From positions 178,002,001-178,066,000 of the forward strand of contig OZ024741.1 of NCBI GenBank assembly GCA_964016885.1: a stretch of 64,000 nt of DNA. Reading direction: 5' to 3'. This document shows positions 1 through 64,000 of the stretch, piece after piece. Position numbers and translations under genes: made by a program. The notes under the pieces were generated by a model that worked only from the letters and a program-made list of their open reading frames with translations, made no database searches and had not been told where the DNA came from. Positions within the stretch are counted from its first letter, which is position 1. Each line of letters opens with the position of its first letter. Source of the DNA: Eledone cirrhosa (lineage: Eukaryota).

Positions 1-432
1 CTGTGGTAGTGGTGGGGGTGGGGGTTGTCGCGGTGGTGGTGGCGGCTTTAACACCTGCAGTCATTGGTAATGGCGGGAAATGAACGTCTGCCTGGGACAA
101 ATTAAAAATATTGCTACTGCTTACAATTCCCGTGTTGGAAAACGTAGCAATATTTACAATGCTGGTTTCGGTGTGAGGTGTTGGATTGTGAGGAAGGAGT
201 GAATCTGAATCTTCCATTATTTTTCAAAGAAAACTTTTTTGTTTGATAATTGTAAAAAGTTTAAATTTTGGGTTCAAGGCTCCAATATTTTTGAGTGTCC
301 TTTTCAGAAATCAATGTATGTGCACTTATATACAATTAACAATAAAACTTTTCATAAATGGCAATTTTAAATAACTGAAAATAACAAACCTTTGCGGAGC
401 TCACGATGATACGATTTACTACTTAGGTCGCC

Positions 433-484
<52 letters not shown>
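433..484. repeat. (AAT)n microsatellite adjoining a short dispersed repeat also seen inverted at ~8637-8706
   Basis: Pure AAT run followed by aaatttgaggactaaaatccaaagaggg, the reverse complement of ccctctttggattttagtcttcaaattt at ~8640-8668. Confidence 0.85.
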
Positions 485-487
<3 letters not shown>

Positions 488-573
488 TTGAGGACTAAAA
501 TCCAAAGAGGGTTCCATATGGATAAATATATATCAAATATATAAGAACCGTCGAACAAATATATGTATATATA

Positions 574-1234
574 CAGGGAGACCCAAAAGTCACACATGGG
601 TCGCAACTGTTTACAATTTTTTTTTATTTTGTAATAACTTTGCTTTCCCTGCAGACATTATATGAACAAGGCCTGGACAATTAATTCTGGAAACATACAG
701 CACCGAGCAACGTAGCTACCCAAGTTGTGAAATTATTCTACCAAAATCAGGGGTCGATATACCGGTGAGCATATCGGTGACACTATCTAATGAGAGACGC
801 TCCTAGGGACAGTGCGATTAGGAAATTGGTTAATAGTTTCGAAGAGCAAGGAGCAGTAAGTGATCGCCCATGATATGGGAGGCCTCGCAATGTCAGACCT
901 GATGTGACAAGGGGACAAGTTTGAGAGAGTGTCGAGGAGAATCCAGGCACATAGACTCGAAGGCGGTCAAAACAACTCGTTGACATTTTCCCATACAAGA
1001 TGCAACTGGTTCAACAACTGAAGCCCCAAGGCTATCAACGTAGGTTCCAATATCCTGTCAGAATCCAGGAATTGGCAAGAAATGGCCGAAATTTTACCCA
1101 AAACTTAATGATGACGTGTGCAAAATAATTTCAATTATGTCCTTTAAGTTATATCAAAATTTCATACATTAAATCTGTACAATTCAGGAATTTAATAAAA
1201 ACTAAAATCCCTGTGTGACCTTTGGGCTACCCTG
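574..1234 (+). mobile_element. Internally deleted Tc1/mariner-superfamily DNA transposon (DUF4817-type N-terminal HTH remnant)
   Basis: Imperfect ~23-bp TIRs (cagggagacccaaaagtcacaca at 574; tgtgtgacctttgggctaccctg ending 1234), each flanked by TA. Broken internal reading frame gives KLFYQNQGS...PRDSAIRKLVNSFEEQGAV...GRPRNVR...FPYKMQLVQQLKP. The DDE domain is absent. Confidence 0.85.
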
Positions 1235-1275
<41 letters not shown>

Positions 1276-1887
1276 TGTGTGTGTGCATGTGTGTGTGCGC
1301 GCATGTCCGTATTTATATATACATATATAGCAATATCCATAGATGTGAAAAAGGAAAACGGTGCTCAATAGGGAAGAGAACAGAAATATTATATATACCC
1401 GGAACAAAAAACGCTACCTAGAGTTTCAGGGCGGAATATTAAACATATCTCCAGAATGTAAGAGGGGTGGAAATTGTGAACCATCTTCAGTCACATAAAT
1501 GAGTTTCTAAGATACTTGTAACGCTTGAATATCTGAAGTAACGCCATACAAATGTTTCTTAAAACATTGTATTATCTATTTATGTAGATAATTGTGATAA
1601 AGGCCTTCGATTTCTGATGGATTGCTTCTTGGTAGCGTGTTATATGTTAAGGCTGACAACACCTTTAAAAGACAAGGTTAATTTACTAGCATGCACCCTG
1701 AAAACCGGATATTCCATCATCTATATCTATCAAAGCTAGAATATTGCAGATTGTAGATGAGTTCGTCTAAATGGGTAGCACTCCCTCCAGAACACTTGGT
1801 GAATAGGTCAGGGACTGTCTGTCTAAAGTTTCTGATGCTTTTGTTCAGCGGAAGAAGAGCCTGTGCTCACTAACAGATATAATAGTT

Positions 1888-2059
1888 GTTTCTACTTTTG
1901 GCACAAGGCCAGCAATTATCCAGTACATTACTGGTACTTTATTTTATCGACCCCGTAAGGATGAAAGGTAAAGTTGACCTCGGCGGGATTTGAACTCATA
2001 ATGGAAAGGGCCGTAACTCTATGCGTCAAAGCATGACGTCCGACCCTCTACCGATACTG
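1888..2059 (-). mobile_element. tRNA-derived SINE family A (short form)
   Basis: Reverse complement of the copy at 60050-60233, with B-box gagttcaaatccc. Flanked by the direct repeat tataatagt (TSD). Confidence 0.85.
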
Positions 2060-2099
2060 TATAATAGTGCGCACGAACTTTGAAATGTACCAAGTAAGT

Positions 2100-3300
2100 G
2101 TTCTTAAGGCTTAGTATATGGATGTCAGACATGGATAACGTATCGTTGGCATGTCAGGCGCCGCAAAGATTGATAATTTGCGGAACGTTCTTTTGAACCG
2201 ATAGATATATATCAAGTAGATCTTTCAAAGCTTAAACATGACGCTTTGTATTACTTTTTGTGAGCACTTTATTCTTTAATTCTGCAGCTTCTTTGATTGC
2301 GTGTTTATTTTGTCTTATCACTTGGTCTTTCACATGGAATTTGTTTTCTTATTTTAGATTTTATTGGAATATGCTTTTCTACAGCCAATGTATGTGCTTT
2401 AATGGAAGCTTGTATCCTGTGTTCAGTGTTACATCATTAGATATTTGAAGGAGAGAGCTAAGGTTACGTCCCACTGAGATGGAGTATCTGTTGCAAATGT
2501 CTAGATTCCTTAAGCCACCCAATGTTGTTATCGAGCATTTAGTCGAAGTTTTGCTGTAAGCCTTTTCTAGTCAGATGTGGAACTACAAGTGTTGTAAGAT
2601 TTACAGTGTACAGCACTATTAATCCATTTACTGTTTATAATTATGTAATTTCACCGCATTTCATTATCATTTGGATTATATGTTTAGCTCCTTCAATCAT
2701 TTTCTGAATGTCTGTACTTAGACAATCGAGTCAATTCTTTTTATGCATCCATGTTTCCATTTATATATGTGAATGGATTTGCTGGGTATCTGCAGATACG
2801 ATCTCACCCATGTTGTGCATTCAGATCTCCACCAGCTATTTTGATATTATGTTTATTTATGTATCTAGTTAGGTTTGGAATTACCATAACATTCGGTGAC
2901 ATCTTCGATTGTGACACTTGGAGGATTGTCATTATACGTTGTTACTATGATTCTAAGGGGAACATTTACAAAATAATTTAAGGCTTTCACTACCGAAGGG
3001 CATAGTATCATTCATACATCTCTAATTGATTGAAAACTTCCATACTGAGGTTGAAGCCATGGTTCATCCATTTCTACATTATTGATATTGAGATCAACAT
3101 GACATGTCAGGTGCTATTGAATACAAATAATATCAATATTTTGAGGCGCTGCAAGTGATGTGAGTTCAGGTATGTGGTCTAAATTGCTGAGAGTCTCAAC
3201 ATTAAAAGTGAAAATATTGACTTTGGAAATATTGATTGTTTGTGTACATTTAAAAGAAATTGTGTTGACTCTATAGCTGCCTTTTACGACACCACGGCCG
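2100..3300 (-). mobile_element. Possible highly decayed LINE reverse-transcriptase remnant
   Basis: Only a short motif on the minus strand (gactagaaaaggct, DLEKA-like, ~2558-2573); no ORF. Boundaries are approximate. Confidence 0.3.
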
Positions 3301-3870
3301 ACGTTGAGACTTCATCAGAAAGCGCTTTTTGTTCACCCGCGCAACGAGTGTTGCGGTTGAATTGGAAACGTGAGTCATAATGAATCGTTGAGTAGTTGAT
3401 TACACAACCATAAACTAGGTGATCCTAACCGTTGAACTCTTAGGGTTCCTCCGCTCAACATTAATATGAGAAGTAGAGTTTGCCCAGTTAATCTATCAGT
3501 TGCCTCTTCCCTATCAACCATGCTTTAGTTCCATGACGTTCCATGACATCTGTGCGCTTATGTTAGTTGATATATTAAATTATCTATATTTATCTCCAAA
3601 TCACTGATTTGTCGAGCAAACTTGCCAAAATCACTTCTAAAAAAATTTTTTGGGGTGTTAGTAGGCGTCAGTCATCTTACCATCCCATTCCTTCTAACTA
3701 GCCTCTGTGTCACGTGATTGATTCTTTAGAATCGGCCATTTGACCTGAAGCAGTGAGAATTTCGGTACATAGAATCCAGTCCTCGCCAGCTGTTCGATCT
3801 ACCGAATTATTATTATTTTTATATGAGCCGCCAGTGTCCGCGCATTGCCTGGAGACTTAACTGAGAATAG

Positions 3871-3952
3871 ACTCCCTGATGACGCAATGAATTCTCGACA
3901 GTTGGATTACGTAACTGTCTTTATCCCATTGCAGAAACTAATTAGTTGGAGT
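3871..3952 (+). ncRNA. Type I hammerhead ribozyme, unit 1 (GUU site, predicted cleavage after 3947)
   Basis: actcc-CTGATGA-c-gcaatg...cattgc-a-GAAA-ctaattag-TT-ggagt. Stem I is actcc/ggagt, stem II is gcaatg/cattgc plus gacagtt/aactgtc, and stem III is palindromic. Confidence 0.85.
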
Positions 3953-4427
3953 GAAAATTTAAGTAAGTAAGTAAAAAAATTTTTAAAAATTTTTTTTTAA
4001 ATATTTTCTTATTTTACGTCTTTTATATTATTGTTCTGCATTCTCCTGCATTGAACCACCTAGGTACTATGACATAACCTGTGTATTTGCTAGCATGGGC
4101 GTGCATCTGTGCGCTTATGTTAGTTGATATATTAAATTATCTATATTTATCTCCAAATCACTGATTTGTCGAGCAACCTTGCCAAAATCACTTCTAAAAA
4201 AATTTTTTGGGGTGTTAGTAGGCGTCAGTCATCTTACCATCCCATTCCTTCTAACTAGCCTCTGTGTCACGTGATTGATTCTTTAGAATCGGCCATTTGA
4301 CCTGAAGCAGTGAGAATTTCGGTACATAGAATCCAGTCCTCGCCAGCTGTTCGATCTACCGAATTATTATTATTTTTATATGAGCCGCCAGTGTCCGCGC
4401 ATTGCCTGGAGACTTAACTGAGAATAG

Positions 4428-4509
4428 ACTCCCTGATGACGCAATGAATTCTCGACAGTTGGATTACGTAACTGTCTTTATCCCATTGCAGAAACTAATT
4501 AGTTGGAGT
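4428..4509 (+). ncRNA. Type I hammerhead ribozyme, unit 2 (GUU)
   Basis: Same motif as unit 1. Confidence 0.85.
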
Positions 4510-4985
4510 GAAAATTTAAGTAAGTAAGTAAAAAACTTTTTAAAAATCTTTTTAAAAAATATTTTCTTATTTTACGTCTTTTATATTATTGTTCTGCATT
4601 CTCCTGCATTGAACCACCTAGGTACTATGACATAACCTGTGTATTTGCTAGCATGGGCGTGCATCTGTGCGCTTATGTTAGTTGATATATTAAATTATCT
4701 ATATTTATCTCCAAATCACTGATTTGTCGAGCAAACTTGCCAAAATCACTTCTAAAAACATTTTTTGGGGTGTTAGTAGGCGTCAGTCATCTTACCATCC
4801 CATTCCTTCTAACTAGCCTCTGTGTCACGTGATTGATTCTTTAGAATCGGCCATTTGACCTGAAGCAGTGAGAATTTCGGTACATAGAATCCAGTCCTCG
4901 CCAGCTGTTCGATCTACCGAATTATTATTATTTTTATATGAGCCGCCAGTGTCCGCGCATTGCCTGGAGACTTAACTGAGAATAG

Positions 4986-5067
4986 ACTCCCTGATGACGC
5001 AATGAATTCTCGACAGTTGGATTACGTAACTGTCTTTATCCCATTGCAGAAACTAATTAGTCGGAGT
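4986..5067 (+). ncRNA. Type I hammerhead ribozyme, unit 3 (canonical GUC, predicted cleavage after 5062)
   Basis: Same motif but GAAActaattagTCggagt. Confidence 0.9.
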
Positions 5068-5543
5068 GAAAATTTAAGTAAGTAAGTAAAAAACTTTTTA
5101 AAAATTTTTTTAAAAAATATTTTCTTATTTTACGTCTTTTATATTATTGTTCTGCATTCTCCTGCATTGAACCACCTAGGTACTATGACATAACCTGTGT
5201 ATTTGCTAGCATGGGCGTGCATCTGTGCGCTTATGTTAGTTGATATATTAAATTATCTATATTTATCTCCAAATCACTGATTTGTCGAGCAAACTTGCCA
5301 AAATCACTTCTAAAAAAATTGTTTGGGGTGTTAGTAGGCGTCAGTCATCTTACCATCCCATTCCTTCTAACTAGCCTCTGTGTCACGTGATTGATTCTTT
5401 AGAATCGGCCATTTGACCTGAAGCAGTGAGAATTTCGGTACATAGAATCCAGTCCTCGCCAGCTGTTCGATCTACCGAATTATTATTATTTTTATATGAG
5501 CCGCCAGTGTCCGCGCATTGCCTGGAGACTTAACTGAGAATAG

Positions 5544-5625
5544 ACTCCCTGATGACGCAATGAATTCTCGACAGTTGGATTACGTAACTGTCTTTATCCC
5601 ATTGCAGAAACTAATTAGTTGGAGT
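5544..5625 (+). ncRNA. Type I hammerhead ribozyme, unit 4 (GUU)
   Basis: Same motif as unit 1. Confidence 0.85.
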
Positions 5626-6037
5626 GAAATTTAAGTAAGTAAGTAAAAAACTTTTTAAAAATTTTTTTAAAAAATATTTTCTTATTTTACGTCTTTTATA
5701 TTATTGTTCTGCATTCTCCTGCATTGAACCACCTAGGTACTATGACATAACCTGTGTATTTGCTAGCATGGGCGTGCATCTGTGCGCTTATCTTAGTTGA
5801 TATATTAAATTATCTATATTTATCTCCAAATCACTGATTTGTCGAGCAAACTTGCCAAAATCACTTCTAAAAAAATTTTTTAAACATTTTTTTGAAAAAT
5901 ATTTTCTTATTTTACGTCTTTTATATTATTGTTCTGCATTCTCCTGCATTGAACCACCTAGGTACTATGACATAACCTGTGTATTTGCTAGCATGGGCGT
6001 GCATCTGTGCGCTTATGTTAGTTGATATATTAAATTA

Positions 6038-6086
<49 letters not shown>

Positions 6087-6096
6087 TATATTTATA

Positions 6097-6740
6097 AGGG
6101 ATAACAAAATATCGTTATAGTAATCCATTTAGAGGTTGTGAATACTTCTTATTATGGATAGTTTTAGCGTACGGCGTTTTTTGACTCAACAAGAGGTCTA
6201 CGTAGATGGCGCGTTTATGATTTCACTTGTATTCCTATGTAAGTTTATATTGGAGTAATAAAATTGAAAAAGTGAAGAATAACATGGTCAACAGTACAAA
6301 AAAGGGATTTATTTACAGTCTAGCAATTGTTTCACTGATTAAGTTGTCTAGAAATTGCTGAACACTAGAAGCAGTGCCACTTAATTTCAAATACGATGTT
6401 AGCCTAATCAGATCATCAGAGACAACTATCCGGTAAATTTACAAATTCAAATTACGGCATCATTAATAATGGTTTCTTATATATGCACAAGGCCAACAAT
6501 TTTCGGAGAGGGGTATGGCGATTAAATCGACTCCAGTGCGTGACTGGTACCTTATTTTATCGACCCCGTAAGGATGAAAGGCAAAGTTAACCTCGGCGGA
6601 ATTTGAACTCAGATCATAAGGGCCGTAACTCTATGCTGCAAAGCATGGCGTCCGACTCTCAACCGATACTGCCAATCCACCGCCCTACGGCATCATTAAT
6701 AATATTAATAATAAAGATATAGAGAGAAAAAAAAGAAATA
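6097..6740 (-). mobile_element. PLE-type terminal-repeat (pLTR) remnant with decayed hammerhead, interrupted by a SINE
   Basis: 6097-6250 recurs at ~36155-36310, and 6390-6470 recurs inverted at ~37225-37325. The minus strand reads gtct-CTGATGA-tctgatta...taatcag-t-GAAA-caattg-ct-agac. Flanked by (TA)n. Confidence 0.6.
6471..6685 (-). mobile_element. Full-length tRNA-derived SINE family A (long form) with 18-bp TSD
   Basis: A-box-like tggcagtatcgg and B-box gagttcaaattcc on the minus strand. TSD tacggcatcattaataat at 6453-6470 and 6686-6703. Confidence 0.92.
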
Positions 6741-7429
6741 TATATATATGGGGGGTGGGGGGTTGTGTGTGTGTATGTATTCCTCTATGTCTGTGTATAT
6801 ATTTGTGAATATGTGCGAATATATACACTTGTGCATATGAGTATACTTCAAACTTCGGAATTTTAGAAGCGCGTGGTGGTGTTTCCGTATTACTAATCAA
6901 TGACCTCATAGAATACTACATAGTTCACTTTTTCATTGATCATTTATTACCAATTTTATACAACTAGATATTTATTGATAATGAAAAAAAAATAATCATA
7001 ATTAATTGTACTCAATACATGACTCTTATCTGAGTAATTAGAGAATATATTTCGATACTTCAATAGACCCTTAGATATATTTTGTAACGTAGCCTGTCAT
7101 CTTGATATCACTAACATTACTGTTCCATCATTTTTTTTTATCATCTTTTTTTTTTACTTATGTTACACTGTTTCTTGATACATAAAACCTTTATCAAAAA
7201 TATATTTCCAACAATTTGTATGTTATTAATCTTTGAAATTACAAAACATGATGTCTTATTAACACAATCACTAAAACATTGATTTTGTATTACACTCTCC
7301 TATAAAAGATAATTCGATATTTATTTTCATTATTTTTGTGTCTCTTATTTTGGTGGAGGGTGTGGGGTGTATTTTAGCAAGTAATACTGGAATTACGTAA
7401 TTCGGCAGCTGATAATATCAGCATAGTCG

Positions 7430-7640
7430 TGATTTCCATCGCTGGACAGATTTTTACGGCAAAACCAACCGACGGCAGACCCAGGGATAGACCCCCGAAA
7501 AAAAGGTTAGATAACATCATTGAACTTTTCGCTTGGGGATCCATCCGGATCAGTTGGAAACGGTTCTTCTGGACGGAGTGATTGAGGACTCTGCCACCAC
7601 GACTCTATCAAGTAGCGAAGACGAAGTAGAAGAAGCATCA
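7430..7640 (+). mobile_element. 3' end fragment of RTE-like LINE
   Basis: Aligns by eye with 27330-27510 (gctggaca...gacccc...ggttaga.aacatc...gatcagttggaa) and ends in a GAA-rich tail. Confidence 0.55.
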
Positions 7641-8344
7641 GTAGGAAGAGAAAAAGATATTTGCAGTATAGCAGGAGAGATTTGTATTATTCGTTTCCCC
7701 TTACTGAGTTAAAAACCATGTAGTTTGATGCAATATTCAATATTCGAAGAAATATAACATTCGTGTTTATCACATTTTTTCCAATGGCTTTGATAAATAT
7801 CTCTCAAACATCCCCAGGAGTAGATGGCAATGATATATTCGAAATATAACCATGCAAACGTACCAGTAAGAGTAAAAGTGATGAGCGCTCGCCAATGGTA
7901 TACAAATTCTTTTCATACATACATATCGCTTGAGAGGCATCGCGTTTGTATTTTAACGCACGCAAAGCGAAGTAATACATATTGAGTCGTAGTTCGTGGC
8001 GTTAGCAGCGGCACCGGCGATACTATTGACGTCTCACCGCTACCTAATGCTCAACGTTTTATTGGCAAGTTCAAAAAGTTGTTTAAGTATAAGTTTGAAA
8101 TCAGACGCACAGAAAGGAGTTCCAGCTTGATCCTGTAAACAAATTCTCCGTAAGGTTTAAATAGTAGACAACAAGTTTCTGATATCCAAATGGCTAAGTG
8201 TCAGGAAAGAAGCACACAGCAGTAAAAAACAGGATGTGGCCCGGCCCCCATAGCGCGTAAAAAGTTAGGAACTGAAATATTGGCTTGTGGGGGTTTCTTC
8301 TCTGAGGACATTCTGCTCTCCATCTCTCCTGAGACTTTCTTACC

Positions 8345-8480
<136 letters not shown>

Positions 8481-8921
8481 ATTTATTAAAATAACAGATT
8501 AAAGTTTAAGCAAGGAATCGCTGCTTTCACCCTTAACGGGATCTTCTGAAACGAACGAAGTCAATCTGTAAACGCAGAAGTGGATATTTCAAAAACCGTT
8601 GCTCTACGGTTCTTATATATTTGATTTATCCTTATCGAGCCCTCTTTGGATTTTAGTCTTCAAATTTATTATTATTACTATTATTATTATTATTATTATT
8701 ATTATTGAATGCCATGGTTGACGGAGGCTCGGCTCTGTAAGTTATAGTAATTTTTAACCGTTAAAACAATTGTAAATTGTTTAAAACTTGAACCAAATTG
8801 TTGATAAAGACACCCTCCTCCTCGTGAGAGGGGTCTTTCTGTCCGTTATTTGGCCCTTTGGGGTTAAATAACCAGTTATTGGGGTTTTGTACCCAAAATT
8901 TCATTTTAAACAAAAAACAAC

Positions 8922-11020
8922 ATGGCTACGAAAAAGAAATTTCATACGTCACTCCCACTCATTCCGTCTTCTTCTTCCTCAATCATCACTACAGCAGAGA
9001 GAAGATTGTCTCTCCCCCCCCCCCTTCTTTAAATGTGTCTCTCTCCCTCCCTTCTCTTTCGCAAGTGACGAAAGAAAAGAAAAGTCTCGTGCAAAGCGTG
9101 CAAGGTTTCTCCACGACGACGACGACAGCGACGAAACAGGTGTGCGGGAAATACGAAAACCCAGTTCATTCGTCTGACGTCAGGAATAATAGCAGTAGCA
9201 GCCGTAATAACAACTGCAACAGTGACAATGAAAACAACAGTAGCAGCCGCAACAGCATCACCAGCAGCATAAACAACAACAGCATTAGCAGCAGCAACAC
9301 CAACAACAACCACAGCAACAGCGGCGGAGGCAGTAGTCGTAGTACCTGCAGCAACAACAAAAGTACCAGCAGCTCTGACGACAACAACAACAGCAGAGAA
9401 AAACCAATCTCATTTGCAGGTATTGCGAAAAACTTGGAAACAATCCTCATAACAAATGAGGAATTAGAGGAAGCGAAGAAGATGGTGACAAAGAACGGAC
9501 ACCGAGCAATCTGCAAGGCAGCGGAAAAATTTTTCAAAACCCAAGAGCACTGTACGGTCACGTACCGTACAGTAAGTACAAAATCCCGTAGGGTGGAAAG
9601 AGCCACAGAGGCCCAAATACAAAAAGCCTTGGGGTCTGTGTGGCAGCGGAAAACGCACATCACCCGAGGCAAAAAATATGCCACCGTAGACGTACTTTTT
9701 GCCACACCCCAGGAGGCAAAGGCCCAATCAGTAGTGACCCTAAGGAGCGAGGAAATGGTGTTGGTGCCCTCCTACTGCGGGCAAAAAATTGTGAGGGTCA
9801 AACTGACCCACGTCCCCCCCGGAATGACCCCTTCTTGGCTGGCCGCGTCTGTCCTAATCGGAATCGAGGACAAAACAACTGTACTGCAAGTACAGAAAAA
9901 AGTAAGAGAAGATTGGGTCGGCTCCTCCATTGAGATGCTAATCCAAACCAACCAGGAGTGCATCGAAGCTATCCCGGATGTGATAGACTTCGATAACGGC
10001 ACTCAACTGCCCATAAGTGTTGAGGGCAAACGCCCGAAATGCTTTCGCTGTGGATCGAAGACTCACCTCAGGGCCTTCTGCAACGAGAAGACCCTGAGAA
10101 AGGAGAAAACCCCCCTCCTTCCGAATCCGGCTCCACGGCTACCAGCAACAGGACAAGCGGCAACCAGGAACGATAGGCCCGTGGCACCCATACCCACTCC
10201 ACGGAAATCAAAAACAGCAGCAGCAGTGGAAATACTTACAACAACAACAGCAATACCAAATGCAGCTGCAACAGAGACTCCAGTGCAAACATCACCAACA
10301 ACAACAAGTGAAAGAGTGGAGCTGGTACCCCTCCCCGACCTCACAGAATCAGACATGGAGTGTGAGGTGGGAGAGAGGTGGCAAAAGGTCGTAAGAAGGC
10401 ACAAACGCAGAAGCAGCGCATCGTCGCCTTTGAAAAGGGAGGAAAGAAATGAGAAAAGGGTAAAGTCTACTGCAAAGAGACCCACAGCAGCAACAACACC
10501 AACACCATCACCACCCACACTAGCGCCACCATCACCACCGGCGACAACCCCACCGCCAACAACACCTTCAACACCACCACCACAAGCACCAACATCGCAA
10601 ACACAACAACAAAACGCACACACCCAGCAACAACGACAAGAAAATAGCAGAACCACACCCCACCCCCAGAAAAACAAATGCACGGCAATAAATACACACA
10701 ACAAGAAACTAATGACTTACATAATTGAACACACAGACATTTCACAACAGGACTACATAATACCAGCACCAATCAAAACGCCAACTAACATAATACTGCT
10801 AAAAATAGCACAGAAACAATACACAAATATTAAAACGAAATTCCCCAACGCAGTTGGTGATTTCAGGGACCTAGGAGGAACCATCAATCGAAGAGTATAC
10901 TCAGACATTCTCTTAGAAGAGCCGACGACCAGCCGAAGGGACGATTCAACGGTCCCTTCACCAGACGATCAAGTGAAAAGGGATGTAAAAACCATCCCTC
11001 CTCTACCAAAAGTACGGTAA
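8922..11020 (+). CDS. LINE ORF1, gag-like protein with CCHC zinc knuckle (probable 1-nt frameshift in C11 run at 9014-9024)
   Basis: Open frame 8858-11020 with CFRCGSKTHLRAFC (CX2CX4HX4C), an Asn/Ser-rich N-terminus and a Pro/Thr-rich C-terminus. The likely start ATG at 8922 is in another frame until the poly-C run. Confidence 0.85.
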
Positions 11021-11055
11021 GTGGTCTTTCCCATCTTTTCCACTCTATTTTAAAC

Positions 11056-14000
11056 ATGACCTCACTCAGAATAGGCAGCATAAATGCGCGTGGCTTGGGG
11101 TCGTCATGGAAGCAGGGTCACCTGCTCAACGACCTCAGGTCACTAAACATAGATGTAGTGGCCATCAGCGAGACCAGAATCTCCGAAGCACGGGCCTTCG
11201 CACCGATCTTCGGCGGCTACGATGTGTACGCATCTCCCAGCCGTCCTGGATCGGGTGGAGGAGTTGCTGTGCTTTTTCGGAGAGGTTTGGATCTCGCCAT
11301 ACGGGCCATCTTCCTGGACCCAGAGGGTAAGCTGGTGGTGCTGGACGTGACCAGCGGAGACGGGCAAGCTTTCAGGCTAGTGGCCGTCTATGCCCCGACA
11401 GGAGCAGGGCGGCCTGATTTCTTCCGGCGTCTGGAGACCTTTCTTGGAACGTCCCGCTCTTTAGTGTTAGTGGGCGACTGGAACGGGATCTTAGATGCAC
11501 GCTGGGACTGTGTGGGATTAGCGGATAGGGGTGGAGGGTGCAAGAGCCTCACCAACCTGCTCAGGCGTTTTGAACTGTCTGACAGGTACCGATTGGATTT
11601 CCCGAATGTGCCAATGTGGACTTGGACAAACCGCATAGGGTCATCCAGATCATATCTAGATAGAGTATTTTGTAGGGAAATAGATAGGTCTAGCATAGGC
11701 TGTCCACAATTCAAGATAGTCAGCTACACGGACCACAAATTCGTGACCTGTGTGCTTGACTTAGATAGGCTTCATAGACGAGGACCCGGCTACTGGAAGC
11801 TAAACGCGTCCTTACCAGCGCGCAAGGCCTACAGAGACCGGATTAGCGAACTAGTTAAGCGGGCGTTGACGGGGGCCATCGTCAACAACAAGTGGTGGTT
11901 TGCTCTGAAAAGAGCGATTAGAATAGAATCGATTAGGTTTAGTAAGGCTTTAGCAATAGAGAAAAATAGAGCAGAGGGAGAACTAGTTAGAAAATTAGAC
12001 GAGGCGCTTAGCAAAGGCATTGCGACCGACGTGCTTGCGGCGAAATTGGCCCTTGACCAATTCTTCAATGCAAAGCACGAAGGCTGCGTTGTCAGAGCTA
12101 GGGTGCGTGCTCTCAGACACGAGGGGACGAAAGCCGTTCAATGGGCCCGAGTGGCGGAGGCGCGTCGTGGCAACAAAGCCACGATCCGGTCTTTGGTGGA
12201 CCACGACGGGCGCATGCTACTCGATCCCGGGCAAATGTGTGAAGCTTTTCAGCGACACTTCGCTCAGCTGTTCGGGGGCAGAGGGGGGCCGAGTAGAGGG
12301 ATGGACTTTAGTGTCTACCTCGACGGACTGCCGCGGCTCTCGGCCACTGAGGCGAAGTGTTGCGAAAAGCCGATAACAGCCGCTGAAGTACGGGAGGCAA
12401 TGACTGGCTGCACAAGGGGTAAATCGCCTGGTTTGGATGGTCTGCCCTATGAACTTTACGTACAGATGCCAGACTTGTTCGGAGGCCTCTTGGCGGACGT
12501 CTACTGCAACTGGCAACAGAACGGGAGAATTCCCAGTTCTGTGAGCCGAGGAGCGGTGGCACTGCTGAGAAAGGATCCGAACAAGGGGGATAACATAGAC
12601 AATTTCCGGCCCATAACTCTGCTAAACACAGAGTTTAAGATTTTGGCCAAGGTGCTAGCAAAGAGGTTGGCGCTTGTCGTTGGTGGTCTGGTGGGAGAGG
12701 CGCAGACATGCGCCATTCCCGACAGATCCATCCACGACAACCTCCACCTCATGCGATACATCGTAGAGAGGGTAGCTAGGGAACCTGGCACGGGTGGGTC
12801 CTTGATCAATTTAGATCAGTCGAAAGCTTTCGATAGGGTCGACCATCGTTACCTAGCGGCCGTCCTGAGGGCGGCTGGCTTTGGGCCCGTCTTCAGAGGC
12901 TGGATCGCTGCCATGCACAGCGACATCTGCTCTGTGGTGAGAGTGAACGGTCACCTGTCGGAACCGTTCAACATCATGCGCTCGGTCCGCCAAGGATGTC
13001 CCCTCTCGTCCCTCTTGTACGTATTGACTCTCGAGCCATTACTGCACAAACTGGAGACGTTGAGGGGAGTCCCGCGCGAACTAGGATGCGGAAGATCCGT
13101 GTCAGCATATGCGGACGATGTCACCGTAGTGGTGTCGAACGCCAAACACATCGAGGCGATCGGCACTACACTAAGAGAATACGAAGCGGTGACAGGAGCA
13201 ATGATCAACCAGGAAAAGTCAGTGGGCCTGCAGCTCGGCACCTGGAGAGGCAGGTCCATGCCGTCCAACAGCGTCGTCGGGCGCTGGACGGACGGACCGG
13301 TTAAATTGCTAGGGGTCTGGTTCGGTCCGGACCTCCAGACGGACAAAAACTGGGACGAGGTGACGAGCAGGGTGGCTTCTCTCACCCAGAAATGGGCGGA
13401 GAGGAAGCTATCCCTGAAAGGTCGAGCGGAGGTGGCTAACGCGTACATCGCGTCTGTCATCTGCTACCGCCTAACCGTCGTACCTTGTCCTAAGCCTCGC
13501 CTGACTGCGCTGGAGCGTTTGCTCTTTCGCTTTTTGTGGAAGGGACGTGCTCCGATGGTCAGGCGGTCCATCTGTTGTCAACACCCGCTACGTGGAGGGC
13601 TGGGCATGCCGTGGCTGATGATGTGCAGGCACGCGCTCAGGCTACGACATCTCCACCTCTTCCTCGACGGTGATCAGGTGTGGTCGCCGTTTGCTAGACG
13701 CGTTTTTCCCCAGCTCGTTTCCTTGACGGAGCTGCAGTCCTGGGTCAAGCGAAGACCGAGAGGGAGCGCCTGGAGACTGGAATGTCTTCAGGCGCTCACC
13801 GCCCTCGACCAATCGGGCAATGTGATCGGTGGAAACTCCACCTCGGCGTTCTATAGAGGATTAGTGGAGGGGAAGAGCGACGACGTACTTGGGGAAACTC
13901 TAGGCGTCGACGAAAATCAACTAGCCAATCTCTTCGGAAGAACTTTCGGGCCAGGGCCTATGGACAACTTCCAGAAATCTCTGGCCTGGCAGTGCTACCG

Positions 14001-14475
14001 AGGAGCCTTGCCAGTTCGGGATAAACTCTACAGGCATGGAGGTGCCGTCAGCCGGGCATGTCCGAGATGCGCGCAGGGCGACGAAACCGTCCTGCACGCA
14101 CTCGTCCAGTGTCCGAAAATTGCTGACTTGTGGGTTTATGTCGAACACCTGCTGTAGCGTTTAGGACGGATCCAGCTATCATCTGAGTCTATCGTGAGGA
14201 TTGCCCCGCCCTCTTCCTTTAGCCGGGAAGGGCAGGCAGTTTTTATCTGTCTGGTGGCCATGGCGAAAGAGATAGTATGGTGGACACGTTTGAAAGGGCT
14301 GAAGACGAGCACTTACCTCTTCGGTGATGCTCTGATTGACTTTTTCAAATTTCATTTAAAAAGGAAAATCAGAGTAGAGAAGGAAGTGCTCTCTTCCCAG
14401 CATTTTGTTGAAAGATGGGTGAGAGAAGCAAGAATGGCCCGAGTGAATGGGCCGACTCTGAGTATATATCTGTAA
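11056..14475 (+). pseudogene. LINE ORF2 (APE endonuclease + reverse transcriptase + C-terminal zinc finger) with one premature stop at 14155-14157
   Basis: Motifs SINARGL, ISET, VYAP, GDWN, YLDR, TDH (APE); KSPGLDG, FRPITLLN, LDQSKAFDRV, VRQGCPLS, AYADD (RT); CPRC...ETVLHALVQC. ORF 14194-14475 is in the same frame after the TAG. Confidence 0.95.
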
Positions 14476-14757
14476 ACTAAAGGTGGAAAACTGGGAGAGG
14501 GCACTTGCCTTGGTGGTCAGGGTCATTGTGGCTTTTTACTGGGCTTTCTCCACATATGTCCCTCCGAAGTCTCCCCCCTATTGGGGAATTTTTCATTGTT
14601 ATTTTCATTGTTATTTTTGTTACATCCTCTGTTTTTGTTTTTTTACACGCAGAAATGCCCATTTGTACCGTCCTGCATTGTCCTGCACTGTCCTTAATGT
14701 CTACTTTATGTAAACCCTTGTGGTTAATAAGGAAATCATTATTATTATTATTATTAC

Positions 14758-14802
<45 letters not shown>

Positions 14803-14872
14803 ATATAGCAAACAGCACGAATACTCTTTTATTCCTAATTAAACCATTTTTCAGCATTTTCTATTCCGTTTA

Positions 14873-15143
<271 letters not shown>

Positions 15144-15447
15144 AACATAGTTATTTTGCTGTTGCACGAGCCAATACATTCATTTCCTACCCTTGTGAAA
15201 TCGTGTGAAACCATTTTCAGTCTAATAGATGATGAGTCATGAAAAGGTCGGTGTGATCTGGTATTGTCCAATTTCTTCCCTTTCCACTTCATCCAATCAC
15301 TTTTGCGGGCCAAGACATTTCTAGCCGTTGTTGTCTGACTTTTGATGTAAAGTTTTCCCTCGGCTAACATTGTCAGCATTTTGCTGTTTTAACAGCTTCC
15401 TTGCGTTGACCTGTTCCCATTAGTCTACGAATATATATATAGTCACA

Positions 15448-15487
<40 letters not shown>

Positions 15488-15578
15488 CGAAGGAAATGTG
15501 GTAAGGAACCAGGTGGACCATAACGCACCAAAGTACTCAATACTTGAGGTAGTAGAGTGGGTAATAGGAACCAGTAAG

Positions 15579-15672
15579 ACCCCGACAGCTGAGCTCAAGC
15601 CGTTTCGACGGCTAATTCTGGACTAAATGAAAATTTATCCTGGTATTTAAATAGCCGATCTTCTCAAGGGGT
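15579..15672 (-). ncRNA. Variant type I hammerhead (U3-A8 core) in PLE terminal repeat
   Basis: Reverse complement of the motif at 18148-18241. Confidence 0.75.
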
Positions 15673-16782
15673 AATTCCATATATGGTCAAAGTGATTGTC
15701 AAAAATCAGTAGTAATTCTGTGGTTGCAAATTAGTAGGGGAGATGGTGGCTAAACCTGCCAGTAGGAGAAAGAGGGGAGGGGGTGGAGTAGACCCAATCA
15801 AGCGTTGGTAGTGCCAGCTACAGCTGGGCATGAGGTCAAAGAAGATACAGGGGAGGGGGAGGGGGAGGAAGTCGGAACGGTAGGTAGAACAATGGGGGGT
15901 AGAAATATATAGGAAAGAAAAAATACTGAGAGTGAAGAAAAGCAAATAAGTGTAAAGAAAAAAGTAAAGTAAATTAAATTCTACGACCTAGGTCTCAGGC
16001 TATTGCTAGGCTAGAATAAAATAAATAAAGAAAGAAAGAAGTAAAGAAATAAATAAATAAAGAAATAACGAAATAAGTAAAAGAACTAGGTGGGACGGAT
16101 TAGGCAAGGACCCTTTTAAGAGGTATAAGTACGTAAATGATACGGTGACGGGTCAACAAAAGGGGCCAAAATATTAAAGAGACTACCACGAAATAAACAA
16201 TAAAGGTTTCCATCCCGGGCCAGCAACGACCCAGTGCAGCAAAGTGAACTTGTACGAGATAATAATTCTGAGTCCCGAGAAAAATATATACTAATGCTAA
16301 CTCTAAAAGATCTAAAACAAGCTACATGAAAGTTCGTACGAAATAAAGGTAGAATACGGAGAAATAAATTCAGAATCCACCCCGCCCAGAACAAAAGCGA
16401 AGCAAGAAATACTGAAACGAAAAAATAAGGCATAAGTGCCACTAAGAAATATAGAAGGCACAGAGAATAGTGGGAGCGGTCGGAAAAAGGGGGCAAGTAT
16501 CCGGGGTCTAAGCCAACTGCTATAAAGGGCGGAGTCCGCCAAATCTATCATAGACTAGGGGAGGGTGTGGGGGGTACTAAGGCTACATGGGGCCAAAGGG
16601 CAGCCTCGGGTGGGCGAGAAAAGACGCCGACAAAGGAGAAGAGCTGGGGTAGAAGGACTAAGGAGAGAGGGGGGAAGGAAATAAAGGAAGCGATAAAAGA
16701 ATACAAAGAAGATCTTACGTCTTCCTTGGCAAGCAGGGGTTACCCATTGCAAAATCGGCAAGTGGGGTGTTATAGCCCTAGT

Positions 16783-17448
16783 CTACCCCCCCCCCCCCCC
16801 CCCCGGGTCATTATGGGGTTTGAGGGCGAGGTAAGTCCTACGCAATCTATGTTTACATGCAGTAACCAGTTCATCTTTCTTGTTTAGGAGTTGGTCCGTC
16901 GAAAACAGCATTTGTAAAGTTTCCTCCGAGCATAAATTGCACGGACGGCGTCCTCCCGTGTAAGAATTGGCTCTGGACAGTAATCTCCAAGTGAGATCAT
17001 AGGTGATGTTGTTGTCCTTGAGGTCCCATATGTGGCCCGAAAGTGTAGTGGCGTGACGCCGGGCCGGGTTTCGGAAGGTATGTCTATGTTGGTATAGCCG
17101 GGTCTTGAAGTCACATGCGGTAAGTCCTATATAGGCTTTGTTGGAGGTATCCGTCCTCACGTTGCACTGGTAGATCACATTACGGTCTCTGCATCTATTG
17201 TCGAGTGGGCAAATAGATCTATCCGGGCAGTTACACCTCCTGGTCGGTTCTCCACTGCTATTTAGGTTATTTCTGCCATCGGGCTTGAGTTTTTTGTTGT
17301 TAGAGGAGACGATGTTTTGTGCGAAGTTTGGTGTAGTGCTGTAAGAGAGTTTGATGGTATTTTTGTTAATTATGTTGTGGTAGCGGTGTTGTAATGGGAA
17401 GTGTTTTTCAATGAGCCTAAAGAATAGTTTCCCGATGGGAATTGTCAC
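16783..17448 (-). CDS. PLE C-terminal linker + GIY-YIG endonuclease (5'-truncated fragment)
   Basis: KLSYS, CNCPDRSICPLDNRC, VIYQC...YIG, FKTR, CNLCSEE, LLNKKDE, CKH. Confidence 0.9.
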   Translation of the reverse strand: MTIPIGKLFFRLIEKHFPLQHRYHNIINKNTIKLSYSTTPNFAQNIVSSNNKKLKPDGRNNLNSSGEPTRRCNCPDRSICPLDNRCRDRNVIYQCNVRTDTSNKAYIGLTACDFKTRLYQHRHTFRNPARRHATTLSGHIWDLKDNNITYDLTWRLLSRANSYTGGRRPCNLCSEETLQMLFSTDQLLNKKDELVTACKHRLRRTYLALKPHNDPGGGGGG

Positions 17449-18147
17449 CTTATTTATTTCTCCGTATTCTACCTTTATTTCGTACGAACTTTCATGTAGC
17501 TTGTTTTAGATCTTTTAGAGTTAGCATTAGTATATATTTTTCTCGGGACTCAGAATTATTATCTCGTACAAGTTCACTTTGCTGCACTGGGTCGTTGCTG
17601 GCCCGGGATGGAAACCTTTATTGTTTATTTCGTGGTAGTCTCTTTAGTATTTTGGCCCCTTTTGTTGACCCGTCACCGTATCATTTACGTACTTATACCT
17701 CTTAAAAGGGTCCTTGCCTAATCCGTCCCACCTAGTTCTTTTACTTATTTCGTTATTTCTTTATTTATTTATTTCTTTACTTCTTTCTTTCTTTATTTAT
17801 TTTATTCTAGCCTAGCAATAGCCTGAGACCTAGGTCGTAGAATTTAATTTACTTTACTTTTTTCTTTACACTTATTTGCTTTTCTTCACTCTCAGTATTT
17901 TTTCTTTCCTATATATTTCTACCCCCCATTGTTCTACCTCCGTTCCGACTTCCTCCCCCTCCCCCTCCCCTGTATCTTCTTTGACCTCATGCCCAGCTGT
18001 AGCTGGCACTACCAACGCTTGATTGGGTCTACTCCACCCCCTCCCCTCTTTCTCCTACTGGCAGGTTTAGCCACCATCTCCCCTACTAATTTGCAACCAC
18101 AGAATTACTACTGATTTTTGACAATCACTTTGACCATATATGGAATT

Positions 18148-18241
18148 ACCCCTTGAGAAGATCGGCTATTTAAATACCAGGATAAATTTTCATTTAGTCC
18201 AGAATTAGCCGTCGAAACGGCTTGAGCTCAGCTGTCGGGGT
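18148..18241 (+). ncRNA. Variant type I hammerhead (U3-A8 core), predicted cleavage after C18236
   Basis: acccc-TTGAGAA-gatcggcta...tagccgtc-GAAA-cggct(tgagctc)agctg-TC-ggggt; all three stems pair. Confidence 0.75.
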
Positions 18242-18754
18242 CTTACTGGTTCCTATATATATATATATATATATATGTCTAACATTTTGAATGACCCTCC
18301 AAAAACCGGGGGTTGCTTCCCTTGCTGGAATTAACACGTGACAACTATAGATACGATACGCTGCATTTATCAGCAACATTAACCTATCACCCCTTTCTGA
18401 GTAGAAAGAATAGACTGGTGAAAAACTGAATCCTCCGTTCGATCATGAATACCACGAGCTCGCCAGTCACGTAAGTCTGATATTTGATTTCGGATTTCAA
18501 AGAAACACTTTAAACGTATAATCGTTTGATTTGTCCAGGTGTATTTTTCTCAACCTGTTAGTTCTATCGTTACTTTGGTATATTATTGTGTGTTAGATAT
18601 TGCCTACCACAATGTTCGATTTGTCAAGCTATTTAAACGTATGTTATTACTCTAAGGACCTAACTTATCGAGTGCTTTGCTAACTCATCATTTCATATAA
18701 GTAGGCCGATTTTGCTTGCAATCGCCAGAGATTCTATTTTATTAAATTTCCAAT

Positions 18755-18818
<64 letters not shown>

Positions 18819-19438
18819 AGTATGTATGTATGTATACGTACATACATATATGTATACAGACATACAGTAGTATGTATATATATACATACATGCAGACATA
18901 TATATATGCACGTATCAGTTTACCACACATTTATTCTAATGCTCGGTTTGTTTGTTTGTAAACAAAAAAAACAGCCCGAATTACGCCGTACCTCGGGCTG
19001 TTTTTAGGCAACCACGTCACCTTTTTGTTCAACACTGACACAGGAACGATGTACTAGTTTCAAGCTTATTAGCTATCATCAGCATCGTATACCTTCCTGC
19101 CAGATGGTTGAACGTCTGAAAGTATATAATTTCCTTATGCATATTAACGGCTGAGCAGCTTAATTTGCATATCGAGTGAGTTCAGTTGGCCGGGCGCACC
19201 GAAAACGATAAATGGAATAGAATGAAACGAAATTTCATTTCTCACTCTTAGTACGGCTGATACTTAAATGTATGTATGTATAGGTACATACATATGTGTA
19301 TACAGACGTACAGTAGTATGTATATATATACATACATGCACACATACATATATGTACGTATGGGTTTACCGAACATTTGTAAGAGCTTCTCATAAACACA
19401 TTTTAAAGGCTTGCTGCTCTTTCATCAATTTCTTTGAT

Positions 19439-19439
<1 letters not shown>

Positions 19440-19517
<78 letters not shown>

Positions 19518-19547
19518 CTGTGTGTGTATGTGTGTGTGTATGTGTGT

Positions 19548-19620
<73 letters not shown>
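19440..19620. repeat. (TA)n-(TG)n compound microsatellite
   Basis: Direct reading. Confidence 0.95.
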
Positions 19621-19622
<2 letters not shown>

Positions 19623-19700
19623 CTTGTACTTTCGATTCCTGGAAAGGGCGATGCGTTATGTCCTTCAGCAAGACACTTTATTTCACGCTGTTCCTTCTAC
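19620..19700 (+). mobile_element. Fragment of SINE family B
   Basis: ttcgattcc B-box-like motif followed by tgtccttcagcaagacactttatttcacg, matching the minus strand of 25790-26045. Confidence 0.55.
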
Positions 19701-19929
19701 TCGGATAGTACTAGCAATTGGAAAGACCAACGGAAACTTTGTTTTCTCGGTCCGATTTGACGAAAGTCGATTGACTGTCGATATATATGTATACTCACAC
19801 ATACATATATAGTAGTAAGAATCTCTCAGGAGAGTGTTTCGTCCCTTAGCATCTTACACTCTCAGGGGGCTGGACGTTTCTAGGTAATGTCTCCTCAGCC
19901 CCCTTCTGCTAATATTTAACCATTGGTAT

Positions 19930-21160
19930 ATTGGAGATTTGTCGTTTATTTAAACAGTATGGAGATTTTGTTGACATGATTTAGCTGGAAATCATTTCCG
20001 TTGCCTCTGCTTTTAAACATATTCAAACGCTTTCTTGTGCTGGAAACATAAACCTTTTAGTCATAGTAACGGTTAGAATTAAACGGTAACACAGACGCCT
20101 CCAACACTTCAACCACGAGTAACCCAGTTTATTCACATAGCGGTCGCTAAAATACGACCTCAGCCCCTAGTTCATTTTCCTCCTCCTTGTAACTCAATTC
20201 ACTGTCCTCGATATTGCCTTGAGGGCTTTGGTCCGCGACTACAGAGTTACTGAAAGTTGTTTCATGAGATCGTAGGTTTATTTGCCCACAGCGCCCCTGG
20301 TTCCAACCTCTATGTCGACAACTTTGACTCTTCAGTAGGCTTCCTTCAGGCTGTTGGCGTATTTTAGGTCTTGAACAGGTGTGCTTCTTCTTATCTACTT
20401 TCGGATGGTACGGTAAGTTCAATCTAAATCAGCGGCTTTGGGGGACTGAATTGGAGGATGCCCGACTTCAAACAACACTTTCTGACGATTTCTAATTGTT
20501 ATGCTGATCCTGGGAGGATTTCCGTATGCTCGAAGTCGTCCACACCACTCAGACCTGTGCCATGTAAGGCATAACTCTTCCAGGCCAAGATTTGCTGCCT
20601 CCTGTTGTATATAATGCTGGAGATTCGTACTATGGGTTTTACCTTTGCCTTATTTATAATATGTACTATCTCATTCAGCACTTGATTGTGTCTCTACGTG
20701 TATCTTCCCTGGGATAGTGCTACTCTGCATGAGTTCAGAACATTTCTCACTGTCCGTATACCTCGGAAGAGTTGGCGCTTCACTTAACTGATTTGCCCCA
20801 TTTGACTAAATTCGTATTCGCGTGTACATCATAGACAGATCTGAGAAGAACACTAATTCTGAAAGGTGCCAAATGCTACAAGTCATTTCAACAGAGACAC
20901 TTCGGGTGTATACCTTCGCACATCATCCACTGGCACTGTTGGCTCTGCTGAACTGCCTTCCGAAGTCTTCTGGATCCTCTTATTTCTTCACCTCCTGTAA
21001 AACTGGATCTATCTTCATATTACCCCTGGCCGCTGACGACCTTTTTTTTTCTTGTCACACCCACTACTTGCCTAATGGCCTGGGTGTGTCCCAGTTTTCC
21101 TTCATTGCATCTACCTGTTTCTGAAATTTCAGCTGGGGCCGGATAAACGACACAACCTTG
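19930..21160 (-). mobile_element. Decayed RTE-like LINE RT remnant
   Basis: Minus-strand translation ...SIIYNRRQQILAW.. resembles the RTE TIFNKSxQILAYADD block; many stops and frameshifts. Confidence 0.5.
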
Positions 21161-21619
21161 TCTGTATAAATAATAATAATAGAGTAAAATAAAATTATTT
21201 TAGTCATATTACAAGTTAAATAGCTCAAATTCTACTAAAGTGAAATGTTTCAAAATGATGTTTTGGTGTATAATAAAAGGAAGCGCTGAAAGAAGAAAAA
21301 AAAACACTACAAATTAAACATATAATTTCCCCGACAATTTCGTGCCTATACCAAATATAATTCCCCCTGCCCTTCGTGCTTGGTTGTCGTACCGGTAAAG
21401 AAATAGATATGAATCAAGATAATTCATTTATAAATTAAGACGCGATAAACTCATCAGTAACCAATGTCTTAAAATATACCCGATGGCTCTTACGAGAATA
21501 TTTAGGTGAAAAAACTTGTATTGTTACATGTCTAGACAGAAAAAAACAACCCAACTCACAGTAAGAAAATCACACTAATATTATAAATATAATGTATATT
21601 AATGAATATATGTACATAT

Positions 21620-21683
21620 GTATGTGTATATGTGTTGGTATATATGTATGTCTGAACATATGTGCATACATGCATATATACAA

Positions 21684-21756
<73 letters not shown>

Positions 21757-21840
21757 TATATATATATGTGTGCGTGTGTGTGTGTGTTTGTGTGTGAATA
21801 TATAAATAATTATACATGTATATATATGTATATACGTATT

Positions 21841-21889
<49 letters not shown>

Positions 21890-22012
21890 TGTATATGCAA
21901 ATATATATATATGTATTTATATAAATATATATATATGTGTTTATATATGCATATGTATATATGTATATGTGTGTGTGTGTGTGAGTGTGTGCGCACGTGT
22001 GTGTGTGAGTGT

Positions 22013-22045
<33 letters not shown>

Positions 22046-22057
22046 CGTGTGTGTGTA
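21620..22057. repeat. Compound (TA)n/(TG)n low-complexity region
   Basis: Direct reading. Confidence 0.9.
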
Positions 22058-22371
22058 GCTGGTCTGATCTCCGTTTAAAATCATCAAAAACAATAGAGTG
22101 GTTTGAAAAATGTTTCTTCCAGATACTTCACTCATTAAATAATCCTGATTAGAAAACATAATTCTGTTTTTTGCTAAAGGGCATTATATACATTGGTTGT
22201 CTAGTCTGCATATTGTACCAAAATACCAATGAATATATAATTACATGGTTTTCTTCCAGAAAGAATATTTATAATATGAATATGATATTACTATAGTTTT
22301 TATGTTATGACTGACGTCATACTTTGCTGGTTGCATTAACTGGCCCTTTTGTTATATAATTGATATTTCAA

Positions 22372-22478
22372 ATAATTTTTTCTACTTTAGGCACAAGGCC
22401 AGCAATTATCCAGTGCATTACTGGTACTTTAATGCCAGACTATACTCGCCTTGTGCCTATAGCAGAAATCATTATTTT
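22372..22478. mobile_element. Two SINE family A 3'-end fragments in inverted arrangement
   Basis: ttctactttaggcacaaggcc...ctggtac (minus), then gccttgtgcctatagcagaaatcattatt (plus). Confidence 0.65.
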
Positions 22479-22599
22479 CTTTAATACCTGATTATTTTCA
22501 GGCATAACGAAAAAGAAATTCTTCTTATAGAGTTGTTCCAGTTACCTCAATTAGATAAAATAAGTGATTAGGACAATGGGATTGATGAGTTAATATCTG

Positions 22600-23065
22600 T
22601 ATACAACAACTACAACGGTACGCGATGGCGCCCACCCACAGCCTCGGCAGACAGAATGGAGAAGACGTTTCCACGGAGGACGGCAGGGGAGACGCTCTGC
22701 AAAAGCCACTCCAACTCGCGGGGCTCACACATGCGGCTGGTCAGCTCAGCGCCTATGGTGGTGAGTAAGGAGTCTTGGTGCCGAGGACATCAGAAATATC
22801 CACTGCCAGGGGTACGACCGCAAACCTGTCGGAGAGCGACAGGCATTTGAGGAGTTTGGCCCTCTCTGCCCGACGTGCAGTAGAACCTAGGTCAGTCACA
22901 GACTCACCAGGTTGCGGTTGCAGAAAGGGTCGGTGCAAGTGGCATCCCAGACGAGGGGTTTGCCGCTCGAGCTGGGAAGGGAATCCTGCAGCATCCAAGC
23001 CATGCTTAATGACCTCGTTGAGGGTAGCATGGCGTGGAATGCGGCCGGCACTGTTATATCCCTAA
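22600..23065 (-). mobile_element. 5'-truncated, internally deleted CRE-like non-LTR retrotransposon (restriction-like endonuclease domain)
   Basis: GC-rich island. Minus strand across frameshifts gives SAGRIPRHATLNEVIKHGLDAAGFPSQLE, GKPLVWDATCTD and PLAVDISDVLG, typical of CRE-clade RLE domains. Confidence 0.7.
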
Positions 23066-23099
23066 CTTTTTGTCAGTCCGTCTAACATATGTATAGTTC

Positions 23100-24000
23100 T
23101 ACATTTCCCTACTAAAGAACCACTATTCCAAATCCTGCCAAATACTACTGCGTTATAATTGAGTTCCCTCATCAGTTGGCTAATTATGGCCCTTTAAACA
23201 TTATGAAGTCTGGTGAAAACCTCTTCAACATGGGGAAATAATTATGTACATGGTGAACCTCAGTTGATAATCCCGTTCAAAGTAGGCTCATGTTGACTTC
23301 TCACTTGACCCAGTGTTCCTTACATTGTTCAAGTTCATCTAGAATCTTCTCTCCGAAGCATTCCACAGTGGCCTCTCCACTCTAGCACGTGGAACCCTTT
23401 CAGCTACATATTAACTTTGGGAACAACCAGCAGACGAGTGACAAAAATGCCTGTCTCTTCATAAAATGTTTAACCGGCAGTAACAAATGAACTGATGCAT
23501 TGTCCTGATGCAGCTCCTAGTTTTGAGGGACTCACATATCCACTCCCTTATACCGATCTGCAAGCTGCATGAGGCAACCTCGGATGACATCGTGGTAATC
23601 TTCCTTAGTAGATTTTAGTTTCTTTGTGCTTATTTGTGATGCTTGTTGAAGCAAGCAGTCAGCATCACCTATGAGATTTACTCCCTATACGTACGTCGGA
23701 GTTGAATATTTCCACTGTGAAGACTAAACTTTTGTTTCTTGGTAATTCTGAAACACCCATTACCCATCGTCAAGAATCAGAGTATTCATGTATTTATGAT
23801 CCTTGGTGGCTGAAATGAAATGTGACAGTTAAGTTGGACCGTATCTCACATGCTGGTTGCCAGGCAGCAACTGACAAACCCGGCGTGCCTACCAAAAATG
23901 AAACATGCATGTGTCTACAACTCGTCAATGTAAATTATCAATTCTATTGACTGTATCCAATAGGCCATGTCCTCTCGAGAAGACAGACAGGCTAGCTATA
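23100..24000 (+). mobile_element. Decayed LINE (RTE-like) RT remnant
   Basis: gatgacatcgtggta (DDIVV) at ~23583, followed by LNI...KTK and YL-type motifs; no ORF. Confidence 0.4.
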
Positions 24001-25789
24001 TGTATATTTGAAAGCGTTGCGCCACAATTGGCGTAAACGTGATCAATGGAGTTTCAAATTAAATAATGACTTGATACGCAAATGTAAATTTTCAGTCCTA
24101 TTGACTCAAAAATTGAACTCAATATCTACAATTCATCTCAAAGACTCAGAAAATCCAATTTCATTTTTACTTAGATTTCCAATACTCTTGAGAAATATGC
24201 ACAAGTCAGTTCAATTCTGACAAATTTAAAATGTTTAGTCTTATGTTAAATTCAATATTTTCCTAATTTTTGTATTTGACACAAAATTCTGGTAGTTCTT
24301 ATAGAGCTCTTTCTTCCCAACTTTGATGCTATTTCAAATTACGTATGTTACGTCACACTTTGTTATACAATAAGAAATATCCCCAACAGCCAGCTGTCAG
24401 ATAATCAGATTGAAATATCAGGAGACTATGATTGGATGTTTTTGAAGCTTGTTTGTATTTACTTACAAAAACTAAAAATGGGGACATACAAATAGAAACG
24501 TACATTGAAAGAAATCTGACAAACATACGGAGGAAAATATGCTCAAATATATATATATATATACATTCATACATACAGCACATAAAATAAATAGCAATAA
24601 ATAAAATGTTGAGACGTGACAATAACATAAATGAAGATAGGTAAAACTATTTGACAGATGAGACACAAGGGAAGAAAAAGGGATTTTTTTTTTAAATGAG
24701 AAAAAAATATTTCTTATTTTACAGAAATTGTAAATATTCCGGAAAAAGCAACTTTTTATATATGTGTAATTTAAAACAGACCTTTTCATATTTACAACGC
24801 ATTTTATTTTCATAAAATAATTCGTTTGGCTTGGTATATATTCTATATGGGTATTAATCTAAAATATGTTCTTCAGTCAAAATGGCAATAGGGTTAAATA
24901 TTCTATATGACAAGGTACATATAATCAATAGTTGATATTACACATATATCTGTATCGTGCAGTAATCAGAGTAAATGACAAAAATCAGTTCTATTTACCT
25001 ATATCAAAGAAACCGAAACGCGGTTATATGTTCAATTCTTCTAGCTTATATCATTTGGGGTTCGATATCTCTAAGAAAACAGTTTGTAAATGAAATAAAA
25101 TCCCATTCCTCTCTCTATTGTTTTAAATTGTTTTAAATTCTTAATTGTATATTGTCGTTCCGTACTCATCAATAAAAAAACTACTCAGTTAATGGATTAA
25201 ATCTCGCTCACTGACATCTCCAAACTGGGATATGCTAAAAACATCCTGGCACAGACGGATCTCATCTCACCCTCTCCTGAATCATGCTGTGGTAAACATC
25301 CCAGGAATTACGACAACGCCTAGTCGGTAAAGTCCAAAAGATCGATTCTCTGGAATACACCCTTGCTCATGTGTTTCCAAAATAATAATATAAGAACATC
25401 AATAACAACAATCTCTCTCGTTTCGAAAGGCTGTTAAAGGATGAATGATGTGGCTACTGTACATACCTTTATAGCTACCAAGTTAGCATATATAGAGACC
25501 AAAGAAATCCCGAACTACATGAGCAGCGATTAAAAAACATATGGAAGTCTATCGACTGAGAAAAGTAGGGGGTAAGGCAGAATTTGATGCCTATCAATGA
25601 GATCGATAGAAAATTAGAAAGCACTTTAGCCCCACTTCCTAGTACTCTAATCAGCTACGTTGAGCATATTTCATTGGTCTGTGATCATTGATATTAGTAT
25701 TTATCTATGTAGCTATCTATCTATCTATTTATCTAACTATATAGCTATCTAAATATCTATCTAATCTAATGTCTGTCTTAAGCCAGAAG

Positions 25790-26045
25790 GCTCATTTGGC
25801 TGGTGCTTATCCTAGTTTCATGGCGTGGGGCGACTGAAAGTATAAGACTCCCCCCTGGACAGGACGCCAGTTCATCGCACTGTTAAACCTCCAGCTATTG
25901 CTGGTATTCATTTTCAGCTGAGTATACTGGATCAACGTGAAATGAATTATTTTGCTCAAGAACACAACACACAATCCAGAAATCGAAACCACGATGTATG
26001 ATTGTAAGTCTAATACCCTTACCAGTAGGCGACGTGCCTCCACCT
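25790..26045 (-). mobile_element. tRNA-derived SINE family B inserted in (CTAT)n
   Basis: Minus strand has a tRNA-like head (ggcacgtcgcctactggtaaggg...ggtttcgatttc), then ttcttgagcaa...tttcacgttgatccagtatactcagctg, a conserved-domain-like block. Confidence 0.7.
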
Positions 26046-26199
26046 AACTATTTATATCTGTCTATCTATCTAGCTAGCTAGATATCCAACTGTCATACTA
26101 TCTAACTATCTATATATCTATCTATATATCAATCTATATAGCCATCTATTTATGTATCTCTATCTCTTCACGGAGGTGCATCCTCTCGAAGTGGAGAGA

Positions 26200-27510
26200 A
26201 TATTATACTGATTTCCTAAAGCTGATCAAATCTCCTGATGTATACTAGGTTCATTTTGGAGCGTTGACTATTTTTTGTGGCTGATGTCACAAGAGCAGTT
26301 AAAGAGCTCAAATATGGCGAGAGCGCTGGGGGAGATTATTCCGGCTCGTGATGTAAAAAGCCTTAAATAGAGAAGGTAATCTCTTGCTGACTCGCATGTG
26401 CTGGGTAGACCGGATGTCTGGAAAGGCACCTAAACAATGGTAATCAAGAGTGGTAATCCCAATTTTCGGAAAGGGATACTAAAGAGATTTGTTTCCAATT
26501 ACAGAGGGTTATCCTTGTTAGATTTCCCCGGCTAAGTGTCTGACAACGAGAAGTAGGGAAATTGTCGTGCCCCTATTAGCTGGTATACAATGCAGCTTTC
26601 ACTCCGGACGCAGCACAGCCGAGTAAATATGTGGGAGTTCGACTTACCATGGGTGCGTGCTCTCACCACTTCTGTTCAGTATTCTTATGAACAGGATTTA
26701 GATGCGCAGCTCGGTTGGAAGTGGTCTCACGACTAACAGGTGTAAAGTCAGTCGGCTGGAATGTGCAGACCACTTGGTATTACTTAATGTGACAGAAGGT
26801 GATCACTGACATGCACTTCATAGGATTAATGCCAAATGCTCCCTGGCTGGAATGAAAATCAGTGCGGCGAAAACTGAAAACTCGTCCTCTCAAGGAAGCC
26901 TGTGCAATGCAGTCTACGTGTAACTTGATTTCCACATAAGCAGATGGAGATGTTCAAGTATCTCAGAGTCGTGTTCGTGATGAAGGCAGGTGGATTAATT
27001 CAGTGTAAGAATTGCAGGAGTACGTGAAGTAATGCGTCAGCCTCATCATTCGCTAGAAGGGAGGTAGGTATAACGGACAAACTTGTTAATTTTCATTCGT
27101 ACTGATCCCTAGGAATGGTCATGAATCTGAGGAAATGACCAGAGGAATGCGATTGTGGATACACGCGGCCGAAATGGGGCTCCTCCGAAGGGTCTTTGGA
27201 GTAATAGTACTTGATAGTGTGCGTAGCTCGGAGGTCAGAGAAACACTCCATATAGAGCCACTACTTCTCCAAATTTAGAGAGCACAGCACTGATACTACG
27301 ATCATAAGGTTAGAATATCACAAGAAAGAATCGCTGGACAAATTTCACAGGCAAATCAACCCAAGGGAGACAGAGAGTTAGACCCCGAGTAAGATGGTTA
27401 GAAAACATCCACAATCTTGGCTGGTCACGCTTGAAGGTTATGCCAGATCAGTTGGAACGGTAGCTTCTGACAGGGCCCGCTCGCGAAAAAGTGGGCGAAC
27501 AAGAAGAGGA
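26200..27510 (+). mobile_element. Decayed RTE-clade LINE (RT and 3' end)
   Basis: NYRGLSLL (26498), GRSTA, ADHLVL, FKYL and AAEMGLLRR motifs in order; same family as 53400-55560. Confidence 0.75.
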
Positions 27511-27616
27511 TATATATATATATAACGAAGGAAATGTGGTAAGGAACCAGATGGACCATAACGCACCAAAGTACTCAATACTTAGGGTAGTAGAGTGGGT
27601 AATAGGAACAAGTACG

Positions 27617-27712
27617 ACCCCGACGGCAGAGCTCAAGCCGTTTCGACGACTATTTCTGGACTAAATAAGAATTATTAGCCTGGTAAATAAATAGCCGAAC
27701 TTCTCAGGGGGT
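27617..27712 (-). ncRNA. Variant hammerhead-like motif (CUGAGAA core) in left pLTR
   Basis: acccc-CTGAGAA-gttcggcta...tagtcgtc-GAAA-cggc(ttgagctct)gccg-TC-ggggt. Confidence 0.6.
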
Positions 27713-28659
27713 AATTCCTTACATGGGAAGATAGTAATTGTCAAAAGGATTGGTCAAAAATGTGTTGTAAAGAGAGATGATTCTATCATGGCAGTTAGTG
27801 GGAGGTAGGGGTAGCTGAACTTACCGGTAGAACAAACAGGGAGTGGGGGAAACCCAGGCAAGCGTTGAAAGTGAAATCTATACAGCAGATTCTAAGGATA
27901 GTGTATAGAAGGTCGAAGAAAGTGAACTGGAGAAGGGGAGGGGGTAGTTCAAAGAATAGATAAATCGAAAGGGAGTAAACAAAAACCATTATAAAATTGA
28001 GGAAATAAATATATTAAAAAAACAATTTCTGGTTACTACTCTATCCCCACAATCACCAAATCTCTCATTGGTATTGCTAAGCTATAGAAAAGTTTAATAG
28101 GTGGAGAAAAATTCTAAATACGAGATTGTAGTGAAATAATTTTATAAAGCCGGTTTTACAGGGGTCTAACACCACTGCTATAGTTAGTAGTAATCAGCCA
28201 ATGCTATCTTACAATGACAGGTTAATAAGTTGAGAATAAACATACTAAAATACTACTACAAAAATAATAATACGAAATATTAATTTAGAATACTAATGCA
28301 TAAATACTAATACAAGAATACTAATACAAAAATACCACTAAGAAATTTAGAAATCACGGAAATGGAGCAGCAACAGAAAGATGACAATTTACTGGGGTCT
28401 AACACATCTGCTATAAAAAGCGTAATCGGCCAATTCTATCTTAAATTTAGAGAGGTGGGGGTACTGAGGCTATACAGGACCGATGGGCTGCATCGGGGGG
28501 GGGGGGAGAGGAAAAAAAAGACAAGGAAGGAGATCTGAGGTGGAAGGACTACGAAGAGATGGGTGGAAGAAGGAAATATAGAGGAAAAGATAAAAATGTT
28601 ACGTCCACCTTTGTAAGCATGGGTTACCCCTTACAAAATCCACAAGTGGGGTGTTTCCA

Positions 28660-30583
28660 CCCTTGTCTACCACCGGGTCATTATGGGGTTTGAGAGCGAG
28701 GTAAGTCCTACGCAATCTGTGTTTGCATGCAGTTACCTGTTCGTCTTTCTTTTTTAGGAGATGGTCCTTCGAAAACAGCATTTGTAATGTTTCCTCCGAG
28801 CATAAATTACACGGACGGCGTCTTCCCGTGTAAGAGTTAGCTTTTGGACAGTAAGCTCCAAGTGAGATTGTAGGTTATATTATTATCTTTGTGATCCCAG
28901 ATGTGGCCCAAAAGTGTAGTGGCATGACGCCGGGCCGGGTTTCGGAAAGTATGTCTGTGTAGGTAGAGCCGGGTCTTGAAGTCACAACCGGTTAATCCTA
29001 TATAAGCTTTGTTGGAGGTGTCCGTCCTCACGTTTTACTGGTAGATCACATTACGATATCGGCATCTGTTGTTGAGGGGGAAAAGGAGTCTATCAGGACA
29101 GTTACACCTCATGGTCGGCTCTCCACTGCTGTCTAGGTTATTCCTTCGAGAGGGGTGGAGTTTTTTGTTGTTAGTGGAGCCGATGTTTTCTGCGAAGTTA
29201 GATATTGGTGTTGTAGGAGAGTTTGATGGTGTTTTTGTTGATTATGTTGTGGTAGCGGTGTTGTAGTGGGAAGTGTTTTTCGATGAGCCTATAGAAGATT
29301 CTCCCGATACGTGTTGTCACCTCGGTATTGTGGGGAGGATTGCACCACGTTACGTTGCGTGAGCGGCCGTGTCGCCTGCTGGTTCCGCTAATGGAAGCTG
29401 GATAATTGGATATTTCCTCCCGGAAGCCACTCCGCTTGAGGGCCTGGTTGTAATAAGGCGCATGTTCATCGAATATCTGCTCAGTAGCGGACAAACGAGA
29501 TATGCGGAGGGAGATGTTTTTAACCAGGTTATTGGTGATGTTTCTAGGATTGTTCGACCGGCGGTGGATGTAATGCAGGTTGTCATTTTGTTTCCTGTAT
29601 GGGTAGTACAGATCATTATCGAGGTTAAGGGTAACATCCAGGAAGTTTACTCGGGTTAGGGACGTTTGTAGGGTTATTTTAAATCCACAGTCTCGGAAGA
29701 AGCTGATTAATTGTTTACGGACCCGGTCTGTACTACTGGGGTTGTACCCTTTGAGAGTAAAGAGCCCATCATCACGGTACAAACCATCGCCGATTGCAGG
29801 AAACATTTCGGTGAGTTTAAATAGTAGGAATAATCCTATAAGATCTGTTACCTCAGTCGAATCCGTCGCGCCCATACTGACGTCGAAGGGGGAGTCAGGG
29901 GCTCTCTTTATCCATTTGGAGTTGTCGAAAAGTAGGACTGACTTCCAGGCGTGGAGGATGATATTTCTTTCCTGGTCGGTGATGGGCGTGAGTCTTTCGG
30001 CAAATAAAGGAGCCTAAGTTAATTGATGCATAGTAACTCTCTATGTCAAACTGGATGAATTTTGTGTCTCGTTTGTCCTCCATATTGCTGAACCATGAGA
30101 TTACTTCCTGGGTGTTGACCCACAGGCTAAGTCTCGCGTTTTGTTTAACTTTTGGTATAAAGCGGTCTAGGATATTTTTACTGATTCTCCCTATGTCGGA
30201 CTTCGTTGGGTTTATAAGCCTGATGGATGGTTTACGGTCGAAGTCGGATTTGTGGTCCTTCAATAAGAAGTAGGGATCCGTGGGTTACGGGGTTCAGTGC
30301 GGATTGCGAACCCCGAGGCTGGAGGTAATTTGTTGTCCATTTCGATTTATGTTCTCGATACTTGAATGGTTAGCCTTTTATAGGTGGAGTTTAGGCTGCT
30401 CCTGATCAGTGTGTGGTATCTGTCGGGGTTGACGAAGTAGAGGTTTCCAGTTTTGTCCGAGTGCACCATGATGTCGTTGGTGTTTTCATACTCTGTTAAT
30501 TTGCTACGGAGTTTTTGTAGGAATCTGTTGTGTCTGGGTTTGAATTTAATGCTCTTGACCAGTTGGAAAAGGTTATTCTCAAG
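28660..30583 (-). pseudogene. PLE RT + GIY-YIG, left arm (frameshifted, lacks the first ~75 codons)
   Basis: SDKT, RLINPTKSDIG, FIQFDIESYY, MGA, GLYRDDGL, VNFLDVTL, YPYRK, YIGL across ORFs 30347-30637, 29895-30263, 29198-29875 and 28837-29031. Confidence 0.92.
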
Positions 30584-30599
30584 TTCCTTCACCCGCACC

Positions 30600-32767
30600 A
30601 TGCGAAAATACAACATCGATTTCTCCACCAAGAACATTCCAGTTTCACCGAGAAAACTTTACCTTCGGATGCTCACGCAAAAAATAGACCTCTTAGCGAA
30701 AAGACTAAGGTGGAGAACTTTTTTCTACGACAGATATTGCGACAATCAGGTCTTCGATACCAAGGAGTGATTCGGATTTAATACCTACAAATCTCTCCCA
30801 CCGAACCCTATGCTCTCACCCTTCGAGAATGACCTTTTCCAACTGGTCAAGAGCATTAAATTCAAACCCAGACACAACAGATTCATACAAAAATTCCGTA
30901 GCAAATTAACCGAGTATGAAACACCAACGACATCATGGTGCACTCGGACTAAACTGGAACCTCTACTTCGTCAACCCCGACAGATACCACACACTGATCA
31001 GGAGCAGCTTAAACTCCACCTATAAAACGCTAACCATTCAAGTATCGAGGACATAAATCGAGATGGACAACAATTTACCTCCAGCCTCGGGGTCGCCGAC
31101 TACACTGAACCCCGTAACCCACGGACTCCCTACTTCACACTGAAGGAACACAAATCCGACTTTGACCGTAAACCATCCATCAGGCTTATAAACCCAACGA
31201 AGTCCGACATAGGGAGAATCGGTAAAAAAAACTCCTAGACCGCGTTATACCAAACGTTAAGCAAAACGCGTGACTTAGCCTATGGGTCAACACCCAGGAA
31301 GTAATCTCATGGTTCAGCAATATGGAGGACAAACGAGACACAAAATTCATCCAGTTTGACATAGAGAGTTACTATGCATCAATTACCTTACCGCTGCTTA
31401 CGGCCGCCTTGGACTTTGCTGAAACATTCAGGCCCATCACCGACGAGGAAAGAAATATCATCCTCCACGCCAGGAAGACAGTCCTACTTTTTGACAACTC
31501 CAAATGGAATTAAGAGAGCTTTTGACTCCCCCTTCGACGTCAGTAAGGGCTCGACGGATTCGGCTGAGGTCACAGATCTTATAGGATTATTCCTACTATT
31601 TAAACTCACCAAAATATTTCCTGCATTCGGCGGTGGATTGTACCGTAATGATGGACTCCTTACCCTCAAAGGGTACAACCCCAGTAGTACAGACTGGGTT
31701 CGTAAACAATTCATCAGCTTCTTCCGCGACTGGGGATTTAAAATAACCCTACAAACGTACCTATTTCGAGTAAACTTCCTGGATGTTACCCTTAACCTCG
31801 ATAATGAGCTGTACTACCCATACAGGAAACCAAATGACAACCTGCATTACATCCACCGCCTGTCGAACAATCCTAGAAACATCGCCAATAACCTGATTAA
31901 AAACATCTCCCTCCGCATATCTCGTCTAGTTTGTCCGCTAATGAGCAGATATTCGACGAATATGCGCCTTATTACAACCAGGCCCTCAAGCGGAGTGGCT
32001 TCCGGGAGGAAATATCATATTATCCAGCTTCCATTGGCGGAACCAGCAGGCGAAACCGCCGCTCACGCAACGTAACGTGGTGCAATCCTCCCCACGATGC
32101 CGTGGTGACAACATGTATCGGGAGAATATTCTTTAGACTCATCGAAAAACACTTCCCACTACAACACCGCTACCACAACATAATCAACAAAAGCACCATC
32201 AAACTCTCCTACAGCACCACAGCTAACATCGCAAAAACATCGTCTCTTCTAACAACAACAAATTAAACACCTATGGAAGAAATGACCTAGACAGCAGTGG
32301 AGAGCCGACCAGGAGGTGTAACTGTCCTGATAGATCTCTTTGCCCCCTCAACAACAGATGCCGAGATCGCAATGTGATCTACCAGTGCAACGTGAGGACG
32401 GATACCTCCAACAAAGCTTATATAGGATTAACCGGTTGTGACTTCAAGACGTGGCTCTACATACACAGACATACCCTCCAAAACCCGGCCCGGCGTCATG
32501 CCACTACACTTTCGGGCCACATCTGGGATCTCAAAGATAATAATATAACCTACAATCTCATTTGGAGCTTATAGTCCAAAAGCTAACTCTTACACGGGAA
32601 GACGCCGTCCGTGTAACTTATGCTCGGAGGAAACATTACAAATGGTGTTGTTGAAGGACCAACTCCTAAACAAGAAAGACGAACAGGTAACTGCATGCAA
32701 ACACAGATTGCGTATGACTAACCTCGCCCTCAAACCCCACAATGACCCGGTGGTAGACAAGGGCTGA
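30600..32767 (+). pseudogene. PLE RT + GIY-YIG, right arm, complete from ATG but with stops and frameshifts
   Basis: Starts MRKYNIDFSTKNIPVSP...KRLRWRTFF, then FIQFDIESYY, GLYRNDGL, VNFLDVTL, CNC..CP..C, IYQC..YIG, CNLC. Confidence 0.92.
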
Positions 32768-33727
32768 AATACACCACTTGCAGATTTTGTAAGAGGTAAC
32801 CCATGCTTACAAAGGTGGACGTAACTTTTTTCATCTTTTCCTCTATATTTCCTTCTTTCCCCCATCTCTTCCTAGTCCTTCCACTCCAGATCTCCTTCCT
32901 TGTCTTTTTTTTCATCTTTTCGCCCACCCCGATGCAGCCCATCCGTCCTGTATAGCCTCAGTACCCCCACCCCTCTAATTTTAAGATAGAATTTGCCGAT
33001 TACGCTTTTTATAGCAGATGTGTTAGACCCCAGTAAATTGTCTTCTTTCTGGTTGCTGCTCCATTTCCGTGATTTCTAAATTTCTTAGTGGTATTTTTGT
33101 ATTAGTATTCTTGTATTAGCATTTTTGCATTAGTATTCTAAATTAATATTTCGTATTAGTATTTTTGTAGTAGTATATTAGTATGTTTGTTCTCAACTTA
33201 TTAACCTATCATTGTAAGATAGCATTGGCTGATTACTACTAACTATAGCAGTGGTGTTAGACCCCTGTAAAACCGGCTTTATAAAATTATTTCACTACAA
33301 TCTCGTATTTAGTATTTTTCTTCACCTATTAAACTTTTCTATAGCTTAGCAATACCAATGAGAAATTTGGTGATTGTGGAGATGGAGTAGTAACCAGAAA
33401 TTGTTTTTTTAATATATTTATTTCCTCATTTTTATAATGGTTTTTGTTTACTCCCTTTCGATTTACCTATTCTTTGAACTACCTACCCCCCCCCCCCCCC
33501 TTCCCTTCTTCAGTTCACTTTTTTCGACCTTCTATACACTATCCTTAGAATCTAATGTATAGATTTCACTTTCAACGCTTGCCTGGGTTTCCCCCACTCC
33601 CTCTTTGTTCTACCGGTAAGTTCAGCTACCCCTACCTCCCACTAATTGCCATGATAGAATCATCTGTCTTTACAACAACATGTTGACCAATCCTTTTGAC
33701 AATTACTATCTTCCCATGTAAGGAATT

Positions 33728-33823
33728 ACCCTCTGAGAAGTTCGGCTATTTATTTACCAGGCTAAAAATTCTTATTTAGTCCAGAATTAGCCGTCAAAAC
33801 GGCTTGAACTCTGCCATCGGGGT
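33728..33823 (+). ncRNA. Decayed hammerhead-like motif in right pLTR
   Basis: CTGAGAA core retained but GAAA>AAAA and GUC>AUC; probably inactive. Confidence 0.45.
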
Positions 33824-34035
33824 CATACTTGTTCCTATATATATATATAGAGAGAGAGAGATTAGAGCAAAAATCACGAGCACTCTATCTAAAAATTATT
33901 TTAGAAAAGCCTCAGAAATGCGCAACCGGTAAAAACTTAATACTAAAACTGAATACTTATTACTCATTTATACTTATTCCTAATTAAACTATTTTTCACT
34001 GGGAAAACATTTTCAGCATTTTCTTTTCCTTTTTA

Positions 34036-34078
<43 letters not shown>

Positions 34079-34084
34079 TCGGTG

Positions 34085-35810
34085 TATAAGGATGCGATTC
34101 ACTTCTAGAACTCGGCCACATATTACTTCCTAAAAATCTGTATAACGGCATATGTTTATAAAGAAGAAAATGCGAAGTTGAAGATGTTAGGGTTTTTTTT
34201 TATTAATTGAGCAAAAATTGATTAAGGTGTAACATTTTCGAGACAATTCTAGGTGGAATGGAGCGGACTAAAACAATGTGAATATTCATGCTTTGAGTGT
34301 CCGCTCCCTTCTAACTTTCAGACCATCATTACATCCCTGTGTTATTACTGGGTGTGGGTGGCTGACCACTCAACTACAACCGTGAATACCACCAACCTTA
34401 TTTGTTCTCTCTAGCTAGCAGTCTCTCACCAGTGGGAGTTCAAACAAGGTAAAATTTATTTACTGCTAGCTTTGGTGACCCGCAGACATTTAGGGCATTC
34501 GTACCCGCTACCCGTTTATGGCGCGATGATATATAGACCATCAACCCCAAATTGAGAAAGTTACCTACTACTATGGTGAATATAACTCATCACCTCATAG
34601 AAAATAACCAGAAACCCTAAGAATTTCTAAATTTCAGATGTTAAGCGTTAAAAGATAGAAGTCCAGGAAACCAGACAGCATTCAATATGCTAACAGGTGT
34701 AATGTATATTCGTATTCGGGATTGGGTGCAGAGCTGGATATTAACTTGTTATGACTTCCCATGGAAAAAACGTGCCTCTTGTGAACGACAGGTAATATTT
34801 AAATTATCTAATGTAACGAATATAAAAATTAAACAATCTTGTAGTTGGTATATGGTCAATCCGGTGGAGACAAATAATACATTGATGATTTAAGGAAAAA
34901 TGTAAGAGGAGGTACAAATGAGTAAGGATAAACGGGAAAAATGGGATTATAAAGAGAATAAAGGAAAAAAATATAAATATATAAAGGTAAAAAATAATTA
35001 TAGAGAGAATAAATGAGAGGAAATGCGGGACACAAATTGCAGGGAAAAATCCGTTATAAATGTCTGATGGGGGCGAGTTATAGAGAATCAGTTATATTCA
35101 CAGTGTTTCGGGTGTTTTGGTCTGTGCAGTTGCAGCCGTGTGAACCTGGCAGGATGTCCGTGGCTATATAAAGCAGGGTGGGACACGGCAAGAGAACTTC
35201 TTTCCAGAGTATTGCATGGATAATAAGAGGTAGTTGTTGCTTTTGGTTTCCTCATTAATCAGTTCGAAGGTTGTCCAATAGTAAATTCCCGTCACCATTA
35301 GGTGTATCCAACAGTTGGGGTATCCCGGGGTATAGTCTGCCTTACTTCATCAGATTGCGCTCAGAAAGCGTTCAACATAGGGAGCTAGATACATTCGTTA
35401 TATAAGGATGCAATACACTTCTAGCACTCGACGTCATATTACTTCCTAAAAACAAGGATGCCGGAGTATATTAATGAAGAGCAAAATGCGAATTTGAAGG
35501 TGTTACGATCCTTTATTTATTGAGCCGTTATACATATTTCAATGAAGCGAAGTATCGGGATTTCTTCAGACAGCGAGAAGCACGTGTATTAGAAACCGAG
35601 GTGAAATAAAAGCTGTCAATCTCAGCTACTGGACTTAAGAACGAGTGGTAGGGTGATGGGGATGTAGGTGAGAGGGAAAGGAAGGCGAGTGTTGTGAGGG
35701 CGCTGGTGAGGTAAGAGGGCTGCGGTACGGTAGTTTTCACGGGCGCGGGTGAGAGCAGCTTGGATCAGGGTGGGGGGATATCCACGCGAGATGAAGTGGG
35801 AAGCCATGTG
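34085..35810 (-). mobile_element. Third PLE family remnant with tandem (direct) terminal repeats
   Basis: The tataaggatgc...cacttctag...catattacttcctaaaaa block is repeated at ~34085 and ~35402. ORF 35622-35807 (FISRGYPPTLIQAALTRAR...RLPFPLTY) resembles the PLE RT thumb/linker. Confidence 0.65.
35524..35574 (-). ncRNA. Minimal type I hammerhead-like motif of PLE terminal repeat
   Basis: gctgt-CTGAAGA-aat...att-GAAA-tatgta-TA-acggc. Confidence 0.55.
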
Positions 35811-35815
35811 AAGGG

Positions 35816-35816
<1 letters not shown>

Positions 35817-35880
<64 letters not shown>
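35817..35880. repeat. (GATA)n microsatellite
   Basis: Direct reading. Confidence 0.97.
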
Positions 35881-35881
<1 letters not shown>

Positions 35882-35970
35882 TGTTTATCCCCGGTTCAAT
35901 CGGGGGGTAACCACAACAAGTAAGGTATTCAATACATAGCAGAGTATAAATAGGTAATATAGAAATGTGT

Positions 35971-36080
35971 CCTACGGGACTAGAACTGTTTCATTCGGAG
36001 AAAATTATCAGGACAGCCATATCACATTGACAGTCAGTATTCAATGATTTCCTCCGAATAAAACAGTTCTAGCCCTGTAG
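35971..36080. repeat. Short inverted repeat with minimal hammerhead-like remnants
   Basis: ctacgggactagaactgtttcattcggagaaaattat pairs with atgatttcctccgaataaaacagttctagccctgtag. Confidence 0.65.
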
Positions 36081-36085
36081 AAGCC

Positions 36086-36154
<69 letters not shown>

Positions 36155-36157
<3 letters not shown>

Positions 36158-37330
36158 GATAACAAATTATCGTTATAGGTAATCCAATTAGAGGTTGTGA
36201 ATACTTCTTATTATGGATAGTTTTAGCGTACGGCGTTACTTGACTCAACAAGAGGTTTACGTAGATGACGAGTTTATGATTTCACTTGTATTCCTATGTA
36301 AGTTTATCTTGGAAATTGAAAACACTATTTTTTGTCGACATAAATCGGCGACTAAATTTGAGAACTTTAGACCAGCTTAATTCCATCTTATCTATTCCAT
36401 AACCCAATTTTGTACCACTTGGATCTATTATGATATCACATTACCAACATCATCATCATTATAATTATAATTATAATTGTCAACATCAAAACCTCTTATA
36501 TTTACATTCTTATTTTATATATCTCTATTTTTCACTCTTTATCTTTATATTTCTTTCCCTAAATTTATTTAATCTCTGTCATTTTATGTTATCATATAAT
36601 ATAACTTAAAATTAATTAATTAATTTATTTATTATAATAACCAATACACACATAAATATATTTAACATTATCATAATTTCACCTTATTATCTCTCCATAT
36701 ATTTCAACAATTCTCAAAATCCATTCACAATAATATTAATGTTTAAATATTCTTCGCACATTTTTTACTCTTTTTACTCATTTTTCGTATTTATTTTTAT
36801 TTTTATTCTTCATTTTTCACATTTTATACCATTTTATATCACATTAGATATAACTTATTTATTTATTTATTTATTTATCAATTTTTATATATATTTTTTT
36901 TATATATTTTTTGATGATTTTTTATATATCTACTTTTATTTGTATTTACATTTATTCATGTATTAACGTTAATTCATTTATTTATCTCTCTATTCTTCTT
37001 TCTATCCTACGTTATTCCTACTTATGTTTGTCTCTCCTCTATCTACCATCATCTTCTATATATCTTCTCTTTATATTTCTATCTATAATAATTTCTCCTT
37101 TTTCTTCTTCTTTCTATTTTTCTTTTTTTTTTTCCTTCTTCTTCTTACTCCTTCCTTTCATTTCTTTCTTTACTGTATTTATCTCACTTTATTCTTCCTT
37201 TTTCTCTCTATTACCTTATTATTAATATTATTATTGATGATGTAATTTGAATTTGTAAATTTGCCGGTTACATATATCATTTTTTAACAGTTTCCGAAGA
37301 TCTGATAGAGTTAACATCGTATTTAAAAGA
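36155..37330. mobile_element. Inverted-arrangement pLTR remnant of the same family as 6097-6740
   Basis: 36155-36310 matches 6097-6250 in the same orientation; 37225-37325 matches 6390-6470 inverted. Very AT-rich interior. Confidence 0.55.
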
Positions 37331-37439
37331 GAGTACTAACCAGTATGATTTAGAATGTAGCACAATGGAAAGCATCCAGCAGAGAGCTAACTCCATACAC
37401 CAGTGTATAACTGTAACTATCGACTACCCTTCCAAACAC

Positions 37440-38429
37440 CCTAACAGTAGACTATGGAACTGTGGATTAACACTACAGACAAGAGGGCTCAACACTCCAC
37501 TCACACTACGCTAAACCCATTGCCTCCAAATACCTGATACTCAAAAACTCAACAATGTCCAGTAGTGTTAAGTTTACTATTCTGATCGCAGACTGGTACG
37601 AGTGGTGAAGAACGTGTCGCGAATGTGCGACCCAACAGAGATGGAAAGACACATCCAACACGTGATCCACCGCATGCAGTTCTCTGGCTACAACCAAAGA
37701 GACAGAATCAGAGTATACGATGAAGCCACAGAGTAGTATAAGACCCTCATAGAACTGGACATGAAAGGAATTTTCCCATTATACAGGAGCAAATTATGGA
37801 ATAGCTCAGATAGGGCTAAATATAAGATAGGGAAAAGCACTTCATGTTACAACAAGCAGAGATACCAGAGTGTCATGTTCGTGGACGCTAACCCTGGAGG
37901 GATATTAACAAACCAGTGTAGAAAGGCCCTGAGAAAGACCCACTTAAAGATTAAAGCTGTAGAAAAGCCAGGAACTACCATAAAATCCCTGATCAGCAGA
38001 ACATACCCTTTTAAGAAAACCCACTGTACTAATAGGAAATGTATTATATGTAAAGTAAACCACCGGAAAAACTGTAAAACGAGAAACATAGTCTATAGCA
38101 TAAGATGTAAAGATGGAACTTGCAGAAACATGACAACAACATACATAGGCGAGACATCTCGTAGCATAGGAGAAAGGATAGACCAAAACTGGGGGGAAAT
38201 AAAACGACGAAAAAACGGTTCAGTACTATACGAACACGCCAGACAACAGCATGACGGTAACATAGACAACATAGAAATTAAAATAATATCTAAACATAGA
38301 AATGACCCAACACATAGGCAAATCAGAGAGGCAAGTGAAATAGAACTTAGAAGGCCAAAGCTAAACAGAAAAAATGAAGTGAATAACAACAACACCCAAA
38401 CAAACAATACTGACTTAAGAGAAATATAA
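37440..38429 (+). pseudogene. PLE C-terminal RT region + GIY-YIG endonuclease (a different family)
   Basis: HYAKPIASKY...RMQFSGY...PLYRSKLW upstream. ORF 37761-38429 has CTNRKCIIC, IVYSIRC, YIGETSRSIGER, RQIREA, LNRKNE. Confidence 0.85.
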
Positions 38430-38604
38430 ATAAATAAATATGTACACAAGCACAATAACAACAAACACATATAATCTCACTCTAGTAAACTAAGATAGAA
38501 TACAATAACCAAAACACAGTCACCCAAACACGAACACACACACACCAAACACTATACACACACGGAAACGCATGCGCAGAGAAGAAGAAAAAAAAATAAA
38601 CTGA

Positions 38605-39069
38605 TAAAATAAAGATGGCGTAGATATACAATACAACAGGAGGAACATTATAGCACCACTGATGATGCTGCAGTTGTGCAACGAAAGAACTTTGTTAGAC
38701 TATACATATGTGTTTATATCTATATTATATCTGTATTTTTTTACCGTTGGTCAGTCAATGGTAACATTCAGGACCGAATGAATTAACAGTGGAGATATAA
38801 AAAATACAGAAGCGAAAACCAACCAAACAAACTGAGTGTGTTCTGTTATCATTTCTGGCAATATTATTACAACAATATGACCCTCCTCAAGTATAACAAT
38901 ATTTGTTTCGACACACGATTTCATATCAAAAACCTCGCAAAACAAATAAAAAAATATATATATAGTCTATCAAACTTCTTTCGTTGCACATCTGCAACAT
39001 CATCAGTGGTACTATTATGTGTCCTCCCATTGTAGTGTATTGTTCTGTAATGTCTACGCCATTTTTATT

Positions 39070-39070
<1 letters not shown>
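38605..39070. repeat. Inverted pair of PLE-type terminal repeats with hammerhead-like cores
   Basis: gatggcgtaga...ccaCTGATGAtgctgcagttgtgcaacGAAAgaactttg (38613-38705) recurs inverted at 38960-39065. The interior 38790-38905 recurs inverted at ~63645-63745. Confidence 0.7.
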
Positions 39071-39144
<74 letters not shown>

Positions 39145-40206
39145 TTCTTGTCTCCGTCTGTGCACATGCGTTTGCGTGTGTATATATATATATTTGTGCC
39201 TCATGGTATGCTATTACGGAAACTATACAAACGAAATGGGAATAGAAAATATTATGTCAGTTTCCCTTAGCTTAAATGATTGTGAAAATGTGGATATACG
39301 AAAATGAACAATAAAACGATATTCTTTTCTCTCTTTCTCTTTATCTCTCTCTTCCACTCACACGCCCACACCCTCTCCCCTTACCCTCTCGCTATTTTTT
39401 TTTTCAGTTCATATTGGATGGTTTAACTATTGGCGTAGATCTAGTCCTTCTTTGTATACGGTGTTGTCACCACAAGAATGTCTTGAATAAAAGGAATGGT
39501 GGACGATACGTGTTATTGCTTTGAGAAAATCTTCATACACTCTTGCAATACTATATTAAATATATTTCATTCGTGGGTTTTTCTTTGTTTTGTTTATGTT
39601 TCTAATGTGACTTCCTGTGTTATAAACATTGTTAAACATACATTTTGTTTACTTTCCTCTATCCATCACCTGGTCGTGTTTGATTTCATAACACCACCAT
39701 TCTGCGAATTTTGACTACAATATATTTGCAAATGAAATTTACTTTTCAATTTTGAAGCAGCCAATGTTCTTTCTATTTTATTCCTTACGAACGATATGAA
39801 TATAAAATGGAGTTTTCTTCATGCTTGTTGTGCAGGTGATTTACTTTTACTGTGTTTCTTTAAAATGCAATATCCTTGAAGCACCGTGTTTGAAATTTCT
39901 CTCATAAAAGCTGGGTTTTTTATCACATAATTTCTTTTTCAATTTGTAGGTTTCGACATCGTTTCGTTTATAATTTAACTCCTTGGTAAGCAAGAAAATA
40001 TACTTATCTGAGAATAAATCAAACCAAATGTTACGTCCACCGCATCCGCTTTGGTGATCCAACAAACGTAGCTGTGCAATATTTCAATGATTCCATATTT
40101 GAATACTTTTATCCACAAGCTAAAGAAAGTTTCTCTACGCGTTTCTGTACTTAACAAAGAATATCATAATCCTTCATATCATAATCCACTCTATTACAAA
40201 GAAATA

Positions 40207-40385
40207 ATTATTTCTACTTTTGGCACACGGCCAGAAATTAGCCCAGTGCATTACTGATACTCTATCTTATCGACCCCGTAAGGATGAAAGGCAAAGTTAA
40301 CCTCGGCGGGATTTGAACTCAGACTGTAAAGGGACGTAACCATGCTGGAAAGCATGGCGTCCGACCCTCTACCGATACTGCCAAT
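40207..40385 (-). mobile_element. SINE family A (short form)
   Basis: Clear match to the other copies. Confidence 0.88.
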
Positions 40386-41924
40386 GAGAATAACTGGATA
40401 TGTGAATACACAGGATGATCAATGACACATTTCGTTATTTCTCCGCAACGGTTTCGGAGGTAACCTTCTCTGGCTAAAGAGTTAAAGAACAATTTCAACA
40501 GCTAGGTCAATAAAATCATATAACTTGTCAGCACATTGCTGCAAAGTATTATAGTTATTTTTTTACTGCTATGTCAAATATTGATTTACCGTTATCATAT
40601 GTTACATGGAAAATTATACCGTCTATTGTTATACATATAGTCTAGAGTTACATAGAATATTTACTTTGTCGTTTTTAAGCAGTGTGTTATAGGAATAAAC
40701 CATAGATTGATCTTGAAACAAGCATATAAAAGAAGGATAAAGTTTGCAAAGCTAATTTGCTTCATAATAGTATCTCTAAGTATACTTCATTGGAGCCAGT
40801 GTTGGACATATTAATATGATGCGATGTACCATTTCTGAAAATGCAATCCGGGGCAATCTATATACTAGATCTGTGGACAATAACGTTCGAACAGAGTCAT
40901 TCAGTTATTTATATGGTGTAGAATTATTTGACAATCATTTGGCTGCTATTTCTAATAGGTTGAGTGACCACATACGCTTTCTTACGGTTCATTATATTTT
41001 GTATGTCCGTGTTATTTCTGCTGTCATTGATTTAGTATTTAGTCGCTAGAAATCTAAGCCAAGTTTTCGGGATAAAACTGTTTGTGCGGTAATAATTGGT
41101 GGACTAATGTCTGCTTTTTTACAGTCAACAAGACGCTACTAGTGGGCTGTAAACGATGTTTAAAGAAGTTTAGTTTTGTGGTCTATAGATTTAGGTAAGT
41201 TACGTTCCGCTACAATGCTATAAAATCTTATATGATGGCGGCTACTACAAATTTATTGTCATGACCATATCTGTTTCTAATTGGGAATAAAAATATTTGG
41301 CTATTTTTTACCCAGTCAAAATATTCATTTCTCATTAACATTTATACAGATTGCACATATAGTTGTACTTTCATATATGCCCCAGAATTTATTTTAAAAT
41401 GAAAATAAAGCTTATTATCAAACTCTTGTATTATTTCTCTTCTCCGAATTAGTTAATGGTGTTTGCAGCTTTTAAGTTTATTTCGTTATTTTGTCACCTC
41501 AATTCATTTTACCATTCCATATGACACATTAGTGTTCATGATAAAATATTTCACAAATCTGAGGACATTCTCAAGTGAGGGGAAGTTTACTGTTTATTAC
41601 ATTATGGCTCCCATGATGAGCTGGCCCCTGCGTTTGCTTTCCCGCAGGGCAATTGATTATCAGAATAATTAGTGCGCCGGATGAAATATCTTGCAGCATT
41701 TCATTACGTTTCGGTTCAAGACTTATCATTTCATAACGCATTAAGCCTGCAATATACTGTAATAAACACAATTGTCCGCAGGAGACATTATGAATCTAAT
41801 GTGGGTAATGACTCTATTCCTTTTAAAAGTGCATCTTTGTCTGATGAGACAGACGATTCTATTTGGTAACACAGTTACAGCAGTATTTATCATATGTTAT
41901 TATTCTTAATTATAAATGTGATGG

Positions 41925-42127
41925 ATGACTAGCAGTATCATAAGAGCCCCAGCAAAATGCTTGCCATTCGGTTACGGCTCTTTACTTTCTAAGTTCAAAT
42001 GTCGCCGAGGGTAAGTTTGCCTTTCAACATTCCGAAATCAATAAAATAACGTTCCAGACAAGAACTAGGGTAGATTTAATCAATTGTTCATCCCCTCAAA
42101 CTAATGGTTTTGCCTTAATTAGAAACA
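41925..42127 (+). mobile_element. Diverged SINE family A (long form)
   Basis: cagtatc...aagttcaaat...gccgagg...tttgcctttca...ataaaataa...tagaaaca. Confidence 0.65.
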
Positions 42128-42999
42128 ATTTATTTAGACCCCAACATTATGGTTAACTTATTTCCATGTATTTCTATAACAATATATTGTCTATTGTTAC
42201 GTGAAGCGTAATCTTTTTTAGAAGTAATATTGCTATAGAACTTTTCAGGAAAACGTAGCTTAATTCCCCTTTAAATAAACATATATTAAACTATAGTTAA
42301 TTCATCAACCACAGGCAATATAGGTGTGAGTTTATACAATACATTTCCTGTATCTATTCTTTAATATTGCCACACACGGTATCCTTGCTTGTATTATATT
42401 GGCTGTTTCTTGACAACAATTTTCTAAACATCTTGGCCTGGCAGTTCATTTTTTACTTTAATTATTAACATTTAATACATTCGTTTAGTCGTTTCCTATC
42501 CATCTTCTGTTTTATATCGTTTGCATGTATGAATACAGGAGAATGTTTTTCATTAGTGTAGAAATCCCAAAATACGTTATCATAACTTTTAAAATTAATA
42601 ATTACTTCCATACTTTGGTTTTTCGTAAACGTATCTTTGTTTTTCTTCATTTCTGTGAATGTGTTTTTTTCCGTTCTTGTATTGCTAATTCATTTACATT
42701 CCAGTTTATATTACTAAAGTAGAATTGCAATTATCGACACTCTCTGCTATCGGAGTACAAATTGCATCTACGTCGACAGCTGCCGTCCACTACTTTGGGG
42801 TCGATCAAGTATCAGTTATATATTTGAGTTGTTTTATACTTTGTTTTTCCTTCGTCATTTTACTCGGAGTTGGTTATGGCGAAGGGGCCAAGAAATGTGC
42901 CTTCAGTAATCCTGTCATAATCACCATGTGCACGCGTTAAGATAGATCTATATTAGCATTCTTCTCTCCTAGCGCTTCATCACAAATTCCAGCCCACTG

Positions 43000-43900
43000 A
43001 CCCAACACTAGCTGCCCTTGATACCTCTTCCATATTTCAGTCCTATCTATGAAGATTAAGAGCAAGACATATTACAATGCACACCCTTGATGGTGTCCGA
43101 TATCCAAATTGAATGGTTTTGACTTAACAACATTCATCCTAATAGTAATGTTTGAGCATTCGTATGGGGATTTCAAGGCAAAATAAAATTAGTCGATACA
43201 ATAATCCTGCAGAACCTTCCACAGCAGGTCTCTTGAAACGAGATGAATGCCTTTTGCGAGGCTTAGGAAACAATAGCCATCTTGGTAATACTTCAAGATA
43301 TCGTAGTTTGAATATATGGTCTCCTGTTATGACCACGGAGAAATCCACACTGTCAACTAGTTTAGATTCGAAAAAGTACTTACATCTAATTGCGAGAAAG
43401 CGTAGACGTAGTCGAGGAAGTTTAACAAGAAGATCCCTCTATAATTAGAGGTGTCTCTCTTGTCTCTCGCTTTGAAAATTGCGATAAACACTTCCCATTG
43501 CCAATGTTTAGGTGACATTACAGAGATTCACGCCACTCGGCACCAATGGACCAACCGGAGAATACCTTTTCGATTTAAGGCTGTTAACATCACGGGCCGA
43601 ATTGAATAATTCCTTGAGTTCTTGCCACATGCAACCTCTTTAATTTCCCTGGTGACCTCAGCTTGCGATAGATTATGTTTTGTCCCCAGATGCACCTCAT
43701 ATAAATCTGATAGTGTCGTGACTGGATTTAAGAAATTAACAAAGTATTTTCTCCATTTCGCAAGGACACATATCTCTTCTTTCAGAAACCCAAGAGGAGC
43801 TCCAGTTAGCAGACCTAAAGTGGGTCTTCACATTATGAAAGTGGTGGATGGTTTTCCTAAAAAATATTATTTGATAAAGTCAAAGTCCATGCCTTAACTT
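43000..43900 (-). mobile_element. Decayed RTE-like LINE RT remnant
   Basis: Minus strand QCGF...DHIFKL and CFLSLAKGIHLVSRDLLWKVLQ, a degenerate FVDLxKAFDxV..LWKVL motif. Confidence 0.55.
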
Positions 43901-44024
43901 GTGCGAACAATTATCTAGCAGAAAGCTCTAACGGCGGGAAATAACAGCATTTATGCTTCAAATCAAAATTAATATTAAAATACGAATGTTTATCATTACA
44001 AATGTTAATACTGATTTCTAATTG

Positions 44025-44210
44025 ACGCAAACTGAAGGACACAGTTCATTAAATCAACCTCAGAACGCAAATAATACTATATGCTATGAACACAGGAAGG
44101 GTGAAAGACAAGGTTGACCACATTGAGTTCTTTATTCCGAATATAAATAGATAAACCAAATAGCGCAATTTTATTTTATCGCACAGTCTACCAAGTCAGC
44201 CAGTCCACCA
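44025..44210 (-). mobile_element. Highly diverged SINE family A
   Basis: aagggtgaaagacaaggttgacc...ctaccaagtcagccagtccacc resembles the family consensus. Confidence 0.4.
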
Positions 44211-45959
44211 CTCGTAAGGTAACGTTGAATATTCACATTATTTTAGCCTCCCTTTTCTGCCTTTCAGGTAGAATAATATAACGCATTCACCTCGACCAAT
44301 TCAAGGGACATCTCATTCGATTTCCTCGGAAAACTAGCTTTGTAATTAATCTATTTCCTGCCGCATACAAGTTTTATTAACAACATATTGATGTTCATTA
44401 TAATCTTAGCCATCATTCCCATCCATGTTAGTCAAGGGCAAATACAATCATTTACTAACAGGTTTATATCAGCTCTACAGCAGCAAAGCAAAGATTTCAA
44501 ATTTGGATACATGTTCCTAAATTTTTTCAAAATTCATACGCTTTATGTTTTAACTATCATCATTGACATTGTTATTACTGTCAACTGTAACATCGCCATC
44601 CTCGTCATTATCGACATTCCATCAAGGTCGTCATTATCTGTTCCACAATCATCAACTCTATTATCGGCTATATTATCACTATCAAAATCATTATCCCTCT
44701 TATTAGTATGTTTAATCATCATAATCTAATCATAATAATCGTCATCATGAATAATTTCCCTATTCTACACTTTTCCAACCAATCAACAGCATTACTAACG
44801 TCGCCATCGTCATCACCATCATCATTGTCATTATCACAATAATCGACTTCATCAACATCATCCCAACCATAAACTTCAGCAAGATAGCCATCATCACCAC
44901 CTTATTTAAAACCATGTTCATCAGTGTCTTCGTTTAAATTTAATGCACATTTTTTTATTCATTGCTTTACGCATTTATCAATTCAGTCATTGATCTGTTT
45001 TCTGGACTGAATTAATCAGAATTCGCCGGCAGATATATGCCCCGTGATTCAGATGGTAATCCTTTTGACATTGATTTTTAATGTTGCATTGACCCACCGA
45101 ACAAAACAGGAGATAGTGCGGGAATTAAGAGAAATGATTTGATTCGGCCAATTGAAAGAGTACGTCGAAGAATCCTGCCATGATAAATTATTGAAGTTTA
45201 TCTATGCTTCCTCTCTAAAGTACAGGGTTTGAGATGAAGAACAATATCTACAGTGAAGATATCCGGAACCGTTTTTTAATTGGTGCCATCATGTTTGCAG
45301 ATAATTTGAGGATTAATCTGAAGAATTATAATGAACACCATGTAACAGAATATAAGAGAGTATGATACCGTATCATGTAACTATCTCTTTTGCAGTTCTA
45401 AATATTTCTAATGAAGATTTATGGTGTTCTGTCATGCATAATACATATTAATCTATAAAGCATTATCTGGAATGTAGAGAGTCAAGTGCTATTGTTGCGT
45501 GGCATTATAATAAGAGACCTCAGTGCTAGGCAATTTCTAAAATAACCTTAAGAATTAGAATACGTACTCTTTGTAGAAACATCTTTTCTATACATTTCTA
45601 TCTTGCTGAGACTAAATTTTAAAAGTCTTAAATGCATTTAACGAGGTGTCTTAAAAGTTTCACTGGAGGGAGCTTTTATTTTACAATTCTATCGTAATTT
45701 TTTCTAATGAAAAATGTGCACGTGTTGATATATTTGATACTTTATTTTTACGAAGAATTTCATATTGTCTATAACTTAGATAAATGAGGTACAAAAACAT
45801 GTATATCATGTGAAAATATGTCTTCTAACAAAGGAATTCGCCATCTCCTTTATACTTAGATTTCTTAAATTGTTTTCTTCAGAGACAACACGATCACATT
45901 TTAGAGATTTGAATATGGTTTATTGATAGCCATGTGAAAATAATGTCATTTGTTCTCGA

Positions 45960-46950
45960 TATTTCAGTAAAGGTTGATTAAAAATGCAACGAGCCACATT
46001 CATTTGTCTGTATTATTTATTTTTGTGACAAAAGAAACAATATATTTAGAGCAACTCATTGTCAAGAACGTCTTAAAAACGTCACTATATTCGTATGCTT
46101 CTATCAATAAACAGGACATGTTCCAAGTGACTCCCCATTTGAATTCATGCATTTTTGAGGCACTTGGTGGAATTTAGCATATCGTTTTTACAAAACGACC
46201 TAGAGATGGCACTGATCTAGAGCCTGATACTTTTCTTAAGTTTAATGATGGTTTATGATTTGCTCTCGTATACCACATCCTTCAGATAACCCCAAAGAAA
46301 GACATCTTAAGAGCTTAAATCTTAGGTGTAAGTGGCCCACTCGAAATCTGACCAAACGATTTCGAAAATTATTTTTCAGCCATACTCACGATTTATTGGA
46401 GATATGTTGGCCTGCTCCGTCTTGCTGGAAATAGGTAGGGCTTATTCATTAGAGATAATTACATACCCTGAATCTCACTTTTGAAGTCTTCCAGAAACTC
46501 CATACAGTTATTCCTCATTCAAGAAGAATGGAACAATCAACACTCTCTCGCAAATGACAGTCTAGACGCTACATTTCAGTGGGTTTCTCTTACTCCCGGG
46601 ACTTTGCTCTTAGAGTTGATCTTCTCCTCTAAGGGAAAGTGTGTTTCCTTAGAGGCCCACAGCAGATTAAGAAAAATTGTATTCTAGCTTCTTTGTTTGT
46701 GCTTAGTCGTCCTGTATCAGTTTGCTTTTAATAAGATTCCAAATCATACAAAGTTTTTCCATGTTTTGAGAATATTCCCTTCCCCAACAAAGCTTATTTT
46801 TAATAGAGCCCCTTACTAATCTGAAATATACCCTTGTAATACCTAAAGAAGCGCTTTTCGTTTTTAAATGTTATCTTATACAAAAATATGCATAAATAAC
46901 CAACTATTATTTTGCCGAATTTGAAAGTTTATTAAAGCGTTGACAATAGC
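45960..46950 (-). mobile_element. Decayed Tc1/mariner transposase remnant
   Basis: Minus strand YFQQDGAGQH (~46405-46435) and a degenerate WPxxSPDL..D.FLWGYLKDVVY (~46268-46340). Boundaries are approximate. Confidence 0.7.
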
Positions 46951-47343
46951 TTTACCTTAATATTCAAATATACGTTGTATTCGAGCATGAATACTCTTTT
47001 ACTCTTTTACCTGTTTAATCCATCCTGCTGAGGCCATACTGGGGCACTATTATTTAATTACATCACTAAACCTATACGGCCCATGAAAATTATACTGAGC
47101 ATTTCAAGTTATATTCCCGAGACAATAACCGCTACAATTCAGGCATAAACAATTCACAATTTTCTCTATATACGGAGGCATGTATGAAATCTTTAAACAT
47201 CACGAACCATTTCTCTCACAACTAAGCCTCCTAATTTAAAAGAACGGTAGTTTTAGGTACCATACCCATAACTTAATTTTCAAACATGTGCCATTTTCTA
47301 GCATAAATATTAATTTTATACTACAATATTCTAAGCACACGTT

Positions 47344-47595
<252 letters not shown>

Positions 47596-47607
47596 TTAAG
47601 TCATTTG

Positions 47608-48220
47608 AAGAATATTTATTTGTTTCCTTTACCGGTTTCACGGTTCTTATGCTTTTCAAACGTAGAATTGAGATGGAGGGTTTGTGCTTTTTCTCGCATC
47701 TGGTTGGTACTCGAATGTTACTTCTATTTTATGTGGAAAACAGTGGCTCGAATTGATAGTTTTTTAAAAAACTAATTTGGTTGGTTGATGACTCTCACGT
47801 GAATAAGTATAATAAATTTCGCGCCAGTTCGAGTAACAAAGTCCTTATTGTATTTGCCTTTAAATAAAAAGGGGTGGAGGCTCAAATTGTTTTTTTTTTA
47901 TAAGTGGAATTTTACTGTCATCGACCAACCAAATTTATGAAAAAACAATTTGAGCCCCCCTTTTAAAAGGCAAATACAATAAGAACTTTGTAACGCGAAC
48001 TTGCGTTAAATTTATTATACTTATTCACGTGACTGTCATCAACCAACCAAATTACTTTTTAAAAAAACCTAGCAATTCGAGCCACTTTTTTTCACATGAA
48101 ACAGAAGTAACATTCGAACGCCAATCATATGCGAGAAAACCATAAACCCTCCATCTCAATGCTACTTTTGAAAAGCAAAGGGGGTGTAAAACCGGTAAAG
48201 GAAACAAATAAATATTCTTA
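47608..48220. repeat. ~290-bp-arm inverted repeat element between (TA)n tracts (non-coding, probably PLE-derived)
   Basis: 47608-47903 is the diverged reverse complement of 47935-48220, with an outward-facing TTGAAAA...GAAAccggTA hammerhead-like motif. Confidence 0.85.
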
Positions 48221-48307
48221 AAAAGACACCAGACTGCATTTCGATTTCTTTTCCTTATACTTTCACTCGTGTAGGACATCTCGTTTTGTTTTTTCCTTAA
48301 AACAAAA

Positions 48308-48352
<45 letters not shown>

Positions 48353-49431
48353 GCCTGATTATCTCTACCAAACAATTCAAATTTAGCATCTATGTTACTT
48401 ATATTGATAAACACACTGCTGAATAATTTAAACAGTTTATCATGTAAAACTAATTACCAAACATGATGAAAAACGGAATGACCACACGACTAGAATTTAA
48501 ACTCACTAAAATCCTTTCTGTGTTGTTTATTGTTCCTTTTTCTCTGTTAACATTTTATTAATCTTTTGATCTGCCATCTTTTAAAAATATTGCATAATAT
48601 ATATTTCATGTTTAAAGGACCTCTGAATATAAGTTCTATTTACATATTCTGGTCTTGAATAATTCAGAAGAACTATTAAGCCATAGTGTACTTATAGACT
48701 AAGTATAATTGTGAAAGAAGCATTACATTGATTTGTTTGCGTGATAAAATATTTGCAGTCACTAAAAGTAATATCAAAGGAACCTTCAAATGAATGAAAA
48801 GGGCTTTAATTTTTACTATTTTTTTTCCTCAGATACATTTTTAATACTTGAATGTCATGAAGTACAGATTGCTTAGATTCTGGGTACATCTGGTTTAATA
48901 TGTTTATAATCAAAGGTATTTAAGCCCTGACTATCCCTTCGTTTATTTTTTAGAAATAGTATCTCTATATCTTTAGTACCTAATATGTCCTCTCTTTTCA
49001 CACATGGATCTATATTACTTGAGGTCGGTATGGTTACTATTTTTAATGATCTTAAAAAGACTCTTTCATTGTAGTGGATTAAAACTTTCTGTACTTACAC
49101 CTAAGCTGAAACCTAGTGCAAGCAAGGAAACTACATTGCTGATATTTGAAGCCATAATTATGTCAAATAGTCTTAAACAATTCGTGTTCATGCATTCTGA
49201 TATACACAACGGAAATAACTAAGCGTGGGTTATTTGTCTTTGTTTTTCCTTTTCTCGTGATTTTGCCACATCTCACATGTTTTGCTGTGTTGCCATATAA
49301 CTGCTTCTGAATTCGGTATTTCATAACTATTAGAATATTCACCTATTCACATTCGTTTACTTAATGTTGCAAGAGTTCTCCATAATATTCAGGGTATCAT
49401 AAAATAAAATATGAAAGAAATGAATGTATCC

Positions 49432-49628
49432 TATTATTAAAGGTCTAATTTCGAGACAAGCCCAGCAATTTGAGAGAAAAAATGTCCACCAGTATCCGAA
49501 TAGTACTTTCATTGACACCAGAAAGTTGAAAGTCACAATTGACCTCGGTGGAATTTCAATTCAAAATGCAAAGAGCCAAAACAAATGTCATACATTATTT
49601 TCTCCGTCGCTCCTATGACTCTGGCAAT
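49432..49628 (-). mobile_element. Diverged SINE family A (long form)
   Basis: caagcccagcaattt...ttgacctcggtggaattt...atgactctggcaatc. Confidence 0.55.
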
Positions 49629-49776
49629 CGACTTCCACTGTAACTTAGTATTAAAATATATCGAAACAAGATTCAACTCATCTACGTTCCTCGAAATAAG
49701 AATCAGAACCACCATAAATCAAATGTAATTACAATTTGACATGTGTCACCGATATATATAATATATATAATAGAGA

Positions 49777-50389
49777 CTAGCATTGGTACCCGGTGTTGCA
49801 CGGGATAAGTTATTTTGGAAGGCGTTCCGCAAACAGACTTACTTGTGGTAAAACTGCATGCCTGGACAATATGTAAAGAAAATAAACCGAATAATCTTTA
49901 AGATTTTCCTCGATGAAGCAGAAAAAATGCAGGTTTTCACCTAATGCGGACCCTAGGGGATCAACATAATGAATTTTTTTTATGTGTATAATATGCCTTG
50001 AAATTTCGGGAAAATTGGCTAGACGTAAGGCCTCCAAAATGCCCTAAAAAGCTGAAAAAGTGAAGTTTTTCAGCTAATGCGGGCCCTAGGCCATAAAAAG
50101 TTGGATATTCTTTGCTCACGGTATATGAAGAAGAGACTGACTAATATATAGTTACAATTTCAAGGAAATCGGTCTGACGCAACGCCTCAAAAAAAAAATT
50201 AAAAAGCTTAAAAAACGCAGTTTTTCACCTAGGAGATGAAAAAGTTGAATTGTTTATGTGCATAACACTCACTGAAACATAAGTAATACACATGAAAAGT
50301 TTGAAAAAAATCGGTTGGATACTCCTCGAGTTTTAGGGATTCAAACTCACAGACACACACACAGACATCCTCAGTTTTATATATATAGA
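49777..50389 (-). mobile_element. Non-autonomous Helitron
   Basis: Minus strand begins TCTATATATATAAAA followed by a short TG microsatellite and ends with hairpin cccgtgcaacaccggg plus CTAG. Inserted between A and T without a TSD. Confidence 0.9.
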
Positions 50390-51475
50390 TGGTCAGGAAA
50401 TTAACTGCTTTCATCGTAGGCCTTAGCAGCCAGCGATTAACTAAATCTAAGCTGTTGTATTCACATGTTCTAGATTTAACTAACAAAGCAGGGAACACAA
50501 TTTATAATATGGCATTTCATTGTCAATTTTAAAACATGACTGGATGTTCCCGGTCGGAACATCTTTGATAAAAGAACAGGTCAGCAAGGAGTGAACGCGA
50601 TGACATTTTTCTAATAAAATTCAGGTATCTTCTAGTGAACAAAATAAACGGTTTTCCATTGCTGATGGAAATAAACATTTCTATAACTATGATTTTTTTT
50701 TAAACGGTGACGCGTATGTGTATATGTGTGTGACTGTGTGTATGTACATATGCACACATTTATATGTATGAGTATATAAATATAAACGTGCAAACACAGA
50801 CACACTTACAAAAATACACACCCAGACATTCACACAAACACACACATACATTTACACAAACACATACACACATACACAGCACAACAAATGGAACGCCAGC
50901 CGCTATTTTGCTATAGTTTTTTCAAAGACCCTACCTTCATTTTACAGAAACATACGCAGGTAGCAGGTGTAAAGAGTGAAGAGTAGTATCAGGTAATCAA
51001 ACTGCTCCTCTCATGTGTTGTGACAGAATCGCAGAAATTTATATATATAGAGATAAATATATAGATAAATTTTAAACGCTGGTTTCAAGTTTGTTTTTAC
51101 TTTCCCTTAGAATAAACAATTAAGACCTATCATATAAAACCCTACACAAAGTTTATTTAAAGCTTGAACCAAAACACGGCATTCCCATGATTAATTCATA
51201 GTTACATCTGACTTTGTATTCATATTTGAAGTTGTGTGAAATTATCAAACCAGTTCACTTGGCTAACATTCATAATATTGATTTCTCCGTTATGCGTAAG
51301 AATAGTTGTAAAAGGATAGTGCTGGGTTTTCTGTCATTTCTAACATCTAGTGGTTCAGCAATACTGTTTTAAAGAAAAGTGTACATTTCACATAACTATC
51401 AGAATGAAACTGTGTCTCATTTTGTGGCGAGTGTGAGCATTTGAATCGCAATAACAGCTGATTAGGAAGAAAGAG

Positions 51476-51495
51476 GAGAGAGAGAGAGAGAGAGG

Positions 51496-51578
<83 letters not shown>
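51476..51578. repeat. (GA)n microsatellite
   Basis: Direct reading. Confidence 0.97.
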
Positions 51579-51582
<4 letters not shown>

Positions 51583-52845
51583 GGTTTTGAAGTATAGTTA
51601 TCGACTTCGACTGGATGAAAAGCAAAGGTGACTTCAGTGGTATGTGAACACTCAGAATGCGGAAATTTAGTACAATTATCGCAACTCATTTTATCCACCG
51701 TATCAACAATATAACCAATTTGTCGTTTAATGGGAAGCTACCTAGTTGAATGTATCGATCTCTGTATAGTAATCGTTTTCACAATATTGAATCTTTGGGG
51801 AAAGAAAGGTAAATGGGATCTAAAAAAAAACTGTCTACATTTTGTAAATCATTTAATCCATTGCCTAAGCGTTTATGCCAAACTTCCCTTATATTGATTA
51901 TTTTATTGCGATAATTATTAAAGTTAGAGGAAAATGTGCACACGATAGAATGGACTCCTATCTTACCGTGGGGATATTCAAAAGGAGACAGGAGAATAGA
52001 AAAATAAAATCGACTTTAGAATTCAAATTCGGAACATATATTTACTAGTCTGAATAAAGTTTGTCGGTGTCTAGAACGTTTAGTAGAAGTCTAGCCATGT
52101 CTTTATTAATCTCTTCGACCTCCCGTTTATCTAATAATGGATAACGAACCGTCAAATTATTTTCATTTTATTCAAAATAAGATACCACCTATCATTTAAT
52201 ATATTGCTTATTGTAAGAAATCGTGTTTAATCATGAATCTCATCATTATGATTTGCTGATGAAAACTGAACGTTAAATAACTGAAATCTGAGGGGGATTC
52301 TACTGTATCAAAAACAAAATGAATAAGTAATATATATTACTAATGATTCGACTAGAGAAGATATTTACTTCATGTCTGCATATGCTCTTTGAAGAATTTA
52401 GTTGATAAATAATCTATATCGGTGAAGTAATAAATTACATATGGTCTGAAGAATTTTTATTCTTGCTTAGATTGGTTCTGCTATAAGAGTTGCTTGCTTA
52501 TTGGATTAAGTTGTTTCCGTCCAAAGGTTTAAGAGAATTGATTTTTCATCTTTGGCAAGAGTTCTTTCAAGTTCAATGAAGTTCTTAAAAGAACTTATTT
52601 CGAAACAATGTCTGCTATCTAAAGTTATCAAACTTGTTTAACACGATAAATTAGACATTTTCAAACATATACATGTAAAACAAATTGTAGATTCTGGGAA
52701 CAAATTAAGATTCGGCAGGTGGAAACACGTACTGAAAAGATTGTAGTTCTATTCATTGGGGATGGTATAAAACATTCACTCATACCGATGTTATCATATG
52801 CTATAGAAGATTGTGCTGTAATCAAGTGAAAACAGTGTATGTGCA

Positions 52846-52864
52846 TGTGTGTGTGTGTGTGTGT

Positions 52865-52942
<78 letters not shown>
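52846..52942. repeat. (TG)n microsatellite
   Basis: Direct reading. Confidence 0.97.
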
Positions 52943-52943
<1 letters not shown>

Positions 52944-53399
52944 CGTTTGTATGTGCATGTACGTATGCGTGTGTATGTGTGTATATACGCATCTATATAT
53001 ATTGATATATCAGGAACAGAAACTGAAAATACAACTGGATTCGTTTAAGAATATTTATATGCTTTACCGGTTTCAAAGTTGTTATGATTATCAAAAGTAA
53101 AATAGAGAAGGAGCGTTTGCGTTTCTGTTCCTACCAGAGCCTTGAGAAAGTAGCACCGAATTTCAGCACGGAGAATATCAATGAATTGAAACAACAACTG
53201 TTCAAATTTTAGCTGATGTCATAGCCGTTGCCTAATGACATTGAATAAACGTTGTTAATATTATATTAACCTGTTAATTTATAAATCATGTTTATAAACA
53301 TACTCCTGAGTAAGCAGACCCACCTGCGTACTTCGTCGATTGTTCTACCCTGTATAATGAAGTGGCGGTTATTAACTAACACATACTTGTATATATGTA

Positions 53400-55560
53400 T
53401 ATGTACAGAGACAGTGAGAGAGAGTAACCTAATTCCATAGTCCCTTAACAGTAACCACATTTCGGCCGCTTGTATATTCGTGATCATATATTTTCGATAA
53501 TTAACCAAGTTTAATGATCATAAGTATCACACGAATACACAATTGAAGATGGCGAGGTTGGTTTTTACACAAACATCCCTTCTTCTGATTAGCGAATTCT
53601 AAAGCTGGGATATTACCGCACCGGCGCCTGCATTATTTGCACTTAATCCAGCTTCTTGCCTTCCATCGCTCGTGAACACAGCCGTGAGATACTTCAGTTC
53701 CTCCAACAGCTAGAATCGAAATTTCATTTACATGTAGAATTCACTGAGCAGAGTATCCTGAGAGTATGGGTGTCTCAGACTTTTCAGTACTGGTTTTCAT
53801 TCAAGCCATATAGCACTAGGCCTCAAAACTCTTAAGTGCAATTCAGAGATCAACTTCTATCGAGCTACTTAATAACATGTCGTCTGCAAATTCCAGCGTT
53901 CTGATTTTACAACTCGGCCACGCATGTCAATCCTGCTCATAAAAATAATGAACAGGAGAGGGTACATTACGCACCCTATATAGAGTTCAACACCCACATT
54001 GAATGGGTTCGAATTAGAAACATTTATCCGGACACAAATACGCGGCTATTCGTTTAGAGACATCAGGGCAACAAGAAGCTGACCATCGATCTCATACTCC
54101 TGCAGAATCATCCATAGCAGGTCCCTCGGAATGCGGTCATATACTTTTTCGAGGTCTACAATACAATAATATACCTCTTAGATGCACTCCCACGATTTCT
54201 TGAAAACCTACTCGAGTGTGATTATTTGGTCGACTGTGCTGTGTCCGGGGCAAAAGGCGGACTGTTCATTAGGCCGGATAATCTCCCATCTCTTTGTCAG
54301 ACACTTAGCATAGACTTTGCCGGGGAGGCTTAACATGGAGATCCTTCTGTAATTGGAAAATGTCTCTTGTGCCCGGTTTTTAAAATTGGGATTCCCACTC
54401 CCGATTGGTATTCCTTAGGTGCCTTTCCAGCGATCAAGGCCAGCCGGTACACACGATACAGCCAGAGAATACCGTGACTATTTAAGTTTTTTTAACACCA
54501 CCGGCCGTATTTCATCCTTCCAAGCGGTATTGCCACGTTGTGATCTCAGCCTCCGAAAGATTAGTCGTCGCTCCCAGGTGCACCACGTATACATCAGAAG
54601 TTGCTGTCGTGATCGAATTTAGAAAATCAGCAAAGTCTTCTCTTCAACACGTGAGGATGTATCTCTCTGAAAAGAGCATAACCAAAGCTACGCTACTGAT
54701 AGCTGGTATGGAGGAAGACTTATTACTACGAAGTCTGTGAATGATCTACAAGAACCCTTTATTTGCTGTTCTGATTCCAGATTAAGCCAAAAGTCCTCAC
54801 AGGTCTTAACTTTGGATGCATTTACTGACTCTGCTGTTATTCCTCTTATCTGTTTGTATCGCAAGTGCAAAGAGGATTTATATCCAAGCCAAGCTATGCT
54901 CGACTGGTATCTTTGATTTCTTGATTGAACCATGCAATCCTCCTACCATCCGGCGCCACTCGAAACCTCTTCCGCTCGCAACATTTAACAGCTGAAGCAG
55001 CGATTTCTAGGCTGAACAATCTCCACTCTGATTAAATTCCTGAGTTTGCCCAGGGAGCTCTCTGAATTTCGAAACAATAATGTCTCCATACCTGTTCCTG
55101 ATTTTCCCATCCACCAACGCTTCCCCCTTTACCCTGTAGGTCGACCAGGACTTGCCAGTTTTGTGAGCTTCACTTGATTTGTGTTGAAGATAAGTAGATG
55201 GAGATCAGTTGACCTTTCAGCCCTCTCTTAACAGGAACAGATCTGTTCTGCTAGATAACGTGTCACAGTGACGTATAGCGATACGGTTACAGATATGATG
55301 GTTATTTTCGATATATGCTGCCAGCTACCAGAGGAATAAGCAACTCAGTGGTAAATTGCTAGTGAAAATGGAGCAATGTATGTTCTCTGTAGCACAAAAG
55401 TAAGCTCTCACAACCCAGCGATTTCGCTATGGCGGGGCAAGTAAAGACCACCTCTAAAAAAGACTAGTCTTCGTGGGTTTGAAAAAGAACCAGATTGATA
55501 ACCGGCACGAATAAGACGACTAAATCTTCAATATGGTAAGAGGTACGAAAAAGAATCATT
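53400..55560 (-). mobile_element. Decayed RTE-clade LINE
   Basis: Minus strand NYRRISML, GHSTVDQI, VDLEK.YD, PLLFII, FADD, YL and IQAAEM motifs in order. Confidence 0.75.
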
Positions 55561-55730
55561 GTGCATCGGCCTTCGCAGAGGTCAACATTGGATGTGTTCC
55601 GGTCATAGGTAGAGGAGCCTGTGCGTGTTGTTCAGCCGTCGAGGCCCCGACGTTTTCATATTATCACACTCTACTACTCCAAGTATCGAGTACTCTGGTG
55701 AGTAATGGTGCGATAGGTTTTTACTGAATC

Positions 55731-55799
<69 letters not shown>

Positions 55800-55854
55800 G
55801 TGTGTGTGTATATATATAAATATATATGTAAGTATGTGTATGTGTGTATGTATG

Positions 55855-55885
<31 letters not shown>

Positions 55886-56083
55886 GAGTGTGTACGTGTG
55901 TATCTATGTGTGTGTACAAGTGTGTATATATGTGTTTCTGCGCGTTTCCATGTATGTGTGTGTATATATATATATGCATACATACATGTATACATACTGT
56001 CATCATTGTCATTGTGAATACTATCGACATTATTATTATTATTAACATCGTCATCATCATTATCATTATTATTATTATTACAC

Positions 56084-56258
56084 GTGGCAGTATAGGTAGA
56101 GAGTTGGACGCCATGCTTTCTAGCATAGTTACGTCCCTTTACAGGCTGAGTTCAAATCCTGCCGAGTTTAACTTTGCCTTTCATCATTATGGGGTCGATA
56201 AAATAAAGTACCAGTAATGTACTGGGTAATTGCTGGCCTTGTGCCTAAAGTAGAAACA
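56084..56258 (+). mobile_element. SINE family A (short form) with (ATT)n tail
   Basis: tggcagtataggtagag...gagttcaaatcc...gtagaaaca; flanking direct repeat attattattacac. Confidence 0.88.
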
Positions 56259-56916
56259 ATTATTATTATTATTACACTCCTTATGAATAAATTCATTTAT
56301 TCTCGTATTTATATATTTATTTACTTGCTACTGTATTCTGTTTATTGAGAATTGTCACCACTGAGGGGGTGACCTTATACTCGGCCATTGTAGCGTAACA
56401 CCGCCCATAGCTCTGAGCTAAAAGGTCATTCCTTTCACTTCCTGTTTACGATCGAACACTAAATCACAAAAAACAAGACTTTGAATGTCCAGCTCACATA
56501 CCAACAAACGCAATCGCATACACACAGACACATATGAATGGATACACGCACACACATACACATAAGCACATGGACATTCGTGTAAATATATGCAAAAAAA
56601 GTAAACTTACCAATGCACACAAATATTTACATATGTCCACAAACACGAAATATCACAATAAACACTATAACATTTGTTGAATCATTATTCTGAAAAGCTG
56701 ATCGATAATTGAGTAGAGTCCATATTTTCTATTGGTGACCCTGAGCCAATCATCTGAGAGGCGCGTAACAGGTCGATACTTAAATAAAAAAAAATAACTG
56801 TTTCTACGTTAGGCACAAGGCCAGCAATTCCCCAGTGCATTACTAAAAAAATAACATACGTGTAAAAGAAGCGTCGTCGTTTTTCTTATATACATCTATA
56901 TATACATCTATCTAAC

Positions 56917-56942
56917 TATATATATATATATCTATGTTTATA

Positions 56943-57030
<88 letters not shown>

Positions 57031-57058
57031 TATATATATATCTATGTTTATATATATT

Positions 57059-57128
<70 letters not shown>
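56917..57128. repeat. (TA)n microsatellite
   Basis: Direct reading. Confidence 0.95.
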
Positions 57129-57134
<6 letters not shown>

Positions 57135-57374
57135 TTGTATATATTGTTATATTTTCGGAGGGTCATATTGCCAATGAAAAGGCACGCACCTGAGGGTTTT
57201 CACTTCAATTTATTATAAATTTCCTGCGGTTGGTTGGAAAAGCGGATGGTTGTTTATGTATTATCAAAGCGCTTTCGTCACTCATTCAGTGATTGGATTT
57301 TTATTTTATGTCACTCCTTTATTCTGTCCTACACCACTTTGTTATATATGTATATATGTATTCGTGCTTGTATT

Positions 57375-59752
57375 ATTATGACATTCCTACTATTTAGACG
57401 TGATTTTAATACGCTACTTACTCTCCTAATATACTCAGATCTTATTAATTCCTTTATTTTTTTGTTCTTGATGTCATCTGCCTCCAGAACACCTAAATAT
57501 TTGTATCCTTCTTCAGTGTCAATTTCCTTTATCATCTCACCTGTTGGTACCTGGATTCCGTTGCTTCTGCTCAATTTACCCCTCCTCATCACTAGGAATC
57601 CACACTTATTAATACCAAATTCCATACATATATCATTGCTGAAAATACGAACAGTGTCAACAAGTACATCCCACTCCTTCTCACTCTTCCCAAAGAGTTT
57701 AAGATCGTCTATCAAGAGGAGGTGGTTGATGGTAAGCTCTCCTTTTCCCAAATTGTATCCTGCTCTCACTTTTCGCAGTATAATGGTCAGGGGTGTCAGG
57801 GCAAGGACAAACAACAGAGGGGACAGACTATCTCCCTGGAAGATACCTCTCTTCATCTTCACGCCTCCCAAGGATTCTCCAACCGATGTTAATTCTATTT
57901 CCCAGGACTTCATACTTTTGCTCACCAACTGTCTGATATTATCTGCCACCTTGAAGATCTCTAGGCTTTTGGTTATCCAAGAATGAGGTACCATGTCGAA
58001 TGCCGTTTTGTAGTCTATCCATTTCATTACCATCTTATCAATAAGTAGCTGGTATTTTGTATCACGGGACTTCTTTCAACATCCTTTCTGTTCGTCCGGT
58101 AACAAGTTGTTTGTGTGGAGGTGATGGTAGATTTCATCAGACACAATGCTTGTTAACAGTTTCACATTACGGATAGACATATGATAGGTCTTTAGTTGAT
58201 AACATCATTACCCTTGATTCGGTCTTTCATTACCAGGACTGTGGTACCCTTTGTCAACCACTCTGGTACCTCACCCGACATCAAGCAGCCATTGAACATG
58301 GTTTGTCAGTTTCGGGTGGAGGGATGTTATATTTGTAATCCAATACCCCCGCACACCATCTGGGCCTGGTGATTTCCAGTTGGTTAGTTTTCTGGCCTGC
58401 CCTTTAAGAGTTTCAACTGGGATACTTAAATCAGTTTGTTGGTGTGCTTGTTCACTTATCTCTATTTGTACTGTCTCAATCCACACTGCCTGATCATTAT
58501 GTTCAACATCCTGCTCCCATATTCCTCTCCAGAATGTCTTAGGCTGTTCCGCCTCAGGGATCAAGTCGTTGCCTCTTTCTTTCCCTTCAAGCTGCCCAAA
58601 CAACATCTTCTGGTTGTTGTCAAACAACGGTTCTATCTATACTGACTGACTCTGCTCTCATACCGCCTAATCTTTGCAATCTTTGCTACAATGCGTTGCT
58701 GCAGTTCCTCTATGATAATATTTTGCTTTTTCCTCCTAGTTTTGTACTTTATTTCCAGTCTATTTTTAGTGTCCCGTTCAGTAGGGACTCAAGCTTTCCA
58801 ATGTCATTTCTCATTTCCCTGATTTGACCATTTAGTCGTTTCTTCCACCAAGGTGCTGATCTTTCTTGTTTGTTGGTTCCTCTCGTTTTTATGCCAAGTA
58901 ATTTCCTCACCGCATTTCCTGTTGCTTTGAGGATATTGTTGCATTGGTGAAGGTTCCTCACCTCAAGGTATGGGATGATTTTGTTTACCTTAGCTTTTGT
59001 TTCTTTTAGCTTTTTCCTGTCTACAAATCTTAGGTTCATAGGTTTCCCACTATCATTGTTCATTTCATCTACCACTAAGTTTAGGATATCAACCAAAGCT
59101 TGTCCTAGCCCGTCAGCATTCATCTCCTCAGTGGCCGTATCTTTGTTCCAGGTATTATTTATTTCAGCATTCAGATCATTGTCTGCTTCGGATGCTTCCT
59201 CCGGTCTCTCAACCTCTTCACCTTCATTTCCCACTGGCTCATTTTCCTGGCACGCTTCACTCTCCATTTCCAACCTCATCTCTCTGCACAGTTCCTCCAG
59301 TTCCAACTCGCTTATCCATCCATTAGTTCTTATTACTCGGGCCTGCCCGGCCAATTTGTGTTCACTTAAATTAAAAAGACCAATCTCGTTCCAGATGCTA
59401 TGCATCCGTTTCCTATAGCCTTTTTACTTGGCGTTACACTTCAGGTAACATTGCATAACAGTGCTATTCAATTCTTTCGTCCAGTTGGTTCTTGTCCCTT
59501 TCCTTCTTCTTCTTCCTCGAACACCAGCTGTATTTGGATGACAGCCAGGTCCCTGCTGCTGGGCCAGGGAGCACTTGCTGAGTGAGAGTCTGTCACATAA
59601 TGTTCCAGTCTCCTCTTCACCGTTATTCGAACTGCTTAGGTTCGACATTTAAACACTCATAGCGTGGATTGGTGAATGTATGATTACATAACCACCGGTG
59701 ATTTCATCACCCCGGGGGATTTTAGCGTGGCACCATCACGCTGCAGACGAAC
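57375..59752 (-). mobile_element. R4/Dong-clade non-LTR retrotransposon, 5' end intact, 3' (RLE) end missing; disrupted ORF from ATG 59648
   Basis: RTNWTKELNSTVMQCY...MHSIW, PWWKKRL, WKSPGPDG, WIDYKTAFDMVPHSWI, RGIFQGDSLSPLLF, INHLLLIDDLKLF, YKYLG. Confidence 0.88.
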
Positions 59753-60049
59753 ATAAATAAATAAACAAATAAATAGATAAAAACTTTAAAAAATAAACAA
59801 AAGTTTCATTGTAATGTTTGAATGTCTGACTTAGTTGTTTTTTCTCTGTTTGTTTTTTCCCTTTACGTTTTTCGTTTTTCAAGGCCAGTAACATCGGTTA
59901 CTAGTGTTGTTGTTGTTGCTGCTGCTAAGGGGAGTAGGGGTTCTTGTGTTCAAAACTTTTGAAATGTGTGTTTGTTGTTGCGTTTGCTTTTTCTGTGTTC
60001 TGTTCTATAATTTTTCGACTTGTTGCTTATCATTATTATTTTTATTTTT

Positions 60050-60233
60050 GGGCGGTGGATTGGCAGTATCGGTAGAGGGTCGGACGCCATGCTTTCCAGC
60101 ATAGTTACGTCCCTTTACGATCTGAGTTCAAACCCGCCGAGGTTGACTTTGCCTTTCATCCTTACGGGGTCGATAAAATAAAGTACCAGTAATGCACTGG
60201 GTAATTGCTGGCCTTGTGCCTAAAGTAGAAACA
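60050..60233 (+). mobile_element. Full-length SINE family A (short form)
   Basis: gggcggtggattggcagtatcggtaga (A-box) ... gagttcaaaccc (B-box) ... gtagaaaca. Confidence 0.9.
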
Positions 60234-61885
60234 GTTATCTAGTTCTCTGCAGAATACCCTATCGAGATACGATCTGGATGACCCGATGGGGTTTGTCCAT
60301 GTCCACATTGGCACATTCGGGTGATCCAGTCGATACATGTCAGACAGTTCAAAACGTCTAGCAGGTTGGTGAGGCTCTTGCACCCCCTCCCCTATCCACT
60401 AGCCCCACACTATCCCTGCGTGCATCCAAGATACCGTTCCAGTCGCCCACTAACACTAAAGAAAGGTCTCTAGACGTCTGAAGAAATCTGGCCGTCCTGC
60501 CCCTGTTGGGGCGTAGACGGCTACTAGCCTGAAAGAATTTCCTTCGCTGTCGGTCACGTCCAGCACCACCGACTTATCTTCTGGGTCTAGGAAGATGACC
60601 CGTATCGCGAGATCCAAGCCTCTCCGAAAAAGGACGGCAATCTCTCCCCCCGATCCTGGACGGCTGGGAGATGCGTATACATCGTAGCCGCCGAAGATCG
60701 GTGCGAAGGCTTCTGCTTCGGAGATTCTGGTTTCATCTTTGTTTAGTGACCTGATGTCGTTGAGCAGGTGACCCTGCTTCCAAGATGACCCCAGGCTACG
60801 TGCATTTATACTGCCTATTCTGAGTACGGCCATGTTGGATGAGTAACGGGGCAAGTGACAAAGGGTCACTTACCTTGATCGTGTGGTGAAGGGACAGTAG
60901 AACCGTCCTTTTTGCTGGTCATGGGTGTTTCCAAGAGGATGTCAGTGTATATACTCTTGGTAACCGACCCTCTGAAGTCTCCAACTGCGTTGAGGAATTT
61001 TTGTTTTAAAGGTTTGTGGGGTGTAGTAGTTTTTTTCTGTGATGTCTGTGTGCTGCTTTATATATTGTATGAGTTCTATTTTTGCCATGATTATGGCTGT
61101 GTACTTTTGGGGGGGAGGGGTGATGTTGTTGCTGTTTTCTTGTTGTTGCAGTTTGGTGTGTGTGTCTTGTGTTTGCGTTGTTGGTGTTTTTGCTGATGCT
61201 GGTGGTGGTGTGGTTGTTTTTGTCAGTGGTGCTTGTGGTGGTGATGGTGGTGGTGTTGCTGCAAGTTTCCTTGCTGCCTTTACCCCTCTTTGTATGCCTT
61301 CGCTTTTGGATGGTGAATCTAAGGGTTTTTTTAGTTTTTTGTTTTTTGTGGCAGACCGTTTACCACTTCACTCCCGCCTCAAACCCCATGTCGGATTCTG
61401 TGGCGTCTGGGAGGGGTATGTGCTCGACGGCAGTTGGTGGTGGTAGTGGAGCTCTCTTCGGCAATGTTGTTGCTGGTGTAGCTACTTCAAATGTAGCTAT
61501 TGGTGTTGCCGCCACTGATAATGCTGCTTTAGTTGTCCGTGGCCTTGGTACGGGTGCCACTGACGTTGCCCTCCTACTCACCGTGGAAGGGGCTTCTACG
61601 TTTGTTGCCTGCCCTGCTCTTGGTAGCAGCGGACCAGGTATTGGAAGGAGAAGTGCCTTCTCCTTCGCTGTCTTCTGCGGGCAAAATGCTCTGAGGTAGC
61701 CCTTCGACCCACAGAGATAACATTTTGGCCGTCTTGCTTCTACGCCTATAGGGAGTTGGAGTCCTTCCTCGATGTCTATGATATCGGGGATAGCGTCGAT
61801 ACATTCCTGGTCAGTTTGTATAAGCATTTGCATGCCTATACCTGACCAGTTCTCTCTCCCTATTTTTTCTACTTACAGCATGGTC

Positions 61886-61887
<2 letters not shown>
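60234..61887 (-). mobile_element. Second Tx1-like LINE copy: 3' part of ORF1 and APE portion of ORF2, truncated on both sides
   Basis: MAVLRIGSINARSLGSSWKQGHLLND...FFRRLETFL and RFELSDMYRLDHPNVPMWTW match ORF2 at 11056. MLIQTDQECIDAIPD...CYLCGSKGYLRAFC matches ORF1. Confidence 0.93.
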
Positions 61888-61936
<49 letters not shown>

Positions 61937-62047
61937 GAATTAGTATATCTACCGACATATGTATACAGATGCATACCTATGCCAGCAAATATATATGGTT
62001 TGTCTTAGTAACTTTGTGGTTCTATGCACGGGGATGCAGAACAATGA

Positions 62048-62320
<273 letters not shown>

Positions 62321-62666
62321 GTACATATATATATACGTACATATATTTACAACATGCTTGATATATTCACTTTTAGTAATACTCTCCTTATAACACTTTG
62401 CAATATTTTGATATCTTTTAACTGTAATATAATTTTGTTATTCTTGCTTTTCAATGTGATGTCACTGACACTGTTAATAATAATGTATCTTAATGAATGT
62501 TTAAAAGACTAAGAATGTAATTACTTATTTAAACATTGGTTATGCCCCGATGAATGCAGGCAGTTGTCTGGAAGAAAAAATCGTCAGCAATTAAATGCAT
62601 TAAACAAAAATTTGATTGTTTTTTGCATTTTGTATTTTGTATATATATATAAATACCTGTACATGT

Positions 62667-62729
<63 letters not shown>

Positions 62730-62743
62730 CTTCCTCCCGTTTA

Positions 62744-63599
62744 GCTTGTGTGGGCCTCTTCTTGCTCACATCAACACGGTCTGTACCGCTCTCGCTCATG
62801 AAATCCACCCAGATTATGCTGACCGGACAACCATGTTGCTTATTTATTGTCCTATCTTCGGTTTGCTTTTATCCTTCTATGTTGTTTACTTGTCCCCCTC
62901 GCCTTACGCAAATTCTGGTTCCAATAACTTTTTTTAGTTATTGCTCGCACCAACCTGAGGTATTTGATTTTTAATGCGATGAAATACCAATGATGGTTGG
63001 AAAATCACTGAATAAGGACTATTTTTATCATATGTAACCCATGTGCAAACCACGCAGTATTCTTCTTTCTTCTCATGTTTTTTATATACATTTACCTCGG
63101 CTGCGTTTGTCTGTTTCTCTCTTACTGCTTCCTCGCTCTCTCTGTTCTCTCACCTTCTTTCGCTCCCTCTGTCAGTTACACTTTTTCTCGACTGACCTCT
63201 TCCTGACATTTCCTCTCACTCACTCTCTGTTTCTCCCCTTCTCACTTCCTCCCATTTGGCTTGTGCGGGTCTCTTCTTGCTCACATCTCAAACACATCAA
63301 AACGGTCTGTACCACTCTCGCTCATGAAATCCACCCAGATTATGCTGACAGGACAACCATGTTGCTTGTTTATTTTCCTATCTTCGGTTTGCTTGTATCC
63401 TTCTATGTTGTTTACTTGTCCCCCTCGCCTTACTCGAATTCTGGTCCCAATAACTTTTTTTAGTTATTGCTCGCACCAACCTGAGGTATCTGATTTTTAA
63501 TGCGCTGTGATACCAATGATGGTTGGAAAATCACTGACGAAGGACTATTTTTATCATATGTAACCCATGTGCAACAACGCAGTATTGTTCTTTCTTCTC

Positions 63600-63602
<3 letters not shown>
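62744..63602. repeat. Direct repeat of ~335 bp (62744-63075 and 63259-63602) around a CT-rich spacer, bounded by (TA)n
   Basis: gcttgtg.ggg.ctcttcttgctcacatc...gtaacccatgtgcaa...ctttcttctca occurs twice. Confidence 0.9.
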
Positions 63603-63650
<48 letters not shown>

Positions 63651-63849
63651 ATATTTGGGGAGAGTCATATTTGCGTAATATTGCCAGAATTAATAACAGA
63701 ACACACTCACTGTTTGGTTGGTTTTCGCTTCTCGCTGTCTTTTATATATATATATCTGCGATCTAACTTACTCGGTCCTCAATGTCGCCAGATAAACGTT
63801 TGTAATATGTTCAATATGTTCCATTCGTCGCAACACTGATTCTCTTTGT

Positions 63850-63942
<93 letters not shown>

Positions 63943-64000
63943 CTTACATTATTATTAACAGTGTCAGTGACATCAAATCGAAAAGCAAGAATAACAAAAT

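What the first reader, a model, noticed from the sequence alone, without database searches (positions are those of the whole stretch)
18141..18253. PLE terminal repeat carries a hammerhead with a U3-A8 swapped core
Seen: all three stems form around UUGAGAA (instead of CUGANGA), GAAA and GUC. The older subfamily (27617-27712) converts a stem III G-U pair to G-C, supporting the fold, but has CUGAGAA (C3-A8 mismatch). Established: C3-G8 is a tertiary pair and U3-A8 is a known rare compensatory variant. PLE repeats commonly have hammerheads, usually minimal ones. This one has a full stem III and a large loop II, and standard CUGANGA searches would miss it. The loop II accag could pair with downstream ctggt.
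Basis: partly seen in the sequence, partly recalled or inferred. Interest (0 to 1): 0.72.

Follow-up and report, generated by a model that had tools for sequence, protein, structure and literature searches.

The report
Penelope hammerhead leaving cut-site fossils
This is a hammerhead-shaped RNA motif at the end of a young, very abundant jumping gene; its U-A core pair is already published, but many tiny genomic copies begin exactly at the predicted cut site, so the motif likely does cut some of the element's RNA in the cell, although the family also multiplied while that core pair was mismatched.

Summary
The motif is real. Stems I-III surround UUGAGAA, GAAA and GUC, with the predicted cut at 18236/18237. 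It lies in the terminal repeat of a young Hydra-clade Penelope-like element, and intact copies carry it at both ends. Genome-wide there are 4,954 U3-A8, 1,521 mismatched C3·A8 and 26 G8 cores. Position 7 takes all four bases while 13 core positions stay fixed among subfamilies (p about 0.002-0.008). U3-A8 in PLE hammerheads is already published (Schistosoma).

- About 156 young copies start exactly at the base after the cut site, against about 11 at one control offset. This is likely a fossil of cleaved RNA.
- The young U3 lineage descends from a C3·A8 lineage, so the pair was restored.
- Helix III is a near-palindrome (dimer type).
- Most copies start in loop II or read through the motif, so cleavage is likely partial and not needed for copying.

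The proposed ACCAG/CUGGU pairing is not conserved, and the stem III G-U is derived. Cleavage was not assayed. The scan noted the same features on other DNA of this genome, and U3-A8 PLE hammerheads in other genomes.

The parts
18141..18253 (+). Type I hammerhead motif, U3-A8 core, youngest subfamily
18153..18159 (+). Core U3-U4-G5-A6-G7-A8-A9
   Evidence: family spectrum
18160..18213 (+). Helix II with 37-nt loop II (inner hairpin). Most short copies begin about 18188-18207; TTAGTC with its A at 18196 is a possible initiator (motif recalled, untested)
18214..18236 (+). G12-A13-A14, helix III with near-palindromic loop (UGAGCUCA), U16.1, C17
18236..18237 (+). Predicted scissile bond C17/G1.1; about 156 young copies genome-wide begin at the base equal to 18237
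17452..18256 (+). 3' UTR arm of a 5'-truncated inverted insertion, ending 19 nt past the cut site in (TA)n
15485..17450 (-). Partner arm: C-terminal ORF fragment with YIG endonuclease (16786-17450), 3' UTR, identical hammerhead (15567-15679) and the tail to 99 nt past the cut site
27604..27716 (-). Older-subfamily hammerhead, C3·A8
30560..33838 (+). Older-subfamily copy with broken RT-EN ORF and decayed C3·A8 hammerhead (about 33722-33835); inverted partner of 27602-30580

Best explanation
The stretch is a type I hammerhead motif in the pseudo-LTR of a young Hydra-clade Penelope-like retrotransposon, and it likely cleaves a minority of the element's RNAs after C17 in vivo, slowly and probably with help from a second copy or the element's protein, without being required for copying. 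Shown: the element, the motif, its core spectrum and the pile-up of copy ends. Inferred: the reverse transcriptase starts internally at about +19 and +99 past the cut site. On uncut RNA it reads through the motif and gives long copies. On RNA whose 5' end lies in loop II (likely a transcription start, or a stall) it gives the very common short palindromes. On self-cleaved RNA it runs off at G1.1 and gives 19+99-nt mini-insertions. Selection on master elements kept the core and stems, tolerated a C3·A8 mismatch for a long period, and then restored the pair as U3-A8. This particular copy has no RT and is predicted to be inert.
For: Element: intact ORFs of about 720 aa with the U3-A8 motif at both ends and unit tandems. 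P0001 has RWR, DKT, YRDD, CxCX5C, YIG, CxxC and CxH, matching the Hydra definition except R for K in RWK (PMC8557442 section 11). Constraint: 0 of 13 core columns vary among subfamilies versus 25-30 of 69 free columns (p 0.002-0.008), and 1 of 19 unconditioned stem columns varies. N7 is G 67, A 15, U 14, C 8 of 104. Cleavage fossils: 186 hits for copies starting at G1.1, of which 84 of the first 100 are true junctions (read by eye), versus 10 hits, 9 true, for a start 4 nt upstream. In 30 of about 47 recognisable inverted partners the second arm also stops at G1.1, and 17 of the 21 single-base spacers are A or T, where uncut RNA would template G. Of 21 fetched arms, 19 are 99-nt mini-copies. 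History: U3 monophyly is rejected (AU p 3e-4 protein, 1e-48 DNA), and the young U3 clade is nested in C3·A8 copies. Dispensability: C3·A8 has 1,521 copies, and most ORF-side copies read through the site. The PAc hammerhead is protein-assisted and not needed for insertion in vitro (PMC11167929). A two-copy fold is predicted 16.5 kcal/mol more stable than two monomers.
Against: No cleavage assay was done. The cut-site peak rests on one control offset; counts at -1, -2 and +1 were not obtained. The loop II start cluster is larger per base than the cut-site peak: 23 of 30 hits start at -30 to -49, roughly 600 per base against about 200 (rough estimate). None of 68 mapped ORF-side 5' ends lay exactly at G1.1; five lay at -6 to -1. 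The partner arm's end is not independent if it is copied from the first cDNA. The six best loose-end rows from DNA contigs did not include the cut site (low power). In a pairwise mutagenesis of another hammerhead only the G3-C8 swap rescued well (PMC9901934 passages). A sister family thrives with an uncompensated U4-to-A core. Frangieh et al. found no RNA-seq ends at the PAc site.
Confidence: 0.62

Rival explanations
1. The motif is a catalytically dead or near-dead scaffold, kept for protein binding, promoter function or RT priming. Copies starting at G1.1 are RT stalls at the three-way junction.
For: C3·A8 masters made about 1,500 copies. The sister family is fixed for CAGAAGAU in 40 of 50 rows. 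A competing hairpin AGCCGU-CGAA-ACGGCU hides G12-A14 in several subfamilies (pair probability 0.56-0.80). Starts at -6 to -1 exist. Hammerhead mutants do not affect PAc insertion in vitro.
Against: Conservation follows catalytic rules: N7 is free, the unpaired core bases are fixed, and the only change at position 3 that spread restores a Watson-Crick pair with A8. A stall at the foot of helix III should still copy the unpaired C17 (inference), yet partner arms stop at G1.1 far more often than at -1.
Confidence: 0.22
2. The hammerhead cleaves efficiently and unit-length RNAs are circularised. Reverse transcription around circles restores the junction, so the 'read-through' copies are circle products (the Cervera and de la Pena model).
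For: Exact head-to-tail tandems of 3.53-3.55 kb, up to four junctions in a row. Pseudo-LTRs of very variable length. Cut-site starts show that cut RNA likely exists.
Against: Tandems also arise from read-through multimers. A circle holding a monomer-foldable hammerhead would re-cleave. The long C3·A8 phase is hard to square with obligatory fast cleavage.
Confidence: 0.12
3. G1.1 is a minor transcription start or a nuclease-processing site that happens to coincide with the hammerhead cut site.
For: pLTRs hold promoters (PMC6765202 passages). A discrete 5' end exists 41 nt upstream.
Against: It needs single-base coincidence with the scissile bond.
Confidence: 0.04

Closest known systems
Hammerheads of Hydra-clade PLEs (Craig et al. 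2021, PMC8557442; section 11, passages, supplement part 2 and search hits read)
   Same: Protein motifs, (TA)n targeting, type I hammerhead near the 3' end, short complete helix III.
   Different: All 26 Hydra rows of their File S2 have C3-G8 cores, 3-4 bp helix III with 1-3 nt loops and loop II of at most 10 nt. Here the core is U3-A8 or C3·A8, helix III has 5-6 bp with a 7-9 nt palindromic loop, loop II is 37-41 nt, and the unit is about 3.5 kb.
U3-A8 minimal hammerheads of Schistosoma mansoni Cercyon PLEs (Cervera and de la Pena 2014, PMC4209133; parts 1-3 of 4 read, supplement searched)
   Same: Same core swap in a PLE terminal repeat (about 1,300 hits there); palindromic helix III logic; opposite-strand pairs.
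   Different: Those lack helix III. No mismatch intermediate, lineage order or cut-site-anchored copies are described in the parts read.
PAc (Poseidon, Anolis) hammerhead and internal RT initiation (Frangieh et al. 2024, PMC11167929; passages and section 3 part 2 read)
   Same: Two 3' termini (optional tail), read-through templates dominant.
   Different: Canonical core and no helix III. They saw no RNA ends at the cut site, whereas here genomic copies begin there.
Natural U3-A8 core variants (Perreault et al. 2011, PMC3088659; passages read)
   Same: Covariation at the 3-8 pair, described as active in vitro on the basis of Przybilski and Hammann 2007 (not held, not read).
   Different: No amplified C3·A8 state is reported in the passages read.

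Membership tests
Type I hammerhead ribozyme | Three helices around the core, open ends in helix I | tested here: met
Type I hammerhead ribozyme | U4 G5 A6 A9 G12 A13 A14, A15.1-U16.1, H17, G10.1-C11.1 conserved; N7 free | tested here: met
   95-100% each in 101-104 copies; N7 takes four states
Type I hammerhead ribozyme | Watson-Crick 3-8 pair | tested here: met
   U3-A8 in this copy and 4,954 copies; not met in 1,521 C3·A8 copies
Type I hammerhead ribozyme | Loop II / helix I tertiary contact | tested here: inconclusive
   The ACCAG/CUGGU pairing is perfect in only 35 of 101 copies; an internal loop in helix I exists
Type I hammerhead ribozyme | Self-cleavage after H17 | not testable with these tools
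   Indirect only: excess of copies starting at G1.1
Rfam hammerhead families | Covariance-model match | tested here: not met
   no hammerhead family among 118 matches at E<=10
Hydra clade of PLEs | RT with RWK-like and DKT motifs; C-terminal GIY-YIG; CxCX5C linker; CxxC and CxH around E and N | tested here: met
   (RWR in place of RWK; Pfam gave no significant hit)
Hydra clade of PLEs | pLTR tandem or inverted insertions, optional tail, (TA)n targets | tested here: met
Hydra clade of PLEs | Phylogenetic placement with reference Hydra elements | not tested
   Reference proteins were seen in the supplement but no tree with them was built
Hydra clade of PLEs | Canonical C3-G8 hammerhead; length under 3 kb (typical, not strict) | tested here: not met
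Nematis or Naiad PLEs | CX2-5CxxC zinc finger; N-terminal endonuclease (Naiad) | tested here: not met
   no CX2-5CxxC match; YIG at residue 606 of 719

The most novel reading that the evidence does not exclude
This family is a fossil record of a ribozyme being tuned in vivo. Genomic mini-copies mark true self-cleavage by a U3-A8 hammerhead. The master lineage passed through a mismatched C3·A8 core and restored the pair, perhaps twice, possibly from a C3-G8 ancestor. PLEs whose long helix III lets them fold as monomers use core substitutions (U3-A8 or C3·A8 here, U4A in the sister family) as a brake, so that most templates stay uncut.
Probability: 0.3. Interest if true: 0.7.

Novelty: new variant of a known kind. 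Interest (0 to 1): 0.47.

Why it matters
Whether PLE hammerheads cut in vivo, and whether that matters for transposition, is open: published motifs are slow in vitro, PAc's is dispensable for insertion, and no RNA ends were found at its site. This family offers a genomic read-out of cleavage (copies starting at G1.1) and a dated natural allelic series (U3-A8, C3·A8, rare C3-G8) in one backbone. Cleavage rate, cut-site copy fraction and amplification success can therefore be compared directly. The swap itself is not new.

Tried and rejected
- DNA search of the own genome returned nothing because common words are skipped; patterns were used instead.
- No RNA holder was listed, so expression and RNA ends could not be examined.
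- Contigs of unlabelled runs showed the same variant sites. They gave no loose-end row at the cut site among 6 shown of 86; power was low.
- My first guess, Nematis, was rejected for Hydra.
- A register-shift origin (loss of one A from CUGAAGAAG) was dropped. Relatives at 36% identity have CUGAGGAG, one transition from CUGAGAAG. C3 copies are nearly all G7 (21 of 24), but this may be shared ancestry.
- A loose end suggesting a different stem I partner gave only 2 hits.
- A surviving C3-G8 subfamily was not shown. The 8 C3-G8 copies are 0.5% of C3 copies (U3-G8 is 0.4%), and the 6 placed in a tree are scattered. L117 and L141 sit near the split of the two lineages, but L141 pairs with a C3·A8 copy.
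- Rooting failed: a root on the old U3 branch is not rejected (p 0.25), and the DNA outgroup is too distant.
- One search's subfamily counts held duplicated loci (core 2 of 13, p 0.06); they were redone on the 104-copy sample. The alternative-hairpin index was off by one and was corrected. The partner positions allow one mismatch and read about 1 nt too far; letters were taken.
- Przybilski and Hammann 2007, Lunse et al. 2017 and one further id were not held, so measured rates for C3·A8 and U3-A8 were not seen. One supplementary file of PMC4209133 could not be searched.

Full report
Observation. Stem I is ACCCC (18148-18152) with GGGGU (18237-18241). The core UUGAGAA is 18153-18159, G12-A14 are 18214-18216, C17 is 18236 and G1.1 is 18237. 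The three-helix fold is the minimum-energy structure, though no more stable than shuffles (z -0.15). Its ensemble probability is 0.46 alone, 0.017 with 81 more upstream bases, and 0.33 in a longer context with the tail. A relaxed descriptor finds no U3-A8 hit in 20 of 20 shuffled windows. Rfam lists no hammerhead. An identical inverted copy lies at 15567-15679, and two older C3·A8 copies lie at 27604-27716 and about 33722-33835.

The element. The copy is the 3' end of one arm of a 5'-truncated inverted insertion in (TA)n, 15485-18256, which keeps only an endonuclease fragment. A protein search of the genome scored 150 near-identical hits, many with long open frames. Of 20 long-ORF loci fetched, most show pseudo-LTR, ORF of about 720 aa, 1.1 kb 3' UTR, hammerhead and optional tail, with the U3-A8 motif at both ends, and some are exact tandems. 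The protein has RWR, DKT, YRDD, CxCX5C, a C-terminal YIG, CxxC and CxH. These are the Hydra-clade marks of Craig et al. (PMC8557442 section 11); no tree with their references was built. Three relatives at 36-37% identity carry canonical CUGAGGA hammerheads, as do all 26 Hydra rows of Craig's File S2.

The core across the family. A core-agnostic pattern gives 6,394 hits. U3-A8 gives 4,954, C3·A8 1,521 and any G8 26, of which 8 are C3-G8. In the first 100 core-agnostic hits plus the 4 window copies, U4, A6 and A8 are invariant, while position 7 is G 67, A 15, U 14, C 8. Between subfamily majorities, 0 of 13 core columns and 1 of 19 unconditioned stem columns differ, against 25-30 of 69 columns in loop II, the upstream flank and the 3' junction (p 0.002-0.009 at three clustering thresholds). 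This is the pattern of selection on a hammerhead in master elements. No two-sided compensation occurs in helices I-III. The helix III G-U is the derived state of the youngest subfamily. The ACCAG/CUGGU pairing is perfect in 35 of 101 copies; others have CUUGU, CUCGU, CUUUU or CAUUU. Helix III and its loop form a near-palindrome, and two copies are predicted to fold together 16.5 kcal/mol better than apart. This is the dimer-type trait of PLE hammerheads (PMC6765202 passages).

History of the 3-8 pair. Trees built on ORF sequence alone (27 copies with at least 800 nt; 5 young near-duplicates left out) show two separate U3 clades with C3·A8 copies between them. Holding all U3 copies together is rejected (AU p 3e-4 with protein outgroups, 1e-48 on DNA). 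The young clade, which includes this copy, is nested in C3·A8 copies, and its flanks on both sides match them, so it arose by a C-to-U change that restored the pair. Whether the older U3 clade is a second gain or the ancestral state is unresolved (p 0.25). Folding models favour the hammerhead in the old U3 and the youngest subfamilies (helix II and III probabilities 0.73-0.98) and a competing hairpin in C3·A8 and intermediate ones. That is prediction only.

Where copies begin. A 22-mer from the 3' half has 54,367 exact hits. Of the first 30, 23 start 30-49 nt upstream of the cut site, inside loop II, and 7 extend at least 200 nt further (several are paired arms of one insertion). This is either a transcription start (a TTAGTC with its A at -41 resembles an initiator; recalled, untested) or an RT stall. 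Of 68 mapped 5' ends of copies that continue toward the ORF, most lie upstream of the cut site and none exactly on it; 35 further rows ran past the fetched edge. Most templates were therefore uncut or re-ligated.

Against this background, young tail-bearing copies that begin exactly at G1.1 give 186 hits. By eye, 84 of the first 100 are true junctions and 16 are G-run slips or indels, so about 156 in all. The same design 4 nt upstream gives 10 hits, 9 true, or about 11 after allowing for its narrower subfamily range. That is a roughly 14-fold excess. In 30 of about 47 recognisable inverted partners the second arm also stops at G1.1, usually with an untemplated A or T. Of 21 arms fetched from the first 20 true junctions, 19 are 99-nt mini-copies, often joined head to head with a 19-nt arm. 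These are the products expected if RT starts at its two internal sites on a self-cleaved RNA. The caveats are one control offset, possible non-independence of partner arms, a larger per-base peak in loop II, and no confirmation from contig ends.

Mechanism. Most likely the motif is a slow, assisted hammerhead that cuts a minority of templates (roughly 2-18%, depending on how loop II starts are read; a rough estimate) and is not required for copying. This fits PAc, whose hammerhead is protein-assisted and dispensable in vitro (PMC11167929), the success of C3·A8 masters, and a sister family (53% identical protein) fixed for a U4-to-A core. Rivals are a dead scaffold with RT stalls, and efficient cleavage with circles.

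Novelty. U3-A8 is published for PLE hammerheads (PMC4209133) and as a natural variant (PMC3088659). Paper searches turned up no report of an amplified C3·A8 state or of PLE copies starting at the cut site; two key papers were not held, so this is weak. Earlier scan notes describe U3-A8 PLE hammerheads in other genomes and the mismatch phase, loop II starts and cut-site starts on other DNA of this genome. They are unreviewed and are not counted as support. Verdict: a real new variant of a known kind, whose value lies in making in vivo cleavage testable.

Noticed in passing
window about 8500-8556 (-); loci L203-L232: A sister Hydra-type family (709-aa ORF, 53% identical to P0001) ends in a hammerhead-shaped motif with a fixed CAGAAGAU core (U4 to A) and a long helix III; 40 of 50 rows.
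   Followed up: partly
window about 3416-5945 (+): A 557-558 bp tandem array with a canonical CUGAUGA hammerhead in each unit (cores at 3876, 4433, 4991, 5549); retrozyme-like.
   Followed up: partly
L313 (G000:C2:356030072-356031890): Seven 299-bp tandem units made of this family's hammerhead with most of loop II deleted, the tail and the ORF start; possibly a nascent retrozyme.
   Followed up: partly
L117 and L141: Two diverged copies with a canonical CUGAGGA core sit near the split of the two lineages; possible relics of a C3-G8 ancestor, not shown.
   Followed up: partly
L207 about 820-1060: Another repeat with GTCGAAACGGC and a downstream CTGATGA in unusual order; perhaps a permuted hammerhead.
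   Followed up: no
window 10861-14157 (+): A 1,098-aa open frame with endonuclease, RT and zf-RVT domains, preceded by a 730-aa frame at 8828-11020; a near-intact LINE.
   Followed up: no
window 57329-58075 (-): An RT fragment of another retroelement.
   Followed up: no
window 1881-2017, 6465-6630, 22371-22431, 40203-40340: A dispersed SINE-like repeat family.
   Followed up: no

What the first reader, a model, noticed from the sequence alone, without database searches (positions are those of the whole stretch)
27525..33835. Giant PLE palindrome: the whole RT/GIY-YIG ORF is duplicated head-to-head with a ~240-bp spacer
Seen: ~3-kb arms, each with different stops and frameshifts, so they have diverged since formation and a simple assembly fold-back is unlikely. 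The right arm starts only ~16 nt before the ATG, directly abutting the 5'-truncated left arm. Established: inverted pLTRs are usual in PLEs, but they normally cover terminal sequence. Inference: two near-complete cDNAs primed from opposite target strands and joined at their 5' ends. Read-through would give a ~3-kb dsRNA hairpin (an ADAR or siRNA substrate) bounded by ribozyme-like motifs. Comparing the arms should reconstruct an intact ~720-aa protein.
Basis: partly seen in the sequence, partly recalled or inferred. Interest (0 to 1): 0.7.

Follow-up and report, generated by a model that had tools for sequence, protein, structure and literature searches.

The report
Long head-to-head Penelope retroelement insertion
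This 6.3-kb mirror-image repeat is two decayed copies of a common jumping gene (a Hydra-type Penelope-like retroelement) joined head to head, which is this family's usual layout with unusually long arms, and the defects that both arms share suggest they were likely copied in one event from the same, already broken template.

Summary
The palindrome is in the sequence. Arms 27602-30580 (-) and 30825-33838 (+) are 93.9% identical around a 244-bp spacer, which is the right arm's own ORF start. It is a Hydra-clade Penelope-like element in (TA)n, from a family of hundreds to thousands of copies. The layout is the family norm: 53 of 80 sampled loci have a head-to-head junction, and 44 of 47 resolved ones carry the 80-nt tail on exactly one arm, as here. 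Inverted 5'-truncated copies are published for PLEs, and the scan found them before on other DNA of this genome. Only the length stands out: shorter arm 3.06 kb, next 2.3 kb. The arms share 14 substitutions found in no other sampled copy and two frameshifts, so they have one origin and are not separate insertions. Comparing them cannot rebuild an intact protein. Private changes are neutral and symmetrical, with no A-to-G excess. The hammerhead-like motif has a non-canonical core and is damaged in the right arm. Transcription and the junction were not testable with reads. Best reading: two target-primed cDNAs from one defective template. Rival for the shared defects: arm-to-arm conversion.

The parts
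27522..27601 (-). 80-nt 3' tail of the left arm (ends at distal start site 2), abutting (TA)n
   Evidence: absent from right arm; same tail on one arm in 44 of 47 resolved junctions
27602..30580 (-). Left arm: 5'-truncated Hydra PLE copy from codon 76 through the 3' UTR
27617..27712 (-). Hammerhead-like three-stem motif, core CUGAGAA...GAAA...GUC (non-canonical at position 8)
   Evidence: family alignment; MFE three-way junction, z -1.9; no Rfam hammerhead hit here
28657..30580 (-). Left ORF remnant: YRDD intact, one stop (29037), indels near 30378 (shared), 30309, 30277, 30015, 29211, 28850 (shared); lower bound approximate
30578..30580 (.). Head-to-head junction, 3-nt microhomology CTC
30581..30824 (+). 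Single-copy spacer = 5' part of the right copy (leader, ATG at 30600, codons 1-75, stop at 30768)
30600..32767 (+). Right ORF remnant (telomerase-like RT, CxCx5C linker, C-terminal endonuclease); YRDD reads YRND; four stops; frameshifts near 30919, 30957, 31025 (shared), 31509, 31924, 32234, 32578 (shared)
30825..33838 (+). Right arm (duplicated part), ends at proximal start site 1 without tail, abutting (TA)n
33728..33823 (+). Hammerhead-like motif of the right arm, damaged (GAAA core and stems I and III changed)
27508..27523 (.). (TA)n target, left side
33836..33848 (.). (TA)n target, right side; no target-site duplication can be read

Best explanation
This is a decayed, head-to-head insertion of a Hydra-clade Penelope-like retroelement in a (TA)n repeat, likely made in one event in which the element's enzyme would nick both target strands and start one cDNA at each of two fixed sites 80 nt apart on the same, likely already defective, template. 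Shown: one arm ends at site 1 and the other at site 2; each arm holds sequence the other lacks; the junction has a 3-nt microhomology; both arms share locus-specific defects; later changes are neutral, about 3% per arm. Inferred: both cDNAs ran almost a full unit (3.26 and 3.06 kb) and were joined at their far ends through the microhomology; the protein came in trans, because the shared frameshift near codon 143 precedes the RT core. The locus is now inert as a protein-coding unit.
For: Family layout: 63 head-to-head junctions at 53 of 80 fetched loci. 44 of 47 with both ends resolved have one tail end and one site-1 end (P 2e-10 against independent choice; 16 unresolved). The tail is on the shorter arm in 18 of 25 simple pairs (P 0.04), as here. 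Junction overlap is 1-6 nt in 31 of 63. One source: 14 shared substitutions absent from all other sampled loci in 2974 sites (4.7/kb), against 0.07/kb for 150 cross-locus pairs. A three-variant pattern matches only the two arms genome-wide with 0 or 1 mismatch, as does a pattern with the second frameshift; the family-type pattern has 544 matches. Shared frameshifts occur in 1 of 40 and 0 of 52 other copies; shared ORF substitutions are 4 synonymous to 9 non-synonymous, like singletons (300:941) and unlike common variants (44:18). Private differences are not depleted near shared ones (74 observed, 66 expected), which a rough simulation finds unlikely for conversion tracts of 30 nt or more (P <= 0.02). 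Young sister-family palindromes share 1 unique variant in 4780 sites. In vitro, a Poseidon PLE nicks and extends both strands and starts at two sites that bound the tail (PMC11167929).
Against: No source or sibling copy with the shared variants was found, which a defective-source model would like to see; decay and loss of the source could hide it. Shared unique variants are commoner in older pairs (1.8/kb) than in young ones (0.2/kb), as conversion over time would give; both samples were picked by similarity, which biases against unique variants. 7 of 25 simple pairs have the tail on the longer arm. Microhomology also fits snap-back priming. The in vitro work is on another clade and reports no homology between target and start site, whereas both ends here finish on TA.
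Confidence: 0.6

Rival explanations
1. Same single two-primer insertion, but from an intact template; the shared defects arose later by arm-to-arm gene conversion, early or in very short tracts.
For: No third copy carries the shared variants. Shared variants look neutral. Shared variants rise with pair age. Tracts of about 10 nt are not rejected (P 0.11). Long arms with a short spacer favour intrastrand pairing (general knowledge).
Against: No local loss of private differences near shared variants. Only 1 of the 14 unique shared variants lies in the first 1 kb next to the centre. A young palindrome with 1.2-kb arms and a spacer of about 50 nt shows 0 shared and 11 private differences.
Confidence: 0.25
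2. One cDNA snapped back on itself at the CTC microhomology and copied itself (self-priming), with the ends trimmed afterwards.
For: Explains shared variants and microhomology directly. Self-priming was proposed for Adineta PLEs (PMC3846280). Short fold-backs turning near family positions 3190-3220 recur.
Against: The longer arm lacks the tail that the shorter arm has, so the shorter cannot be a plain copy of the longer; the tail is more often on the shorter arm. It needs an antisense template or an extra trimming step.
Confidence: 0.1
3. Two separate insertions, or an assembly artefact (fold-back or duplicated haplotype).
For: In the ORF the arms are no closer to each other (93.0%) than to the best other copies (93.9-94.5%). 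No read or contig spanned the junction in the runs available.
Against: Locus-specific shared variants. In the 3' UTR the left arm is the right arm's best genomic hit. Flanks are not duplicated, the arms end at different family sites and differ by 6%, and the junction is of the family type.
Confidence: 0.05

Closest known systems
Hydra clade of EN+ Penelope-like elements (Craig et al. 2021, PMC8557442): Hydra-1_Obim, Hydra-1_Ajap, Penelope-13_HM
   Same: RW(K/R), DKT, CxCx5C linker, CxxC and CxH around the endonuclease E and N, C-terminal endonuclease, (TA)n target; motif blocks match the supplement alignment by eye. Penelope-13_HM is listed with a 966-nt inverted 5'-truncated copy.
   Different: A different family from Hydra-1_Obim (by eye, no computed identity). 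Unit about 3.4 kb with a 1.1-kb 3' UTR against under 3 kb. Tail 80 nt against 30-40 nt. Hammerhead core non-canonical. GFNTY resembles the GxKF/Y motif said to be unconserved in Hydra. Inverted arm 3.06 kb.
Inverted-pLTR insertions of Penelope/Poseidon elements (Adineta Pen2a, PMC3846280; Anolis PAc, PMC11167929)
   Same: Head-to-head inverted copy, tail on one end, AT-rich target, two start sites.
   Different: There the inverted part is mostly a pLTR of about 200 bp; here it covers 90% of the ORF.
L1 twin priming (recalled, not from a call)
   Same: Both target strands prime cDNA; junction by microhomology.
   Different: L1 inversions copy non-overlapping parts of one RNA; here both arms copy the same 3 kb.

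Membership tests
EN+ Penelope-like elements | Single ORF with telomerase-like RT | tested here: met
   Open sister copy L053 gives 721 aa. Its model (pLDDT 91) has TERT as best match by Foldseek (E 7e-9) and VIA (Z 16.4, rmsd 3.9, 288 aligned). No Pfam or PDB sequence hit.
EN+ Penelope-like elements | C-terminal GIY-YIG endonuclease | tested here: inconclusive
   VIY...YIG, R, E and N motifs match the Hydra EN alignment by eye. Fold searches of the whole model were filled by RT matches; the domain was not folded alone.
EN+ Penelope-like elements | Partial tandems (pLTR), inverted 5'-truncated copy, one-sided tail | tested here: met
EN+ Penelope-like elements | Canonical hammerhead ribozyme in the pLTR | tested here: not met
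   No CUGANGA core in the family's 3' end and no Rfam hit. A three-stem motif with CUGAGAA, GAAA and GUC is conserved at 90% or more per core position in 124 ends. Cleavage not testable.
Hydra clade | RWK motif and DKG changed to DKT | tested here: met
   RLRWR at 35 (K read as R) and DKT at 116 (definition)
Hydra clade | CxCx5C linker; CxxC and CxH in the EN; no CCHH | tested here: met
   CxCx5C at 571, CxxC at 669, CxH at 696; no cysteine pair inside the GIY-YIG core
Hydra clade | Insertion in (TA)n | tested here: met
   both ends of this locus and of the element at 15486-18256
Hydra clade | RT phylogeny with named Hydra references | not tested
   reference proteins were seen only as paper text and were not loaded into a tool
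Naiad/Chlamys | N-terminal endonuclease | tested here: not met
   RT occupies about residues 1-480 and the nuclease motifs follow

The most novel reading that the evidence does not exclude
Both halves of a PLE palindrome are written from one RNA molecule by two reverse transcriptases loaded at the two start sites, one following the other by strand displacement, and the RNA can be a dead copy served in trans. This would explain the one-tail rule, the tail's lean to the shorter arm and the shared frameshifts together. This locus, with 3 kb of overlap, is the most informative natural record of it in this family.
Probability: 0.35. Interest if true: 0.55.

Novelty: new member of a known kind. Interest (0 to 1): 0.25.

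Why it matters
As a structure it is ordinary for PLEs and matters little. Its value is as a marker experiment. How PLEs build inverted ends is stated to be unresolved (PMC8557442, PMC11167929), and long overlapping arms let one ask whether the two halves came from one template. The answer here (same source, shared frameshifts, one tail) narrows the models and suggests a simple two-RNA test. A 3-kb dsRNA would matter only if the locus is transcribed, and there is no evidence either way.

Tried and rejected
Read support: contigs of four runs and RAD reads of three showed family-type sequence only and no cover at 30588-30623. The 'opposite strands' joint is family reads continuing into the normal ORF, not the junction. 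This is uninformative. No RNA holder was listed. ADAR footprint in the DNA: A>G against T>C is 2:4 (left), 6:5 (right) and 3:2 (shared), so rejected. Selenocysteine reading of the TGA at 30768: it is a private AGA>TGA change, so rejected. Different subfamilies: only 8 of 189 differences have both alleles common, so rejected. Twin priming on a genomic tandem: decayed tandem units would not share private changes, so considered unlikely. Splice-acceptor reading of the right arm's start (it follows a pyrimidine-rich AG in other copies): not testable, and long arms start at many other positions. Pfam on arm fragments, P0001 and three homologues gave nothing significant. The first majority-frame analysis lost frame at a homopolymer and was redone in the frame of an open copy. 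The first end tally (46 of 48; tail side 20 of 46; 18 of 22) walked into neighbouring inserts and was replaced, which still misclassifies a few loci such as L068. A Pfam scan of the 113-protein alignment was not obtained.

Full report
OBSERVATION. The inverted repeat is there: 27602-30580 against 33838-30825, 92.2% with gaps, 2789 of 2971 paired bases identical. The 244-bp spacer is not foreign DNA. It is the 5' part of the right copy, with the ATG at 30600. The left arm begins at codon 76 and has 80 extra bases at its outer end (27522-27601). Both outer ends meet (TA)n. The two copies share CTC at 30578-30580.

WHAT IT IS. Searches of the 3.0-Gb own genome gave 853, 3549, 1742, 2877 and 1776 candidates for five parts of the element; 40 were scored each time, so these are rough lower bounds. 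One of 80 fetched 10-kb loci has an open frame of 721 aa from the ATG. It has 2053 homologues at E <= 0.001 among 7995 scored. Its model, built from 113 sequences, has pLDDT 91 and matches telomerase RT best. The motifs RLRWR, DKT, YRDD, CxCx5C, YIG, CxxC and CxH are those given for the Hydra clade in PMC8557442 (section 11 read; passages; supplement rows and alignment blocks). No tree was built. Earlier scan notes call the host an octopus; I did not check this. In full-length copies the unit runs leader (about 66 nt), ORF, 3' UTR, site 1, 80-nt tail, site 2, often preceded by a partial tandem.

HOW UNUSUAL. Of 80 loci, picked as best hits to ORF and UTR queries and so enriched for one long arm, 53 hold 63 head-to-head junctions. 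44 of the 47 with both ends resolved have one tail end and one site-1 end; 2 have none, 1 has two, and 16 are unresolved. The tail is on the shorter arm in 18 of 25 simple pairs. Shorter arms run from about 35 nt to 2079 nt, and a pair found later has 2.3 kb (L146). This locus has 3059 nt. Among 95 exact matches to a 29-mer near the ORF start, only this pair is adjacent and inverted (exact matching misses most copies). It is therefore the far end of a continuum. PMC8557442 describes the inverted 5'-truncated copy and one-sided tail as typical and lists a 966-nt case in a Hydra element.

ONE ORIGIN. Overall identity does not settle this: in the ORF the arms are 93.0% alike and the best other copies reach 93.9-94.5%. 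Rare variants do. The arms share 14 substitutions seen in none of the other 80 loci (4.7/kb). 22 other arm pairs share 30 in 16,741 sites (1.8/kb), and 150 cross-locus pairs share 15 in 206,717 (0.07/kb). Patterns holding the shared variants match only the two arms in the genome, while the family-type pattern matches 544 places. In the UTR the left arm is the right arm's best hit. Differences are private and symmetrical: 84 left and 95 right, with 25-28% synonymous, like singletons at 24% and unlike common family variants at 71%. That is neutral decay of about 3% per arm; no rate is available for a date.

SHARED DEFECTS. Both arms lack one base near codon 143 (1 of 40 other copies) and have one extra near 32578/28850 (0 of 52). 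Shared ORF substitutions are 4 synonymous and 9 non-synonymous. The right arm also has four stops, one in the single-copy spacer, and YRND for YRDD. The arms therefore cannot be combined into an intact ORF. Either the template was already dead, or conversion copied later mutations across. Against conversion: private differences within 40 nt of shared variants number 74 against 66 expected (other pairs 93 against 103). A rough constant-rate simulation predicts a ratio of about 0.5 for tracts of 100 nt or more and rejects tracts of 30 nt or more at P <= 0.02, but not 10 nt. Nine young pairs of a sister subfamily share 1 variant in 4780 sites with 30 differences. For conversion: no source or sibling was found, and older pairs share more than young ones; both samples are similarity-biased. 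I put it at about 70:30 for a defective template.

MECHANISM. Shown in vitro for a Poseidon element (PMC11167929, parts 1-2 of 4 read): both target strands are nicked and extended, reverse transcription starts at two sites that bound the tail, and a dimer is predicted. Shown here: the one-tail rule, microhomology, mutual exclusive sequence in the arms, and a common source. Inferred: one cDNA from site 1 ran to 22 nt before the ATG, one from site 2 stopped at codon 76, and their ends joined at CTC. Independent choice of start site would give equal ends half the time, so the two starts appear coordinated, most simply on one RNA. Plain snap-back (PMC3846280, passages) predicts the tail on the longer arm and cannot supply the tail here.

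RIBOZYME AND HAIRPIN. A three-stem motif before site 1 is conserved in 124 family ends, with core CUGAGAA, GAAA and GUC. The left copy folds as a three-way junction (z -1.9); two other copies did not fold better than shuffles. It lacks the canonical G8 (canonical core recalled), Rfam does not score it, and the right copy has lost part of the core. There is no A-to-G excess. The window's long ORFs that I could place are other retroelements; a surrounding host intron was not tested. No RNA run was available.

NOVELTY. The structure and clade are known; the family is a new member. Five literature searches returned no paper on shared defects between PLE arms or on conversion between them; PMC9148063 was seen as a listing only, and bioRxiv 10.64898/2026.07.22.740005 as passages (its supplements are closed and were not used). 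The library omits most subscription papers. The scan had already noted such palindromes on other DNA of this genome and proposed two-primer models; a word search of its notes for the shared-defect idea found none. Interest 0.25.

Noticed in passing
window 15486-18256: A young sister-subfamily insertion with the same layout: 1.97-kb arm with tail, inverted 805-bp arm without, arms 99.75% identical, in (TA)n; many genomic copies at 98-99%. Here the tail is on the longer arm.
   Followed up: partly
L054, L088, L098, L105, L106, L107, L109 (for example L098:5565-5760): Recurrent stub palindromes of about 170-210 bp whose fold points cluster at family positions 3190-3220, inside the hammerhead-like motif; possibly a preferred stop or a non-autonomous form.
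   Followed up: no
L049:2644-5337; L032:1110-5063; L076:1349-2618: Neighbouring inverted pieces only 67-85% alike, so some complex loci may join different subfamilies or be nested insertions.
   Followed up: no
L036, L037, L039, L042, L048, L060, L069, L075, L076: Many long copies begin in or at the edge of the 66-nt leader between tail and ATG, as the right arm does; this may mark the RNA 5' end, but the sample was selected to include that region.
   Followed up: partly
L043 (tandem units) and L089: Direct tandem units share 16 otherwise unique variants in 1147 sites, and L043 shares 8 with the separate locus L089, which shows diverged sources with several daughters.
   Followed up: no
L053:4535-6868: A copy with an open 777-codon frame that stays open upstream of the ATG through leader and tail.
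   Followed up: partly
window 8828-14157 and 60236-61872: A LINE with ORF1 (730-aa frame) and ORF2 (APE, RVT_1, zf-RVT; 1098-aa frame), and a decayed relative on the minus strand.
   Followed up: partly
window 27000-27510: Left flank looks like the 3' end of an RTE-type LINE ending in the (TA)n that was the target (motif resemblance recalled; no Pfam hit).
   Followed up: no
window 37737-38429: 230-aa frame resembling the GIY-YIG end of a different PLE clade (recalled motifs; no Pfam hit).
   Followed up: no
window 3416-6048: Tandem array of 557-558-bp units, about 99% identical, four or more copies.
   Followed up: no
window 33870-34035 and 14805-14878: A short dispersed repeat sits next to (TA)n beside both PLE insertions.
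   Followed up: no
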